Below are positions 1 to 64,000 of a stretch of DNA of 64,000 bases, one piece after another. A program made the translations under genes and the position numbers. Source of the stretch: Spirochaetia bacterium (GTDB taxonomy: Bacteria > Spirochaetota > Spirochaetia > SZUA-6 > Bin103); the NCBI GenBank assembly GCA_965198005.1, contig CBDAOI010000003.1, positions 384,001 through 448,000 on the forward strand, in the 5' to 3' direction. The first letter of the stretch is position 1. Every line of letters begins with the position of its first letter. Under the pieces are notes generated by a model that worked only from the letters and a program-made list of their open reading frames with translations, did no database searches and had not been told where the DNA came from.

Positions 1-972
1 GGCCGTCGGCAGCAGGAGCTGCTCGATGAGCTGCGACGTGTCCGACTCGGTAAAGACGTACACCTCCAGGTTGCGCATGCCACCGGCGGCACGCAACAGG
101 TCGCTCACGTACCCACCTGCCAGCGGCTGCAGCCCGGCGTGGGTGGTGGAGACCGACAGCACGCAGGTGGCTCGCTGCCGCGCGGGCAGATTGCCGCGCG
201 CACGCTCCTGTTCGAGCGCGTCGTCGAGGGCGCGCAGCCCATAGAGGATCTCGTTGCTACTCGGCGGGGTGCCGATGGGGATGGGGTGGTCGTACCAGAA
301 CAGCTGAGGCTCGCTCGCCACCTTCGCTACGCGCGCATGCAGGTCTTCAGACAGCTCGCTGGCGCCCGCGGCTGGCAAGCCGAGCAGCACGTTGGCGGTG
401 AACAGAATCTGCCGTGCCGGATGCTGCAACGGCGACGGATTGAGGGCCGTGATCCGCACGGTCCGCCGATCGCGAAGCTGTCGCACCTGCGCATCGTGGT
501 CCTCCTGGATGCCAACGCCCTCGGGCATGAACACCTGCCACACACGCTCGGCCGCTGCCCGCTGGTCGTCGCCGCGTGGGTCGCCGCCCCGCTGGTGCCG
601 CCGCAGCCAGTGTGCCAGCTCGCGCAGCTCCCGATGAGGCGCCGCGGCGCTGGCGATCTCGGTGGCGATTCGGTCGAGGGACTCCAGGTAGAAGGTCGCC
701 ACCGCCGCCTCCGTCGCCACCGAGGAGGACGCGGCGCTGCCCCTGGCAACCCGCTGCAGCAGCTTACGGGCCTCGGTCCGCAACGGCGATGGGTCGCCGA
801 GACCCAGCAGGAACGCGGCGTTCAGCGCGCGGAGCTGCGCGTCCGAATCGGTCGCGTCGGGCAAGAACTGATCGGAGGCATCCACGCCGCTGAGCGGCGG
901 GCCGCCGTCCGTGGGCAGCACCAGCGCCGTGGCGATCGACTCGAAGTGGCCGAGGGCCTCAGCATTTTCCAC
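1..972 (-). CDS. Uncharacterised protein, runs off the left edge of the window
   Basis: Not in the ORF track. Manual translation from GTG at 972 gives MENAEALGHFES...ILFTANVLLGLP...LFWYDHPIPIGTPPSSNEILYGLRALD..., a protein-like frame. TAAGCT (-10-like) lies 6 nt upstream. Confidence 0.7.
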   Translation of the reverse strand, partial: MENAEALGHFESIATALVLPTDGGPPLSGVDASDQFLPDATDSDAQLRALNAAFLLGLGDPSPLRTEARKLLQRVARGSAASSSVATEAAVATFYLESLDRIATEIASAAAPHRELRELAHWLRRHQRGGDPRGDDQRAAAERVWQVFMPEGVGIQEDHDAQVRQLRDRRTVRITALNPSPLQHPARQILFTANVLLGLPAAGASELSEDLHARVAKVASEPQLFWYDHPIPIGTPPSSNEILYGLRALDDALEQERARGNLPARQRATCVLSVSTTHAGLQPLAGGYVSDLLRAAGGMRNLEVYVFTESDTSQLIEQLLLPTA

Positions 973-1434
973 GTTGCCAGCTTAGCGCCCGCGATGCGCG
1001 CTCGCCACCGACGGCGCCCACGGCGGGAGCGCCGCGAAACTGTGGTAGCGTGTTCATTCAGACCGTGGGCAGGCGGAGCAGCGAGGCGAAGTCCCGCATG
1101 GATCCCACTGGTGATGTATTGCCATCACGGCCTAAGGGCGGCTTCGCCGCCCGTGCGCCTACTAAGCGCGGCGGAGCCGTGCGTGCACGCTATCCGTATA
1201 GCATACGGCTAACGAATGTCACCCCCGCTTCCCGCGCAGGAGCGCAGCGCAGCTATGGCATCTACGGGCATTGACTGGGAGGTCTGTTCTCATCCCTACC
1301 CACAGATTCAATGCGCTCGCCACCGACAGCAGCCGGGGCAGCCGGGGCGGCCGGGGCGTAACCGCTTGACGCCTGCCCACATAGTCCCCGCAGTGCCAGA
1401 TGCTTACCCCGTAGGTATACTGAAACCGGTGGTG

Positions 1435-1881
1435 ATGCCGGAAGACATTCGCGCGCGCTTTCGCGCCTACGGTCGCGCCGGTGGCGGCGCGAGGGCGAGG
1501 AAACTCACTGCCACGGAACGAACCTCGATTGCGCGGCGCGCAGCTGTGGCTCGGTGGACACGCGAGCGCTTTGGGGCCTCCCGCTTCGCCGACCTGGCAC
1601 TACCCGGCGGCGAGCTCGTCGATGAGGGTCTGCGCGACCTGGCAAACGATCGTACGAGCATCGCCAGCCTGCTGGTGTCGCTGGCGGCGCCGCGGCTGCG
1701 GCGTGAGGGGGTCCCGGTGACCTACACACTCGCCGATCCCGAAGTGCGCCTCTATCGGCTACTGGAAGGCACGGAGGGCGAGATGGCGCACGCGCGTTAC
1801 ACCGCACATCTGCGTCAGGTTGCTTCTTTCGCCGACTCCTGTCGCATGATTCGGCTGTCGCGTGCTGCGGCGGTCGCGTGA
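1435..1881 (+). CDS. Putative antitoxin partner of a DUF6036-type nucleotidyltransferase
   Basis: N-terminal GGGARARKLT..ER..IARRAA.ARW motif and C-terminal LPGGELVDEGLRDL...LLVSLAAPRL...AHARY. Lies directly upstream of the nucleotidyltransferase remnant. Start chosen after TATACT at 1416-1421. Confidence 0.55.
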   Translation: MPEDIRARFRAYGRAGGGARARKLTATERTSIARRAAVARWTRERFGASRFADLALPGGELVDEGLRDLANDRTSIASLLVSLAAPRLRREGVPVTYTLADPEVRLYRLLEGTEGEMAHARYTAHLRQVASFADSCRMIRLSRAAAVA

Positions 1882-1887
1882 GCAGGG

Positions 1888-2255
1888 ATGCGCACCAGCG
1901 TCACCCGCAGGAGGCTGTTCGATTTTATGCGCCACCTGGCCGAGTCGTCACCTCGGGGCGAGAGTCCACGATCGACGTCGACCTGCACAGCGACGACGAG
2001 GCTGTCTTCCGCGACATCCAGCGCATCAAGGAGCGAGACCACGTGAATGTCGAGCTCGCTCGACCCGAGCACTTCGTCCCGCCGCTGGCCGGCGCGGCCG
2101 ATCGCCACGTCTTCATCGCCACCTTCGGCGCCGTGAGCTTCTTTCACTACGATCCCTACTCCCAGCTCCTCTCGAAGGTGGTGCGCGGCTTCCGGCGAGA
2201 TATCGAGGATGCGCAGCGGTTCGTGGCCAGCGGGATGGTAGAGGTAGCGGCGTGA
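1888..2255 (+). pseudogene. DUF6036-like nucleotidyltransferase toxin with internal deletion/frameshift and short C-terminus
   Basis: ATG 1888 frame reads MRTSVTRRRLFDFMRHLAESSPRG. The reading then jumps frame to RESTIDVDL...NVELARPEHFVPPL...HYDPYSQLLSKVVRGFRRD. The GG-motif segment that should precede T.D.D is missing. Confidence 0.6.
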
Positions 2256-2280
2256 CCTGAGTGTCGATGTCCATTTCTGG

Positions 2281-2317
2281 GGGCCCCAACTGAAGTGCCC
2301 CCTAGCAACGAAAGGGC
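2281..2317. repeat. Dispersed ~36-bp motif, degenerate copy (others at 3886-3921 and 14729-14764)
   Basis: GGGCCCCAAC-tgaag-TGCCC-cctagca-ACGAAAGGGC versus the consensus GGGCCCAAAC-N5-TGCGC-N7-ACAATGGGC. Confidence 0.45.
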
Positions 2318-2361
2318 GACAGGGACGAGTTCGAAAGACGCAATAGAGTAAGATGAGGCGC

Positions 2362-3791
2362 ATGGCCCGACGCCGACTGCCCATCGGCATCCAGACCTTC
2401 CGCAACCTGCGCGAGCGGGACTGCTACTACGTAGACAAGACCGCCTACGTCGAACGGCTCCTCGACGAAGGCACGACTGGTCGCAGCGCCATCCGGTGGT
2501 GCGGCTGAGCTTCGGCGGCAGCAATTTCACTGAGCCCGCGCATCTGCACGCCAACGTCATGGCGCAACTGGAGGCGGTAGCGGAACAGCAGGGCGTGAGC
2601 GTGCGCTACGCCACCGCGCCGGAGCGGCTAGCCTTTCTACTCAGGACGTTGCACACCCATACCGGGCAGCGGGTGGCGGTGCTGGTGGACGAGTACGACA
2701 AGCCGATCCTCGATGCGCTGGAGAGGGCAGAGGTGGCGCGCGCCAACCGCGACTTTCTGCGCGGGCTGTACGGGGTCATCAAGGACAGCGACGCGCACGT
2801 GCGGTTCACGTTTCTGACGGGCATCAGCAAGTTCTCCAAGGTGAACCTGTTCTCGCAGTTGAACAACCTCACCGACCTCACGCTGGATCCGGTCTACTCG
2901 TCGATCTGCGGGTACACCGAGGGTGACCTCGACACCGTATTCGCACCGGAGCTGGCCGGCTTGGACCGCGAGCGGGTGCGTGAGTGGTATAACGGCTATA
3001 GCTGGCTGGGCACGGAGAAGGTGTACAACCCGTACGACGTGCTGCTGCTGTTTCGCCGCCGTGAATTCGCCGCCCACTGGTTCGAGACCGGCACGCCGGC
3101 GTTCCTGGTGGACACGCTCATCGAGCGGCGGGTCGCGACGGTTACGCTCGACCGCACGGTGAGCACGGCGGAGCTGCTGTCGACGTTCGACGTGGGCAAC
3201 ATCGCCACCGAGGCGCTGCTTTTTCAGACCGGCTACCTGACCATCACCGGCAAAGAGGAGCTGGGGGGCATGGCGCTCTACCGGCTGGGCTATCCCAACC
3301 GGGAGGTGCGGCAGAGCCTGAACGGGGTCCTGCTACGGCAACTGGTGCAGGACGCGAAGCAGCAGACCACCAACAGCATCCGCCTGGCGCGGATGCTAGA
3401 GGCACACGACTGTGCGGGACTCAAGGACCTGTTCGAGGCGTTCTTCGCCAGCATTCCGTATCAGTGGTACACCAATAACGACATCGCTCGGTACGAGGGA
3501 TTCTACGCGAGCGTGGTGTACTCCTATTTCGCGGCGCTAGGGTACGAGATCGCGGTCGAAGACTCGAGCAGCCACAGCCGGCTCGACATGGCGGTGAGGA
3601 CCGGCGGGCATGTGTATCTGTTCGAGTTCAAGGTGGTCGAGATGGCCTCGCCTGGGTCCGCCCTGGCGCAGTTGCGGGAGCGCGACTACGCGGCCAAGTA
3701 CCGGGGGCGCGGCGAGCCCATCCACCTGATCGGGGTGGAGTTCAGCCGCGAGCGGCGCAACGTGACGGCGTTCGAGGTGGCCGACGGCTGA
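2362..3791 (+). pseudogene. AAA-ATPase-like / PD-(D/E)XK nuclease (PDDEXK_9-type) protein with Walker A region deleted
   Basis: MARRRLPIGIQTF...YYVDKT..LLDEG from 2362 changes frame to HDWSQRHPVVRLSF...LVDEYDKP...TGISKFSK...RLDM..FEFK. The RPRRFGKS P-loop is absent. Confidence 0.8.
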
Positions 3792-4020
3792 CGCTCGGCA
3801 AGGTAACGCTCTCGCTCGAGCGGCAGGTTCCACACGCGGCCCCCCCCCCGACAGCGCCACGAGGCAACGACTCTTTTCTACTTTTGGGCCCAAACTAAAG
3901 TGCGCCTGTAGAACAATGGGCGCCGGCGTGCGTGTGCGGGACCAGACGAGTCGTGCTCGCCTCGCTCACCGAGAAGTGCTTGCCCTCGCGTGGCCGGCCG
4001 GCCATACTCCTCGTTCGCCT

Positions 4021-4195
4021 ATGGGGACCGACGCCATCCACTCCAGCCGCCGGCTAGCGCTGACGCGGCGCCACGAGCGCGGTGGGTCGCGCTTGACACG
4101 GATTGGGGACGGCCTCTACACTCGTCCGCGAATGGGCACCGACACCATCCAGCCCAGCCGCTGCCTAGCGCTGACGCGGCGCCACGAGCGCGGTG
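4021..4195. repeat. Two 64-bp direct repeats (4021-4084 and 4132-4195), 111 bp apart
   Basis: Hand alignment gives 58/64 identical positions. Confidence 0.85.
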
Positions 4196-4509
4196 CAGCA
4201 ATTCTCGGTGAACAAAAATTGAGAGGGTCGGCGTAGGGGGCAATGGCGGGCGGGACGGCACGTAAGTGGTCGTATAGGTCATGAGTATGTAATAAGTTGC
4301 CTAGCGTCTGGACACTCGATCCCAGGGTGGTCATGCTGTCTCCTGGGGAGTGAAACGCCAAAGGAGGATGGATGGAAAAACCTCCATTTTCTTAAGCTAT
4401 GCTACAATGGGCCGGGGCTATGTCCGAATTTGTCATTGACAAGGACCCAAATCAAGTATCTAGTTCGCTGACTACTTTGACACCCAAATATTCGAATGGA
4501 GGAATTGAC

Positions 4510-5076
4510 GTGAACTCATTTAATGAACAAGTTATTTTTGAAGACCGCTTCGATGGGGCGCTAGACGAAGGCTGGTCATGGCTGAGGGAGAACCCGGACC
4601 GTTGGCGTATTCGAGACAGCGGGCTGGAGATTTGCGTCGAGCCCGGTGACGCGGCTACGGTCAGGAACGCGTTGCTAAGGCCCGCGCCAGACCGCGGCGC
4701 TGGCACATTTGCCATCGAAGTGACCGTTACCAACCACACCTATCCAACCCAGCCGTATGAGCAAGCGGGGATCACCTGGTACAATGACGGCAAGCCGGTA
4801 TTCAAGGAGGTGAAGGAGCTCCTTGACGGCGAGCTTTACATCATCCCCGGGCGGCAGCCGATGCCGGCGAAGAGCGTCCGACTGCGCTTGCTGGTTACCG
4901 CGGATTCTTGGGAAGCACAATATCGCCCCGAAGATGCGACAGAATTCCAAACGGCGGCAACAGGCGACCTTCCCCCGCCGGGCGACGACCAGGTGAGTAT
5001 CCAGTGCTATAACGGCCCGGCAGATGCGGCGCATTGGATTCGGTTCGAGAACTTCAGCATTAAGTCATTAACCTAG
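4510..5076 (+). CDS. ConA-like beta-sandwich protein (DUF1349 / beta-xylosidase C-terminal-like)
   Basis: FEDRFDGALDEGWSWLRENP..W...YEQAGI. GGAGGA Shine-Dalgarno before GTG 4510. Confidence 0.55.
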   Translation: MNSFNEQVIFEDRFDGALDEGWSWLRENPDRWRIRDSGLEICVEPGDAATVRNALLRPAPDRGAGTFAIEVTVTNHTYPTQPYEQAGITWYNDGKPVFKEVKELLDGELYIIPGRQPMPAKSVRLRLLVTADSWEAQYRPEDATEFQTAATGDLPPPGDDQVSIQCYNGPADAAHWIRFENFSIKSLT

Positions 5077-5215
5077 GTACATACCAACTCATGTGCCAGA
5101 CAAGTACCGCAGGATTGCAGGTGCGGTAACTGTTTGGTCTCCATTCGCTGAACAGGTGTTGGAGGGGGACATTCCGGCTTGCGGCACCATGGCGACTACT
5201 GACAGGAGCTCATAG

Positions 5216-6136
5216 ATGACACAGACACTTCCGACGGCGGTTCTGGGTCGTACTGGGCTCGAGGTCACCAGACTGGGATATGGCACCGCGCTTCGTAACC
5301 AGCCCGACCACGGGCAGTGGGGAAGGCTTCTCAACGCCGTCCTGGACTCGGGAATCAACTTCATCGACACGGCCAACGACTACGGCGTTCGATCGGCGAG
5401 CGGCCCCGCGGAGGAGCAGATAGGTCGGCACATCAGTGCCCGGCGCTCGGATTATCGCCTGGCGACGAAGTGTGGATGCGCACCCGACGGCCACATCTGG
5501 ACCAGGGAAAACGCGTTCCGTGGCCTGCATGAGAGCCTGGAGCGCTTGAAGACCGACTACGTCGACATAATGCAGTACCATAACCCCACGGTCGAGGAGT
5601 GCGAGGCCGGGGACCTGGTGGCCGTCCTTCAGGACATGAAGGCGCAGGGTAAGGTGCGCTGGCTGGGCATCTCGACCACCCTGCCTCACCTGCCTACCTA
5701 TCTTGACTGGGGCGTGTTCGATACTTTCCAGATTCCCTACTCGGCCCTGGAACGGGACCACGAAGACTGGATCGCGAAGTCGGCGGAGGCCGGCACCGGC
5801 ATCATCATCCGGGGTGGCGTGGCCCAGGGAGAGCCTGAAGTCGGCTCAGGCCGAGCCGACCGGTGGCAGAAGTTTGAGGAGGCAGGCCTGGACGAGCTAA
5901 TGGAGGAAGGCGAAACCCGGACCACCTTCGTCCTACGCTACACGCTGACCCACCCGTACTCGCACACCAACATCGTGGGCACGTCGAATCTCGACCACCT
6001 GCAAGAGAACATCCGGGGCATTCTGAGAGGCCCGCTGTCGGAAGACGTCTACGTTGAGAGCAAGCGGCGCCTGGCCGCCGCCGGCGGGAGCTGCTGGAGA
6101 TCGATGAGCCGCTCGACTACGAGAATGCGCCGGTGA
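5216..6136 (+). CDS. Aldo/keto reductase (C-terminal tail probably chimeric)
   Basis: LGRTGLEVTRLGYG, IDTANDYG, ATKCG, SLERLKTDYVDI, GTSNLDHLQEN. Confidence 0.9.
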   Translation: MTQTLPTAVLGRTGLEVTRLGYGTALRNQPDHGQWGRLLNAVLDSGINFIDTANDYGVRSASGPAEEQIGRHISARRSDYRLATKCGCAPDGHIWTRENAFRGLHESLERLKTDYVDIMQYHNPTVEECEAGDLVAVLQDMKAQGKVRWLGISTTLPHLPTYLDWGVFDTFQIPYSALERDHEDWIAKSAEAGTGIIIRGGVAQGEPEVGSGRADRWQKFEEAGLDELMEEGETRTTFVLRYTLTHPYSHTNIVGTSNLDHLQENIRGILRGPLSEDVYVESKRRLAAAGGSCWRSMSRSTTRMRR

Positions 6137-6384
6137 TGCAAGCCCTTCGTGAAGCAAAGGCGCAGGGGCTGTGCCGTTACATTGGCCTCAGTTCGTTGGC
6201 CCGGGCGACCGGTATTTCGATCGCAGCATTGACGGTTCGCTTTTTGATCGCCAATAAAGAACTGTCGACCATCCTTGTGGGTGCGTCCACACCCGAGGAA
6301 CTCGAGGAGAGCGTCGTGGCCGCGCAGGCAGGTCCGCTACCGCCTGATATTCAGCAAACCCTGGAGGAACCTGAAAGACTATAG
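6133..6384 (+). pseudogene. Fragment of a second aldo/keto reductase
   Basis: ALREAKAQGLCRYIGLS is joined directly to ..ILVGASTPEELEESV..GPLP; the middle is missing. Confidence 0.65.
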
Positions 6385-6975
6385 AGACAAAGTCGCGGTG
6401 ATCACCGGCGCAGGGCGCGGCATCGGCCGAGGGATTGCCCTCCACTGTGCCAAGGAAGGGATGAAGGTCGTCTTGGCCGGATTCGGGATGGAATCCCTCA
6501 CCAAGACCGCCGCCGACCTGAAGGCGCTCGGGGCCGAGACGCTGATCGTCCAGACCGATGTATCCCAGGTAGAACAGGTGGAAAACCTGGCAGCAGCCAC
6601 GGTCGAAGCATTTGGGCAGGTCGGGGCCGGGCAAGACACTGGAGCTCACGCTGGACGATTGGAACTGGATCATGGGGGTCAATTTCTACGGGGTGCTCTA
6701 TGGCCTGCGCGCATTCGTCCCCCGCATGAATCAAACGGGAGCAGCCAAGCCATGTGGTCAACGTCTCATCCCTTTCCGGCGTGGTCCCGGGGCGCGGGTC
6801 GTATGGGGTCTCGAAACATGCCGTGGTGGCCCTGACCGAGTCGCTCTATTACGATTTGGCCGAGTTGGCGCCCCACGTCAAGGTTTCGGTACTCTGCCCG
6901 GGTTGGGTGGCGACCGAGTTTTACCGCGTGGATCAATCTCGTCCGGCGCGCGCAGTACCGAAAGAAGGCGGCGCC
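6372..6975 (+). pseudogene. Short-chain dehydrogenase/reductase, frameshifted and truncated
   Basis: KVAVITGAGRGIG, DWNWIMGVNFYGV, VNVSS..YGVSKHAV (YxxxK) are spread over different frames. NNAG is deleted. Confidence 0.8.
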
Positions 6976-6979
6976 ACAC

Positions 6980-7081
6980 CTCGCCTTTTGGCCCGGCCTG
7001 GCTTTGACGATTACCGTGTACAGCCTGAACATGCTTGGTGACGCGGTGCGCGACCTGCTCGACCCGCGGCTCATCGGTGGT
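6980..7081 (+). pseudogene. Orphan 3' fragment of a DppC/OppC-type permease
   Basis: LAFWPGLALTITVYSLNMLGDAVRDLLDPRL, matching the C-terminus of 49205-50122. Confidence 0.8.
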
Positions 7082-7216
7082 GCGGCGCGGCTGGGTGCGC
7101 AAGGCGCCAGGTCGGTTTAGGGGGGGTGCGGCACGGCTGGTTCCCGCGTGCATGCGTCGCAAGGCGACGTCATCTCAGCCGTTCGGAGACTTCATTCGAC
7201 GAGTAAGGAGTGAGAC

Positions 7217-7339
7217 ATGAAGACGATCCAAGTGAGGTTCCCCGACCGCATCCATGGGCGACTCAAAGCGCTCGCCAAGGAAGAAGGTGTTTCGCCGGTC
7301 GTCATCATCGTCTTCAGCATCAACGTCGGTGGGGTGATC
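7217..7339 (+). pseudogene. Ribbon-helix-helix/HicB-type antitoxin N-terminus fused to a 45-bp DppC fragment
   Basis: MKTIQVRFPDRIHGRLKALAKEEGVS followed by PVVIIVFSINVGGVI. AAGGAG Shine-Dalgarno upstream. Confidence 0.65.
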
Positions 7340-8327
7340 AGCCTGCCATGGGCCGGGCGGCACTGGCGATCAGCTCGCCGAGCCGGCGCCGCGCGGCGGG
7401 CGGCAGCGGCAGCACGCCGCCGGCTGCCGCGTGGCTGATCTGCTGCGGGCTGCGCGCGCCGACGATCACGGCGCTCACCGCCGGGTGGGACGCCGCCCAC
7501 GCCAGGGCGTACTGCTCGGCGCGGCCGCCGCGCGCGGCGGCGAACTCGCGCAGCGCGGCCGCCACCCGCAGGTGAGGCGCGAGCCGCGGTTCATTGAACG
7601 CGGGGTCGCGGGTGCGCCAGTCGTCGCCCGGCATGCGCCGCCGGCGCCGGTGGTCGAACCCGTGGGCCAGGATGCCGGAAGCGAGCGGGCTGTAGGCGAG
7701 CACCGCGATCCCGCGCCGGGCGCACCAGGGCAGCAGCCGGGGTTCGGGGGCGCGCTGCAGCAGGTGGTAGCACAGTTGCACCGAGCCGATCGCACGCGCG
7801 TGGTGCAGGTGCGCCAGCTCCGGGCCGGCCAGGTTGCACACGCCGCCGGCCCGCACCGTGCCCTGCTCGATGAGCCGTCCGATCGACTCCCACGCGGCAT
7901 CCAGGTCGCAGTCCGGCCCCGGCCAGTGGATCTGATAGAGGTCGAGGTGGTCGGTGCGCAGCCGCTTGAGGCTGGCGGTCGCCTCGGCGAACACGCTCTG
8001 TCGGGTCAGGCGCGGATAGGGGCGGCGGCTGCCGGGCTGCCAGAGGAATCCGCACTTGGTCGCCAGCAGCACGCGGCTGCGCAGCCCGTGCTCGGCAAGG
8101 GTGCGGCCGACCAGCTCCTCCGCGTGCCCGACGCCGTACACGGGGGCAGTGTCGATCCAGTTGATGCCGAGGTCGACGGCGCGCAGGATCGTGGCGCGCG
8201 AGACCGCGTCGTCCTGGCGGCCCCACGCGTACCGCCAGCCGGCTCCGCCGAGCGCCCAGGTCCCCAGGCCGATGCGGCTCAGCCCCGGCAGCAGCCCCGG
8301 CCCCGGCCCGCCGCCGGCCGGGCCCAT
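7338..8327 (-). CDS. Aldo/keto reductase
   Basis: IGLGTWALGG, WIDTAPVYG, ATKCG, DLYQIHWP, AYSPLASG. TGATG coupling to recD2. Confidence 0.9.
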   Translation of the reverse strand: MGPAGGGPGPGLLPGLSRIGLGTWALGGAGWRYAWGRQDDAVSRATILRAVDLGINWIDTAPVYGVGHAEELVGRTLAEHGLRSRVLLATKCGFLWQPGSRRPYPRLTRQSVFAEATASLKRLRTDHLDLYQIHWPGPDCDLDAAWESIGRLIEQGTVRAGGVCNLAGPELAHLHHARAIGSVQLCYHLLQRAPEPRLLPWCARRGIAVLAYSPLASGILAHGFDHRRRRRMPGDDWRTRDPAFNEPRLAPHLRVAAALREFAAARGGRAEQYALAWAASHPAVSAVIVGARSPQQISHAAAGGVLPLPPAARRRLGELIASAARPMAG

Positions 8328-10645
8328 CAGCGCGGCGTCGCGGTGCCGCCGAGCGCGCCCCACTCCGCCGCCACCCGTTCGGGCAGGGCGGAGTACCGCT
8401 CCCGTTCGGCGCCACGCCGTACGGCCAGCGCAATGGCGCGCACGCTGCCGACCAGCACCACCAGCCGCCGGCCGCGGGTCACCGCCGTGTACAGCAGATT
8501 GCGGCGCAACATCACGTAGTGCTGGGTGTGCACGGGCACCACCACCGCGGGAAACTCGCTGCCCTGCGAACGGTGGATGGAAATGGCGTACGCCAGCATC
8601 AGATCGTCGGCGTCGGCGCCGCGGTAGAGCACCGGCCGCGGGCCGAAGTTCACGCGCACGGTCCCCGCCCCCGGGTCCACCTCCGCCACTTGGCCGATGT
8701 CGCCGTTGTAGACCTCCAACTGATAGTTGTTGCGGGTCTGCAGCACGCGGTCGCCGGGGCGCAGGCCCGGCGTCTCGGCGGCGTCGGGCGGGTCGCCGTG
8801 CGTGCCGGCGGCGCCGGCGGCGCCGGCGTGCGGCGGCACGGTTTGCGGCCGGCCCAGCCGGGCGCGCAGCAGGGCGTTGAGCCGGGTGGTGCCGAGCGGC
8901 CCGCGATTCATCGGCGACAGCACCTGGATCTCGGTGTGCGGATCGAGACCGAACCGCCGGGGGATGCGGGAGGTCACCAGTGTCTCCACGGTGTGCGCCA
9001 CCTGCTCCGGGTCGGAGCGCAGGATCAGGTAGAAGTCGGACGCGCCGGTTGCGCCCGCGGCCGCGCGCGCGTCGAACTCGCCGCGGTTGATGGCGTGCGC
9101 CGCCTGGACGATGCGGCTGGCGGCCGACTGGCGGAACACCTCGGTCAAGCGCACGGTGGGAATCACGGCGATCGCCGCGAGGTCGGCCAGCACCGCGCCC
9201 GGCCCCACCGACGGGAGCTGATCGGCGTCGCCCACGAACAAAACCCGGCAGCCGTCGGGGGTGGCGTCGAGCAACGCCGCCAGCAGCTCCAGCTCCAGCA
9301 TCGACGCTTCGTCCACCACCAGCACGTCCGCCGCCAGCGGGAAGTCCCGGGTACGGCCGAAGGCGCCGTCGCGGGGGCTGAACTCGAGCAGCCGATGGAT
9401 GGTGGCGGCGCGCAGTCCGGTGGCTTCCTCGAGGCGCTTGGCGGCGCGTCCGGTCGGCGCCGCCAGCACCACCTGTGCGCGCGCCCGCGTGAAGCTGTGC
9501 GCGATCCAGCGCACCAGGGTGGTCTTGCCGGTGCCGGGACCGCCGGTGAGGACCGCCACCTTGTGGCGCAGCAGGGCGCCGGTGGCGGTGCGCTGCGCCG
9601 GCGACAGCTCGACGCCCGTCGCGGGGTCGGCGGTGCCGGCGGACGGGCCGGGCCCGCTGGCGCGGGCGCGCACCAGCGCCGCCAGCCGCCGGGACGCGCG
9701 CTGCTCGGCCGCGTGCAGGTGGGGGAGGTACACCGCGTCCGGCGCGCTGCCGTCCGGCGCCCGGTTCGCCGCAGCCGGCGCGCTGCGCCCAACGGCCAGC
9801 CGCCCGTCAGCCAGCAGCGCGGCGATTGCCGCCTCCACCCGCGGCCGGTCGTCCAGCTCCAGCAGCGCGGCGGTGCGCTGCCGCAGTTCTCCGGCCGGCA
9901 GGTACACGTCGCCGGCGGTGGCGGCCTCGGCCAGCGCGTGCCGCACGCCGGCCTCCACGCGTCGCGGCGAGTCGGCCGCGATGCCCAGCTTGGCGGCAAT
10001 CTGGTCGGCGGTCTTGAAGCCCATGCCGGCCACCTGCTCGGCCACCCGATACGGGTCTTCCTCCAGCACGGCGCGCGCGCGGTCGCCGAACCGGCGGTAG
10101 ATGCGCATGGCGCGGGCGGCGGAGATGCCGTGCGACTGCAGGAACAACAGGGTGCCGTGGCGAGCGCGCTGCGCCCGCCAAGCCGCCGCCGCGCGCTCGG
10201 CGCGCACCGCGCCGATGCCAGGCACCTCGCGCAGCCGCCGGCTGGCACGGTCGAGCACGTCGAGCGTCTCCAGACCGAAGTGGGCGACCAGCCGCCGGGC
10301 GAACACCGGCCCGATGCCGGGCACCAGGCCCGATCCGAGATAGTGTTCCAGCCCGGTGACGGTGCGCGGCGTGATGGCCGCGAACGATTCCACCTCGAGG
10401 CGCCGGCCGTACTTCGGGTGATTGGTCCAGGCACCGGTGACGCGCAGGGTCTCGCCCGGACGCGTGCCGAGCAGATTGCCGACCGCGATTACCTCGCTGC
10501 CGGCGCCGTCGCGCAGCGCCACCACCGCGTAGCCGCTCTCCTCGTGCTGGTACACGACGCGCGCCACCGCCCCTTCGACCACGGTCTGCGGCGCTGGCGG
10601 CGCCTCCGGACGTGGGTTCGCGTCCCGCGCGGGAGGCTGGCGCAA
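8327..10645 (-). CDS. recD2: ATP-dependent RecD2-like DNA helicase
   Basis: N-terminal HPKYG..., HhH repeats, TGGPGTGKTT, VVDEASM, GDADQLPSVGPG, AYAISIHRSQGSEF, RNLLYTAVTR. Confidence 0.95.
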   Translation of the reverse strand: MRQPPARDANPRPEAPPAPQTVVEGAVARVVYQHEESGYAVVALRDGAGSEVIAVGNLLGTRPGETLRVTGAWTNHPKYGRRLEVESFAAITPRTVTGLEHYLGSGLVPGIGPVFARRLVAHFGLETLDVLDRASRRLREVPGIGAVRAERAAAAWRAQRARHGTLLFLQSHGISAARAMRIYRRFGDRARAVLEEDPYRVAEQVAGMGFKTADQIAAKLGIAADSPRRVEAGVRHALAEAATAGDVYLPAGELRQRTAALLELDDRPRVEAAIAALLADGRLAVGRSAPAAANRAPDGSAPDAVYLPHLHAAEQRASRRLAALVRARASGPGPSAGTADPATGVELSPAQRTATGALLRHKVAVLTGGPGTGKTTLVRWIAHSFTRARAQVVLAAPTGRAAKRLEEATGLRAATIHRLLEFSPRDGAFGRTRDFPLAADVLVVDEASMLELELLAALLDATPDGCRVLFVGDADQLPSVGPGAVLADLAAIAVIPTVRLTEVFRQSAASRIVQAAHAINRGEFDARAAAGATGASDFYLILRSDPEQVAHTVETLVTSRIPRRFGLDPHTEIQVLSPMNRGPLGTTRLNALLRARLGRPQTVPPHAGAAGAAGTHGDPPDAAETPGLRPGDRVLQTRNNYQLEVYNGDIGQVAEVDPGAGTVRVNFGPRPVLYRGADADDLMLAYAISIHRSQGSEFPAVVVPVHTQHYVMLRRNLLYTAVTRGRRLVVLVGSVRAIALAVRRGAERERYSALPERVAAEWGALGGTATPR

Positions 10646-10658
10646 AACCGCCGGACTC

Positions 10659-11501
10659 CTAGCTCGCGCCGCGGCGCGCGGTGACGCCGAGCAACTCGAT
10701 CATGAAGGCGCTCAGGTCGTGATCGCCGGTGTGGCGGTAGGCGTGATTGAGGTTCTGGAGCACGCGCTGCACCGTGTGCAGGGCGCTGGCGCCGGCGCGC
10801 AGGGTCTGGAACTGGCGCCGATAGGCGCTCGAGTTCAGCAGACGCTCGGCCTCCACCAGCCGCCCACCGTCGAAGCAGTCCACCAGCACCAGGCGGCCGT
10901 TGTGGATGGCGCGCGCCAGGAAGTGGCGCGGCACGTTGCAGCCCTCGATGTCGAAGCCGAGGCGGTGGCCCAGCAGCACGTAGATCAGCGCCAAGCTGAT
11001 CGGTATCCCCTTGCGGGAGAGAATCACCGAGATCAGATTGCTGTTCATGGGGTTGAGGTAATCTTCGCGGTTGCCGCGCAGCCCCTGCTCCTGGAACAGG
11101 AACCGGGCGAGGCTCAGCGGGTCGCGCCGGCGGTGCGCGTCGCGGTATTCGGTGGCGAGGCCGTCGAGGAGATCGCCCAGCGCAAGCGGGAAATCGGCAC
11201 CGAGCTGGAAGCGGGCGATCAGGCCGAGGGCGGTCTCGATCTGGGGCGAACGTCCCTCGGCGGCGGACCAGCTCGGCCAGTGGCGGCGCAGCCAGCTCTT
11301 GCGCTGGAGGGTCAGAACCCGGCGCAACGCGGCGTGCTGATCGTCGGTGAGCTGCGCCAGATAGGGCTCCACCAGCCGTTCCAAGTGTGGCCCGAGGCCC
11401 TCCAGCGCGCGCCGGACGCGGCGCCGCACGCTCGCGACCTCGTCGTCGAGAAGTTGCAGGAGAAATGGTAGCTGCTCTCGGGTATCCGTCACGGACGTCA
11501 A
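10659..11501 (-). CDS. Transglutaminase-like SirB1-family protein
   Basis: GNREDY.NP.NS...V...KGIPISLAL.Y, GCNVPRHFL, VDCFDGG. Confidence 0.8.
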   Translation of the reverse strand: MTSVTDTREQLPFLLQLLDDEVASVRRRVRRALEGLGPHLERLVEPYLAQLTDDQHAALRRVLTLQRKSWLRRHWPSWSAAEGRSPQIETALGLIARFQLGADFPLALGDLLDGLATEYRDAHRRRDPLSLARFLFQEQGLRGNREDYLNPMNSNLISVILSRKGIPISLALIYVLLGHRLGFDIEGCNVPRHFLARAIHNGRLVLVDCFDGGRLVEAERLLNSSAYRRQFQTLRAGASALHTVQRVLQNLNHAYRHTGDHDLSAFMIELLGVTARRGAS

Positions 11502-11561
11502 CCTGCTCCGGCCAGCCTACCCCCAGTCGCGCCGCGAATCAAGCGCCGGATCGGTGCGTCG

Positions 11562-12458
11562 GAGCTGATTGCACAGTCCGCCTCGGGATGGCCGAAACGG
11601 CCGTTACCGTAGCCGAAACATTGGGTGGTGAGGGTCGGGCTCGGAGCGTCCCACGTCATTCTCCCATAGACCGACGGGTAGGTCGCTCCGCTCGCCCTCG
11701 TGTGACACCTCGCGCGCAGTCGCTCAGGCCAGTCACGCCACGTCCCCCCCCGGATTGGATGCCCTGATCCGTTCGACGTTCAGCGGGCTGAGCCGGCTGG
11801 CCGCATGCAGCGCGTCGCCCGGATCGACGACGCCGGCCTCAAGTGACGGCAGCCCCCCGATTGTCGCCCGGACCGTATTGGGGATGCCGTGGGGAGCGGG
11901 CAGCGTGATCGGCCCGAGCGTCGAACCGACCAGTACCAACCTCTTGCGCGTCTGCGGCAACCCGACCATCCGTCCATCGACGATGTCGTAGTCGACGTGA
12001 TATCCCCCGAGGCCGTCGACGAACTCACGAAACACCTGTTGATCACGCAGCGGAGGAACGTTCTCCATCGTGACGAGATCCGGCTTGAGATCGCTGATCA
12101 GTTCGCCGAACCTGCGCAGCAATACCTAATCATGCGAGCCATGACGCCGCAGGCCTCCGCGTCGCCCCCGCTTGGCACTGCGGGAATAGGTCGAAAACGG
12201 CTGACATGGCGCGCAACCTGCGAGAAGCGAAACGCCCTTGGCCGCGAACGCCGGTGCGAGATCCTCCGCTCGAAGCCGCATCACGTCGGCGTTGACGAAT
12301 GTGGCCGCGTTGTTGGCCTCGAACGCGTACTGACATGCTGGATCGAGATCGACCCCCATGGCCACGTCTATACCAGCCCGCCCGAGGCCCTGTGTGAGGC
12401 CTCCGACCCCGCAGAACAGATCGATCGCCGTGATCCGTCTTGGCGATCGCTTGCCCAT
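11562..12458 (-). pseudogene. dcm: DNA (cytosine-5) methyltransferase with nonsense codon, +1 frameshift and truncation
   Basis: IDLFCGVGG, GCAPCQPFS, MENVP, PQTRKR. In-frame TAG at 12126-12128. G8 run at 11744-11751 shifts frame before SVYGRMTWDAPSPTLTTQC..GNGRFGHP. Confidence 0.85.
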
Positions 12459-13330
12459 CAAGCCGCATTCTCCTGGAGAAACGCGGCATCGGAGGTGGTC
12501 ACCTTCAGGAACTCGTGATCGCCTGCCCAATCGACCGTCCGGATGGGCTCATTCAACAGGTCGGAACGCTGCCTGAGCGCAAGGCCGGAGCCGACGGCGA
12601 TCGCTTCATAGCGAGCGCGCGGGACCTGTCTTGCAGTGACGGTCTTTCGAAAACCGTGTGGAAACGCCATGCCGACGAACTCCACCATACGGCCGAACTC
12701 GTCCCTGAGTCTTTCGATGATCTCTAGCGTTGATCAGCCTCTGGGAGATCGGAGTGAGTTTGACGAATGCGTCGTATCGCGCGCACTCGATCACGAGGTC
12801 GGTGAAGTCTCCGGGCAGCGATCCCCTGCGAACTTCCGCATCGTTCGCCGATCGCCCCCCGGTGTTGATACGAGCGAACATCTCGGTACGAGTGGCGGTG
12901 GTGGTCGCGTTCTCCAATACGATCCCGCGCAAGGTCCGTGCATTGAATTTCCGCTGTCGGGCTTCGGACAAGTCTCGATAGTGGAAGTCGTTCGTCTCCG
13001 GGAGCAGTTCGAGCTTCGTCAACTTCAGGTCATTGTCCATGAACCGGCGCAGCGTCCGCATCCGCTGGGATCCATCGACGATCTCCAGACGAAGGGAATC
13101 GGAAGCCCGATCAGGACCGACTCTATAAAGCGTGATTGCACCGCATCGTCCCAGATCATCTCACGCTGGTATTCGGGTACGTAGTATTCCTTTGAACGGA
13201 CCTTTTCCGCGACGAACTCGACGGTGTAGTCGGTAACGATGAAACGAACGCTGAGCTCGAGGTTTCGAATCGCCTCTTCCGCGGCATGCTTCATTTGTGC
13301 CGAAAGCTGTTGTCGAATGCGCGCGGCCAT
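12458..13330 (-). pseudogene. DUF262 (GmrSD/ParB-like) protein with two frameshifting deletions
   Basis: VPEYQRE.IW...SRFIES...GLPIP, then EIVDGSQR, FARINTGG, and a C-terminal piece in a further frame. TGATG overlap with dcm. Confidence 0.8.
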
Positions 13331-13422
13331 CGATCTCACCTCGCCCTTGGTGGTTGAGCACTATACACCATGGTCCGGTGAAGCTGTAAAGGGGGGCGGC
13401 GGCCCTGAGACCGGCCCTGGGC

Positions 13423-13641
13423 ATGGAAGCCGACGACGAGCCGCCGGCGGGCATGCTGACCCGGTGGGGCGGCGGCGCTCACCGTGGGCGGGTGAGCCTC
13501 GTCGAGTACGGCGGCTCCGAGATCGAGGTTGCCGAGGTCGCAAACATCACCGCTCGGACGCTTGACCACTGGCTCCGTGGGCGAGAGCGCGAATTCGAGA
13601 CCGGCCTCGACCTGTCGTCACAGAATCGAGCGGCCGGCTGA
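13423..13641 (+). CDS. Hypothetical protein, possibly a fragment
   Basis: 72-aa ORF with ATG start and no recognised motif. Confidence 0.3.
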   Translation: MEADDEPPAGMLTRWGGGAHRGRVSLVEYGGSEIEVAEVANITARTLDHWLRGREREFETGLDLSSQNRAAG

Positions 13642-13719
13642 GCGCCGCTACGGCAGAGGCAGTTCGCCGCCGCACCGGCATCGGGTCTCTACTTCTTCCC
13701 GGTGGACCTGGACCGGGCG

Positions 13720-14062
13720 CGCCCCGCATCGGTGACGCGTCTGGAGGTGGGGCTCCGCCATGACGGCGGCGACGCCGAGACCGGGTTCGGGCTCGACCTC
13801 GGCGGCGGGCTCGCGGCCGAGTTGCGCGCGCGCGGGCTCCTGACCCCGGAGGCCGGCGGCTTCCGCGACCGCGGCATCGCGGGCTCGCTGATCTGGGACC
13901 CACCCCCGCGGAGCGACCGGGGGGTGAAGCTCACGCTCCGGCAGACCTTCGGAGCCTCGGCGACGGGCGGCGTGGACGCGCTACTGTCGCTCGGACACGG
14001 AGCGCCGCTACAGCCTCGGCTGGCGGCTTGCCCTGGCGCAGCGCGGCCCGGCGACGCTGGCG
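13720..14062 (+). pseudogene. Fragment of an autotransporter-like outer-membrane beta-domain
   Basis: RLEVGLRHDGGDAETGFGLDLGGGL...LRARGLL..E..GFRDRG...WDP...GGVDALL, then (other frame) RRYSLGWRL. Confidence 0.6.
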
Positions 14063-14286
14063 CTCAACCTCAAGAACCGCTATTGCCCGAAGTGCAAAAA
14101 CCCAGTACACTTCACACGTCCCACCCGTTGTGCCCGCCGGTATCGCTGGCGGCTAATCGCAATGTCGCAAGATACGTTGTGCGGATTGGAAACATGGCTG
14201 GATTCTGGGATCAACCAGGGAGCCGGGCCATGCTGTGAACCGCTACGGCAAGAGCTTTGCTCCCCTGCACAGTGAAGGGGAGACGA

Positions 14287-14724
14287 ATGAGACGAATCTA
14301 TCCAGCAGCGTTGTTCGGGTTGGCACTGCTTGCCAGCGGTTGCGCGGGGGCCAAAGTGATTCCGGAGACGGTGCTCAGCGCTATCTCCGCGATAAGTGAC
14401 CCCACAGTGATCGGGGATCGCATCGACATACAAGAAGTGAGCGACCGGGGAGACTACGTCTACATCATGATCTTCATCGGTTCACCTCTGGGCGAATTCA
14501 CGACCTTGGATGACGGGCTCACCCGAGCGCAAACGGCGACCCTTGCGCTCGCCCATGCGTCAGTCGAGATGATCAACCAGCACGATATCAACAAGGACGT
14601 CCGCGTCTGGGCTCAGCTGCCCCTCCGCGACGGCGGCGTTACGGTTCTGGGTCATGCCGCATACGAGGCCCGGAGCAAGTCATTTCAGGAGTTCGAGCGA
14701 TTTACGTCGTCCGCCGGTTCATAG
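14287..14724 (+). CDS. Hypothetical lipoprotein
   Basis: Signal peptide with lipobox LASGC. GGGGAG Shine-Dalgarno. Confidence 0.7.
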   Translation: MRRIYPAALFGLALLASGCAGAKVIPETVLSAISAISDPTVIGDRIDIQEVSDRGDYVYIMIFIGSPLGEFTTLDDGLTRAQTATLALAHASVEMINQHDINKDVRVWAQLPLRDGGVTVLGHAAYEARSKSFQEFERFTSSAGS

Positions 14725-15007
14725 CATAGGGCCCAAACCGCCATGCGCGCGATCCACAATGGGCACCCGACTTTGCGCCGCCGACGAACACCATCTTCTT
14801 AGGATCTGCCTACGCCGAGCGGTACGCCGGTGAGGTCATGCCGTGCCGCCGGCACCGGAGCCGAATTCCGCTCCGGCTGGCGGCGTCCGCGGTGTTGGAG
14901 AACACTCGGTGGAAGCACCTGTCGCGCGGTCGGCCGCAAACGTGCGCCGGCGTGGCGCGCGGGGTTGCGTCACGGCGATGCCGGTTCTATCCTGCGGCGA
15001 GAAACGA

Positions 15008-15262
15008 ATGTCCAATCACAGCGGTAGTCACATGTTGAACAGCTTGCTCGTCATGCTCGAGCGGGAGTCGTACTTCTCCGAGATTGGGCCGGACAAGACC
15101 ACCGATTTCGTCGATCACGTCATCCGTCTTGCCAGAGAACACGACGGCAACCCCGGCGAGGTCCTTGACGGTATCGGTCAACGGCTCGGTATCTGTTACC
15201 GATGCTTCCGGCGCAGCGATGATCTCGACGCCGGACTGTGTGTCTCATGCCGACACCGGTGA
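15008..15262 (+). CDS. Small hypothetical protein with CxxC...CxxC C-terminus
   Basis: ICYRC...LCVSC, a possible zinc-binding site. Confidence 0.5.
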   Translation: MSNHSGSHMLNSLLVMLERESYFSEIGPDKTTDFVDHVIRLAREHDGNPGEVLDGIGQRLGICYRCFRRSDDLDAGLCVSCRHR

Positions 15263-15289
15263 CCGGCGGGTCAAGGACGATTTCGGAGC

Positions 15290-15682
15290 ATGTCCGATCA
15301 TTTCAACAGCTTCTTGATGAACGACGTTCTGATCCGACGTCGCGGTGAGATCCACGTCGATGCGGCATGGAGCGTGGACTACCTGCCGGGCAGAGTCGGC
15401 GGAGCCGTGTATCTCCATCGCGATGCGCTTGAGAGGCATGACGCCGATCTCCTCGGCACCGTCTGTTCGTTCGGTTCGGCGGCAGGCGCCCGGTTCAGGT
15501 GGAACGTCTGCAAGCTGTCGCCGCACCGGCATCGGGTCTCTCTTCTTCACTACCCGAGGTTCCGAGACGACGCGCATCCGGTGCTCGCTGCAGCCGCAAG
15601 CTTCGACCTCAACGACGGCACCGCCCGTGATAACGCTGTTCGTACTGCTCGGCTGCCTCTGCCCCCGCGCCTTTATAAGTGA
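15290..15682 (+). pseudogene. Fragment resembling the repeat domain of DNA phosphorothioation-associated putative methyltransferases
   Basis: GAVYLHRDAL...WNVCKL....VSLLHYPRF.DDAHPVL....DL pattern. No methyltransferase domain follows. Confidence 0.55.
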
Positions 15683-15732
15683 GCAGCGGCATTCGGAGAT
15701 CTCGTAGCGGTCGATCCGTACTGTTACCGTGC

Positions 15733-16143
15733 TCATCCGACGAAATCCTCGAGGTCTTTTTCGATTTCCGCTTCGGTGAAGCCGAGCTTGCGGTCGAGGC
15801 GGATGGTCTTGGCGACCGCGCGGTCGCGCGCCGGGGAGCGTTGGTACTCGGGGGGCAGGAGGCCCTTGGCCAGGGCTTTCTCGACCAGCGCCGCGGCCTT
15901 GGCGTCGGTCATCAGGTAGCGATCGGCGTAGCGCCGCCACGCGCCGGCACACCAGCGCAGCGCCACGAAGGTGAAGGCGCTCGCCACCACCGCGATCACG
16001 ACGTCGCGTACCCGTTCGAACGGGCTGTTGGCGTTCCAGCCGACGCCGACGCTGATGCCGAGCGAGGCCAGCACCGCGGCCGCCAGCGTCCAGGTGGCGA
16101 TCCGCCAGCGCCGCCGGTAGCGCCGCAGGGACGGGCTCTCCAT
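15733..16143 (-). CDS. Hypothetical membrane protein with two TM segments
   Basis: MESPSLRRYRRRWRIATWTLAAAVL...; TGATG overlap with the TRAP permease. Confidence 0.65.
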   Translation of the reverse strand: MESPSLRRYRRRWRIATWTLAAAVLASLGISVGVGWNANSPFERVRDVVIAVVASAFTFVALRWCAGAWRRYADRYLMTDAKAAALVEKALAKGLLPPEYQRSPARDRAVAKTIRLDRKLGFTEAEIEKDLEDFVG

Positions 16144-18086
16144 CAGAACCGAATGACCGACAGCAGGCCGGTGGTAAGGAACGGCACGTAGGTGATCACC
16201 AGGACCACCACCAGCAACAGCAGCAGGAACGGCACGACCGTGCGGTAGATCTGGAACAGGTCGCGGTCGAACCGGTACGACGCCAGAAACAGGTTGATCC
16301 CCACCGGCGGCGTGAGATAGCCCAGCTCCAGGTTGGCGAGAAACACGATGCCGAGGTGGACCGGATGGACGCCGTACGACAACCCCAAGGGGATCAGCAG
16401 CGGCCCGAGCACCACGATGGCGGAGAAGATGTCCATCAGCGCGCCGGCCGCCAGCAGGGTGAGGTTGAGCAGGATCAGGAACAGCAGGCGCGAGCTGATG
16501 GTGCCGCCCACCCACTCGACCAGCCGTGTCGGGATCTCGGCGTCCACCATGAAGTAGGAGAGTCCCTTGGCGGATGCCAGGATCACCAGCACGCCGCCGA
16601 TGATTGGCGTGCACCTGGCCAGCACCTGCGGCAGGCGGCGCAGCGAGATCTCGCGGTGCACGACCATCTCCACCAGCAGTACGTACAGCGTGGCCACCGC
16701 CGCGGTCTCCACCAGCGTGGTGACGCCGCCGAAGTACAGCAGGATGACCAGCACCGGCAGCGCCAACTCCCACCCGGCGGCGCGCGCCGCCCGCAGCGCC
16801 TGGCGCAGGTTGAACGGCTCCGGCGGCGGGCGGGCGGAGGCCGGGGTGTCGCCCGCATCGGCGGCGGCGTGCGCGCGCCGCCCCTGCACCGCCTGATAGA
16901 TGCCGAACCCCGCCAGCGCGAGCACCATCACCACGCCGGGGACGAACCCGCCGACGAACAGTTGGCGGATGTCGATCTGGGCGATGACGCCGTACATGAT
17001 GATCGGCAGCGCGGGCGGAAACAGCAGCCCGATACTGCCGGAAGCGGTGATCAGCCCGATGCTGAACCGTTCGCGGTAGCCGTTGCGCGTGAGCATGAAC
17101 AGCAGCAGTCCGCCGAGCGCGAGGATGGTGACGCCGGAGGCCCCGGTGAAGGTGGTGAAGAAGGCGCAGGTGAGCACCGCCATCACCGCCAGCCCGCCCC
17201 GAAACCAGCCGAACCAGGCGCGGAACACGCGCACCAGCCGCTCGCCCGCCTTGCTCTCCGACAGCAGGAAGCCGGCACAGGTAAACAGCGGCAGCGCCGG
17301 GACCAGGGGCTGGGACAGCATGGTGTAGGCTTCGTTGGGCACCACCTCCAGGGCGCCGCCGCTGCCCAGGAACTGCAGCAGGGTAAACCCGCTCAGGATC
17401 ACGAAGATGGGGGTGCCGATGAAGGCGGACGCCACCAGCAGCAGGACCAGCGGCAGGCGCGCCGCGGCGGCCACCGCGGCCACCGCCTCGGCCAGGCGGT
17501 AGCTGGGGTCGTAGGAAGGGAACAGCATGCCGAGCACCGACACCACCGGGGCGATGGCGAGCAGCAGGCCGGCCGCCGCGGCGCCGGCCAGGGCGAAGCG
17601 CGCGCCCAGCCCGCGCGGGCCGTTGGCCGCGAAGCGGACGGTGATCCAGGCGAACCCGACCGGCAGAATCGCCACCGCCGCCTGAATCGGGATGCCGCCC
17701 ACCCGGTGGTGCGGATCGAACGCCAGCACCAGCAGCGACAGCGAGCTGGCCGCCAGGGCGCTGGTGACCAGCACCGAGACGGCGCCGGTGGCGACGCGCA
17801 AGGGTTCGCCCCAGGCCGCGAGCGCGGTATGCAGGCCGCGGCTCAGTGCCAGGTGGGTTCCGTTGCGGGTGGCGATGATGCCGCCGAGCAGGGCCACCCA
17901 CAGCGTCAGGTGGCGCAGATACTCGGCGTTGGCGGCGATCCCGGCGTTGCGCAGCGCGCGCAGCACCACGTCCGCCGCCGGCAGCACCGCGAGCAGACCC
18001 AGGGCCAGGATGACGGCGCCATCCTCGATCCGGGCCAGCGGTGACGCGGGACCGGGGGAAGAGTCGGGTGGCGGCGGCGTGCTCAA
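16143..18086 (-). CDS. dctM: TRAP transporter fused small/large permease (DctQ-DctM)
   Basis: Highly hydrophobic. FTGASGVTILALGG, SGSIGLLFPP, LANLELGYLTPPVGINLF. Confidence 0.92.
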   Translation of the reverse strand: MSTPPPPDSSPGPASPLARIEDGAVILALGLLAVLPAADVVLRALRNAGIAANAEYLRHLTLWVALLGGIIATRNGTHLALSRGLHTALAAWGEPLRVATGAVSVLVTSALAASSLSLLVLAFDPHHRVGGIPIQAAVAILPVGFAWITVRFAANGPRGLGARFALAGAAAAGLLLAIAPVVSVLGMLFPSYDPSYRLAEAVAAVAAAARLPLVLLLVASAFIGTPIFVILSGFTLLQFLGSGGALEVVPNEAYTMLSQPLVPALPLFTCAGFLLSESKAGERLVRVFRAWFGWFRGGLAVMAVLTCAFFTTFTGASGVTILALGGLLLFMLTRNGYRERFSIGLITASGSIGLLFPPALPIIMYGVIAQIDIRQLFVGGFVPGVVMVLALAGFGIYQAVQGRRAHAAADAGDTPASARPPPEPFNLRQALRAARAAGWELALPVLVILLYFGGVTTLVETAAVATLYVLLVEMVVHREISLRRLPQVLARCTPIIGGVLVILASAKGLSYFMVDAEIPTRLVEWVGGTISSRLLFLILLNLTLLAAGALMDIFSAIVVLGPLLIPLGLSYGVHPVHLGIVFLANLELGYLTPPVGINLFLASYRFDRDLFQIYRTVVPFLLLLLVVVLVITYVPFLTTGLLSVIRF

Positions 18087-18109
18087 CCCGGGCCTCCGCG
18101 GAGCCGCGC

Positions 18110-19153
18110 TCAGCGGGCGCGGTAGGAGCTCACCTTCTCCTGCACCAGCGCATACGCCCGCGGATCGATCAGCTCGTCGCGGACGTCACTCCAATGGCGG
18201 TCGATGATCCGCTGCCAGTCGCGCTCGAAGGCGCCGGTGGCCTGGTGCACCTTCAGGCCGAACACGGTCATGATTTCCACCGCCTGCTGGTTGAGCGCCT
18301 GCATTTCGGTCCGCAGGTCGCGCGCCGCGGCCCGCGCCACCTCCAGCAGCCGGGGGCGGACATCCGCCGGAATCCGCTCCCAGGTGCGCTTGCTGACCAC
18401 CAGGGCCCCGACCAGGGGCGCGAGCCGCAGGTCATTCATATGGGGCGTGACGCCGAACCATTGTGCATACGCCGCGTGGACAGGCGGGGCCACGTAGGCG
18501 TCGATCATGCCGCTCTGCAGGGCGGTCGCAACCTCGGTCTCCGGCAGGGTAACCACGTCGAAGCCGGCCTGCTGCCACGCCCGTACCATGGCCGGGCTGG
18601 CGTTCCCGATCCACAGCTTCTGGCGGCGCAGGTCGGCGTTGCTGCGCACCGGCTCGCGCGAGAAGAAGTTCACCCAGCCGATCGGCGCCCACATCACCGC
18701 CACGAACCCGCGCTGCTCCAACTCCTGCGCGAAGAACGGCATGGTGGCGTCCAGGATCGCGATCATCTCGTCGTCGGTGCGAATCAGCATCGGCTGCACC
18801 AGCGCGAGCATTCCCGGGTAGATCCGGTCGAATGCAGTGATCTCCATCGCCGCCGCGTCGAGCTGTCCGATACGCATCTTGCGTATGACATCCTCCCCGT
18901 CGCCGGCGATGCCCCCCGGAAAGATCTTGAGCTCTACCGCGCCGTTCGAGACGCGCGCCCACTCCGCGGCCACGTGCTGAAGGACGTCGTCCAAGGGGTT
19001 GTCGGCGCCCACCTGACTGGCCAGCTTGATGGTCAGTCCGGCGGCCATGCCGGCGTTCAGCACCAGGAGGATGGCCCCGGCCAGCGCGGTGCGGGTCAGG
19101 AACCGGCGCCTGATCCGCCGGCCGTGCGATGGAACGCGTGTACTAGTATTCAA
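18110..19153 (-). CDS. dctP: TRAP transporter solute-binding protein (DctP/TatP)
   Basis: IKLAS, SNGAVELKIFPGGIAGDGEDVIRKMRIGQLDAA, ALQSGMIDA. Confidence 0.9.
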   Translation of the reverse strand: MNTSTRVPSHGRRIRRRFLTRTALAGAILLVLNAGMAAGLTIKLASQVGADNPLDDVLQHVAAEWARVSNGAVELKIFPGGIAGDGEDVIRKMRIGQLDAAAMEITAFDRIYPGMLALVQPMLIRTDDEMIAILDATMPFFAQELEQRGFVAVMWAPIGWVNFFSREPVRSNADLRRQKLWIGNASPAMVRAWQQAGFDVVTLPETEVATALQSGMIDAYVAPPVHAAYAQWFGVTPHMNDLRLAPLVGALVVSKRTWERIPADVRPRLLEVARAAARDLRTEMQALNQQAVEIMTVFGLKVHQATGAFERDWQRIIDRHWSDVRDELIDPRAYALVQEKVSSYRAR

Positions 19154-20069
19154 GGAAATGGTCCCCTATGTGATCCAGATACCATCTGGCCAGTCGTTGC
19201 ATGATGACATTCTCCAGCCGCCACTGCGGCATGTCCAACTCTACCGCCAGGGCGGCCTCGAGCAGCGAGCGATATTCAGCCGGGTCCTGGTTGCGTACGG
19301 CAATCGTACCAGCCAGATTAACATAGGGAGTCACCCGGGCGCCACCGGCGAGCGCCACCGCCCGTTCGAAGTGGGCGCGCGCGCGGGCCTCGCTGCCGCC
19401 CATGTTCTCCGGCAGGCCTGCATGGTAGGCGAGCAGCAGCTCGTGGATCGCGCCGGAGCCGTAGGTCTCGTCCCAGCCGAGCAGCAGCTCCAGGATCGCC
19501 TGGACGAGGTGCCGCGTGACTACCAGTTCCAGGTCCGCGGGATCGGTCGCGAGCGCCCCCAGCCAGGCCGCCGACAACCAGTACAGGTAATCGATGCTCG
19601 AGGGGTCGACCAGCTCCAACGCGCCGGTCAGGTCGCCGCCGGCGAACCGTTCGCGGAACCCGGGATGGCGCAGCTCGAGTCCGCCCAACGCGTGCTCGCG
19701 CCCGCGCAGGTAGTGCAGCTTGGCACGCGCCATTTCGGCGGCGCGCCGCGCCACCTCGGGGTTGGGTATCTGCGTCGCCGGGACGTGAATGAAGCCGCGG
19801 GCGTAGGAAGCGTAGGCGCGCGCGGTGGCGAGCTGCAGCGGCGCGTCCTCGGGCTCGGCGGCCACCAGCATCTCGTGCAGCTTGATGGTGAAGGGCAGCG
19901 CCGCGGCCGCGAACTCGGGGTCTTCTTCGCCCGCGAAGACCGCCTGTCCGAGCTCGCCGGAGACCATGTCGGCCACGGTCCGGGTCGCCAGGCGGTCGAG
20001 GGAACAGCCGGTCAGAATGGCGGCGGCGATGCCCAGCACGCCCACGGCGCCGCTCCAGCTAGCCCGCAT
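19143..20069 (-). CDS. tatT: TRAP transporter TatT component (lipoprotein)
   Basis: Lipobox LTGC, EDPEF...ALPF.IK..E, Y..YA..F, GG....A..HFERA. Upstream of dctP-dctQM. Confidence 0.85.
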   Translation of the reverse strand: MRASWSGAVGVLGIAAAILTGCSLDRLATRTVADMVSGELGQAVFAGEEDPEFAAAALPFTIKLHEMLVAAEPEDAPLQLATARAYASYARGFIHVPATQIPNPEVARRAAEMARAKLHYLRGREHALGGLELRHPGFRERFAGGDLTGALELVDPSSIDYLYWLSAAWLGALATDPADLELVVTRHLVQAILELLLGWDETYGSGAIHELLLAYHAGLPENMGGSEARARAHFERAVALAGGARVTPYVNLAGTIAVRNQDPAEYRSLLEAALAVELDMPQWRLENVIMQRLARWYLDHIGDHFLEY

Positions 20070-20104
20070 GCCGACACCAGAATACACCTTTGGACGCGGC
20101 CTCG

Positions 20105-20920
20105 TCAAATCACGCACCGGGCGCAGCGGGGAAACAGGCGCAGGGCGTTACGAGTCGTCTGCAGCTCGATCTGCTCCAGGCCGGTGCCGCGCACCGCCGC
20201 CAGCCGCGCCGCCACGTGGCGCACGAACGCCGGTTCATTGCGCCGGCCGCGCAGCGGTTCCGGGGCGAGATAGGGCGCGTCGGTCTCGAGCACGAGCCGT
20301 TCCGCGGGGGCCGCCGCGGCCACCGCGCGCAGTTCGTCGGAGCGCCGGAACGTCAGCATGCCGCCGATGCCGAGGTAGAAGCCGGCCGCCAGCGCCCAGT
20401 CGGCCGCGGCCCGGCCGGCGCTGAACGCGTGCAGCACCCCGGGCGGCGACGGCACGGTGGCGCGCTCGGCCCAGGCGCGCAGCCGCGCCAGCAGGTCGGA
20501 GGTGGCCGCGCGGTTGTGCAGGATCACCGGCAGCCCGGCGGCGGCGGCCAGATCGAGCTGTGCGTCGAGCCACCGGAGTTGCAGCGCGCGCGCCGGACCG
20601 CGGTAGTAGTCGAGGCCGATCTCGCCGATGGCGACCGTCTCCGGGGCGTGCACCAGCTCTCGCAGGCGCGCCAGCACCTCCGGCATCGGACCCGCCTGCG
20701 CGCACCACAGCGGATGCACCCCCACCGCCACCCGCAGCCCGGGCAACGGCAGCGCCGTCTCGCGGGCGGCCAGCTCCAGCGCGCCGCGCGCGCTGTCGGC
20801 GGTGGTGGCGGGGATGATCGTCCCGGTGACACCGGCCGCCGCGGCGCGCGCGATCACGGCCGCCCGATCGTCGGCGAAACGTCCGTCGTCAAGGTGACAG
20901 TGGGTGTCGATCAGCGGCAT
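20105..20920 (-). CDS. tatD: TatD family hydrolase
   Basis: IDTHCHL, GVHP, AIGEIGLDY, ILHNR, LETDAPYLAP..RGRRNEP. Confidence 0.93.
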   Translation of the reverse strand: MPLIDTHCHLDDGRFADDRAAVIARAAAAGVTGTIIPATTADSARGALELAARETALPLPGLRVAVGVHPLWCAQAGPMPEVLARLRELVHAPETVAIGEIGLDYYRGPARALQLRWLDAQLDLAAAAGLPVILHNRAATSDLLARLRAWAERATVPSPPGVLHAFSAGRAAADWALAAGFYLGIGGMLTFRRSDELRAVAAAAPAERLVLETDAPYLAPEPLRGRRNEPAFVRHVAARLAAVRGTGLEQIELQTTRNALRLFPRCARCVI

Positions 20921-20966
20921 GGAGGCGGTGACGGCGGTGGCGACGTGGTCAGCGAAACACGCGTCG

Positions 20967-22964
20967 TCAGGGTGACGGCGCCTGCCGGCCGGCGCCATCG
21001 GGCGGGTCGTCCGCGGGCAACTCCAGCGCGGCCCGGCGCCGGCGCCGCCAGGCCGCCACGGCTTCCGGCGCGATCTCCGGCGCGCGCCACAGCGCCCAGT
21101 TGAGACAGGCGATCAGGTCGCGCGGCTCCTCGACTCCCACCCCCAGCCGGATCACCCGGCCGACGCCGATCCGGCGCAGCTCGGCGGCGGCGGTGAAGTA
21201 CTCGGAGACCGAGGGATGATGGTTGACCTTGGTCGCCAGCCCGTCGAAGCTCAGCGCGTAGCGGGGCACCTCGGTCATCGCCAGTACGTCACAGAAGTGG
21301 CGGGCCGCGGCTTCGCCGTGATCCGCGGTCGCGGCAGTCGCTGCGGCCGCCGCATCCGGCGCGCCCAGACGCAGGCTGACCATCGACCCCGGCAGCCGGT
21401 AATGGGCGGCGATGGTGGCCGCATCGGGGTGGTCCGGCAGCGACGGGTGGAACACCTGCTGCACGCGCTCGTGGCCGGCCAGAAACCGGGCGATCGCGGT
21501 GGCGGTGGCGCAACGCCGCTCGAAGCGCGCTCGTGCCGCCCCCCAGCCGTCGAGAATGGCGCGCGCCCGGCGCCAGTCGAGGATGCCGCCGCGCATCGCC
21601 TGCAGGTCCATCGCCTCGTTCAGGAGGTCGACGTGGTTGCTGGCGACGTAGCCCCACAGGTCGCGGTCCTGCCCCGCCAGCGCCTTGGTGCCGCTGGCCA
21701 CCACCAGGTCGATGCCGGGCACCTTCAGCAGCGGCCGGCGCAGCCCCCAGGGCGTGGCGATCGTGTTGTCCACGACCACCCGGAGCTGCGCCGCGCCGGC
21801 CGCGCGGGCGCGGGCCGCGACCGCCGCCAGGGCCGGCGGATCGAGGGCGCGCACCAGCGGATTGGTGTAAGTCTCGGTGAACAGCAGCGTGGTCTGCGGC
21901 CGCAACGCCGCGGCCAGCGCCGGCAGGTCGCCGTCGTCCACCAGCGTGACTTCGCCGCCCTGGCGTGCCGCCAGCCGCTGCAGGTAGGACTTGCTCTTGT
22001 TGTACACGCTGCGCGTCACCACCGCGTGACTGCCCGGCTGGAACAGGACGTCGAACGCCAGGGCGCACGCCTGCATGCCGCCGTCGGTGACCAGTGCGCC
22101 GGCCGCGTGCTCCAGACGGCACACCTCGGCAATCAGGCGGCGGCCGGTCTCGGTGCCGTAGCGCGCGTAGGTCTGCGGCAGTTCCGACCATGCTTCGGAC
22201 GAGAGCAGGACGGCGGCCGCCTTGCGCTCCTGCCAGCGGACCAGCGGTTCGCTGCCGAACAGGTCGAGTTGCAGCGTCTCCCCGTCCGGATGCAGGTAGG
22301 GCTGCCGATGGCGGCGCACGTTGGCGTCGATCGCCTCGTGCAGCGCGCGGGTGGCGTCCGCCATCCGGTCGCGCGGCGGCGGCGCGGCCGGCGGCGCCGT
22401 GGCGGGATCGAGGTACGCGTCGAGGGTGATCCCCATCAGGCGCAGTTCATGCTCCAGCACCGGGGTCAGCACGCCCGTGCCGGCGGCGGCGCGCAGCTCG
22501 GCGGGCGACCAGAACCGCGCCGCCTGGAGCTCGTCGGGATGCGGGGAGAACGGGCCGTTGTGGTCGATGCGAAACGTACGGACGTGTTCGGTCTCGAGCG
22601 CGGACCGCCACACGTAGTCGTGCTGCGGAAGCAGGTCGGAACGGGCGAGGGCGAGCCCCAGTTCCTCCTGTGCCTCCCGCACCGCCGCCGCGGCGTAGCT
22701 CTCGCCCACCTCCAGGTGGCCGCCGACCGAGCAGTCCCACTTGCCGGGCTCGAGGTCCTTGGTGCGCGACCGCTTCTGCAGCAGCAGCCGGCCCTGCTTG
22801 TCCCACACCAGGACGTGCACGGCGCGGTGCTCCAGGCCGGGGTCGCCGTGCACCTGGGCCCGCCACACGGTGCCGATCACCCGATTCGCGGCATCGACCC
22901 GGTCCAGCAGCTCGGGCGCCGCCCCGGCCACGGCCCGACCCGGCCGGCTCAGACCAGATCGCAC
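20967..22964 (-). CDS. Nudix (IPP-isomerase-like) domain fused to a Cys/Met-metabolism PLP-dependent enzyme; start uncertain
   Basis: HRAVHV...LQKRS..KD..PGKWD.SVGGH...REAQEELG, then YARYG, ETYTNP, VVDNT..TP and SGTKALAG, all in one open frame. Confidence 0.8.
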   Translation of the reverse strand: MRSGLSRPGRAVAGAAPELLDRVDAANRVIGTVWRAQVHGDPGLEHRAVHVLVWDKQGRLLLQKRSRTKDLEPGKWDCSVGGHLEVGESYAAAAVREAQEELGLALARSDLLPQHDYVWRSALETEHVRTFRIDHNGPFSPHPDELQAARFWSPAELRAAAGTGVLTPVLEHELRLMGITLDAYLDPATAPPAAPPPRDRMADATRALHEAIDANVRRHRQPYLHPDGETLQLDLFGSEPLVRWQERKAAAVLLSSEAWSELPQTYARYGTETGRRLIAEVCRLEHAAGALVTDGGMQACALAFDVLFQPGSHAVVTRSVYNKSKSYLQRLAARQGGEVTLVDDGDLPALAAALRPQTTLLFTETYTNPLVRALDPPALAAVAARARAAGAAQLRVVVDNTIATPWGLRRPLLKVPGIDLVVASGTKALAGQDRDLWGYVASNHVDLLNEAMDLQAMRGGILDWRRARAILDGWGAARARFERRCATATAIARFLAGHERVQQVFHPSLPDHPDAATIAAHYRLPGSMVSLRLGAPDAAAAATAATADHGEAAARHFCDVLAMTEVPRYALSFDGLATKVNHHPSVSEYFTAAAELRRIGVGRVIRLGVGVEEPRDLIACLNWALWRAPEIAPEAVAAWRRRRRAALELPADDPPDGAGRQAPSP

Positions 22965-23530
22965 GCCTCCGGGGGCATCCAGTGATGGTCCCGATTCTTC
23001 CATTTCACATTGCATCCGATCGGGTTGGTCAGGGGCACCGGCACCTCGGCCCCCGCCAGCAGCGCCTCGATCGCATCGCGCAACTCGTGCGAGGTCGCCC
23101 GCTCGGCGGCGAGCGTGTTGTCGTCCAGGCGGCCGGTGTAGCGCAGCCTGCGCGCGCGGTCGAACAGGTAGAAGTGCGGCGTGCGCAGTGCCCCGTAGGC
23201 GAGTGCGGCGCTCTGGTCCTCATCCCGTACGTAGGGGAACCGGAAGCCGCGCTCGGCCGCCCGTTCCCGCATGTGCTCGAACGAGTCGGTGGGGTGGCCG
23301 TCGGTCTCGTTGCTGTTGATCGATACCAGCGCCATGCCGCGCGGCTGATAGTCGGCGTACAGTTGGTTGATGCGCTGTTCGGTCCCGATGACGTGCGGGC
23401 AGTGGTTGCAGGCGAATACTACCGTAAGCAACTCCGCGCCGGCGAAGCTGCCGAGCGAACAGCGCGCGCCGTCCACACCGGGCAGGTCGAAGTCGGGCGC
23501 CGCCGCGCCTAGCTCAAGCGTGAATGCCAT
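22949..23530 (-). CDS. Thioredoxin-like AhpC/TSA family protein
   Basis: APDFDLPGVDG, FACNHCP, YGALRTPHF, Y.GRLDD, IGCNVKW. Confidence 0.9.
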   Translation of the reverse strand: MAFTLELGAAAPDFDLPGVDGARCSLGSFAGAELLTVVFACNHCPHVIGTEQRINQLYADYQPRGMALVSINSNETDGHPTDSFEHMRERAAERGFRFPYVRDEDQSAALAYGALRTPHFYLFDRARRLRYTGRLDDNTLAAERATSHELRDAIEALLAGAEVPVPLTNPIGCNVKWKNRDHHWMPPEACDLV

Positions 23531-23851
23531 GCAGGGTCTCCTTGCTGATAATGGGTAGTGGTGGGTGTGGTATACCGCGAATCGGCCCGGACGTACAATG
23601 CGGGCCCATGGGGCTCGTGGAGGCACGAGGACACCCCGCGCCGGCGGGCGGCGCGCTGCTGGCCCCCCGGCCGCCCGATTCTTGCCGTCCGTGCCCGCCT
23701 ATGCTATGTTCCTGGCGCACTCTGGCTGGAACGCTCGCCATCATTTCATGGTTCACCCTGGACACGAATACAATCTTCCACACCGGACGTGGCCCGGCCC
23801 GCGGGCGCGGGCGCGACGGATTCTGACCCCGGTCGCGTGAGTGGGTATCGA

Positions 23852-25540
23852 GTGAACGAGTCAGCACGGTCATTCCGTCACACGGAAGACCACGAAAACG
23901 GCGCATGCGGCAGTGCACGGTGGCCGCCATCTTCGGACCGGAGCAGCGCAACCCTGTCCGGCGCCGACGCGATTGTGGTCGGTTCCGGCGCCGCCGGCGG
24001 GTGGGCGGCCAAGGTGTTGACCGAGGCGGGACTGAAGGTCCTCATGCTCGAGGCGCGCGAACCGTCGGCCAAGCGCAGCGACTGGAAGGCGGTTTGGTGG
24101 CCCAAACGTCTGTTTCGGCACGCGGCCGGCAGCCAGTCGATCCAGCAGTGGCATCCTACCTACTGGGCAAAGGACCCCGATCTGTTCATCAACGATCGCA
24201 AGTTTCCGTATGCCGCGCCGCCGGACATGCCGTTCGTGTGGATTCGCGGCGGCCGTCCGGGTGGCCGCAGTCTGCTGTGGGGCGGGGTTACGGTGCGACT
24301 GTCGGATTACGAATTCGCCGCGGCTGAGCGCGACGGTTGCGGGATCCCGTGGCCGATTCGCCATCGTGACCTGGCACCCTTCTACGACCGGGTAGAACGG
24401 TTCTGCCGCGTCCGGGGAACCCGTGAGGAGTTGCCGCAGGTGCCCGACGGCAGCTACGACGAAGCCAGCCGCGGCCTCACGGCGGCCGAGCAGCTCCTGG
24501 GAGAACGGATCGCGCACACCTGGGAAGACCGGCGGCTGATCCCCTCGCGCGGCATCGCCGGCAACGCGTCGAGCATCGCCACCACCATCCCGGCGGCCCT
24601 GGCCACCGGACGCCTGACGATTCGCACCGGCGCGGCAGTGAGCCACCTGGTTCCCGGCCGCCGTTCCGGCCGGGTCGGCGGGGTAGCGTTCGTGGACGCC
24701 GCCACCGGGCAGGCGCGGGAAGCGCATGCGCGCCTGGTGTTCCTGTGCGCGTCCACCATCGAATCGGTACGCATCCTGCTGCAGACCGCCGACGAGCATC
24801 CCGAACTGCCGATCACGGAGTCGGACTGTCTCGGACGCTACCTGATGGACCACGTAACGCTCGGCACGGCGCTGGAGATGGACGGCCTGCCCTTCGAACA
24901 GCCCGCGCCGCTGTCCGGGGCGGACTCGTTCCTCATCCCCCGGTATCAGAATCTCCGGACCAGCGAGCGCTACCTGCGCGGCTACGGCATGTGGGGCGCC
25001 ATCCAGCGGGACAGGATCTACGGCCGGCGCGGCCGGCCGGCACGCGGCCAACTCCTGATTCAGGGCGAGATGCTCCCGGATTTCGAGAACCGGGTAACCC
25101 TGAACGGCGTCACCGACCGCAATGGGCTGCGCGGAGTCAGCATCAGATGCACCTGGGGCGAGAACGAACGCGCGATGCACGCGGCCATGACCGAATCGGC
25201 CAACGAAATACTGGCGGCCGCCGGCGGCCGCACCCACCAGTTGTTCAACGGCACGCTCCCCGGCCCCTGGCGCCTGGCCAGCCGCGTCGAACGGCTCTGG
25301 CGCGCAGCCCCACCCGGACTCAACGTGCACGAGGTCGGCGGCGCCCGCATGGGGGCGGACCGGTCGACCTCGGTGGTGGACTCCCGCAACCGCTGCTGGC
25401 TGCAACCCAACGTGCTGGTGACGGACGGGGCGTGCTGGCCCAGTTCCGGCTGGCAGAGTCCAACCCTCACCATGATGGCGCTGACCGCCCGCGCCTGCGC
25501 GCTGGCGGCAGCCGACCTTCGCCGCGGCAACTTGAACTGA
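23852..25540 (+). CDS. GMC family oxidoreductase (start uncertain)
   Basis: IVVGSGAAGG, GGRSLLWG, GRYLMDH, HEVGGARMG, VTDGAC, SPTLTMMAL..RA. Confidence 0.9.
   Translation: MNESARSFRHTEDHENGACGSARWPPSSDRSSATLSGADAIVVGSGAAGGWAAKVLTEAGLKVLMLEAREPSAKRSDWKAVWWPKRLFRHAAGSQSIQQWHPTYWAKDPDLFINDRKFPYAAPPDMPFVWIRGGRPGGRSLLWGGVTVRLSDYEFAAAERDGCGIPWPIRHRDLAPFYDRVERFCRVRGTREELPQVPDGSYDEASRGLTAAEQLLGERIAHTWEDRRLIPSRGIAGNASSIATTIPAALATGRLTIRTGAAVSHLVPGRRSGRVGGVAFVDAATGQAREAHARLVFLCASTIESVRILLQTADEHPELPITESDCLGRYLMDHVTLGTALEMDGLPFEQPAPLSGADSFLIPRYQNLRTSERYLRGYGMWGAIQRDRIYGRRGRPARGQLLIQGEMLPDFENRVTLNGVTDRNGLRGVSIRCTWGENERAMHAAMTESANEILAAAGGRTHQLFNGTLPGPWRLASRVERLWRAAPPGLNVHEVGGARMGADRSTSVVDSRNRCWLQPNVLVTDGACWPSSGWQSPTLTMMALTARACALAAADLRRGNLN
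23863..23898 (+). repeat. Dispersed 5'-end repeat, copy 1 (others at 57488-57542 and 60632-60686)
   Basis: AGCACGGTCATTCCGTCACACGGAAGACCACGAAAA aligns with the other two copies. Confidence 0.75.
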
Positions 25541-25545
25541 GCGGG

Positions 25546-26499
25546 TCAGCCGGGTCGGCCCGCCAGATACGCGAGCTGATCCGCGTCGAGCGCGAGCGCG
25601 GCCGCCCGCTGCAGTTCGGCCAGCCGCTCCGGCCGCCGGGTGCCGATGATCGCGTATACCCGCGGCCCGTGCGCCAGCACGTAGGCCAGCGCCACCTGTG
25701 CCGGGGTGCAGCCGATCCGCTCCGCCAGCATGCCGACTCTGCGCAGGCGCTCGTCGTTCGCCCGGCCGCGGTAGGCGCGGCTCCCGGCGGGCGTGCCCGC
25801 GGCGCGCACCCAGCCGCTGCCGAGCGGTGACCAGGCGAGCACCGCGGTATTGCTCTCCCGGTACTGGCGCAGCGCCTGCGCCCCGGCCCGGCCGCCCACC
25901 GATACGCATCCGGGATACGGTGGCTTGACCCAGACCGGCAGGCTCAGTTGCGGGCTGCTGGCGGCCGGGAGCGGCATCCCCTGCCGCGCCGCCAACGCGT
26001 GCAGCTCCGCAAACCGTTCGTGGGTCCAGTTGGAAACACCGTACGCGCGGATGCGCCCGTCGGCGACGAACGACCAGAGGGTTTCGGCGATCGGCTCGAT
26101 CGGCGCCGGGGCCGCGTCCCGATGCAGGAGATACAGGTCGACGTAGTCGGTGCGCAGGCGGCGCAGCGACCCGGCGAGGTCGCCCTCCAGGTCGCGGCGG
26201 CCGAGGCGCGGGCGTCCGAGCAGTGACGGGTGGCCGCCCTTGCTGATCAGATAGACGCGGTCGCGGACGTTGCGTGCGCGCATCCAGCGGCCGATCACCC
26301 GTTCGCTGCCGCCGAGCTGGTAGAGCGCGGCGGTATCCACCGCACGGATGCCGAGCTCCAGCGCCCGATCCAGGAGCGCGCACGCCGCCGCCCCGCGTAC
26401 CGAGCCGGGCAGCGACGGGGCCCCGGCGGCAAGCTGCGCGCCGCCCAGGATGAGTCGCGCCGACGGTAGCGGCCGGTCCCGCAGCCGCGTCGGTGTCAT
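25546..26499 (-). CDS. Aldo/keto reductase
   Basis: VDTAALY, SKGGHP, LRTDYVDLYLLHRD, GVSNW, AWSPL. Confidence 0.9.
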   Translation of the reverse strand: MTPTRLRDRPLPSARLILGGAQLAAGAPSLPGSVRGAAACALLDRALELGIRAVDTAALYQLGGSERVIGRWMRARNVRDRVYLISKGGHPSLLGRPRLGRRDLEGDLAGSLRRLRTDYVDLYLLHRDAAPAPIEPIAETLWSFVADGRIRAYGVSNWTHERFAELHALAARQGMPLPAASSPQLSLPVWVKPPYPGCVSVGGRAGAQALRQYRESNTAVLAWSPLGSGWVRAAGTPAGSRAYRGRANDERLRRVGMLAERIGCTPAQVALAYVLAHGPRVYAIIGTRRPERLAELQRAAALALDADQLAYLAGRPG

Positions 26500-26580
26500 G
26501 CGCCACCGTGTACGATGATCGGCGAACTATTGCAAGGCGGCGGTGGGTCCGGTCGGTGATGGCATTGCCGCCGACTGCAG

Positions 26581-26676
26581 ATGCAGCCGTTCCTGAGCAC
26601 GGAACTGGAGCAGCGCGGGTTCGTCCCCATCATGTGGGCGCACATCGGCTGGACCCACTTCTTTACCAGCCGGCCG
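26581..26676 (+). pseudogene. Orphan 96-bp fragment of a DctP paralogue
   Basis: MQPFLSTELEQRGFVPIMWAHIGWTHFFTSRP versus MPFFAQELEQRGFVAVMWAPIGWVNFFSREP in 18110-19153. Confidence 0.75.
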
Positions 26677-26769
26677 AGTACGCCGCTCACCGCCGCCGCG
26701 TTTCACATCGCCCCGGCCGCCTTCGAGCGCGTGGTGGCGGCAACCGGACGGTAGCCGACGGACTCCAGG

Positions 26770-27489
26770 TCACTTGAACGCCAGCTCGCCGGCCAGCGCC
26801 AGGCCGAACCCCAGCACCGCTCCGAGCGGCGGCGTCCAGTGGCGCGCCATCCGGGCCTGGGGCGCGATGTCCTGGAAGGTGAGATAGAGGATGCCGCCGG
26901 CGGCGAACAGCATGATGCCGCCCAGCACGGCCGCCTGATCGGCCAGCCACAGCCAGCCGATCGTGCCGCACACCGGGCCGAGCAGCGCGAGCAGCAGCAT
27001 CCGGCGCAGCGCGCCGCCGCGGCGGCCGTGCCCGGCCAGCTCGCGCCAGGCGTTGAAGCCCTCGGGCAGGTTCTGCAGTCCGATCAGCAGCGCCAGCAGC
27101 ACCGCCCCGCCGGCGCCGGCGGCGAGCATCCCGCCCAGGGCCAGCGATTCCGGCAGGAAGTCCGCCGCCATGGCGATGAACTGGGGCGCCGCGCGGCGCC
27201 GCTTCGCCAGGCCGCGGTCGAGCAGCATGAAGGCCGTGCCGCCGGCCAGCACCAGCGCGGTGGCCACCAGCGGCTGCGGCAGGCGCGCGGCCCCTTCCGG
27301 GATCAGCACCAGGGCCACGGCGCCGACCAGCACGCCGCCGCCGAAGGCGATCACGGCGTGGCGAAACTCCGCCTCCAGCCAGCGCGGAACCAGGTGCTTG
27401 ATCCGGGCGATGCCCGCCCCGAGCGGGATGGCGCCGCCGGCCAGCGCCGTCCACAGCAACAGCTCTGCGAATCCTGCGAATCGATCCAT
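26770..27489 (-). CDS. ZIP family metal transporter
   Basis: AFGGGVL.GAV, DFLPESLALG, QNLPEGFN, FAAGGILY..FQDIAP. Confidence 0.85.
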   Translation of the reverse strand: MDRFAGFAELLLWTALAGGAIPLGAGIARIKHLVPRWLEAEFRHAVIAFGGGVLVGAVALVLIPEGAARLPQPLVATALVLAGGTAFMLLDRGLAKRRRAAPQFIAMAADFLPESLALGGMLAAGAGGAVLLALLIGLQNLPEGFNAWRELAGHGRRGGALRRMLLLALLGPVCGTIGWLWLADQAAVLGGIMLFAAGGILYLTFQDIAPQARMARHWTPPLGAVLGFGLALAGELAFK

Positions 27490-27562
27490 GTTGGGCCACC
27501 TCACGGCACCGCCCGGCGGCCGGCGAAGCGCGACCGCACATCGGGCCGTAGTACAGGGCATT

Positions 27563-28267
27563 ATGTCCTATACCACGGCCGGTACGACCACCATTCGCGA
27601 ACTGCCCAGCGGCGAGCGTCCGCGCGAGCGGCTGCTGGCGCTGGGGGCGGGCGCGCTCGCCAATTCCGAGCTGATCGCCATTCTGCTGCGCACCGGGGTG
27701 CGCGGCGAGAACGTGCTGAGTCTCGCTACCCGGCTGCTGGCCGAGAACTCGGGTCTGCACGGTCTGCTGCAGGCGTCGGCGTCGGAGCTCGCCGCCCTGC
27801 GCGGGGTCAGCGCAGCGAAGGCGGCCCAGGTAATGGCCGCGCTGGAGCTGGGGCGGCGCGCGGCCACGCTCGCGCCCGCGGACCGGACCATGGTCCGCTC
27901 GCCGGAAGACATTCACCGCTTGCTCGGCGCGGAGCTGGCGCACGCGACGCAGGAGCGGCTGTGCGTGGTCCTGCTCAGCACCAAGCAGGAAGTGCTGCGC
28001 GTGTGCGAGGTGTACCGGGGAACGGTCGACTCCGCCTCGGTGCGCGTCGCCGAGGTGTTGCGCCCGGCGATCAAGGAGAACTGCCCCAACCTGATCGTGG
28101 TGCACAACCACCCGTCGGGCGACCCCACCCCGAGCCCGGACGACGTCCGTGTCACCCGCCGTCTGGTGGCGAGCGCCGAAGCGATGGACATCGACCTCCA
28201 GGATCACCTGGTGATCGGCAGCCGCGGGTTCGTCAGCATGAAGCAGCGCAGCCTGGGCTTCGATTGA
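27563..28267 (+). CDS. radC: RadC/JAB-domain protein
   Basis: ERPRERL...LANSELIAILLRTG, VHNHPSGDPTPS.DD, DHLVIG. Confidence 0.95.
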   Translation: MSYTTAGTTTIRELPSGERPRERLLALGAGALANSELIAILLRTGVRGENVLSLATRLLAENSGLHGLLQASASELAALRGVSAAKAAQVMAALELGRRAATLAPADRTMVRSPEDIHRLLGAELAHATQERLCVVLLSTKQEVLRVCEVYRGTVDSASVRVAEVLRPAIKENCPNLIVVHNHPSGDPTPSPDDVRVTRRLVASAEAMDIDLQDHLVIGSRGFVSMKQRSLGFD

Positions 28268-28289
28268 TTGGTGTATACTTGCCCTCGAC

Positions 28290-28748
28290 ATGTTGACCGC
28301 AGGCGATCCCGCCCCCGACTTCTCCCTCAGTGACCAGGATGGCGCGACCCATGCGCTGGCCGACTATCGCGGCCGCAAGCTGCTGATCTACTTCTATCCG
28401 CGGGCCGACACCCCCGGCTGCACGCGCCAGTCGTGCGCGGTGCGCGATGCGCGCGGCGATCTGTCCGGCCGCAACGTCGCCGTGGTGGGAATCAGTCCCG
28501 ATACGCCGGAGGACCAGAAGAAGTTCGACGACAAGTTCGAGCTGGGATTCCCCCTGCTCGCCGACGTCGGCCACCGGGTGGCCGAGGCGTACGGGGTGTG
28601 GGGGGAGCGCAAGATGTACGGCCGCACCACCATGGGGATCATCCGTTCCTCCTTTCTGGTGGACGCGGCGGGCACCCTCGAGGCGGTGTGGCACGGAGTG
28701 AAGCCGGAGGCCACCGTGCCCAACGTGCTGGAGCAGACCGGCGGTTGA
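28290..28748 (+). CDS. bcp: Thioredoxin-dependent thiol peroxidase Bcp
   Basis: YFYPRADTPGCTRQSC, GISPD, FPLLAD, GIIRSSF. Confidence 0.93.
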   Translation: MLTAGDPAPDFSLSDQDGATHALADYRGRKLLIYFYPRADTPGCTRQSCAVRDARGDLSGRNVAVVGISPDTPEDQKKFDDKFELGFPLLADVGHRVAEAYGVWGERKMYGRTTMGIIRSSFLVDAAGTLEAVWHGVKPEATVPNVLEQTGG

Positions 28749-28803
28749 CGCCGTCGGTAGTGCGCTGGCCGCTGGTGCGTACGCGACTGCCACCGTCAGG
28801 TCC

Positions 28804-29927
28804 ATGACCGGCCGTCGCGAGCGGGTGGCGGTGCTGCTCTCCGGCGGCGTCGACAGCGCGGTGGCGCTCGCTCTGCTGTGCGAGGCAGGCCACCGGCCCA
28901 CCGCCTATTACCTCAAGATCTGGCTCGAGGAGGAGTTGGCGTTCCTGGGGAACTGTCCCTGGGAAGAGGATCTGGCGTACGCCCGGGCAGTCTGCCGCGA
29001 CCTGCAGGTTCCGCTCGAGATCATCCCGTTTCAGACCGAGTACCAGCAGGCGGTCGTGGGGTACGTGCTCGGTGCCCTGCGCGCCGGCCATACCCCGAGC
29101 CCGGACGTGCTGTGCAACCGCGCGGTCAAGTTCGGGGCGTTTGCGGACCGCGTCGCCGGCACCGCCGACGCCGTGGCCAGCGGGCACTACGCCCGCTTGG
29201 CACCGGCCGCGGCCGGCCGCCCGCGGCTGCTGCGCGGGGTCGATCCGGTCAAGGACCAGAGCTACTTCCTCGCCTATCTGCGCCCGGAGCGGCTGGCGCG
29301 GCTGCGGTTCCCGCTGGGGGGGCTGCACAAGCGTCAGGTGCGGGCCCTGGCGGAGGCGCGTGGCCTGGCTCCGAGCCGGCGGCCCGACAGTCAGGGCATC
29401 TGCTTCCTCGGCAAGCTCAGCTACCGGTCGTTCGTGCGCGCCCACCTCGGCGAGTGGCCGGGCGAGATCCGCGACCTGACCGGCGGCGCGGGTCTCGGCC
29501 GCCATCGCGGCCACTGGTTCCATACGATCGGTCAGCGCCAGGGGCTGGGACTCGGCAACGGGCCCTGGTACGTGGTGGCCAAGGATCCCGCCGCCAACGT
29601 GGTGTACGTGGCCCATGACCCGGCCGCCGCGGCGCCGCGCGCGGTGCTGCTCACCGGCTGCAACTGGATCGAACCGGTCGCGCCGGCCGACCTGGAGGCC
29701 GGGCCGCTGCTGGTGCGGATCCGGCACGGCGATACGCCGCGCCCGTGCCGCGTCACGCCGGTGGCGGCCGGCCGGCGCCGGTCGACCGCGTACGGCTGAC
29801 CTTCGACCGACCGGTGGCGGGCCTCGCCAGCGGTCAGTTCGCGGTGTTGTACGGCGGCGAGGAAGGCGCGGTGTGCCTCGGCGCCGGCGTCATGGAGCTA
29901 TGCCGTAGCGCTGGATCCAGTTGGTGA
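28804..29927 (+). CDS. mnmA: tRNA 2-thiouridine(34) synthase MnmA, frameshift near 29770
   Basis: LSGGVDS, PDVLCN..VKF, SGHYA, KDQSYFL, DSQGICF, TIGQRQG. The C-terminal GQFAVLY..CLGAG lies in another frame (29745-29927). Confidence 0.9.
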
Positions 29928-31401
29928 AGGTCTGGTAGCTCGGCAGGCCCACCAGCGCGGCGGCGCGCGTCTTGTTGCCCTGCACCTGGTCGAGCGCCCG
30001 CTGCAGGTAGTGCCGGGCGACCGTGGCCAGCAGCTCCGGCAGGTCGAGCCCCGGCCCCAGCGGCCGCCCCAGCACCGGATCGTCGCCCGGGTCCGCGGTC
30101 ACCGGCAGCAGCGCGTCGCGGACGTCGTCGGCGGAGAGCACGGCATCGGGGGTCCACAGCGCCGCCCGGTTCAGCGTGCTCTGCAGCTCGCGCACGTTGC
30201 CCGGCCAGGAGTGCTCCATGAGAAGGTTCATTGCGCCTTCAGAAAGTGACTTCTCCCGATAGCCGGGTTGCTCGCGGCCGGCCCGGTTCACCACCGCCAG
30301 GCAGTGATCGATCAGGTCGCGCAGGTCTTCCGGCCGCTCGCGCAACGGCGGCAGCCGCAGCACCGCGACCGCGAGGTGATGGAACAGCTCCGGGCGAAAC
30401 GCGCCCGCCGCCACCCGCGCGGCCAGCGGGCGGTTGGTCGCCGCGAACACGCGCACGTCCGCCGGCACGCTGCGCGCGCCGCCCACCGGCAGTACCGCCC
30501 GCGCGCGCAGTGCCGCCAGCAGCGTTACCTGCGCCGGCCGCGGCAGCGCGTCCACCTCGTCGAGCAGCAGGGCCCCACCGGCCGCCTCGAGGAAGGCGCC
30601 TGTGCGGCGCGCCCCGGCGCCCAAAACCGCCCCCTTGGCGTTCCCATACAGCGCGCCCTCCACCATCTCGGGCGGGATGGCGCCACAGTGCACCGTGACG
30701 AAGGGGCAGCCGCGTCGCGGGCCGGCGTTGTGGATCGCACGCGCGAGCAGTTCCTTGCCGGTGCCGAATTCGCCCTCGATCAGCACCGGCACCGAACGCG
30801 GGGCCACCCGCCGCGCGCGCAGCACGACCCGCTGCATCGCCCCGCTGCGCTGCACGATCCCCGCGAACTCCGCCGCCGCGGGCGCCACCCCGGCGCTGAG
30901 CCGTACCAGCGCCTGGTCGGGACGGCGCAGGATCTCGGGCAGCAGCTCCGCCTCGAGATCGGCGGGGACCGACACCGTACGTACCCCGTGCTCCGGCGAC
31001 CACTCGATCAACTCCGCCGGAAACCGGGTCTTCGCGAGGATGATCCAGACCGCAGCCATGGCCGGCGTGCCCGCGTCGAGGTGAAACGTCAGCGCCGCCG
31101 CGCCGCTGCCGTTGGCCGCCGCGGTCTCACACGCGCGCACCGCGGCCCCGTAGACCTCGCCGAACGCCGCCGGCGCGCCGAGCGGTTCGTACAGCACCTG
31201 CAGGTCGACCGCGGCGAACCGCTTCTCGAGCCAGCGCCGGTAGCGCCGCACCCCCTTGCCCGCGCGCTCGGTGAGCAGCACCGCCGCCGCGAACTCACTC
31301 GCGCCCAGGGACTGCGCTACGGGACCGACTGCCTCCGCATCCTCATCCTGAGCCGCCCGCAGATCCCCCCGCCCGATCCACGACACCAGCACCCGCCGCA
31401 T
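29890..31401 (-). CDS. Sigma-54-interaction (Fis-type) regulator with RtcR/CARF-like N-terminal domain
   Basis: LVSWIG..DL...GP, TFHL..GTPAM..VW; GEFGTGKE, LLDEV, WPGNVREL; C-terminal HTH. GAFTGA is replaced by GAVLGA. Confidence 0.85.
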   Translation of the reverse strand: MRRVLVSWIGRGDLRAAQDEDAEAVGPVAQSLGASEFAAAVLLTERAGKGVRRYRRWLEKRFAAVDLQVLYEPLGAPAAFGEVYGAAVRACETAAANGSGAAALTFHLDAGTPAMAAVWIILAKTRFPAELIEWSPEHGVRTVSVPADLEAELLPEILRRPDQALVRLSAGVAPAAAEFAGIVQRSGAMQRVVLRARRVAPRSVPVLIEGEFGTGKELLARAIHNAGPRRGCPFVTVHCGAIPPEMVEGALYGNAKGAVLGAGARRTGAFLEAAGGALLLDEVDALPRPAQVTLLAALRARAVLPVGGARSVPADVRVFAATNRPLAARVAAGAFRPELFHHLAVAVLRLPPLRERPEDLRDLIDHCLAVVNRAGREQPGYREKSLSEGAMNLLMEHSWPGNVRELQSTLNRAALWTPDAVLSADDVRDALLPVTADPGDDPVLGRPLGPGLDLPELLATVARHYLQRALDQVQGNKTRAAALVGLPSYQTFTNWIQRYGIAP

Positions 31402-31446
31402 AACGAGAACGATACTATCACAAAGTTGCTTGTGGCCCGTCGCGTC

Positions 31447-31480
31447 CAAGCCTTGGCAAGCCTTGCCAAGCCTTGCCAAC
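31447..31480. repeat. Tandem 10-mer CAAGCCTTGS x3.4 upstream of the regulator
   Basis: caagccttgg caagccttgc caagccttgc caac. Confidence 0.85.
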
Positions 31481-31489
31481 GGCCTCCTG

Positions 31490-31798
31490 TCACCGTATCG
31501 GCCTCACCCCGCCTCTGCGACCAAGGCCATACCCGACCCTGAAGACGTCCGGGATGTTCACTCGATCGTCGCTCAGCCGCAGGAAGACCCTGAGCGACTC
31601 GAGGTCCAACCGCACGCCGTCAGGACCTCGATCGACGTGTCTCGGGGGCAACTTCACCTCATTCTGCTCCGCCTCTTCGGTCAGACGTTCAAGTACTCCC
31701 TCGTCGCGCCAGCGTTCCGCGATCTCATCGAACTCGCACGGAACCACCTTCCCGGCGAGCGGGCTCAGCCTGATTTGGATGCTCAATGCTCTGAGCAC
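31490..31798 (-). pseudogene. C-terminal fragment of a defence-island-type P-loop ATPase
   Basis: Ends in RVNIPDVFRVGYGLGRRGGVRP, a tail I associate with this family. No N-terminal part is present. Confidence 0.45.
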
Positions 31799-31818
31799 CG
31801 GCCGGCCGATATATCAAC

Positions 31819-31847
31819 TTGACTAAACGGATCAGGATAGGTAAGAT
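31819..31847 (+). promoter_or_regulatory. Sigma-70 promoter of the sulfate operon with overlapping imperfect palindrome (possible Rrf2 operator)
   Basis: TTGACT-N17-TAAGAT. cTTGACTaaacgGATCAGg dyad overlaps the -35 box. Confidence 0.6.
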
Positions 31848-31858
31848 TGCGCCTGGAC

Positions 31859-32272
31859 ATGTTGTCGCTGTCGGCCAAGGCACGCTACGGGTTGCAGGCG
31901 GCCTACGATCTGGCGCAGCACGCCGGTACCGGACCGCGCCAGATCCGGGAGGTGGCCGCGGATCAGGGAATTCCGCAGCACTTTCTGGAGCAGGTGCTGG
32001 TCCAGCTCAAGCGCGCGCGCGTGGTGCGCAGCTTCCGCGGCAGCCAAGGGGGCTACGCCCTGGCGCGGGACGCGTCCCGGATTACGGTGCTGGAGATCCT
32101 GACCAGCCTGGACGGCCCGCTGGAGTTGGGCAGCGGGCCCTGGAACGACCCGGTGCTGGCGGCGCCGCTGCGCCGCGCCGAGGCGGATCTCAGCCGCTGC
32201 CTGCAGGTGACCCTGGCCGACCTGATCTGGAACAAGCAGCGCTCCCAGCCGAGCCTGACCTATCAGATCTGA
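31859..32272 (+). CDS. Rrf2 family regulator, CymR-like (no Fe-S cysteine triad)
   Basis: [33 protein letters not shown]. Confidence 0.92.
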
Positions 32273-32304
32273 GGAAAGACTGAGGAAGACTGAGGAGGGA
32301 CTCG

Positions 32305-33048
32305 ATGAAGGACCGGATGGAACAGACAGCCGTCACCGTCGACGACGCGCAGGCGCAGTTCACCGCCGCCGCCGCGGATGGGCCCGAGGCGCTGCTGCGC
32401 GCACTGGTGGCGCGCTACGGCCGCGCGCTGAAGCTGGCCTCGTCGCTCGGGGCCGAGGATCAGGTGTTGACCCACATGGTGCTCGGCATCGACCCGGGCG
32501 CGACCATCTTCGTGCTCGATACCGGGCGCCTCCACCAGGAGACCTACGACCTGATGGCGCGCACCATGAGCCGCTACCGGATGCACTACGAGGTGCTGTT
32601 TCCGGATGCCGCCGCGGTCCAGGAGATGGTCGGCGGCGGCGGCCCCAACCTGTTCTACGCCAGCGTCGCCGGCCGCCAGCGCTGCTGCGCGGTGCGCAAG
32701 GTGGAGCCGCTGGGCCGGGCCCTGGCCGGGGCCGCGGCGTGGATTACCGGCCTGCGCCGCGCCCAGAGCCCGGAGCGCGCGCATACGCCGTTCGTGGAGT
32801 GGGACGCGGCGCACGGCGCGCTCAAGGCCAATCCGCTGGCGGACTGGAGCGAGGCCCGGGTGTGGGACTACCTGCGCGCCCACGACGTGCCCTACAACAT
32901 GCTGCACGACCGCGGCTTCGCCAGCATCGGCTGCGCCCCGTGCACGCGCGCCATCGAGCCGGGCGAGGATCCGCGCGCCGGGCGCTGGTGGTGGGAGCAG
33001 GGCACGGCCAAGGAGTGCGGGCTGCACCCGCCGGGGGGCGCCGCGTGA
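32305..33048 (+). CDS. cysH: APS/PAPS reductase, Fe-S APS-reductase type
   Basis: [45 protein letters not shown]. Confidence 0.95.
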
Positions 33049-33926
33049 CCGGCCTCGAGCGCCTGGAGGCGCAGAGCGTCTACATCCTGCGCGAGGCGTA
33101 CCGGGAGTTCCCGCGCCTGTGCATGCTGTGGTCGATCGGCAAGGACAGCACCGTCATGTTGTGGCTGACGCGCAAGGCGTTCTTCGGCGAGGTGCCGTTC
33201 CCGCTGGTGCACGTCGACACCTCGTTCAAGATCCCGGAGATGATCGCCTACCGCGACCGCCTGGTGCGCACCTGGCGGCTCAACCTCATCTACGGCGAGA
33301 ACCGGGCCGCGCTCGACGCGCGCCAGACCTTCCCGGCCGGCGCGCTGTCGCGCATCGCCTGCTGCAAGGCGCTCAAGACCGACGCGCTGGTGAACACCCT
33401 GTCCGGCGCCTGGCCGCGCTACCGGTTCGATCACGAGCAGGACCAGTACGTGGTCGACCCGAACCCCGAGCCCTACACCGGGGTGATCGTGGGCGCGCGC
33501 GCGGACGAAGAGGGCAGCCGGTCCAAGGAGCGCTACTTCTCGCCGCGCGACCATCACAGCGACTGGGACATCGGCGATCAGCCGCCCGAGCTGTGGAACC
33601 AGTTCAAGACCGACTTCGCGCCCGGCACCCACGTGCGCGTGCATCCGCTGCTGGACTGGACCGAGCTCAACATCTGGGAGTACATCGCGGCCGAGAACAT
33701 CCCCGTGGTCCCGCTCTACTTCGACCAGGGCGACGGCACCCGCTTCCGGTCGCTCGGCTGCTACCCGTGCACCAAGCCGGTCGCCTCCACCGCCTCCACG
33801 GTCGCCGAGATCGTCGAAGAGCTGCGCACCGGGAGGTTCTCGCACGTGGCCGAGCGTTCCGGGCGCGAGCAGGACAAGGAGGGCGACGGCACCCTCGAAG
33901 TGCTGCGCCGCGAGGGCTACATGTAG
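33045..33926 (+). CDS. cysD: Sulfate adenylyltransferase subunit 2
   Basis: [49 protein letters not shown]. Confidence 0.95.
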
Positions 33927-34019
33927 TGGGCGCCCCTGCGACTGCGCGCATCGGCGGCCCCGGCGGCCGCGCCCACCGCTACGCCCGCCGCCGCGCCCCC
34001 GTCCGCGGAAGTGGCGGCG

Positions 34020-35816
34020 ATGAACATCGTCATCATCGGCCACGTCGACCACGGCAAGAGCACCGTGGTCGGGCGGTTGCTGCACGACACCGGGGTGTTG
34101 CCGCACGGCCGGATCGAGCAGGTGCGGCGCAACTGCGAACGCTCCGGCAAGCCGTTCGAGTACGCGTTCCTGATCGACGCGTTGCGCGACGAGCAGGCGC
34201 AGGGCATCACCATCGACGCGGCGCGCGTGTTCTTCCGCTCCGCCAAACGGCGCTACATCATCATCGACGCCCCCGGCCACATCGAATTCCTCAAGAACAT
34301 GATCACCGGCGCGGCCCGCGCCGAAGCGGCGATACTGGTGATCGACGCCCGCGAAGGCGTACGCGAGAACTCGCGCCGGCACGGGTTCATGGCCGCCATG
34401 CTCGGCATCCGGCAGCTCCTGGTGCTGGTGAACAAGATGGACCTGGTCGACTACGACGCGGCGGTCTATACCGCCATCCACCGGGAATACGCGGCGTTTC
34501 TCGAACAGATCCAGGTGGCGCCGGTGGGCTTCATTCCGGTGAGCGGGCGCCACGGCGACAACCTGGTGGCGCTTTCGCCGCGCACGCCGTGGTACGCCGG
34601 AGAGCCGCTTTTGGCGCAGATCGACGCCCTGGACAGCGCCGGTCCGGCCGCGGCGCAGGCGTTGCGGCTGCCGGTGCAGGACGTGTACAAGTTTCCGGTG
34701 CGCGGCGACGACGCGCGCATCATCGCCGGCACCATCGCCACCGGCCAGGTGGCGGTCGGCGATACGGTGGAGTTCCTGCCGTCGCGCAAGCGGGCGCGGG
34801 TGCACGGCATCGAGGGCTTCAACGTCCCGGCGGCGCGGGCGGCCGCGGCCGGCGCCGCCACCGGCATCACCCTCACCGAAGAGCTGTACGTGCGCCCCGG
34901 CGAGGTGATGTACCGGGTGGGCGAGGCGCCGCCCAAGGTGGGCACCACGTTTCGCGCCAACCTGTTCTGGCTGGGCCGCAACCCGCTGGTGCGCGGCAAG
35001 CGCTACCGGCTCAAGCTGGCCACCGCGCGGGTGCCGGTGCACCTGAAGGAGATCGTGCAGGTGCTGGATGCCGCCACCCTGGAGCGGACCAAGGCGAAGC
35101 AGCACGTCGGGCGGCACGACGTGGCCGAGTGCGTGCTGGAAACCCACAAGCCGATCGCGTTCGATCTCGGGGTGGACGCCGAGTTCGCGGCCACGGGACG
35201 GTTCGTGCTGGTCGATCAATACGAGATCGCCGGCGGCGGCATCATCACCGAGTACCGGTCCAGCCTGAAGAACGCGCTGCGCGAGCACGTCCGGCAGCGC
35301 GACTACGCCTGGGTGCACGGTACAATCACCAGCGAGCAGCGGGTCGAGCGCTACGGCCAGCGGCCGCGGCTGGTGGTGCTCACCGGACCGGAGCGCCGGC
35401 CGCTGGTGGAGATCGCGCGTCAAGTGGAGGGTGAGCTGTTTCGCGGCGGCCGCAGCGTGTACTACTTCGGCCTCTCCAATCTGGCGCGCGGCCTGGATGC
35501 CGACCTGTCCGGCGCGGAGCTGCCCGGCAGCGAGACCCGCGACGAGCAGATCCGCCATCTGGGCGAGGTGGCCCACATCCTGACCGACACCGGCCAGATC
35601 GTGATTACCACGGTGACCGACCTCGACGTGCATGAAGCGGAGACCCTGCGCATCCTCAATCAGCCCAACGACGTGCTGGTGATCCGCATCGGCCCCGACC
35701 GCTACGGCGTGAACGCCGATCTGGTGCTGCCGCAGCAGCAGGTGGCGCGGGCGGCGGTGGCGGCCGTGTGCCGCATGCTGCGCGAGCGCGAGGTGGTGCT
35801 CGAATATTACCTGTGA
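34020..35816 (+). CDS. cysN: Sulfate adenylyltransferase subunit 1 with degenerate APS-kinase domain
   Basis: [27 protein letters not shown]. The C-terminal kinase-like domain lacks a Walker A. Confidence 0.92.
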
Positions 35817-35845
35817 TCGGGTGGCTGTGATCGGGTGGTTGTGAC

Positions 35846-37270
35846 GTGGTGCCCGTGACCGGGTTCGTGAGCCTGATCGGCGCCGGGCCGGGAGATCCGG
35901 AGTTGATCACCGTGCGCGGGCAGCGCGCCCTGGCCGCGGCCGACGTGATCGTCCACGACGAGCTGGTGGACCGGCGCATCCTGGCGCCGTACGCCGGCCG
36001 CGTCCTGCACGGCCTGGGAGACCGGCGGGCGCCCGCCGCGCACCGGCAGCAGCGCCTGCACGCGCTGTTGGCCGCCGAGGCGGGGGCCGGCCGGCGCGTC
36101 GCGCACCTCAAGGGCGGCGATCCGTTGCTGTTCGCGCGCGGCACGGAGGAGATCGAGTTTCTGCGCGCGCGCGCCATTCCGTACGAAGTGATACCGGGCA
36201 TCACGGCGGCGGTAGCGGCCGCGGCGTACGCCGAGCTGCCCCTGACGCGGCGCCGGCTCGCCTCGTCGGTGGCGTTCTGCACCGGGCATGCGGCCGCGAT
36301 TACGGTGCCGCAGGCCGACACGCTGGTGTACTACATGGCGGCCGCCCGCCTGGCGGAGGTGGCGCAGCGGGTGCTGGCGGAAGGCTGGCCCGCGACCACC
36401 CCGCTGACCCTGGTGCGCCAGGCGACGCGCCCCGAACAGACGGTCTTGACCACCACCCTCGGCCGGGCCGCGGCCGGGTCGGTGCCGATGGCGCCGCCGC
36501 TGGTGGCGTTGATCGGGCCGGGCGGGAAGCCGCTCGCCGGCCGGGTCGACCGCTCCTGGTTCACGCGTGCGCGCAAGGTACTGGTGACCGGCACCAGCCT
36601 CGAGCCGTACCGCGGCCTGGGTGAGCTGGTGCACACGCCGCTGATCCGGATCGCCGAACCCGACGACGGCGCCCCGTTCGACGCCGCGCTGCGGCGCCTC
36701 GGCGGCTTCGACCTGATCGGCTTCACCAGCCGCTACGCGGTAGCGGCGCTGTTCGCCCGCCTGCTGCGCCTGGGCGCGGACAGCCGGCGGCTGGCGCACG
36801 CCACCATTGCGGCGGTGGGCAGGAGCACGGCCGCGGCCCTGCGCGCGCGCGCGGTGCTGGCCGACGTCACCGCCGCGCCGGAGAGCACGGCCGGGCTACT
36901 GGCCGCGCTACGCGCCGGACCGGCGCTGGCCGGCCGGCGGGTCCTGCTGCCGCGCTCGGAGATCGCCGATCCGGAGCTGCCGGCGGCGCTGCGCCGGGAG
37001 GGCGCCGCGGTCACCGCGGTCACCGCCTACCGCACCTTGCCGGTCGCCGACCCGCCGCGGGTCGACCTGAGCGCGTTCGGTGCGGTCCTGTTCACCTCGC
37101 CCTCCGCCGTGGACGCGTTCCGCCGGCTGTACGGCTCCGCCCCGCCGGCCGCGGTCGCGCTCTGGTGCCGCGGCCCCCTGACCCGGGCCGCGGCCCGCGC
37201 CGCCTTCGGCCGCGGCGAGCCACTGCCCGCCGTCCCAGCCCCGGACCCGCCGCCCGCCGGCAACGCTTAG
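35846..37270 (+). CDS. cobA: Uroporphyrinogen-III C-methyltransferase / uroporphyrinogen-III synthase fusion
   Basis: IGAGPGDPELIT, LKGGDP..FARG.EE, IPGITA. HemD part: FTSRYAV, AVG..TA, FTSPSAV. Confidence 0.9.
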   Translation: MVPVTGFVSLIGAGPGDPELITVRGQRALAAADVIVHDELVDRRILAPYAGRVLHGLGDRRAPAAHRQQRLHALLAAEAGAGRRVAHLKGGDPLLFARGTEEIEFLRARAIPYEVIPGITAAVAAAAYAELPLTRRRLASSVAFCTGHAAAITVPQADTLVYYMAAARLAEVAQRVLAEGWPATTPLTLVRQATRPEQTVLTTTLGRAAAGSVPMAPPLVALIGPGGKPLAGRVDRSWFTRARKVLVTGTSLEPYRGLGELVHTPLIRIAEPDDGAPFDAALRRLGGFDLIGFTSRYAVAALFARLLRLGADSRRLAHATIAAVGRSTAAALRARAVLADVTAAPESTAGLLAALRAGPALAGRRVLLPRSEIADPELPAALRREGAAVTAVTAYRTLPVADPPRVDLSAFGAVLFTSPSAVDAFRRLYGSAPPAAVALWCRGPLTRAAARAAFGRGEPLPAVPAPDPPPAGNA

Positions 37271-37775
37271 CTCCTGCACGAGCTCGTTCATCTGCTGCTG
37301 GGCATGACCGGTATCAGCGGCGACGCTCCTGGGAGCAAGGTAGAGGGGTTCTGCAGTTCTGCAATAACGTCGCGGCCAAGTGGATGCTGCCCGCACAGAC
37401 GCTGAACCAGATCGAGCTCGATGACGACCTTGCCGAGCAGCAACGGCACATCAGCAGGTTTGCTCAGCCACGGAACCTGAGCCACACGTTGGTTGCCTAC
37501 CGGCTATTTCGCGCCGAACGCATCGATCAGCGAACCTATGCCCGTCTCAGTGCCGTTTTCAGAGAACGGTGGCGGACGGAGCGCACGCTGCGCCGTGAGG
37601 AAGCGCGGGAAGCGGAAGGTGGTATCGACTACTACGTTGTACGCCGTCACCGGGTCGGCCAAGCATTGCTACAGTTCGCCGGTCGCATGGTGAAGTCCGA
37701 CGCGCTGTCCATTACCAAGGCGGCTAGAATCCTGGACGTCAAGCCCGGACAGGTAAGCAAGATGCTGCCTTCTCA
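37271..37775 (+). pseudogene. C-terminal half of an ImmA/IrrE-type metallopeptidase
   Basis: LLHELVHLLLG.TGISG (HExxH). An 8-bp duplication GTTCTGCA at 37348-37363 shifts frame before FCNNVAA...YYVVRRHRVG...KAARILDVKP. Confidence 0.75.
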
Positions 37776-37820
37776 TGCGCGGGCGCGGGCGCATCCCGCC
37801 GGCAGGTGGGGCGGCCGTCA

Positions 37821-39524
37821 TCAACCGTCGGCCGGCGGCGGTTCCCACAACACGTCGAGCGCCGCCGCCAGGTCGAGCGACTCCCCGTACCACTCCGGCG
37901 TCGCCGTGTGCGGGCCGATCGTGATCCCCGCCTGCCGCAGCCGCGCCTCGGTCGGCTCCAGCGGCGCTCCCTCCCAACGCGGCGCCACCGGCACCGCCGG
38001 CAGCGGCGTACCATCCGGCCGCCGGAACACAAACTGCCCATCCGCGTCAGAGACCACCTGAAACCCCTCCTCGTGCACCGCCCGGTGGTGGTAGCGACAG
38101 CACAAAACGAGATTCTCGAGCCGCGTCGCCCCGCCGTCCGCCCAGTGAATGACGTGATGCGCGTCGCAGTGGCGGAGCTGACAGCCGGGGAACTGACACT
38201 GATGGTGGTCTCTGACCTCCAGCGCGCGGCGCAACGGAGTCGGCACCGTGCGCGTTCTGCGCCCGACCTCCAGGACTGCGCCGTCGGGAGCGTGGGTCAC
38301 CAGCACGCGGCCGGCGTCGCAGGCGATGCGGCGGGCTGCGGTCGCAGCGAGGTGAATGCCATTCGCCTGTTCGATGACCGCCGCGCCGGCGGCGCGGGTG
38401 GAGTCGGCCGCCGGCGCCGGCGCCACCGGTGCGGGGACCTGCGCGGCGGCGGCGGGCTGACGAGCGTCGGGGTGCTCAGGGGCGTCCGCGACGGGAGCGG
38501 TGACCGGCGGTGCGACCGGCTGGGCGGCAGTCTCACCGGCGGCGCACGGTGCTGCCGGCATCGCCGGTGGCGCAGTCCGGCCGGTGCCCCGCGTTTCCGC
38601 TGAAACTGCACCGGCGTCAGCGGCCGCGCAGCCGGCTGCCGACGCGGCCGGGGCGCTCGCTGCCGCGGCCGGAGCACCGGCGCACGTTTCCGCGGAAATC
38701 TCCGGCGCGTCGGAGGCAGTGTCGCGAGCAGTCTCGGGGGCAGTCTCACCGGCGGCCAACGCCGCCGCGTCCACGTGCACCGTCACCTGGTAGCGGTCAC
38801 CGGCCGCGCCCGGGTCCAGCTTGCCCGCCAGCGCGCTCTCCGCCACCACCCCCAGCGCATCCGCGCGCCGTTGCGAGGCAGTGCACTCCGTGCCGTCCGC
38901 CGCCGCCGCCGGCACCTGCTCCAGCGCCGCCTCCAGCGCCCGCAGCACCACCGCCCCCACCTCCGGCAGCAACCGCCCGCGCACCACCACCATCCCGTCT
39001 TCGTCCACCCGCAGGCTCAACCCGCGCCGCGCCAGGCGCACCTGCGCGCCATCGTCGCCGGCCGCCGCCTGCTCCCGGTCCACCCGCCGCCAGCCGCGCA
39101 CCAGCCGCTCCACCTGCTCGGCGGTCGCGCCGCACGCCACCGCCAGCAGCCGCGCCTCGGTGCGCGGGGTCGCCACCCGAGAAAGCGCCCGTACCTTCGA
39201 ATAGGACAGCACGCCGCAGGCCATGGCGGCGCTCACGTGGTTGAGGTCGGCCAGGGCGGCGGCCACGCGCAGCTTCTCGCGCGCGGCGCCGAGGTCGAGG
39301 CCGGTGCGCCAGTTGAGCCAGTGGGCGCAGGAGCGGAAGCCTTCCCAGCCGTGGCGGCGGTCGAACTCGAGCAGTTCACAGAGCAGGTCATAGGTGGCGG
39401 CCTGGATGCGGGCGGAGAGTTCGGCGATGCGGTCGCCGAGCTGATCCAGGTCGAGCGGGGCGGCCGGCGCCGGGGGCGGGGCCGGTGGCGTGCGGGATGC
39501 TGATTGTTCCATGGCGGTTTCCAT
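37821..39524 (-). CDS. DUF222-domain HNH endonuclease (13E12-repeat-like)
   Basis: SCAHWLNWR.G...AREKLRVA, LSYSKVRA, RRADAL, ARRIACDA, RD..CQFPGC..CDAHHVIHWADGG.T.LENL..C..HH..VHE. Confidence 0.9.
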   Translation of the reverse strand: METAMEQSASRTPPAPPPAPAAPLDLDQLGDRIAELSARIQAATYDLLCELLEFDRRHGWEGFRSCAHWLNWRTGLDLGAAREKLRVAAALADLNHVSAAMACGVLSYSKVRALSRVATPRTEARLLAVACGATAEQVERLVRGWRRVDREQAAAGDDGAQVRLARRGLSLRVDEDGMVVVRGRLLPEVGAVVLRALEAALEQVPAAAADGTECTASQRRADALGVVAESALAGKLDPGAAGDRYQVTVHVDAAALAAGETAPETARDTASDAPEISAETCAGAPAAAASAPAASAAGCAAADAGAVSAETRGTGRTAPPAMPAAPCAAGETAAQPVAPPVTAPVADAPEHPDARQPAAAAQVPAPVAPAPAADSTRAAGAAVIEQANGIHLAATAARRIACDAGRVLVTHAPDGAVLEVGRRTRTVPTPLRRALEVRDHHQCQFPGCQLRHCDAHHVIHWADGGATRLENLVLCCRYHHRAVHEEGFQVVSDADGQFVFRRPDGTPLPAVPVAPRWEGAPLEPTEARLRQAGITIGPHTATPEWYGESLDLAAALDVLWEPPPADG

Positions 39525-40047
39525 GGCTGTATGGTACACCCGGTTTTGGACGGGGCCGTACGCGGCCGTGGCGGGCTTGGTTCGGCGATTTTGGAGTTTC
39601 GTGGCCAGATTGGGGTTGGCGGCCGCTCCAGCGCAGGCTACGGCCCGGGTGCGGGAGATTGTGGCGTGGGTTGGCGCGGGGCCGAGGCGGGCAGTGAAAA
39701 CCGTGTCAAGCTCCAAACGCCGCTCAACAGCGATTTTTTCGATTTTTTTGGGCGCTCGCACCGCCCTGCGTGACAGTTTGTCACGCCTGCGCTTCAATCT
39801 GTCCGCCAAACGCGATCCCGCCCCTCTGATTCACTCTCAATACGAGACCCACACCCTCAGGACGCCACCGGACAGCCATTCAGTTCCTCGAACGCTCATC
39901 CTGACTGTATGTTTCTTAAAAGGCCGCAGTTTCCCGGTTACATCGGTTACATCGCAGATGCCGTCAGCAGCAGTGAGCGGCCGAACGTGAGTGTGGGCGA
40001 CGACGTTCGTCGACGTGCCGTTCGGATGTTAAGCTACAGGCGGAACG

Positions 40048-40365
40048 ATGCCAGCAGTGAATCCCGAGATCCTCGTCTGGGCGCGTGAGACTGCGGGCCT
40101 GACACGTCAGGGCGCCGTCACGAAGATCGGCATCAGAGACGCGTATGGTGTAGCTGCCGTCGACCGCCTTGCAGCGCTGGAGCGCAGTGAGGAAGAGCCA
40201 ACGCGCCCTGTCCTGGTCAGGATGGCGCAGCACTATCGCCGGCCACTGCTCGCCCTCTACTTGGCCGCGCCACCACCACGGGGTGAGCGCGGCGCTGACT
40301 TCCGCAGATTGGTTCGAGCCATGCTGGACCAAGCGACGCCGCTCCCGTTCGTGCGTAGCCTAAGC
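40048..40365 (+). pseudogene. N-terminal XRE-HTH part of an ImmA/IrrE-type protein, truncated
   Basis: MPAVNPEILVWARETAGL...E...PT..L..MA..YRRPLL..YL..PP....DFR. Confidence 0.75.
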
Positions 40366-40478
40366 CGCAAAGGCGAGGGGTGTGGCGGGACTGGCCGACC
40401 GTTATTCCGGCGCCGGCGTGCCCTGGAACCGGATTCCCGACACGGTCGTCATTGCGTCGTCGACCCGCCGCATGAGGT

Positions 40479-43400
40479 GTGAACGGGAGCGTCATGACCG
40501 TTGACTCCAAGGGCCGCGAACTCTTCATCGTCGACAACAGTGTCTCCGGCTGGACCGGGCTCCGGTACTTGGAGGAGTGGTCCAGCATCGCGAACGCGTT
40601 CGACATCGCGACCGGATACTTCGAGATCGGCGCCCTGCTCACCCTCGACGGCAGATGGCAGGGGCTCGACAAGATCCGGATCCTGATGGGGGCGGACACC
40701 ACCCATCGGACTCGCAAGGCCATTCTCGAGGCGGTGCGGGCGCAAGCGCTCGACAGGCTCGATGAGAGCATCGAGGAGGACAAGGAGCCGAACCCCTTCC
40801 TGCACGGGGTCCCGGCGATCCTCGACGCGCTCCGCTCCGGGCAGATCGAGTGCCGTGTCTACGACAAGGACAAATTCCACGCCAAGGCCTACATCACCCA
40901 CGCAAAGCTTGAGGTCGTGGGCGCCCAAGCTCTCGTGGGCTCCAGCAACTTCACGCGGCCGGGTCTCACGAAGAACATCGAACTGAACGTCCAGGTCCAG
41001 AGCGCGCGCGAGGTCGCGCAACTCCAGGAGTGGTTCGAGACGCACTGGAACGAAGCGAACAAGGTCACCGAGGCCGTGTTCGATACGATCTCGCGCCATA
41101 CGCACCGGTATTCGCCATTCGACGTCTACACGAAGGCCCTGCAGCAGTTCTTCCGGGGGCACGAGCTGACCGCGACCGAGTGGGACGAGACACGCTCGCG
41201 CATGTTCTCGCACCTCGATCGCTATCAGAAGGAGGCGTACTGGGCGCTCATGAAGATCGCCCGGCAGCACGGCGGTGCGTTCCTCTGTGATGGCGTGGGT
41301 CTTGGCAAGACCTTCGTCGGTCTGATGCTGATCGAGCGGCTCATCCTTCACGAGGGCAAGCGTGTCGCACTGTTCGCACCGAAGGCGACCAAGGAGGGGG
41401 TATGGGAGCCCCACCTGCGTCGGTGGCTTCCGCACATCGGCGGCGTCGGCGGTGGCGCGGACTTCAGCAACCTGGCCGTCTTCAGCCACACCGACCTCGG
41501 ACGCAAGGGGACTTCCCGGATGCGTTTCCGGCGCATTGCGGAACTCGCCGACGTCGTCGTCATCGACGAGGCGCACCACTTCCGCAATCCGGGCCGCCGG
41601 GGTGACCCCGACAGGGGAATCGAACCCTCGCGCTACTACCGTCTGTTCGAGCTGCTCGACAACGCGGAACGCCCCAAGACCGTGTTCATGCTGACGGCCA
41701 CCCCCATCAACAACCGCCTGAGTGACTTCCGCCACATGACCGAGCTCTTCACGCGTCGCGACGAGGCCTACTTCGCGCGCACGATCGGCGTGAACAACCT
41801 GCGGGCGCACTTCAACCAGATGGAAAAGATGCTTCGCAGCCGTGTGGGGCACGACGAGGCGGATGCCGCGGAGCACATGACCGAAGCCCAGGAGATCCTC
41901 TTCACCGACGCTTTCTTCCGCCAGCTCGTCGTCCAGCGGAGCCGCGATTACGCCCGCGAGAGCCAGATTCGGGAGTACGGCAAAGCAGCCGCCTTTCCCG
42001 AGCGGAGGGACCCTCAGGTAGCGGCGTACTCGATCCGCAAGACCTACGGGGGGATGCTCAAGCTGTTCGAGAAGGCCTTCGCGAAGCAGAGCCCGCTCTT
42101 CACGCTCCCGATGTACTACCCCCTGCATTGGTACAGCGGGCCGGACAAGGACATCGACCCGTTCGAGGAGAACCGCCAGAGACAGGTGGTCGGCCTCATC
42201 CGGACCAACTTCCTCAAGCGCTTCGAGAGCTCCGTCGCCGCCTTCGAGATCTCCTGCGACCGCCTCCTCCAAAAACTGCTCGCCTTCCTTGAGGTTCACA
42301 GCGAGAGCGACGCCCAGAGGAAGCGCCTCGATCGCTGGAAGGCGCAGAACGCCGACGTGCTAGGCTACGCCGTCGAGCGCCAGCTCGAACTCTGGGGCGA
42401 AGAAGGCAAGGAGGCGGACGACGAAGATGTCGTTCCCCAGGAAATGCTCGACGCGGTCGAGCGCCTCGACCGGGCCGAGTACGACGTAGAGGAGATGATG
42501 GCCGAGACCTTCCTCGACCTCGACCAGATCGTGCAGTTCCTGGACGAGGCCCGGAAGTTCGAGCCGAAGCACGACGACAAGCTCCGGAAGCTCATCCGCC
42601 TGGTCACGTCCAAGGCGCTGGCCGACCAGAAGCTCCTGATTTTCACCGAGTTCGCCGATACGGCCCGCTACCTCAAGCGTCACCTGGACGAGACCGGTGT
42701 CGAGGGCGTCGAGCAGGTGGACAGTGCCACGAAGAAGAACCGTTCAGACGTCATCCAGGGCTTCGCGCCCTACTACAATGGCCTCTCGTCCCCGGAGCTC
42801 GCCGAGCAGGGCCGCGAGCAGATCCGCGTCCTGATCTCCACCGATGTCCTTTCCGAGGGTCTCAACCTCCAGGACGCCTCGCGGATGATCAACTACGACA
42901 TCCACTGGAACCCGGTCCGGCTCATGCAGCGCATCGGCCGGGTGGACCGGCGCATGAGTCCCGCGATCGAGCAGCGGCTTGTCGCCGACCATCCCGAGGC
43001 GACGACCGCGCGCGGCAAGGTCTGGTTCTGGAACTTTCTCCCGCCCGACGAGCTGAACGAGGTCCTTTCGCTATACACCAAGGTCACGCAGAAGACGCTC
43101 CTGATCTCCAAGACCCTCGGCATTGAGGGCCGGAAGCTTCTCACCCCGGAGGACGACTACGATGCGCTGAAGGAGTTCCACCACGCCTACGAGGGCACAC
43201 GCACGGCCGTGGAGGACATGCACCTCGAGTACCAGGCGCTGCTCCAGGTCGACCCGGAGCTGGAGGCGCGCCTCGCTCGCTTCCCCGGCGCGATCTTCAG
43301 CGGCCGCAAGCGCCCGGCCAGGGGGGTACGCGGTGTCTTTTTCTGCTACGCACTCCCCGCCCTCGACAAGGAGAAGAACGAGTTCACCGAGGAGGCCGGG

Positions 43401-43643
43401 ACCACGCGCTGGTACCTCTACGACCTCGACCGCGAAACCACCGTCGAGGAGCCGGGCGAGATCGTCGCGAGCATCCGCGCGAAGCCCGAGACGCCCCGGC
43501 GGTGCACGACGGAGGAGAAGACGCTCCTCGACATCCGCAAGCGGATCGAGAAGCACATCAGGAACACCTACCTGAAGCGCGTGGACGCCCCCGTCGGCGT
43601 CAAGCCGCGGCTGCGCTGCTGGATGGAGCTGAACGAGGGCTGA
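40479..43643 (+). CDS. PLD-nuclease / SNF2-type helicase
   Basis: HAKAY..GSSNFT (PLD); DGVGLGKT, DEAH, LTATP, IFTEFADTA, SEGLNLQ, WNPVRLMQRIGRVDR. Confidence 0.92.
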   Translation: MNGSVMTVDSKGRELFIVDNSVSGWTGLRYLEEWSSIANAFDIATGYFEIGALLTLDGRWQGLDKIRILMGADTTHRTRKAILEAVRAQALDRLDESIEEDKEPNPFLHGVPAILDALRSGQIECRVYDKDKFHAKAYITHAKLEVVGAQALVGSSNFTRPGLTKNIELNVQVQSAREVAQLQEWFETHWNEANKVTEAVFDTISRHTHRYSPFDVYTKALQQFFRGHELTATEWDETRSRMFSHLDRYQKEAYWALMKIARQHGGAFLCDGVGLGKTFVGLMLIERLILHEGKRVALFAPKATKEGVWEPHLRRWLPHIGGVGGGADFSNLAVFSHTDLGRKGTSRMRFRRIAELADVVVIDEAHHFRNPGRRGDPDRGIEPSRYYRLFELLDNAERPKTVFMLTATPINNRLSDFRHMTELFTRRDEAYFARTIGVNNLRAHFNQMEKMLRSRVGHDEADAAEHMTEAQEILFTDAFFRQLVVQRSRDYARESQIREYGKAAAFPERRDPQVAAYSIRKTYGGMLKLFEKAFAKQSPLFTLPMYYPLHWYSGPDKDIDPFEENRQRQVVGLIRTNFLKRFESSVAAFEISCDRLLQKLLAFLEVHSESDAQRKRLDRWKAQNADVLGYAVERQLELWGEEGKEADDEDVVPQEMLDAVERLDRAEYDVEEMMAETFLDLDQIVQFLDEARKFEPKHDDKLRKLIRLVTSKALADQKLLIFTEFADTARYLKRHLDETGVEGVEQVDSATKKNRSDVIQGFAPYYNGLSSPELAEQGREQIRVLISTDVLSEGLNLQDASRMINYDIHWNPVRLMQRIGRVDRRMSPAIEQRLVADHPEATTARGKVWFWNFLPPDELNEVLSLYTKVTQKTLLISKTLGIEGRKLLTPEDDYDALKEFHHAYEGTRTAVEDMHLEYQALLQVDPELEARLARFPGAIFSGRKRPARGVRGVFFCYALPALDKEKNEFTEEAGTTRWYLYDLDRETTVEEPGEIVASIRAKPETPRRCTTEEKTLLDIRKRIEKHIRNTYLKRVDAPVGVKPRLRCWMELNEG

Positions 43644-43646
43644 CCG

Positions 43647-46600
43647 ATGCCGACCGACCACCGCGAGCGCCTCGCCGGCATCCGCCGCTTCGACCAGTTG
43701 GTCGCGTACCTGCGCGACGAGCTCGGCTGGCCGATCGACTCGGACGACTTCGAGGAGCTGACCTTCGAGTACACCCCGGCGGAGCTCGGGATCGACGCGA
43801 AGAACGCAGCCAAGATCCAGGAAATCAAGCGCCTGCGCCCGCTCGTGCCGAGCCAGCCCTGGGGCATCTTCTTCGTCAAGTTCGAGCCGAAACGTCTGCC
43901 CGTGGTGGCGCTGCGCCGCATCCTCGGCCAAGTGGCGCTCAAGAAGCGCGCCTCGGCGAACGATTCCGAGCGCCAAGCCTGGGCCGCCGATGACCTGCTC
44001 TTCGTGTCCAACTACGGTGAGGGGGAGGAGCGCCGCATTGCCTTCGCGCACTTCTCGAAGCCCCAGGACGGCCACGACCTGCCCACGCTCAAGGTGCTCG
44101 GCTGGGACAACCTCGACACGCCGCTCCACCTTGATGCCGTGGCCAGCGAGCTGGCCGACTACCTCACCTGGCCCGACGACGAGGACGATCCCGACGCTTG
44201 GCGCGAGCGCTGGCGCGGCGCGTTCAAGCTGCGTCACCGTGAGGTCATCACCACCTCGAAGCAGCTCTCCGAGCGCCTCGCCGAGCTGGCCCGCGCGATC
44301 CGCGACCGCACCCGAACGGCGCTGGCCATCGAGACCGAGAAGGGCCCGCTCACCAGGCTGATGAAGGCGTTCCAGACCGCGCTCGTCCACGACCTGGAAG
44401 AGGCCGGCTTCGCCGACATGTACGCCCAGACCATCACCTACGGCCTGCTCTCGGCCCGCATCACCGACCCCGCGCGGCGCACTGCCGACGACTTCGCCGC
44501 CCACGTGCGGACCAACCCGTTCCTGAAGGAGCTGATGCAGACCTTCCTGCGCGTGGGCGGACGCCGCGGCAAGGCCGGTGGCCCGGGCATCGACTTCGAC
44601 GAGCTGGGCGCCTCCGAGGTGGTGGAGCTGCTCGACCAGGCCAACATGGAGGCAGTGGTCCGCGACTTCGGCGACAGCAACCCCCAGGAAGATCCGGTCA
44701 TTCACTTCTACGAGCACTTCCTTGCCGCCTACGACAAGAACCAGAAGGTGAAGCGGGGCGTCTTCTACACCCCGCGCCCCGTGGTCTCCTACATCGTGCG
44801 CTCGGTGGACGAGCTACTGCGCACGGAGTTTGGCCTCACCGAGGGGCTCGCCGACACCACCACCTGGGGCGAGATGGTGAAGCGCCACAAGGAACTGAAG
44901 ATTCCGGAGGGCACTCCGCCCGGGCAGGCCTTCGTCCAGATCCTCGACCCGGCCACCGGCACCGGCACCTTCCTCGTCGAAGTGATCGATCTCATCCACA
45001 AGACGATGGCTGCGAAGTGGAAATGGCAGGGCCACACCGGCGACAAGATTCAGACACTCTGGAACGAGTACGTTCCGAAGCACCTCCTGCCACGCCTGTA
45101 CGGCTACGAGCTCTTGATGGCGCCCTATGCCATCGCGCATCTCAAGATCGGCCTCAAGCTCTATGAGACCGGCTACCGCTTCGAAAGCGACGAGCGGGCA
45201 CAGGTGTACCTCACGAATGCGCTGGAGCCAGCGGGAGGCGAGCAGCTCATGCTCGACCTACTGCCTGCGCTGGCGCACGAGGCCAAGGCGGTCAACGAGA
45301 TTAAGCGGAAGCAACAGTTCACGGTGGTGATCGGAAATCCACCATATTCGCTGATGTCGGCGAATCTAGAGCCACAGCACCGAAGCCTCGTTGATCCATA
45401 CCGCTTCGTGGACGGCGCAAAGGTCAAAGAGCGCGGCGCGCTTCAACTCGAAAAGAACCTTCAGGAGGACTACGTCAAGTTCATTCGGCTTGCTGAACTA
45501 GTAATTCGAGCAGCGGGTGAAGGCATTGTCGGGCTGATAACCAATCACGCCTATCTCGATAATCCGACTTTGCGCGGCCTTCGTCGATCGCTAACAAACA
45601 CATTGCCCAACCTGTGGCTTCTCGATCTTCACGGAAACACGAGACGGAAGGAAAGGTGCCCACTCCCCGAACCGGATAGAAACGTCTTTGACATTCAGCA
45701 AGGAGTCGCGATCCTTATCGGCGAGAGGCGTTCCAGCGCGTCTCAGATAGGTATCAATTGGGGCGAACTGTGGGGCTCGCGCGAAGCGAAGTACGACGCC
45801 TTGCTTTCGAGCCTCTACTCAAAGCTATCAGCTCCCATGGAGGACCCCGTCCCCCCAATCTTCATGTGGATCCCGCAAGACGGTAATGTCCGCGATGAGC
45901 TGCTAGCGATTGGCGTGTCCCTCGACGAGTTGTTCGAACTGTATTCGACCGGTGTGGCGACCGCGCGCGATCGGTTCATCGTTCACTTCTCGTGTGCGGA
46001 GCTTCATGAAGCTGTGACGGAGTTTGTTAGTTTGCCCATCGAAGATGCGCGGCAGCGCTTCGTGCTTGGGAAGGACACGAACGATTGGAAGGTCGCGCTG
46101 GCGCAAAAGGACCTTCGCCGAGTCTCTTCAGATACCTCGTGCGAGAAAGAGTACGCCTACCGCCCCTTTGATCTCCGTTGGACCTTCTACACCGGACAGC
46201 CAAGAGGCGTCCTTTGCAACCCTAGATGGCCGGTGATGAGCCAACTTCTTGCCGGACGTAACCTCGCCCTCTGTACCGTCAAGTCGGTGGAAACAGGGCA
46301 TGACTATGCCCATGTATTCGTGACCAATCGTGTGACGGACCATCACTGCGTTTCGATGAAGGAAGTGAACTACATGTTTCCTGCGTTCCGTTTTTCAGGA
46401 GCCGATGCAGCAATCGGCATCCAACGCAGTATGTTCAGCGGCTGTCAGGAAAATGTGGAAGGCAACATCAGCGCTCGTTTTTGGTCAGTTCTTGAAGAAA
46501 AGCTCGGCGGCGAGTTCACGGCCGAGTTACAGAAATCTGGGATCGGTGGGACCGAGGTTGTATTCGGCTACGTCTACGCAGTGCTGCACTCCCCTAGTTA

Positions 46601-47663
46601 CCGGGCGCGATACGGCGATCTGTTGAGGAGAGAGTTCGCTCGGATACCAGTTCCTACTAGTGATTCCGCGCTCTTCTACCAACTCGCGGCGTTCGGCAAA
46701 GAACTGGTCTCAATCCACCTTCCCAGGCTACCCGACGCAGATGGCGTCATCAGCACCTATGCCGGTCCGAAGAACCCCAAAGTCGACCGCGTCGGCTGGT
46801 CGGACGGCACCGTGTGGCTCGACGCGGGCAAAACCAACGCCCGCGAGCGCCACCGCGCGACGAAGCCCGGCACGATAGGTATAAAGGGCGTGCCCGAGCA
46901 GGTCTGGGACTTCCACATCGGCGGCTATCAGGTATGCCACAAGTGGCTCAAGGACCGGAAGGACCGCACACTCTCGGATGAGGACATCGCCCACTACCAG
47001 AAGATCGTCGTCGCCCTGAACGAAACCATCCGCATCATGGCCGAGATCGACGAGGTCATTGAAGCCCACGGCGGCTGGCCCGACGCATTCCAGACCGGCT
47101 CGGAGGCGGATGCGGCATCGGAGGGGACGGTGAATGTGGTCCCGTTCAGGCCGCCCACGGTCGAGCCCGCGCCCGAGGACCGCTACGTAACGTGCGTGCC
47201 GCTCGTCCCGCTTAGGGCGGCCGCCGGCGCCTTTAGCGATTCCCAGTACATCGAAGACGACGATTGCGAGTGGGTCGAAGTCGCCTCGCGCCATCGTCTG
47301 CGCAAGGGCATGTTCGTCGCCCAGGTCGTTGGCAAGTCCATGGAGCCCGCGATTCGCGACGGCTCCTGGTGCCTCTTCCGAGCTCCTGTCGAGGGCACGC
47401 GCCGGGGCAGAATCGTCCTCGTCCAGCTTCGCGACGCCACCGATCCCGAGACCGGTCAGCGCTACACGGTCAAGCGCTACAAGAGCGACAAGGCGGAGGA
47501 TGGCGACTCATGGCGCCACGTGAAGATCGCCCTTGAGCCGATCAACCCGGACTTCGAGCCGATCGTGCTCACCGGCGCGGACGAAGGCGAGCTCCAAGTA
47601 GTCGCAGAGCTGGTCGAGGTTCTGGAACGCAGGGCTTTTTCGGCGGAGACTAACTCCCGATGA
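43647..47663 (+). CDS. Type ISP-like N6-adenine methyltransferase with target-recognition domain and C-terminal S24/LexA-like peptidase
   Basis: [51 protein letters not shown]; then AAAG...GKSMEP...TVKRY. Confidence 0.88.
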
Positions 47664-47810
47664 AGCTACTCGCTCTCTCGATACGCGGCTTCCGCGGCGT
47701 ACAGGAGGCCGACTTGCATTTCGGCCAGCACGATGTGCTGGTGGGTCCCAACGGCGCGGGCAAGAGCACGATCATCGACGCCCTGTCGCTCGTCTTCGGC
47801 CGCACCCGCC
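47660..47810 (+). pseudogene. N-terminus of an OLD-like ATP-dependent nuclease, truncated
   Basis: I.GFRG...VLVGPNGAGKSTIIDAL. ATGA overlap with the methyltransferase. Confidence 0.7.
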
Positions 47811-48139
47811 TTGTGTTACGCCATGTCCTGCCCAATATTGTGGCGACTGTCATCATCATCTTCAGCATCAACATCGGGGGGGTGATTATTTCCGAGGCCT
47901 CCCTGAGCTTCCTCGGATTCGGTCTGCCGGCCCAGATTCCCAGCTGGGGAGGGATGCTCAGCCGGGGAGGACGTGAGTACATGGAGATGGCGCCCTGGCT
48001 GGCGCTCTTTCCCGGTCTTGCCCTGACGATTACCGTCTACTCCTTCAAGATGTTTGGCAACGCCCTCAGGGACCTGCTCGACCCACGGCTGCGGGGTGGC
48101 GGTGGTGGTCTCGGTGCCGGAGCCGCCAGGTCGGCTTGA
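47811..48139 (+). pseudogene. 3' fragment of a DppC-type permease fused in frame to the ATPase remnant
   Basis: RHVLPNI..IIIFSINIGGVIISEASLSFLGFG...RDLLDPRL. Confidence 0.85.
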
Positions 48140-48632
48140 GAGAGCCCGCCTGGGGGCCACGCGCCTGCGTGCGGGGCTGTGCACCCCACCCAGCAAGGCA
48201 AGGTGCGACGGGTCGGCCCCAGATGTCTTCCCGCTCGATCACCCCGGCGCCGGCCTCCTTCGGCTTCGCCACCGCTACGCCACCCGCTGCGTGCGCGGCC
48301 GACCGGCAACCCGCGGTCACACCGGATGAACGGTGACCTCCACCCGATGGCGCCCTTCCTGCCGCCACGGGTGGCATGTAGCTCCCGGCCCGCGACAGGG
48401 ACGTCGTGGGCCCGGGAGCGGTTGTTGCTGTTTTCCAGAGGCGCGCCCGGGAACGCGGCCGACCAGCTCGACGAGCGCCGGGCTGGGTATGGGCGTGACC
48501 TGGCCGGTCAGCCCGAAGCAGTGCACGTGGCGTTCGAGTTGGAGCCGAGTCGCCGCTGTGGACCGAGGGCTGGGTAACCACGACTGCACGCGAAGGGTGG
48601 GACAGGAAACTTTGATGTCGGCGGCCGCCGGC

Positions 48633-48719
48633 TGCATCCGCATCAACGATCAGTGGCGGATCTGCTTCCGGTGGAACCGGGGCGACGCGTTCGATGTGGA
48701 GATCACGGACTATCATTAA
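48633..48719 (+). pseudogene. higB: HigB toxin C-terminal fragment
   Basis: IRINDQWRICFRW..GDA.DVEITDYH. The N-terminus is missing. Confidence 0.8.
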
Positions 48720-48729
48720 GGAGCGAGAC

Positions 48730-49071
48730 ATGGCAAGGAAGGCCCACCCCCCGATTCACCCTGGCGAGATCCTGCTACAGGAGTTTCTGGAGCCGATGGA
48801 ACTCAGCCAGTATCGGCTTGCGAAGGACATCAGCGTTCCCCCTCGGCGGATCAACGAGATCGTGCATGGCAAACGGGCGATCTCGGCTGATACAGCGCTC
48901 CGGCTTGCGCGCTATTTTGGCACGACCGAGCGCTTCTGGCTTAACCTGCAAACGCGCTACGTGCTCGAGGTGGAGAAAGGACGACTGAAGGGACGTCTCA
49001 GTAAGGAAGTGATGGTACTGCGAGAGGCGCCACCGACAGCACAGGCGCATTCCGGAAGCGGAACTTCCTGA
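48730..49071 (+). CDS. higA: HigA antitoxin
   Basis: PIHPGEILLQEFL, RINEIV.GKR.I.ADTALRL.RYFGT...FWLNLQ. Confidence 0.93.
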   Translation: MARKAHPPIHPGEILLQEFLEPMELSQYRLAKDISVPPRRINEIVHGKRAISADTALRLARYFGTTERFWLNLQTRYVLEVEKGRLKGRLSKEVMVLREAPPTAQAHSGSGTS

Positions 49072-49204
49072 ACACCTGACGTGCAAGACGGACTACGCGC
49101 GACGGCCCACGTCACGACAAGGGGCCTTCGCGCTCGCAGTTTCCTTGAAACTGTCTCGATAGCCAAAAGAAGAGGTTCATTTACAGGGAGCGAAGGCGAC
49201 CCCC

Positions 49205-50122
49205 TTAATAGGCACCCATACGCCCGACGCCGCCCTTCAGCCTCGGATCAAGCAGGTCTCTCACGGCGTCGCCGAACATGTTTAGACTGAAGACTGTAAT
49301 AGTCAGCGCAAGGCCGGGCCAGAGAGCCAGCCACGGGGCCATCTCCATATACTGACGTCCTTCCCGGCTGAGCAAGCCTCCCCAGCTAGGAACCTCCACT
49401 GGCAATCCAAATCCCAGGAAGCTCAGAGAAGCCTCACTGATAATCACCCCCCCGATGTTGATGCTGAATATGATGATTACGATGGGCATAATATTGGGCA
49501 GGACATGTCGGATAAGTACTCTCCATTTTGAGTTGCCAATAGCATATGCCGCTGAAAAATATATATTCTCTTTAACGCCAATAACGGCGCTTCTGGTTAT
49601 TCTTGAGCCGCCGATGCCTCCTGATATCCCCAGGACCACTATTATCTGTGGCACTCCCCGCCCCACTATAGACATTATGGTCAACAAAAGGAGCAGCCCC
49701 GGGAAAGCCATCCAGGCATCGACAAATCTCTGCATAGTCAGGTCCAATTTACCACCAAGGAATCCGGAAGTGCCGCCTATCAGGAGAGCGACGACAACAT
49801 TGAGAGCGGTCGCGGACAGACCGACAAATATCGAAAGACGAGCACCGTAGATAATGCGGCTCAAGAAGTCTCGCCCCAACTGGTCGGTACCCACCAGATA
49901 CCGGACCGATGAGCCCTTCAGCCTGTCTACCGGGTGTATTTCCCAATATGGATAAGGAGCCAGAACATCGGCAAAGATAGCCACAAGAATCATTAGCAAT
50001 ACGATAATCCCGCAGGCAGTACCCAGTGGCTTCTCCCTCCACAACCTGATGAAGAAATCAGCAAGCGCGTTACGTCTCTTTGGCTCACTTACTGGTGATG
50101 GTATCTCTGTGGCGTTACTCAT
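49205..50122 (-). CDS. Peptide/nickel ABC transporter permease (DppC-type)
   Basis: GTDQLGRD..SR..YGAR, RHVLPN, EASLSFLG, GDAVRDLLDPR. Confidence 0.93.
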   Translation of the reverse strand: MSNATEIPSPVSEPKRRNALADFFIRLWREKPLGTACGIIVLLMILVAIFADVLAPYPYWEIHPVDRLKGSSVRYLVGTDQLGRDFLSRIIYGARLSIFVGLSATALNVVVALLIGGTSGFLGGKLDLTMQRFVDAWMAFPGLLLLLTIMSIVGRGVPQIIVVLGISGGIGGSRITRSAVIGVKENIYFSAAYAIGNSKWRVLIRHVLPNIMPIVIIIFSINIGGVIISEASLSFLGFGLPVEVPSWGGLLSREGRQYMEMAPWLALWPGLALTITVFSLNMFGDAVRDLLDPRLKGGVGRMGAY

Positions 50123-51132
50123 ACTCGTTGTTTCCCCTTATAACGTACCCTGGGGTCTAAATAAGGATAAATCAGGTCGATAAATAGATTGGCCCCCACA
50201 ACCACGGTGGCGAAAAACAGGTTTACTCCGGAGACCACTGGGTAGTCTCTCTCATTGAGTGCATTCACCATGAGACGACCTAGCCCCGGCAGGGCAAATA
50301 AGTTCTCCATGATAACGGAGCCACCTACCAGGATAGGCAACTGCATGCCTATAAGGGTAACTATCGGGATGAAGGCATTTTTGAGGGCGTGTCTCATAAT
50401 AACTACCCTCTCCTTGAGACCCTTGGACCAGGCCGTCCTGATATAGTCCTGCCTGAGCACGTCCAGCATCGCGGTACGCGTCAGCCGCATCGTGCCTGCA
50501 GACATGGCCGTCCCCAGAATCACGCTGGGAATGATGAACATCCCGAGATTCCCCAGCGGATCTTCCGTGAAAGGAACCCACTCCATCGGTGGCGCCCAGC
50601 CCCACCAGATTGACGGGAAGAGCAGGACCATAATTCCCAGCCAGAAGTTAGGCGTTGCCATGCCGATGATGGCTATGGAGCGCCCCACGTAGTCGGCGAC
50701 CGTATCCTGACGAATCGCCGAGTAGATGCCGACTGGCAACGCTATCAACTGCCCGAGTACGAGTGCCATGAGGCCAAGCTCAATGGTTATCGGCAGGCTA
50801 GCTATTATTCTCTCCTCTACCGCAACACCCCAAAACAGTGAGTCGCCAAGGGTGCCCTGGAGGATACCTCTAAAGTGGGACTCACCGGTAATCCAGTCAG
50901 GGGTCGGCAACACTCCTATCCAGCGTCCATACTGCACGTAGGCAGGCACGTCCAATCCCAGCATACGCTCAAAAACTTCACGGTCTATCTCTTGACCTAC
51001 ATCTTGTAACCTTCCTTCTATTATGTCTATTACATCGCCCGGGATGAAGCGGACCAGGAGAAAGACGAGGATGGTCAGTATGAACAGAGTCGGGATTATC
51101 AGAAATAAGCGCCTGATGATATAGGCTCTCAT
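50119..51132 (-). CDS. Peptide/nickel ABC transporter permease (DppB-type)
   Basis: YIIRRL, QDYIRTAWSKGL, RHALKNA, RDYPVV, LDPRV. Confidence 0.93.
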   Translation of the reverse strand: MRAYIIRRLFLIIPTLFILTILVFLLVRFIPGDVIDIIEGRLQDVGQEIDREVFERMLGLDVPAYVQYGRWIGVLPTPDWITGESHFRGILQGTLGDSLFWGVAVEERIIASLPITIELGLMALVLGQLIALPVGIYSAIRQDTVADYVGRSIAIIGMATPNFWLGIMVLLFPSIWWGWAPPMEWVPFTEDPLGNLGMFIIPSVILGTAMSAGTMRLTRTAMLDVLRQDYIRTAWSKGLKERVVIMRHALKNAFIPIVTLIGMQLPILVGGSVIMENLFALPGLGRLMVNALNERDYPVVSGVNLFFATVVVGANLFIDLIYPYLDPRVRYKGKQRV

Positions 51133-51176
51133 GTTACACACCTCATTGCGATTTCACCCGTTATTGCGCTTTCCGC

Positions 51177-51203
51177 CGTCATTCCCGCGAAAGCGGGAAT
51201 CCA
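51177..51203. repeat. REP-like palindrome
   Basis: CGTCATTCCCGCGAAAGCGGGAATCCA, a widespread hairpin type. Degenerate GTCATT-starting relatives occur on the minus strand to about 51405. Confidence 0.7.
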
Positions 51204-51479
51204 CCTTCCACGTCTTTCCGGCCCCTTCCACTGAAGGGCTTGTCCTGAACGAAGTTGAATGGAGCGGCACTCTATAGGGTGCGAATGACCCCTGCCAAAA
51301 AACTCGCCTCTCACCGTTTTGGGAAGTCCAGGGTTCAAGGATCGCTCGAAAGAACACCTGTAGCCCATCGGAATGACAGCAAGAAAGCACGCCTCGCAAT
51401 GACATGGTGTATGGGAGCCGGAAAGCCTCAGCCCCCCAGCTCCCTTTTTCCCTGAGCTCAGCTACAAGGGGTGCAACCC

Positions 51480-53373
51480 CTAATAACCCATTGCTGCCTT
51501 CATCTCATTATCAAACCAGAGGCGGCTGAAGACATCCTGAATTTTCCCTGCTCCAAAGCCGCCTTCGCCGTTATAACCCATCAGCCAAGGCCAATGCACG
51601 TTAAAGGCTGGGCCCAAAGGCCCCCATATAATCCAGTGCTGCTCTATACTGCGCATGTCCATCTCTTTAATCAGCCTCACCTGCTCCTCGGCGGTCTCAG
51701 CGGTCAAGGCAGCTTCATACAGGGCATCATATTCAGCGTCGCTGACTCCTCCGCTGTTCCAAGGATGGCCCGAGTAAAACCTAGGGAATTGAGTGAATGG
51801 ATCAGCCTTGACGCCCGAAACTGTTATTATCAAATCAAACTCTCCAGCTCTCACTTTGGCGTTATGTTCTGCAAGGTTAGGTGTCAGAATTTCCACACGA
51901 ACGCCAATCTCACGCCAATATGCAGCCTGCATTTCTGTCCAGCTCAAATCAAACCGCTCGAAGTGCAAGAACGTGGACTTGAATCTAAAGCCGTCGGCGC
52001 CACGAGGATATCCAGCCTCATCAAGCAGTTTCTCGGCACCTTCCGGATCATACGTGTAGTATCCCTTGAGCTCATCGGACCACTCTTCAAATAGGGTTGT
52101 ATAAGCCGTAAATTCCCTGCCTACGAACCCCCTAGGGGTCGTATCTGCCCTACCCTTAAAGTAGGTAGCGTTCATGGTCTCGAGGTCCAGTCCCATCTGC
52201 ATTGCGTGGCGCACCCTGATGTCGTCCCAGGGCGGCGCGCGGAAATTAGGCCAAGCAGAAGCATTCGACCGTTCTGACCACGGGATCACCACGAGTTCGG
52301 GGTTGGTCCGCATGAGGCTCTCTGCCTGGTCTACAGAGTTTATTTGAGAGGCGCCCTGATAACCTACGTAATCGACCTTACCCGCTCGCAGTGCCGCCAG
52401 AATTGTTGACACGTCCGGGGTAACAAGCAGCTTGTACTCGTCAAAATAGGGCAGGCGGTTCTCTGGGTATTTTTCGTCGTAGCCCCAGTAGTTGGGATTC
52501 TTGGTGTAGGTGACAGAGCTGCCCAGGATCCAGTCAGTTATCATAAAGGGACCGGTGCCCACCAGGTTCCTCCAATCGGAAATGTCGCCGTATTGCTCGA
52601 TTACCTCGGGGGGCTGTATAAACATACTGTTGCCGTCCAAGATAAGGTTCAGATACCCCAGAACACGTAATCGACCTTACCCGCTCGCAGTGCCGCCAGA
52701 ATTGTTGACACGTCCGGGGTAACAAGCAGCTTGTACTCGTCAAAATAGGGCAGGCGGTTCTCTGGGTATTTTTCGTCAGCTTCATGACAACCGTATATTT
52801 GTCGGTGGCCTCTATCGATTCCCAAGGCAGTTTTCCGAGCTCACTTGCAAGTGGGGAGGGTTCGGTGAAACCGCTGCCCAGACCCAAGAAACGGTGAAAG
52901 GAATGTTCTACATCCTTGGCAGTTAGCTCCCGACCGTTCATCGGCGCCTTATCCTGCCAGTGAACGCCTTTACGGATATTGAACACATAAGTTGTGCCGT
53001 CGGTTTGTTCCCAACTTTCCGCCAGCGCCCCCTTCAGGGCGAATAGAGGCGCCATGTAGCCGCCAACAAAAGGATATATGTCCCTATCTATGGCCCAGTC
53101 TATCGTGCCAAGTTTCTCTACAACGGGACTGGTCATCATTGCAGCTCTACCGTGTATATAGTTGTCAGAATAGCCATAATCGGCCTTCCTGGCATAGTGC
53201 ATTGTCCCACCATATTCTGGCGCAGTGTACACCTTGCCGGTGACGGGGTCGGTTACATACTTCTTGTCAGCGGCGGTCGCGTCTTCCTCTGCGCCAGCGG
53301 CCCAGAGGCCGGTCGCGGTCACAACCAGGACCAACGCTACTGCGAAGGTCATTCTAATTCTTACAATATTCAT
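51480..53373 (-). pseudogene. Family-5 ABC substrate-binding protein, interrupted by a 113-bp internal duplication
   Basis: Signal peptide, LAESWE, FNIRKGV.W, GTGPF, NPNYW, RVRHAM, YDPE.A..LL.EAG. 52665-52777 is identical to 52366-52478. Confidence 0.85.
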
Positions 53374-53858
53374 ACGTTTCTCCGTATGTAGATTTTTCGA
53401 GAGTATTGCGTAGCGGAGTGCCGCTCCCTGGCTACTCTCATGCCCGCAACCGCGGGCGCGCCCGCCAACGCGGACGGCCAGTCTGAGTCAATTTGTGAAG
53501 CGCGCGGCGTGTGACTCATCCGGGTTCACCCCGGCTCACGCCGCGCGCCTACGGCTCTTTGAGTATCATTTTGCACCCCCTTTTTTGAGCTATTGGGTGC
53601 TCTGACAGGACCGTGGCTCGGCGATCGGGCGAGCCGCTGCCGCGGCTAGCGCGCATCTGTCGTCGACAACTCTGGTCGGGCACAGATGTGTCGGTTGTCT
53701 GTATAGAGGTGCCGGCAACGCCGGCTGGTGTGGACCGGTGGAGTTTGCGGCCGACCGGGTCGGCCGTTGGACGCACAGATGCGTGGCGGCTGTGCGCCAC
53801 ACGCATCAATGGTGCAGCGCTCAGCACCGGCGCCGCGCGAACGGCTGTCGCGCGGTTA

Positions 53859-53886
53859 GGTGAGCGGTGAGCGGTGAGCGGTGAGC
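53859..53886. repeat. GGTGAGC x4 tandem repeat
   Basis: Read directly from the sequence. Confidence 0.85.
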
Positions 53887-53910
53887 CCACCGGCTGCGTC
53901 ACCGACCCGC

Positions 53911-54187
53911 GACTGCGCTGGCTGTCATCATGGCGCTTCATCGGCATCCGTCGAAACCCCAAGCGAGGCACGCTAGCATAGGCGCGGCGCGCCTGTCAAC
54001 GACTCGGAGGTGACCGAACGTCACCGCCGACCGGCGACTGCGCTGACTGTCATCATGGCGCTTCATCGGCATCCGTCGAACCCCAGGCGAGGCACGCTAG
54101 CATAGGGGCCGCGCGCCTGTCAACGACTCGGACGTCACCGAACATCACCGGCCACCGGTCACTGCGCTGACTGTCATCATGGCGCTT
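53911..54187. repeat. Tandem repeat, ~124-125 bp unit x ~2.2
   Basis: ACTGCGCTG(G/A)CTGTCATCATGGCGCTT starts at about 53912, 54037 and 54161, and the intervening sequence is also conserved. Confidence 0.9.
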
Positions 54188-54188
54188 G

Positions 54189-54260
54189 CTCGACGACCCG
54201 GGGTACAGAGCCCGATGGGAGAGGAAGCGTGCCGAGTACCTGGAGTGCGGAATCGGACGG
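54189..54260 (+). pseudogene. Short orphan fragment resembling the C-terminal nuclease-like tail of RecD-like helicases
   Basis: LDDPGYRARWERKRAEYLECGI. Confidence 0.4.
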
Positions 54261-54308
54261 CGTCCGCAACCAGGGTGTAGGTGAGGACCGCGCATCCTCC
54301 TGACGTCC

Positions 54309-55190
54309 CTATCCCTGGGCGCGCAGGCCGGCCAGCACGGCGTCGTCGTGCCGCCAGTTGGGGCGCACCTTGACGCGCAGGTCGAGCGTGACGCGGCGCC
54401 CGAAGATCTCGGTCAGCTCTGCCGCGGCGCCGACGCGGATGCGTGCAATGCCGCGGCCCCGGTGACCGACCACGATCCCGACCTGGCTTGGCCGTTCCAC
54501 CCAGATCGTGGCGCGCGCCCACAGCTCGCCGCCGTGCGGCTCCAGGTCCAGCACCTGGACGTACACGGCGTGCGGAACCTCGGCGCGGGTGCCGGTTATG
54601 GTCTGCTCGCGCACGATCTCGGCCACCCGGAACTCGGGACTCTGGTCGGTGTACATGTCGGCGGGGTAGAGCAGTTCGCCACGCGGACTCAGTTCCAGCA
54701 GCCGTTTGACGAGCTGCGCCACCCCCTGGCCGACGGCGGCGGAGATGCTCAGCGCCCGGCCCATGCCGGCGGCAAGCAGCGCGCTCTGCAACCCGGCGTC
54801 GGCCGCCGGCAGATCCGCCTTGTTGCGCAGCGCTACCAGCGGGCCCTGGAATCCGCCGCCGGCGTCGATTACCGCCTGATCTTCGGGCCCGAAGCGGCGC
54901 CCGGCGTCGAACACCAGCAGCAGCACGTCCACTTCCGGGACCACCCGCAGCGCGGCGTCCCGCAGCACGCGATTCAGCTTGCGCGTGCTGTCATGCAGGC
55001 CGGGCGTATCGAGAAAGATGAGCTGGTCGTCGCCGCGCGTGAGAATGCCGCGCACCCGCGTGCGGGTCGTCTGCGGCACCGGCGATACGATCGAGACCTT
55101 GTGTCCGCAGATCCGGTTGACCAGGGTGGACTTGCCGGTAGACGGGCGGCCGATCACCCCGACCGTGCCGACCCGACCGGGACCGGTCAC
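54309..55190 (-). CDS. era: GTPase Era
   Basis: GRPSTGKST, PQTTR, DTPG, NKAD, EVPHA, KH domain. Confidence 0.95.
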   Translation of the reverse strand: MTGPGRVGTVGVIGRPSTGKSTLVNRICGHKVSIVSPVPQTTRTRVRGILTRGDDQLIFLDTPGLHDSTRKLNRVLRDAALRVVPEVDVLLLVFDAGRRFGPEDQAVIDAGGGFQGPLVALRNKADLPAADAGLQSALLAAGMGRALSISAAVGQGVAQLVKRLLELSPRGELLYPADMYTDQSPEFRVAEIVREQTITGTRAEVPHAVYVQVLDLEPHGGELWARATIWVERPSQVGIVVGHRGRGIARIRVGAAAELTEIFGRRVTLDLRVKVRPNWRHDDAVLAGLRAQG

Positions 55191-55897
55191 GGAGAACCGG
55201 AGCGGCGTTCGGTCCCGCCCCGCGCCCGGCGCCGATCGAGGCGCCGCTCCAGACGTTCGGCACGGTTGCGCAGCGTCAGGCGGCGGCGCAATCCGTGCTC
55301 CACCAGAGTCAGGACGTCCTCGATCAGATCGTCGTTCCCCTCCGTCCCGAAGTTCACGAGCAACGCCGTGTACAGCGCCACCAGCATGCGCCGCACGTTG
55401 CGATAGCGGCCGATGCGGAACGTGCGCCGCCGATTGCCGGACTGGAGGATGTCGTCGATCAGGCCGCCGATCCGGTCCAGCACCCACTCCGCCCGCTGGC
55501 GCGGCACCACGCCTGGACAAGAGAAGCGGCGATCCCCCATCAGCATGCCACGCAGGATGGGACTGCGGCGCAGCCCCAGGGTGATGAACCGGTAGAGCGC
55601 CTTGAGTTGATTCATGGGTGACTCGAAGCGCGCAATCACGCGCCGCGCCTCGCCGATCGCGCGCCGTTCGATCAGGTCGAGGATGCGCGCGTAGAATTCT
55701 TCTTTGCTGCGGAAGTAGTTGTAGAAGCTGCCCGTGGCCAGGCCGGCATTGCCGGTGATCTGAGCGATGCTGACCGCCCGGTAGCCGTGCTCGGCGAACA
55801 GCCGTTCGCCGACCTCCAGCAACGCCGCCCGCCGCCGCCGACCCGGTTCGCCGACCGTCCCGGCGGTACCGTCCGGTATCAGTAGTTGCTCTGCCAT
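55187..55897 (-). CDS. TetR/AcrR family regulator
   Basis: LFAEHGY..VSIAQI...AGLATGSFYNYFRSKEE. Confidence 0.9.
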   Translation of the reverse strand: MAEQLLIPDGTAGTVGEPGRRRRAALLEVGERLFAEHGYRAVSIAQITGNAGLATGSFYNYFRSKEEFYARILDLIERRAIGEARRVIARFESPMNQLKALYRFITLGLRRSPILRGMLMGDRRFSCPGVVPRQRAEWVLDRIGGLIDDILQSGNRRRTFRIGRYRNVRRMLVALYTALLVNFGTEGNDDLIEDVLTLVEHGLRRRLTLRNRAERLERRLDRRRARGGTERRSGSP

Positions 55898-55925
55898 ACC
55901 CGCTCCCGACCGCCGCGAACCGAAG

Positions 55926-55941
55926 AAACGAATATTCGGTT
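55926..55941. promoter_or_regulatory. Candidate TetR operator palindrome between tetR and cysteate synthase
   Basis: AAaCGAATATTCGgTT, an AT-rich dyad in a GC-rich background. Confidence 0.45.
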
Positions 55942-56146
55942 CAGATATTCACCTTGCCTCGAAGCCCCTCAGCGCCTAACGGAACGGCTGTAGCAGGCTC
56001 TTTATGGGACACGCTAGCATTTTTCGCCGTCCGGAACAACCCGAGCCTGCCCGGTGCGTGTCGCAGCAAGTACACTACTGGCGATCGCTAGGTCACCGTT
56101 CAGGATAGCGGGCGGACCTGACCCGGAGCCGCTCTCGGGAGGGAAA

Positions 56147-57484
56147 TTGAGTACCGAGCACTACCAACTGCGGTGCATGGCCTGCGGCACGCTCCACGCC
56201 GACAGCGACCACGGGTTCCTGCTGGGCTGCCCGTGCAGCCGGCCGGCCGCGGGGCTGCTGCGCACCGAATATGCCGGCACCCGGTTCGCGCCCGGCGCGG
56301 CCGGCGGCCTGTTCCGCTACGCGCAGTGGCTGCCGGTACGCGCCCACCACCCGCTGGACCTCCTGCGGGGCGGCCGTCCCCCCGCCGGCGCGGTGGCCTA
56401 TCGCAGCGGCCGTCTGGCGCGTCGGCTCGGGCTGAACGACCTGGTCGTGCTGTTCAGCGGCTACTGGCCGGAGCGCGGCGCCCATCTGGAGACCTGCGTG
56501 TTCAAGGAGCTGGAGGCGCTGGCGGTGACCGCCCGCCTGCCGGCGGCGGAACGGCGGCCGCTGGTGGTGGCGTCGGCGGGCAACACCGGGCGCGCCTTCC
56601 ACGCAGTGTGCTCGCGCTACGACATCCCGGCGGTGGTCGTGGTGCCGGAAGCGGCGCTGCCGGCCCTGTGGACCACCGGCGCGGTGTCGCCCGAGGTCGC
56701 CCTGGTCGCGGTCGGCGGCAACGCCGACTACGCCGATGCGATTCGCGTCGCCGGCATGCTCGCCGAATCGCCCGCCTATCTGGCCGAGGGCGGCGCCCTC
56801 AACGTCGCGCGCCGCGACGGCATGGGTTCGGTGCTGCTGGCCGGGGTCGAGTGTGCGGGCCGGCTGCCGCGCCATTATTTCCAGGCGGTCGGCAGCGGAA
56901 CCGGCGCGATCGCGGCCTGGGAGATGGCGCAACGGCTGGTGCGCGACGGCCGCTTCGGGGCGCGCGTGCCGCGCCTGCAGCTCGCCCAGAACGCGCCGTT
57001 CACGATCATGGCCGACGCCTGGGAGGCAGGCAGCCGCTCCCTGCTGCCGCTCGCGCCGGCCACCGCCAAGCGGCGGATCGCGGCGATGAGCGCCGGCGTG
57101 CTGAGCAACCGGACGCCGCCCTACGCCCTGGCCGGCGGTCTGTTCGACGCCCTCACCGCCAGCGCCGGCGCCATGTACCGGGTCAGCAACCGGGAGGCCG
57201 CCGGCGCCGCGGCGCTGTTCGCCGCCAGCGAGGGCTGCGAGCTCGATCCGGCCGCGGCGGTGGCGGTCGCCGCGTTGCGGCAGGCGGTGGCTGGCGGCCG
57301 GGTGGCGCCGGACGACCCGGTGTTCCTCAACGTGACCGGCGGCGGCCTGCAGCGGCTGCGCGCGGCCGGGCGGGTGCGCGCGCTGCCGCCCGACCTCGTG
57401 GTCGACCACCGGGACGCGACCCCGGCGGCCCTGGAGGCGGCGCTGGTACGGGCGCCGGCGCAGCGCGAGCGGGCAATCGCATGA
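56147..57484 (+). CDS. capA: Cysteate synthase
   Basis: GYWPERGA..ETC.FKELEA, ASAGNTGRAF, GG..NVARRDGMG, YFQAVGSGTGAIAAWE, QNAPF, LSNR.PPY. GGAGGG Shine-Dalgarno before TTG. Confidence 0.9.
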   Translation: MSTEHYQLRCMACGTLHADSDHGFLLGCPCSRPAAGLLRTEYAGTRFAPGAAGGLFRYAQWLPVRAHHPLDLLRGGRPPAGAVAYRSGRLARRLGLNDLVVLFSGYWPERGAHLETCVFKELEALAVTARLPAAERRPLVVASAGNTGRAFHAVCSRYDIPAVVVVPEAALPALWTTGAVSPEVALVAVGGNADYADAIRVAGMLAESPAYLAEGGALNVARRDGMGSVLLAGVECAGRLPRHYFQAVGSGTGAIAAWEMAQRLVRDGRFGARVPRLQLAQNAPFTIMADAWEAGSRSLLPLAPATAKRRIAAMSAGVLSNRTPPYALAGGLFDALTASAGAMYRVSNREAAGAAALFAASEGCELDPAAAVAVAALRQAVAGGRVAPDDPVFLNVTGGGLQRLRAAGRVRALPPDLVVDHRDATPAALEAALVRAPAQRERAIA

Positions 57485-58803
57485 GCCGGCACGGTCACTC
57501 CGTGACACGGAAGACGATGAACACCGATACCCAGGCATCGCCTGCTGGCCGACACGTGCGCACCGGCGACCTGTTCGAGAAGTGCTCCGGCGACGGCGGC
57601 TACTTCGGCCGGTACCGCGCCGCCGGCGACAAGTTCGTGGTGCAGCCGATCCTGGATACCCTGCCGGGACCGCACATGGAGTCGAACGGCCGTCCGGTGA
57701 TCATGTGGGGCATCAACAGCTATCTCGGGCTCACCGGCAATCCCCGGATCAAGGCCGCGGCGCTGGCGTCGCTGGAGCAGTACTCCACCTCGGCGCCGAT
57801 GGGCTCCCGGCTGCTGACCGGCAACACCTCCAGGCACGAGGCGCTGGAGGCGCGGCTGGCGGAGTACTGCGAAAAGCCGGCGGCGGTGCTGTTCAACTAC
57901 GGCTACCTCGGCGTCATGGGCACCATCTCGGCCCTGATCGGCCCCAGCGACGAGGTGATCATCGACAAGCTGTCGCACGCGTCGATGATCGACGGCACCA
58001 TTCTGGCGATGGCGGGGCGCCGGTTCCGGCCCTTCCGCCACAACAGCATGGAGAGCCTGGAGCAGCAGTTGCAGGCGGCCCGGCGCAAGCGCGGCGGCGG
58101 CATTCTGATCGTGGTCGAGGGGGTCTACGGCATGCGCGGCGACCTGGCCAACCTGCCGGAAATCGCGGCCCTGGCGCGCCGCTACGAGGCCCGCATCTTC
58201 GTCGACGATGCCCACGGCTTCGCCGTGATGGGGCCGAGCGGGCGCGGCACCGCGGAGCACTTCGGCGTGCAGGATGAGATCGACCTCTACTTCGGCACCT
58301 TCGCCAAGGCGTTCGCGGCGATCGGCGGCGTGACCGCGGGCGAACGCGACGTGATCGAGTACATCCGCTTCAACGCGCGTACCAACGTGTTCGCCAAGGC
58401 GCTGCCGATGGTCTACGTCGACGCGCTGAACGCCACGCTGGATGAGATCCTGGCCCATCCCGAATATCGCGCACGGATGTGGCGCAACGCCCACAAGCTG
58501 CAACGCGGCCTGGTGGAGCTCGGATACAGCATCGGCGATACCGAATCACCGATCACGCCGGTGTACGTGCCGTCGGGCGAAGAAACCGGCCGAGCGATCA
58601 TGGTGATGCTGCGCGAGGAGTATGGGGTGTTTCTCTCGGGCGTCACCTATCCGGTGGTGCCGCGCGGCATCAACCTGTTTCGCATGATCCCGACCGCGTT
58701 GCACACCGACCAGGACATCGAGGTCACGCTGCGCGCGTTTGCCGAGATCCGTGACCGCCTGCACCTCGAGCTCGACCGCGTCCCCCAGCTCGCCACCGCC
58801 TGA
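57481..58803 (+). CDS. capB: Alpha-oxoamine synthase resembling cysteate-C-fatty acyltransferase
   Basis: DLFEK..G.FG, GP.M..NG...W..N.YLGL, PMGSRL, SHASMIDG, VDDAHG, GTFAK, IRFN.R...FAKALPM. ATGA overlap with cysteate synthase. Confidence 0.78.
   Translation: MSRHGHSVTRKTMNTDTQASPAGRHVRTGDLFEKCSGDGGYFGRYRAAGDKFVVQPILDTLPGPHMESNGRPVIMWGINSYLGLTGNPRIKAAALASLEQYSTSAPMGSRLLTGNTSRHEALEARLAEYCEKPAAVLFNYGYLGVMGTISALIGPSDEVIIDKLSHASMIDGTILAMAGRRFRPFRHNSMESLEQQLQAARRKRGGGILIVVEGVYGMRGDLANLPEIAALARRYEARIFVDDAHGFAVMGPSGRGTAEHFGVQDEIDLYFGTFAKAFAAIGGVTAGERDVIEYIRFNARTNVFAKALPMVYVDALNATLDEILAHPEYRARMWRNAHKLQRGLVELGYSIGDTESPITPVYVPSGEETGRAIMVMLREEYGVFLSGVTYPVVPRGINLFRMIPTALHTDQDIEVTLRAFAEIRDRLHLELDRVPQLATA
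57488..57542 (+). repeat. Dispersed 5'-end repeat, copy 2
   Basis: 46/55 identical to 60632-60686 by hand alignment. Confidence 0.85.
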
Positions 58804-59857
58804 CGTTCGGGGCTGGCGCCGCTTCCTGCGCCGGCGCGCGGCGTCCCGCCGGCGGGGTCCGGGCCGGTGCGGGCCGGCGCTCGCCGCGGCGCTCGCCGTG
58901 GCCGGGGTGCTGCCGGGCTTGACCGGGTGCGGCGTGCGCGCCCACCAGCACCAGTTCACCGCGATGTCCACCGTCGTCCGCGTCACCGTCTACCACCGGC
59001 GCGCTCCCGACTGGGCGGCGCTGGAGCAGACGGTCCACGACTGGGCCGCGCGCTACGACCACCGCCTGGCCGCGAGTCCGGTGGCGCAGCTCAACCGCAC
59101 CGGCCAGGCGCAGCTCGACCCCGCGCTGGCGGCGACCCTGGCCGCGGCCGTGCGGCTGGCGCAGCTCAGCGGCGGCGCGTTCGATCCCACCGTCCTGCCG
59201 CTCACCCGGCTGTGGGACTTCGATCACGGCGGCACGCTGCCGCCGGCGGAGGCGCGGGCGCGGGCGCGGGCGCGGGTCGACTACCGCCGGCTGCGGGTCG
59301 TGGCCGACCGGGCAACGGTGGACGACGCGGAGCTCGATCTGGGCGCGATCGCCAAGGGGGCGGTGCTGGATCACCTGGGCGACTGGCTGGAGGCGGGCGG
59401 CCACGACCGGTTCCTGCTGGAGGCGGGCGGCGACGTGCTGGTGGCGGGGCTCAAGCCCGACGCCGTGCCCTGGCGGATCTGGATCCGCCATCCCCGGCAG
59501 ACCGATCTGCCGCTGGCCATCGCCACCATCGGCGTGGCGGACGGCCGGGTGGCGCTGGCAACCTCCGGCGACTACGAGCGGTTCTTTGAGCAGGACGGCG
59601 TGCGCTACCATCACATCCTCAACCCGGCCACGGGACTGCCCGACAGCGACGCGGTGGCGGTGACGGTGATCGCCGGCAGCGCACTTGAAGCAGACGCGCT
59701 CGCGACCGCGTTGTTCGTATTGGGCAGCGCGGGCGCGGAGCTGTTCACGACCGTGCCGGGGCTGGAGGGCGTGATCGTGTACCGGTCCGGCGCCGGCCTG
59801 GCGGCGGCGGTGAGCGACGGCTTTCCGGCGCTGCACGGCCAGCTCAACGTCGAATGA
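58739..59857 (+). CDS. apbE: FAD:protein FMN transferase ApbE (lipoprotein; start uncertain)
   Basis: LTGC lipobox, GAFDPTV.PL..LW, DLGAIAKG, GGDV, ATSGDYER, YHHILNPATG, ADALAT. Confidence 0.92.
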   Translation: MPRSVTACTSSSTASPSSPPPDVRGWRRFLRRRAASRRRGPGRCGPALAAALAVAGVLPGLTGCGVRAHQHQFTAMSTVVRVTVYHRRAPDWAALEQTVHDWAARYDHRLAASPVAQLNRTGQAQLDPALAATLAAAVRLAQLSGGAFDPTVLPLTRLWDFDHGGTLPPAEARARARARVDYRRLRVVADRATVDDAELDLGAIAKGAVLDHLGDWLEAGGHDRFLLEAGGDVLVAGLKPDAVPWRIWIRHPRQTDLPLAIATIGVADGRVALATSGDYERFFEQDGVRYHHILNPATGLPDSDAVAVTVIAGSALEADALATALFVLGSAGAELFTTVPGLEGVIVYRSGAGLAAAVSDGFPALHGQLNVE

Positions 59858-59993
59858 ATCGGCCGCCGGCGGCCGCGATCGGCTGTCGTCGGCTGCCCCG
59901 CGCAATTGGCGGAGCGGTACGCGGTGAGTATATTCCGGCCCGAAGGCGCGCGGTGCCCACCGGCGCGGCGCAGCCGCACAATCTGGAGGCAAG

Positions 59994-60626
59994 GTGCGAC
60001 CACACTGGGACGCGGACGAGCAAGAGGAAGCTGAGGAGGAACAGGAGGAACAGGAGGAACGGGAGGAGCAGGAGGAGCCGGCGGGCGATCCGGCCATGCT
60101 GCGCCAGTTCCTCAAGACCCGCACGGTGCTCCTGACCGGCGAGATCAACAAGACTCTGGCGGAGCGCGTGGTGCGCCAGGTGTTGCTGCTGGAGCAGGGT
60201 GGCGACGAGCCGATCAAGGTGTTCATCGACAGCCCCGGCGGCGACGCCGACGCCGGGTTCGCGATTCTCGACATGATGCGGTTCGTGCGCCCGCAGATAA
60301 AGATGATCGGGATGGGGCTGGTGGCGAGCGCGGGGGCGATCGTGCTGCTGGCGGCGCCCCGCGAGCAGCGCTTTGCGTTGCCCAACTCCCGCTACCTGAT
60401 CCACCAGCCGATGGCCGGCTTTCGCGGGGTCGGCACCGAAATCGAGATCCACGCCAAGGAGATCGACCTCATGCGGCGCAAGATGAACGAGCTGATCTCC
60501 CAGGAGACCGACAAGCCGGTATCCGAGGTGGAGCAGGACACCGACCGCGACTACTGGATGGGAGCCGAGGAAGCCCTGACCTACGGTCTGGTGGGCAAGA
60601 TCATCCGCACCCAGGACGAACTCTGA
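59994..60626 (+). CDS. clpP: ATP-dependent Clp protease proteolytic subunit
   Basis: IDSPGG, ASAG, IHQP, DTDRDYWM..EA..YGLV. Acidic N-terminus. Confidence 0.93.
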   Translation: MRPHWDADEQEEAEEEQEEQEEREEQEEPAGDPAMLRQFLKTRTVLLTGEINKTLAERVVRQVLLLEQGGDEPIKVFIDSPGGDADAGFAILDMMRFVRPQIKMIGMGLVASAGAIVLLAAPREQRFALPNSRYLIHQPMAGFRGVGTEIEIHAKEIDLMRRKMNELISQETDKPVSEVEQDTDRDYWMGAEEALTYGLVGKIIRTQDEL

Positions 60627-60631
60627 CCAGT

Positions 60632-60686
60632 GGCACGGGCACTCCGTGACCCGCAAGACAATGAAATCCGATGCACGGGCATCGCC
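60632..60686 (+). repeat. Dispersed 5'-end repeat, copy 3
   Basis: GGCACGGGCACTCCGTGACCCGCAAGACAATGAAATCCGATGCACGGGCATCGCC. Confidence 0.85.
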
Positions 60687-61659
60687 GAAGCACCATGCCA
60701 CGGCGCGGCGGACGCCCGCCCCCGCGGTGTTCGAACGCCTCGACCGGGAACATCTGCGGCGGCTCGCCGGCACCCGGCCGCGGGTCCACTCCGGCAAGGT
60801 GCGCGACCGCATCGACCTCGGCGACCGCATCCTGATCGTAACCACCGATCGGGTGTCCGCCTTCGACCGCGTCCTGACCACGATTCCGTACAAGGGCCAG
60901 GTGCTGAACCAGCTCTCGGTGTTCTGGTTCAAGCTGACCTGCGACCTGATCTCCAACCACCTGATCCGGGAGGTGACGCCGCGCAGCGCCCTGGTTCGGC
61001 GCTGTACGGTGGTCCCGGTCGAGGTGGTGGTGCGCGGCTACCTGACCGGCTCCGCCTGGCGCGCCTACGAGCGTGACGGCGCCCTGGCCGGCATCCCGCT
61101 GGCGCTCGGCCTGCGGCGCGATCAGCAGTTCGAGCGGCCCCTGCTCACGCCCACCACCAAGGCGGCGCCGGGCGAGCACGACCGGCCGCTGTCCCGCGCC
61201 GAGGTGCTGGCGTCCGGCGCCGTGCCGCCGGCGCTGTGGGAGCGGATCGAGCGCGTGGCGTTGCGGCTCTACCGGCGCGGGGTCGAGCACGCCGCCCGCC
61301 GCGGGCTGATCCTGGTGGACACCAAGTACGAGTTCGGCACCATCGACGGCGAGCTGGTGCTGGCGGACGAGGTGCACACGCCCGACAGCAGCCGCTACTG
61401 GTACCGCGACACCTATGCCGAGCGGTTCGCGCGCGGGCTGGAGCAGCGCCTGCTCGACAAGGAGTTCCTGCGCGGCTGGCTGCTGGAGCGCGGCTTCCAG
61501 GGCGACGGCGCGCCCCCGCCGATCCCGGAGACGGTGCGCGCCGAGCTGGCGCAGCGCTACCGGGAGGTGTATCGGATCCTGACCGGCGCCGAGCTGGCCG
61601 GCGCGCCGCTCAGCGTCGAGGAGGAGCTCGCGCGGTACGCGGAGGTGGTGCGCGGATGA
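60661..61659 (+). CDS. purC: SAICAR synthase
   Basis: GKVRD, TDRVSAFD, KGQVLN, EVVVRGYLTGS, TPTTK, DTKYEFG, DEVHTPDSSRYW. Confidence 0.95.
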   Translation: MKSDARASPKHHATARRTPAPAVFERLDREHLRRLAGTRPRVHSGKVRDRIDLGDRILIVTTDRVSAFDRVLTTIPYKGQVLNQLSVFWFKLTCDLISNHLIREVTPRSALVRRCTVVPVEVVVRGYLTGSAWRAYERDGALAGIPLALGLRRDQQFERPLLTPTTKAAPGEHDRPLSRAEVLASGAVPPALWERIERVALRLYRRGVEHAARRGLILVDTKYEFGTIDGELVLADEVHTPDSSRYWYRDTYAERFARGLEQRLLDKEFLRGWLLERGFQGDGAPPPIPETVRAELAQRYREVYRILTGAELAGAPLSVEEELARYAEVVRG

Positions 61660-62774
61660 GCGGCGGCCGGCGGCGCGGCGGGTGGCTGGCCGCCCTGGCG
61701 CTGGGCGCGCTCCTGCCACTGCTGGCCTCCTGCGGGCCGGGGCAGGCCGGCACCATCACCGTGGTCAGCTACAACGTCCAGAACCTGTTCGACGCCACCG
61801 AAGACGGCGGCGAGTACCGCGATTACACCGCCGGCGGCGGCTGGACGCCGGGCCTGTACACCGCCAAGCTGCGGGCAATCGCCACCGCGCTACGGGCCGC
61901 GGCGCCGCGCGGGGCCGACCTGGTGGCGCTGCAGGAGGTGGAGCACGCCGGCCCCGCGCGCCGGCTGGTGGAGCTGGAGCTGGCGCGCGCGGGGTACCGC
62001 CACGTGGTGTGGCTGCCCGACCCGCTCAACGCCACCGGACCGGTGGTGCTGTCCAAGCTGCCGGTGCGCCGGGTCGGCGCGCTGTGGGTGGACCACCCGC
62101 ACGAGCAGCCGCTACGCCCGATTCTCGAGGTGGAGGTGGCCCTGGGCACCACCCCGGACGCGCCCTCGCTGTTCCTGTTCAACAACCATTGGAAGTCGAA
62201 ACGGGGCGGTGCGGCCGAGACCGAGCAGCACCGGCGCCGCGCCGCCGCCGTGCTGGCCGCCCGCCTGCGCCAGATCCACGCCGCCGACCCCGCCGCCGAC
62301 GTGATCGTGGTGGGCGACCTGAACGAATCGATCGACGAGTATGAGCGCCAGGACCGGCGCTATCCCACCGCGCTGATGCCCGCGGCAGCCGCGCCGCCGG
62401 GTGGCGGTGGCGCACCCGCCGCCCCGGCCCCGCTGTACGTCACCGCAGCGGCCGCGTCCGCCGCCCGGCCCGCGGCCGGCGCCCCAGTGGTGCTGTTCAG
62501 CCCCTGGCTGGCCGCCCCCGACGCCGTCGCGCCGCCCGGCAGCTACCACTACCAGGAGCAGTGGGAAACCATCGACCACGTCCTGCTCGGCCCCGGCCTG
62601 TTCGACACGGCCGGCGTCAGCTACCCGGACGCGGACGGCTTCGCGGTCATCAGCGACGGCCTGCTGGACGGTAGCGGCGCCCCGTTCCGGTTCCTGCGCG
62701 GCCCCCCGCCGGCCGGCTACTCCGACCACCTCCCCCTGCGCCTGACCCTGATCCTGCACCACGCCCCCCGCTGA
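61656..62774 (+). CDS. Endonuclease/exonuclease/phosphatase family lipoprotein
   Basis: LASC lipobox, SYNVQNLFD, LQEVE, NHWKSK, GDLN, IDH, YSDHLP. Confidence 0.9.
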   Translation: MSGGRRRGGWLAALALGALLPLLASCGPGQAGTITVVSYNVQNLFDATEDGGEYRDYTAGGGWTPGLYTAKLRAIATALRAAAPRGADLVALQEVEHAGPARRLVELELARAGYRHVVWLPDPLNATGPVVLSKLPVRRVGALWVDHPHEQPLRPILEVEVALGTTPDAPSLFLFNNHWKSKRGGAAETEQHRRRAAAVLAARLRQIHAADPAADVIVVGDLNESIDEYERQDRRYPTALMPAAAAPPGGGGAPAAPAPLYVTAAAASAARPAAGAPVVLFSPWLAAPDAVAPPGSYHYQEQWETIDHVLLGPGLFDTAGVSYPDADGFAVISDGLLDGSGAPFRFLRGPPPAGYSDHLPLRLTLILHHAPR

Positions 62775-63099
62775 CGGGCCAACTCATCCGTCAGGGCAGT
62801 CATGAAGTCGGGGATCGTCCTATTCTCCGATTTCCGGAACCGTGCGCCCTATGTCGTCGGCAAATGCTCCCACGGCGGCCTTCGCTCGATCGCGTTGCTG
62901 GTTAGGGAATGAAGCGTATCGCGGTGGCTTGGAGTGGCGGCTGTACTCGACATCCCGTTTCTTGGGGGCCTCTGACGGTGCAATTCAGAGCGTCATTCCG
63001 GGCGGTGTGCCTGAAGATGGAACGAAGATCGGCGTTGAGATACTCTCCGATTCGCTGGCGGACCACTGGAGGTCGATGGGCCAGCGCCGCTCACCGTAG

Positions 63100-63257
63100 T
63101 TCTGCCGCGGGTTGGTCTCCTGCATGCGGCGGTCGGCGGCCCGCGCCTGCCGCTCGAGCAGTTGATCGGTCTCCTGCTGCGCTGCGGAGACCTTGCGGAG
63201 AATCTCCCAGATCTCCTGCGGGGTCGCGGGTTCGTGCTGTCCGTTGACTTCGGCCAT
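63100..63257 (-). pseudogene. N-terminal coiled-coil fragment (DUF3782-like)
   Basis: ATPQEIWEILRKVSAAQQETD...DRRMQET, then diverges. Confidence 0.5.
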
Positions 63258-63310
63258 GGGTACGCTCGCTGATCCGATGGTAGCGAACTTCGCGCGTTCC
63301 GGCAAAGCAC

Positions 63311-63901
63311 ATGATCTCGTATCGCGTAACAAGAATCGCCACGACGAGGACGAACTGGAAGGGACAAGAGTACGCCATCGTGAATCGGTGTGGTGATGCA
63401 ATTTGCAGCAGGGTGGACGTTGGCGGATACTTTCGGGACCCGGACCACGACCGACTGACGTATGCGGCGGTATCCAGCCGCACGGATACCGTGGTGGCGA
63501 GCGCGACGGGCAGCACGGTGAGCCTGACGCCGGTGTCGGCTGGGACTGCGACGGTCACCGTCAGCGCCAGCGACGGCAGCCTGACCGCCACACAGACCAT
63601 CGCCGTAACGGTGCGAGAGCCCGATCTGCCGCTGACAGGCGTGAGTGTCGAGTTGTATGGCTCGCTGGCTCGGAAGACGAGCGTACTCATTTCACCGGTA
63701 CCGGCGGGCGCCCAGTTCCAGCAAGTAGGGATCAGCCACGTCCCGATGGATGCGGGAAGAGCGTGCTGCGGTTTTCTCGGGGCGTCGGCCCACTTCGAGT
63801 TCGTGTGCGCCGAAAGCTACGTCGGCGACGTCACGCTCACGGCCATTGTCGACGGGAGCAATCGCACCTTCGAAGCGTCTGTAATCTCCACGTGTCAGTG
63901 A
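63311..63901 (+). CDS. Ig/cadherin-like domain protein, probably the 3' part of a larger gene
   Basis: VDV..YFRDPD.D.LTY.A.SS...GSTV.LT.V..GTATVTV.ASDG.L.A.QT..VTV. Confidence 0.6.
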   Translation: MISYRVTRIATTRTNWKGQEYAIVNRCGDAICSRVDVGGYFRDPDHDRLTYAAVSSRTDTVVASATGSTVSLTPVSAGTATVTVSASDGSLTATQTIAVTVREPDLPLTGVSVELYGSLARKTSVLISPVPAGAQFQQVGISHVPMDAGRACCGFLGASAHFEFVCAESYVGDVTLTAIVDGSNRTFEASVISTCQ

Positions 63902-64000
63902 CCCCGGCCGTGCTGCGCTCGAAGCGCAACTCCAACGCTTCCCGGATACTGTCCAGGAGCCCGCGCTGCCTTCCTGACCGTGCCGACTCGTCGCGTAGAG

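Follow-up and report, generated by a model that had tools for sequence, protein, structure and literature searches.

A predicted TetR-controlled gene pair for the first steps of sulfonolipid synthesis in a spirochaete genome

Organization of the locus

The window, that is, the whole stretch of 64,000 nucleotides that was analyzed, contains the following features.

31847..37270, plus strand: rrf2-cysH-cysD-cysN-cysG, sulfate-to-sulfite supply (profile scores over the cut-offs)
54309..55205, minus strand: era, a housekeeping gene downstream of tetR (NF000908, 269.9 bits, over the cut-off)
55187..55897, minus strand: TetR-family regulator, probable repressor, divergent to the operon (PF00440, E 1.3e-13)
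55929..55951, plus strand: conserved 23-bp inverted repeat, YGAAT-N6-TTCA-NN-TATTCA, probable TetR operator
56071..56076, plus strand: conserved hexamer TACACT, a possible -10 element of the operon promoter
56147..57484, plus strand: predicted cysteate synthase of the archaeal (threonine-synthase-like) type (TIGR03844, 464.8 bits)
57481..58803, plus strand: predicted cysteate C-fatty acyltransferase of the CapB/SulA/CFAT type (PDB 28eh, 381 bits), ATGA-coupled to the synthase
57487..57567, plus strand: in-frame dispersed-repeat insertion adding 27 residues at the acyltransferase N-terminus, absent in relatives
58739..62774, plus strand: apbE, clpP, purC and an exo/endonuclease-phosphatase gene, downstream of the pair (profile matches)

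The initial annotation described a tetR gene divergent from the operon and a synthase–acyltransferase pair placed among core genes, and both descriptions hold, with era, apbE, clpP and purC flanking the pair as judged by profile matches. It overlooked the rrf2-cysH-cysD-cysN-cysG operon, which lies in the same window. Our comparisons cover a phylum sample of 301 genomes, a family set of 24 genomes and 80 named acyltransferase loci; lpxC was checked in 41 relatives. The apbE-clpP-purC-exo/endonuclease-phosphatase neighbours occur together in 5–6 of the 80 named loci, and in the closest relatives only.

An archaeal-type cysteate synthase

The 56147–57484 protein matches TIGR03844 along model positions 1–396 of 398, with 464.8 bits against a cut-off of 324.9, which bears out the annotation as a cysteate synthase. 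The best PDB match is 9k3c, 'Cysteate synthase' (E 3.7e-100), with threonine synthases at E 4e-13 or weaker. The label CapA, given initially, is wrong by family, since the TIGR03844 and 9k3c matches indicate the archaeal type, which a review separates from CapA (PMC10191378). According to this review, Alistipes and Odoribacter make sulfonolipids with an enzyme homologous to the archaeal cysteate synthase, in place of CapA. From the family matches we assign the synthase to the archaeal/Alistipes type, outside the Capnocytophaga CapA lineage, from which the review's description sets it apart. Translation likely starts at TTG at 56147, after GGGAGG at 56137–56142, the aligned position being the start in relatives.

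In Methanosarcina, the control match for TIGR03844 in our phylum survey, the archaeal-type cysteate synthase serves coenzyme M. A coenzyme M role was rejected here, as the 90%-complete genome has no TIGR03845 match for ComD (sulfopyruvate decarboxylase). A SerC-like gene in the genome scores 389.6 bits and so falls short of its cut-off, 443.6.

The acyltransferase resembles CapB and SulA

The 57481–58803 protein matches PF00155 and is a fold-type I alpha-oxoamine synthase. Against PDB sequences it scores 381 bits with 28eh (CapB), 356.5 with 7u7h (SulA), 266.9 with SPT, 195 with Kbl and 162 with BioF. By score it is thus closer to CapB than to BioF or Kbl, as had been read from its DLFEK...GP.M and FAKALPM motifs, both present as described. 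Profile comparison gave 484 for CapB, 448 for SulA and 312 for SPT, and the protein stays below the curated cut-offs for SPT (NF047600, 315.6 against 640; NF047599, 291.1 against 500; NF047603, 225 against 670), BioF (291.8 against 426) and Kbl (246.7 against 493). Its identity to Bacteroidota homologues is 43–48%. The predicted structure has a TM-score of 0.86 to SulA, and its top Foldseek matches are SulA chains, the input alignment of the model having contained Bacteroidota homologues.

K276 aligns with the Schiff-base lysine of CapB, K250, and K306 with CapB K280. The equivalent SulA Lys281 has been proposed to tell SulA from Spt (PMC9304779); all 13 order-level homologues have lysine at this site, and SPT has alanine there. 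Eight of the ten CapB residues within 4 Å of PLP-cysteate (set from PMC13692747) are identical, including Y115, K250 and K280, and E187, F245 and A249 are of the CFAT type too. The pocket departs from that of CapB at four positions: S109 (A82 in CapB) and S168 (C141) are SPT-like, and Y140 replaces F113 and V303 replaces M277. Seven of the Bacteroidota-labelled homologues fetched, which are known from sequence alone, likewise have serine at the A82 position. According to PMC13692747, specificity is not set by just a few residues, which limits such motif readings.

Between M-S and DLF the acyltransferase carries 27 extra in-frame codons (about 57487–57567), part of a dispersed repeat with 34 matches across the genome and related copies at window position 23875 and at the purC start, 60644. 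The insertion is missing at the synthase–acyltransferase junction in all six aligned relatives. Four of these have the same overlap with its ATG immediately 5' of DLF; the ATGA noted initially at 57481 is thus genuine and ancestral. Residues 1–27 of the structural model have pLDDT values below 50. A role of the repeat as an RNA regulator was rejected because its folding is not unusual (z 0.07).

A conserved candidate operator

The palindrome reported initially upstream of the operon exists, but conservation reaches further, over 23 bp. This site is kept in nine of nine aligned intergenic regions, and is the sole match in the window at up to two mismatches (shuffle mean 0.02) and in the genome at up to one. 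In 24 of the 80 named loci, a tetR homologue is located no more than about 6 kb from the acyltransferase. Fixed-pattern searches found the site in 23 of 24 family genomes and in 14 of the 24 TetR-bearing named loci, versus none of the 56 TetR-less ones; the pattern was not found in the other 10 TetR-bearing loci. The site remains upstream of the operon even in genomes where tetR has moved away. This conserved predicted site, which follows the operon, supports the earlier suggestion of TetR control, and the divergent regulator, which matches no NCBIfam family over its cut-off, would act through it as a repressor. A wider TetR regulon was rejected, since the site occurs once in this genome.

TACACT is present in six of the nine aligned intergenic regions, and with one mismatch in a seventh. 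No promoter upstream of the synthase emerged from a sigma-70 scan, which did not pick up TACACT either.

Host genome and distribution

The 16S gene of this genome is, we presume, spirochaete-like. Among named homologues, the nearest (84%) carry the title 'Spirochaetia/Spirochaetaceae bacterium' and have the era-tetR-apbE-clpP order in common, in agreement with the spirochaete host proposed initially. They argue against a mis-binned Bacteroidota contig, as do the length of the pair's contig (1.22 Mb) and its GC content of 0.66, equal to that of the other three contigs. Mis-binning would suit the assignment of sulfonolipids to Bacteroidota (PMC10191378) and the assembly contamination of 3.3% (completeness 90%). 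A recent inactive transfer is opposed by the presence of the acyltransferase in 10 of 10 same-genus genomes (75–86%) and by two intact reading frames, which speak against mis-binning as well; we consider either origin largely refuted and highly improbable. ClpP, with a best match of 50% among plasmid sequences, is uninformative for taxonomy.

Four sponge metatranscriptome runs, all from one study, contain contigs with near-identical pieces of tetR, synthase and acyltransferase. They were rejected as evidence of expression or co-transcription: contigs cannot prove transcription, and none of the listed pieces spans the synthase–acyltransferase junction. For the host signalling suggested initially, these sponge-derived contigs are the sole pointer. 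The depth peak at 57424–57707 coincides with the dispersed repeat.

In the phylum sample the synthase was found in 21 genomes and the acyltransferase in 20, all 20 of which also have the synthase; the two are adjacent in only five of these. The synthase adjoins the acyltransferase in 40 of the 80 named loci. Within the family the acyltransferase occurs in 24 of 24 genomes and an intact synthase, over the cut-off, in only six, and relative L018 holds a synthase remnant with an internal deletion. These losses, together with the SPT-like S109 and S168, could mean that the substrate of the acyltransferase has shifted to another amino acid, serine or a cysteate analogue, with the synthase as a dispensable passenger. 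We judge such a shift very unlikely, as four synthase-less relatives (L030, L031, L033 and L018) retain K306, a separate SPT-like gene already exists in 23 of the 24 family genomes, and the two genes co-occur in every acyltransferase-bearing genome of the phylum sample; uptake of cysteate from the surroundings would account for the synthase losses. A ceramide-synthase-like GNAT is likewise widespread in the family. The lipid A gene lpxC was found in none of the 41 relatives, and is also missing from this genome.

Sulfite supply and late steps

CysH, an APS reductase, matches TIGR02055 (254.9 bits, cut-off 235.3), CysD matches NF003587 (341, cut-off 195), CysN matches TIGR02034 (341, cut-off 336) and CysG, a uroporphyrinogen methyltransferase, matches TIGR01469 (208, cut-off 185). 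The cysH, cysD and cysN genes lie near the acyltransferase in 12–13 of the 80 named loci, and in L030 cysD-cysN-cysG directly adjoins era-tetR-acyltransferase. Because the genome also contains a sulfite-reductase-family gene, cysHDN are not necessarily dedicated to the sulfonolipid pathway.

As stated initially, no capC lies in the window, and neither a reductase nor an N-acyltransferase is linked to the pair. The genome has no clear CapC orthologue; at least eight SDRs are 34–37% identical to CFAT-linked SDRs, and none stands out. A putative bCerS-like GNAT, the only such GNAT in the genome, and a divergent NAD(P) reductase are found on another contig (C2:532775–534951). The GNAT has no curated bCerS match, no PDB match and no NCBIfam match at 1e-12; its best plasmid homologue (43%) belongs to a synthase-GNAT-reductase row in Rubrobacter, the other genes of which match their spirochaete counterparts at 47% and 38%. 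An SPT-like paralogue (C4:1640933–1642117) has SPT as its best match (366.6 bits), lacks CapB and SulA among its 18 matches at E≤1e-60, has alanine at the diagnostic lysine site and stays below the NF047600 cut-off (463 against 640).

The missing linkage would also suit a pathway that uses cysteate but ends in a free keto or hydroxy base, or in an otherwise decorated sulfonate lipid or metabolite, rather than in a conventional N-acylated sulfonolipid. A two-domain glyoxalase/VOC gene, which adjoins the acyltransferase in 31 of the 80 named loci, hints at such extra chemistry in the clade, but nothing in this genome matches it over its full length (best 30% over 144 aa). In Chryseobacterium and Alistipes, too, the genes for ketocapnine reductases are unlinked (PMC11211663), and elsewhere SDR, GNAT and epimerase genes do occur in clusters with the acyltransferase (SDR in 18 and GNAT in 6 of the 80 named loci). 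An unconventional product of this kind seems unlikely.

Proposed pathway

We propose, with a probability of about 80% for the explanation as a whole, that the pair starts sulfonolipid synthesis: (i) CysDN and the APS reductase CysH, matched by family, would convert sulfate to sulfite; (ii) the PLP enzyme at 56147 would form L-cysteate from sulfite and O-phosphoserine, the chemistry of its known family; (iii) the PLP enzyme at 57481, given its closest solved relatives and the diagnostic lysine, would condense cysteate with a long-chain acyl-ACP or acyl-CoA to a 3-ketocapnine-type base and CO2; and (iv) unlinked genes might carry out N-acylation and keto-reduction, most plausibly the C2 GNAT and its divergent reductase, or one of the several SDRs. 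The product would be a phosphorus-free anionic membrane lipid in a cell without lpxC, and serine would be handled by the second, SPT-type enzyme. The sulfonolipid synthesis suggested initially for this spirochaete is thus favoured by the synthase family match and the CapB/SulA-type acyltransferase, from which we expect that the bases are probably made.

A broader scenario is speculative and, taken as a whole, doubtful. In this sponge-dwelling, lipid-A-free family the outer membrane might be built from serine and cysteate bases, both finished by one shared bCerS-like acyltransferase and reductase; this would identify the N-acylation step of sulfonolipids. The dedicated TetR would set the sulfonolipid share, most lineages would have lost the synthesis of cysteate and obtain it from the host community, and sponge collar cells may respond to the lipids as choanoflagellates do to sulfonolipids.

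Implications

In a 2023 review, bacterial sulfonolipids are limited to Bacteroidota, and there possibly mutually exclusive with sphingolipids (PMC10191378); a strict screen of gut-bacteria genomes (PMC11525784) assigned 9632 of 9633 candidate genomes to Bacteroidota. At the gene level, this spirochaete family challenges both the Bacteroidota-only range and the exclusivity. If the lipids are confirmed, sulfonolipids would no longer be a Bacteroidota marker in marine lipidomics. Anionic sphingolipids support a lipid-A-free outer membrane in Caulobacter (PMC9393093), and the present family, if the proposal is true, would be a natural test case for such support by an anionic lipid. The locus supplies candidates for the regulator, its putative site and the N-acylation step. 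As the chemistry is already known, the gain lies in range, regulation and testable candidates.

Comparison with known systems

CapB/CO-CFAT of Capnocytophaga ochracea (PDB 28eh and 28fa; PMC13692747) and SulA of Alistipes finegoldii (PDB 7u7h; PMC9304779) are the full-length best matches of the acyltransferase, and share with it the fold-type I PLP oxoamine synthase architecture, the Schiff-base lysine, the trans-subunit lysine (K280/K281), the GY motif, E187, F245 and A249. The enzyme differs from CapB by A82S, C141S, F113Y and M277V, and its identity to SulA is about 41%. Unlike either, it has a spirochaete host and a repeat-derived 27-residue N-terminal extension, and a TetR site precedes the archaeal-type synthase to which it is coupled.

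The synthase resembles the archaeal-type enzyme (TIGR03844; PDB 9k3c), exceeding the curated cut-off along the whole model. In contrast to that of Methanosarcina, it occurs in a genome without a ComD match, and it departs from the archaeal type in being coupled to an acyltransferase and in being lost or broken in most family genomes.

The SPT-like gene and the GNAT/NAD(P) reductase pair parallel the bacterial ceramide pathway Spt-bCerS-CerR of Caulobacter (PMC9393093, PMC11324152, PMC11334938), whereas in the spirochaete the three genes are unlinked and the SPT-like gene co-exists with a cysteate-type enzyme.

Locus organization and host

The window corresponds to G000:C3:384001-448000 of the source genome (G000; 4.89 Mb in 4 contigs, 90.4% complete, 3.3% contaminated), and the features relevant here are:

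31847-37270: rrf2-cysH-cysD-cysN-cysG
55187-55897, minus strand: tetR
55929-55951: 23-bp site, probable operator
56147-57484, plus strand: cysteate synthase
57481-58803, plus strand: oxoamine synthase, putatively of CapB/SulA (CFAT) type, hereafter the acyltransferase

The gene order is era(-), tetR(-), cysteate synthase(+), oxoamine synthase(+), apbE, clpP and purC, so that the pair has a divergent tetR and core-gene neighbours on either side, as the initial annotation described. We retained the best 80 of 589 acyltransferase homologues from named genomes; these 80 loci and the relatives of G000 all derive from one genome release and are not independent. Within the best 80, the closest homologues among the matches listed (84%) belong to records titled Spirochaetia or Spirochaetaceae bacterium with the same era-tetR-apbE-clpP surroundings (seen in 5-6 of the 80), which supports the spirochaete host proposed earlier. 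Homologues labelled Bacteroidia, Saprospiraceae or Rikenella are 43-48% identical, and those recorded as Aminicenantes, Eubacteriales, Cytophagia, Sandaracinaceae, WOR-3, Neomarinimicrobiota, Dehalococcoidales or Legionellaceae are intermediate.

One study's RNA data labelled “sponge metagenome” contain, in the contigs of four runs, pieces of tetR, the synthase and the acyltransferase that differ from the G000 sequence at 0-1 positions across 190-340 bases. Such contigs are no proof of transcription, and suggest a sponge habitat for this spirochaete.

Acyltransferase

The 440-aa protein (ACYLTRANSFERASE) falls below every NCBIfam cut-off for SPT, BioF and Kbl. Against PDB entries it scores 381.4 bits with CapB (28eh) and 356.5 with SulA (7u7h) vs 266.9 with SPT, 194.6 with Kbl and 161.9 with BioF, in line with the original proposal of a CapB-like enzyme rather than BioF or Kbl; a profile from 13 order-level homologues gives 484 (CapB), 448 (SulA) and 312 (SPT). 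As an internal control, the sole other oxoamine synthase of G000 fits SPT best (366.6 bits). The predicted model (mean pLDDT 81.8), whose underlying alignment included Bacteroidota homologues, retrieves SulA chains at Foldseek ranks 1-4; the TM-scores for SulA (0.86) and SPT (0.84) are nearly equal, and the fold evidence therefore adds little.

Ten CapB residues lie within 4 Å of PLP-cysteate according to PMC13692747. In our alignment eight are identical (N79, G141, Y142, H166, H245, T273, K276 and K306), and the other two are replaced (CapB F113 by Y140, C141 by S168). At further positions named in that paper, E187, F245 and A249 are CFAT-type, CapB A82 is replaced by S109, which is SPT-like, and M277 by V303. 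Pocket-residue swaps described there left specificity unswitched, so these residues should be read with caution. Lys281 is proposed in PMC9304779 as the mark telling SulA from Spt; its counterpart K306 is invariant in 13/13 order-level homologues, and the SPT-like G000 paralogue carries Ala at this site. Based on scores and residues, we assign the acyltransferase putatively to the CapB/SulA clade.

CFAT-type genes also occur in loci labelled neither Bacteroidota nor spirochaete: Legionellaceae (L067, L068), Sandaracinaceae (L060), WOR-3 (L086), Anaerofustis (L084) and Aminicenantes (L056, L059, L061, L064, L097). The synthase adjoins in L060, L084 and L086, and the genes that were aligned or motif-checked all retain the diagnostic Lys.

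Cysteate synthase and the start junction

The synthase scores 464.8 bits against TIGR03844 (cut-off 324.9). Among solved structures it is closest to 9k3c, “Cysteate synthase” (E 3.7e-100); threonine synthases match far more weakly. The gene's most likely start, as judged by alignment with relatives' starts, is TTG 56147. The enzyme is of the archaeal type, which Alistipes and Odoribacter use instead of Capnocytophaga CapA according to PMC10191378; since that source sets the two apart, the “CapA” label first applied here should be corrected.

In 4/6 relatives GGAGG and an ATG stand straight before DLF and overlap the synthase stop. The ATGA coupling reported at the outset holds: the overlap is kept in G000, and the relatives show the ancestral arrangement. 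The G000 acyltransferase start carries 27 extra codons, predicted disordered in the model and derived from a dispersed repeat (~70-80 bp, 34 matches genome-wide; window 57487-57567, 60625-60700 and 23860-23940). Translation could instead begin at an internal ATG, at 57517. The repeat can occupy gene starts in frame (acyltransferase, purC), and a search of it for an unusual RNA fold found none.

A conserved 23-bp site

The palindrome first noted upstream is real but forms only the left part of a wider element, YGAAT-N6-TTCA-NN-TATTCA, common to nine intergenic regions. It occurs once in the window, where 2/100 shuffles produced a match, and once in the whole G000 genome. Among the best 80 of 589 named loci it is present in 14/24 with TetR (six helped define the motif, eight are independent of its definition) and 0/56 without; the remaining 10/24 gave no match when one mismatch was allowed. 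It is also found in 23/24 genomes of the family, with zero control matches in that family. In L034-L038, where tetR sits convergently on the downstream side, the site is still upstream of the operon; it thus tracks the operon and not just the tetR promoter. The pattern points to a probable operator. The element may resemble the Bacillus FadR box.

Probable synthase loss within the family

In the family set (G000 plus 23 genomes), the acyltransferase is present in 24/24 (70-86%), an SPT-like gene in 23/24 and a closely related GNAT (at least 57%) in 23/24. A search for lpxC detected it in 0/24 family genomes and 0/41 relatives, with 4/14 controls positive. The synthase exceeds the cut-off in just 6/24; in G004 it is split between two contig ends, in G002 it is a fragment, and in G019 an internally deleted remnant (175-aa ORF, L018:1420-1947) is flanked by the 23-bp site and by an acyltransferase gene that is intact. 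It was not found in the other 15/24, several of them single-contig and about 95% complete. The acyltransferase of L030-L033 comes directly after the site and tetR. The simplest reading would be that the synthase was lost and cysteate is taken up instead.

Co-occurrence and possible sulfur supply

We sampled 301 genomes of the phylum (acyltransferase, E<=1e-120; synthase, over the TIGR03844 cut-off). The synthase is found in 21 and the acyltransferase in 20, all within the 21; the lone synthase-only genome is 89% complete. As 14 of the 21 represent one family, these kin are not independent. The genes are adjacent in only 5/20. In family f24, of another spirochaete class, 14/14 sampled genomes have the synthase and 13/14 the acyltransferase, never adjacent.

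Within the best 80 of 589 named loci, the synthase adjoins the acyltransferase in 40; further recurrent neighbours are glyoxalase/VOC (31), SDR (18), cysH/cysD/cysN (12-13) and GNAT (6). The VOC protein (~350 aa, two-domain; three of its loci Bacteroidota-labelled) occurs in L034-L038, L040, L041, L043, L060, L066, L070-L074, L077-L083, L085-L087, L090, L092, L094, L096, L101, L104 and L105; no full-length copy was found in G000.

In a close relative the cys operon directly abuts era-tetR-acyltransferase; in G000, as read from translations, ~17 kb separates cysG from era (37821-53400). Translations of this interval, which are not database matches, resemble an HNH-type repeat ORF, helicase-like (1054 aa) and restriction-modification-like (1338 aa) ORFs, a HigA-like antitoxin and genes of a peptide ABC transporter with lower GC; the binding-protein gene of the latter is broken over two frames near 52534-52640. 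G000 further encodes a SerC-like protein, below cut-off, and a sulfite-reductase-family protein elsewhere; a search of this 90.4% complete genome for ComD found none.

Candidates for late steps

Three other G000 regions carry relevant genes:

G000:C4:1638500-1642200 (L114): SPT-like gene, then fabZ-like gene, then long-chain acyl-CoA ligase
G000:C2:532775-534954 (L113): GNAT and NAD(P) epimerase/reductase, divergent; the GNAT (532775-533926) is putatively bCerS-like, bCerS being the N-acylating enzyme of the Caulobacter ceramide pathway
G000:C4:2188150-2190200 (L115:5156-7196): fatty-acid-hydroxylase-family gene beside HpnA-like NAD-dependent epimerase, a possible lipid-modifying pair

Plasmid homologues of the GNAT are annotated YghO, “dATP pyrophosphohydrolase” or GNAT, presumably the usual annotations of bCerS. 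The best of them is part of a synthase-GNAT-reductase row, whose synthase matches the G000 SPT-like gene at 47% and whose reductase matches that of G000 at 38%. The L113 GNAT and reductase are candidates for late ceramide and sulfonolipid steps and, because no second such GNAT was found in G000, the GNAT is a candidate N-acylator of both serine- and cysteate-derived bases.

Comparison with known systems

We conclude that the gene pair is real and very probably starts sulfonolipid synthesis in a spirochaete (roughly 0.8); host signalling by these lipids would be speculation. Sulfonolipids or these genes in spirochaetes are unreported in the titles and abstract openings found, and supplementary phylum tables may bear on this. 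PMC11525784 gives loose homologues in 21 phyla and strict candidates that are 99.99% Bacteroidota, and its main text is without any “spiroch”; PMC11211663 gives loose homologues in 13 phyla, possibly including spirochaetes, with reductases unlinked. The chemistry of the pair is already known; to this the locus adds a probable operator, repeated loss of the synthase, and co-existence with a serine-type pathway in a family that lacks lpxC.
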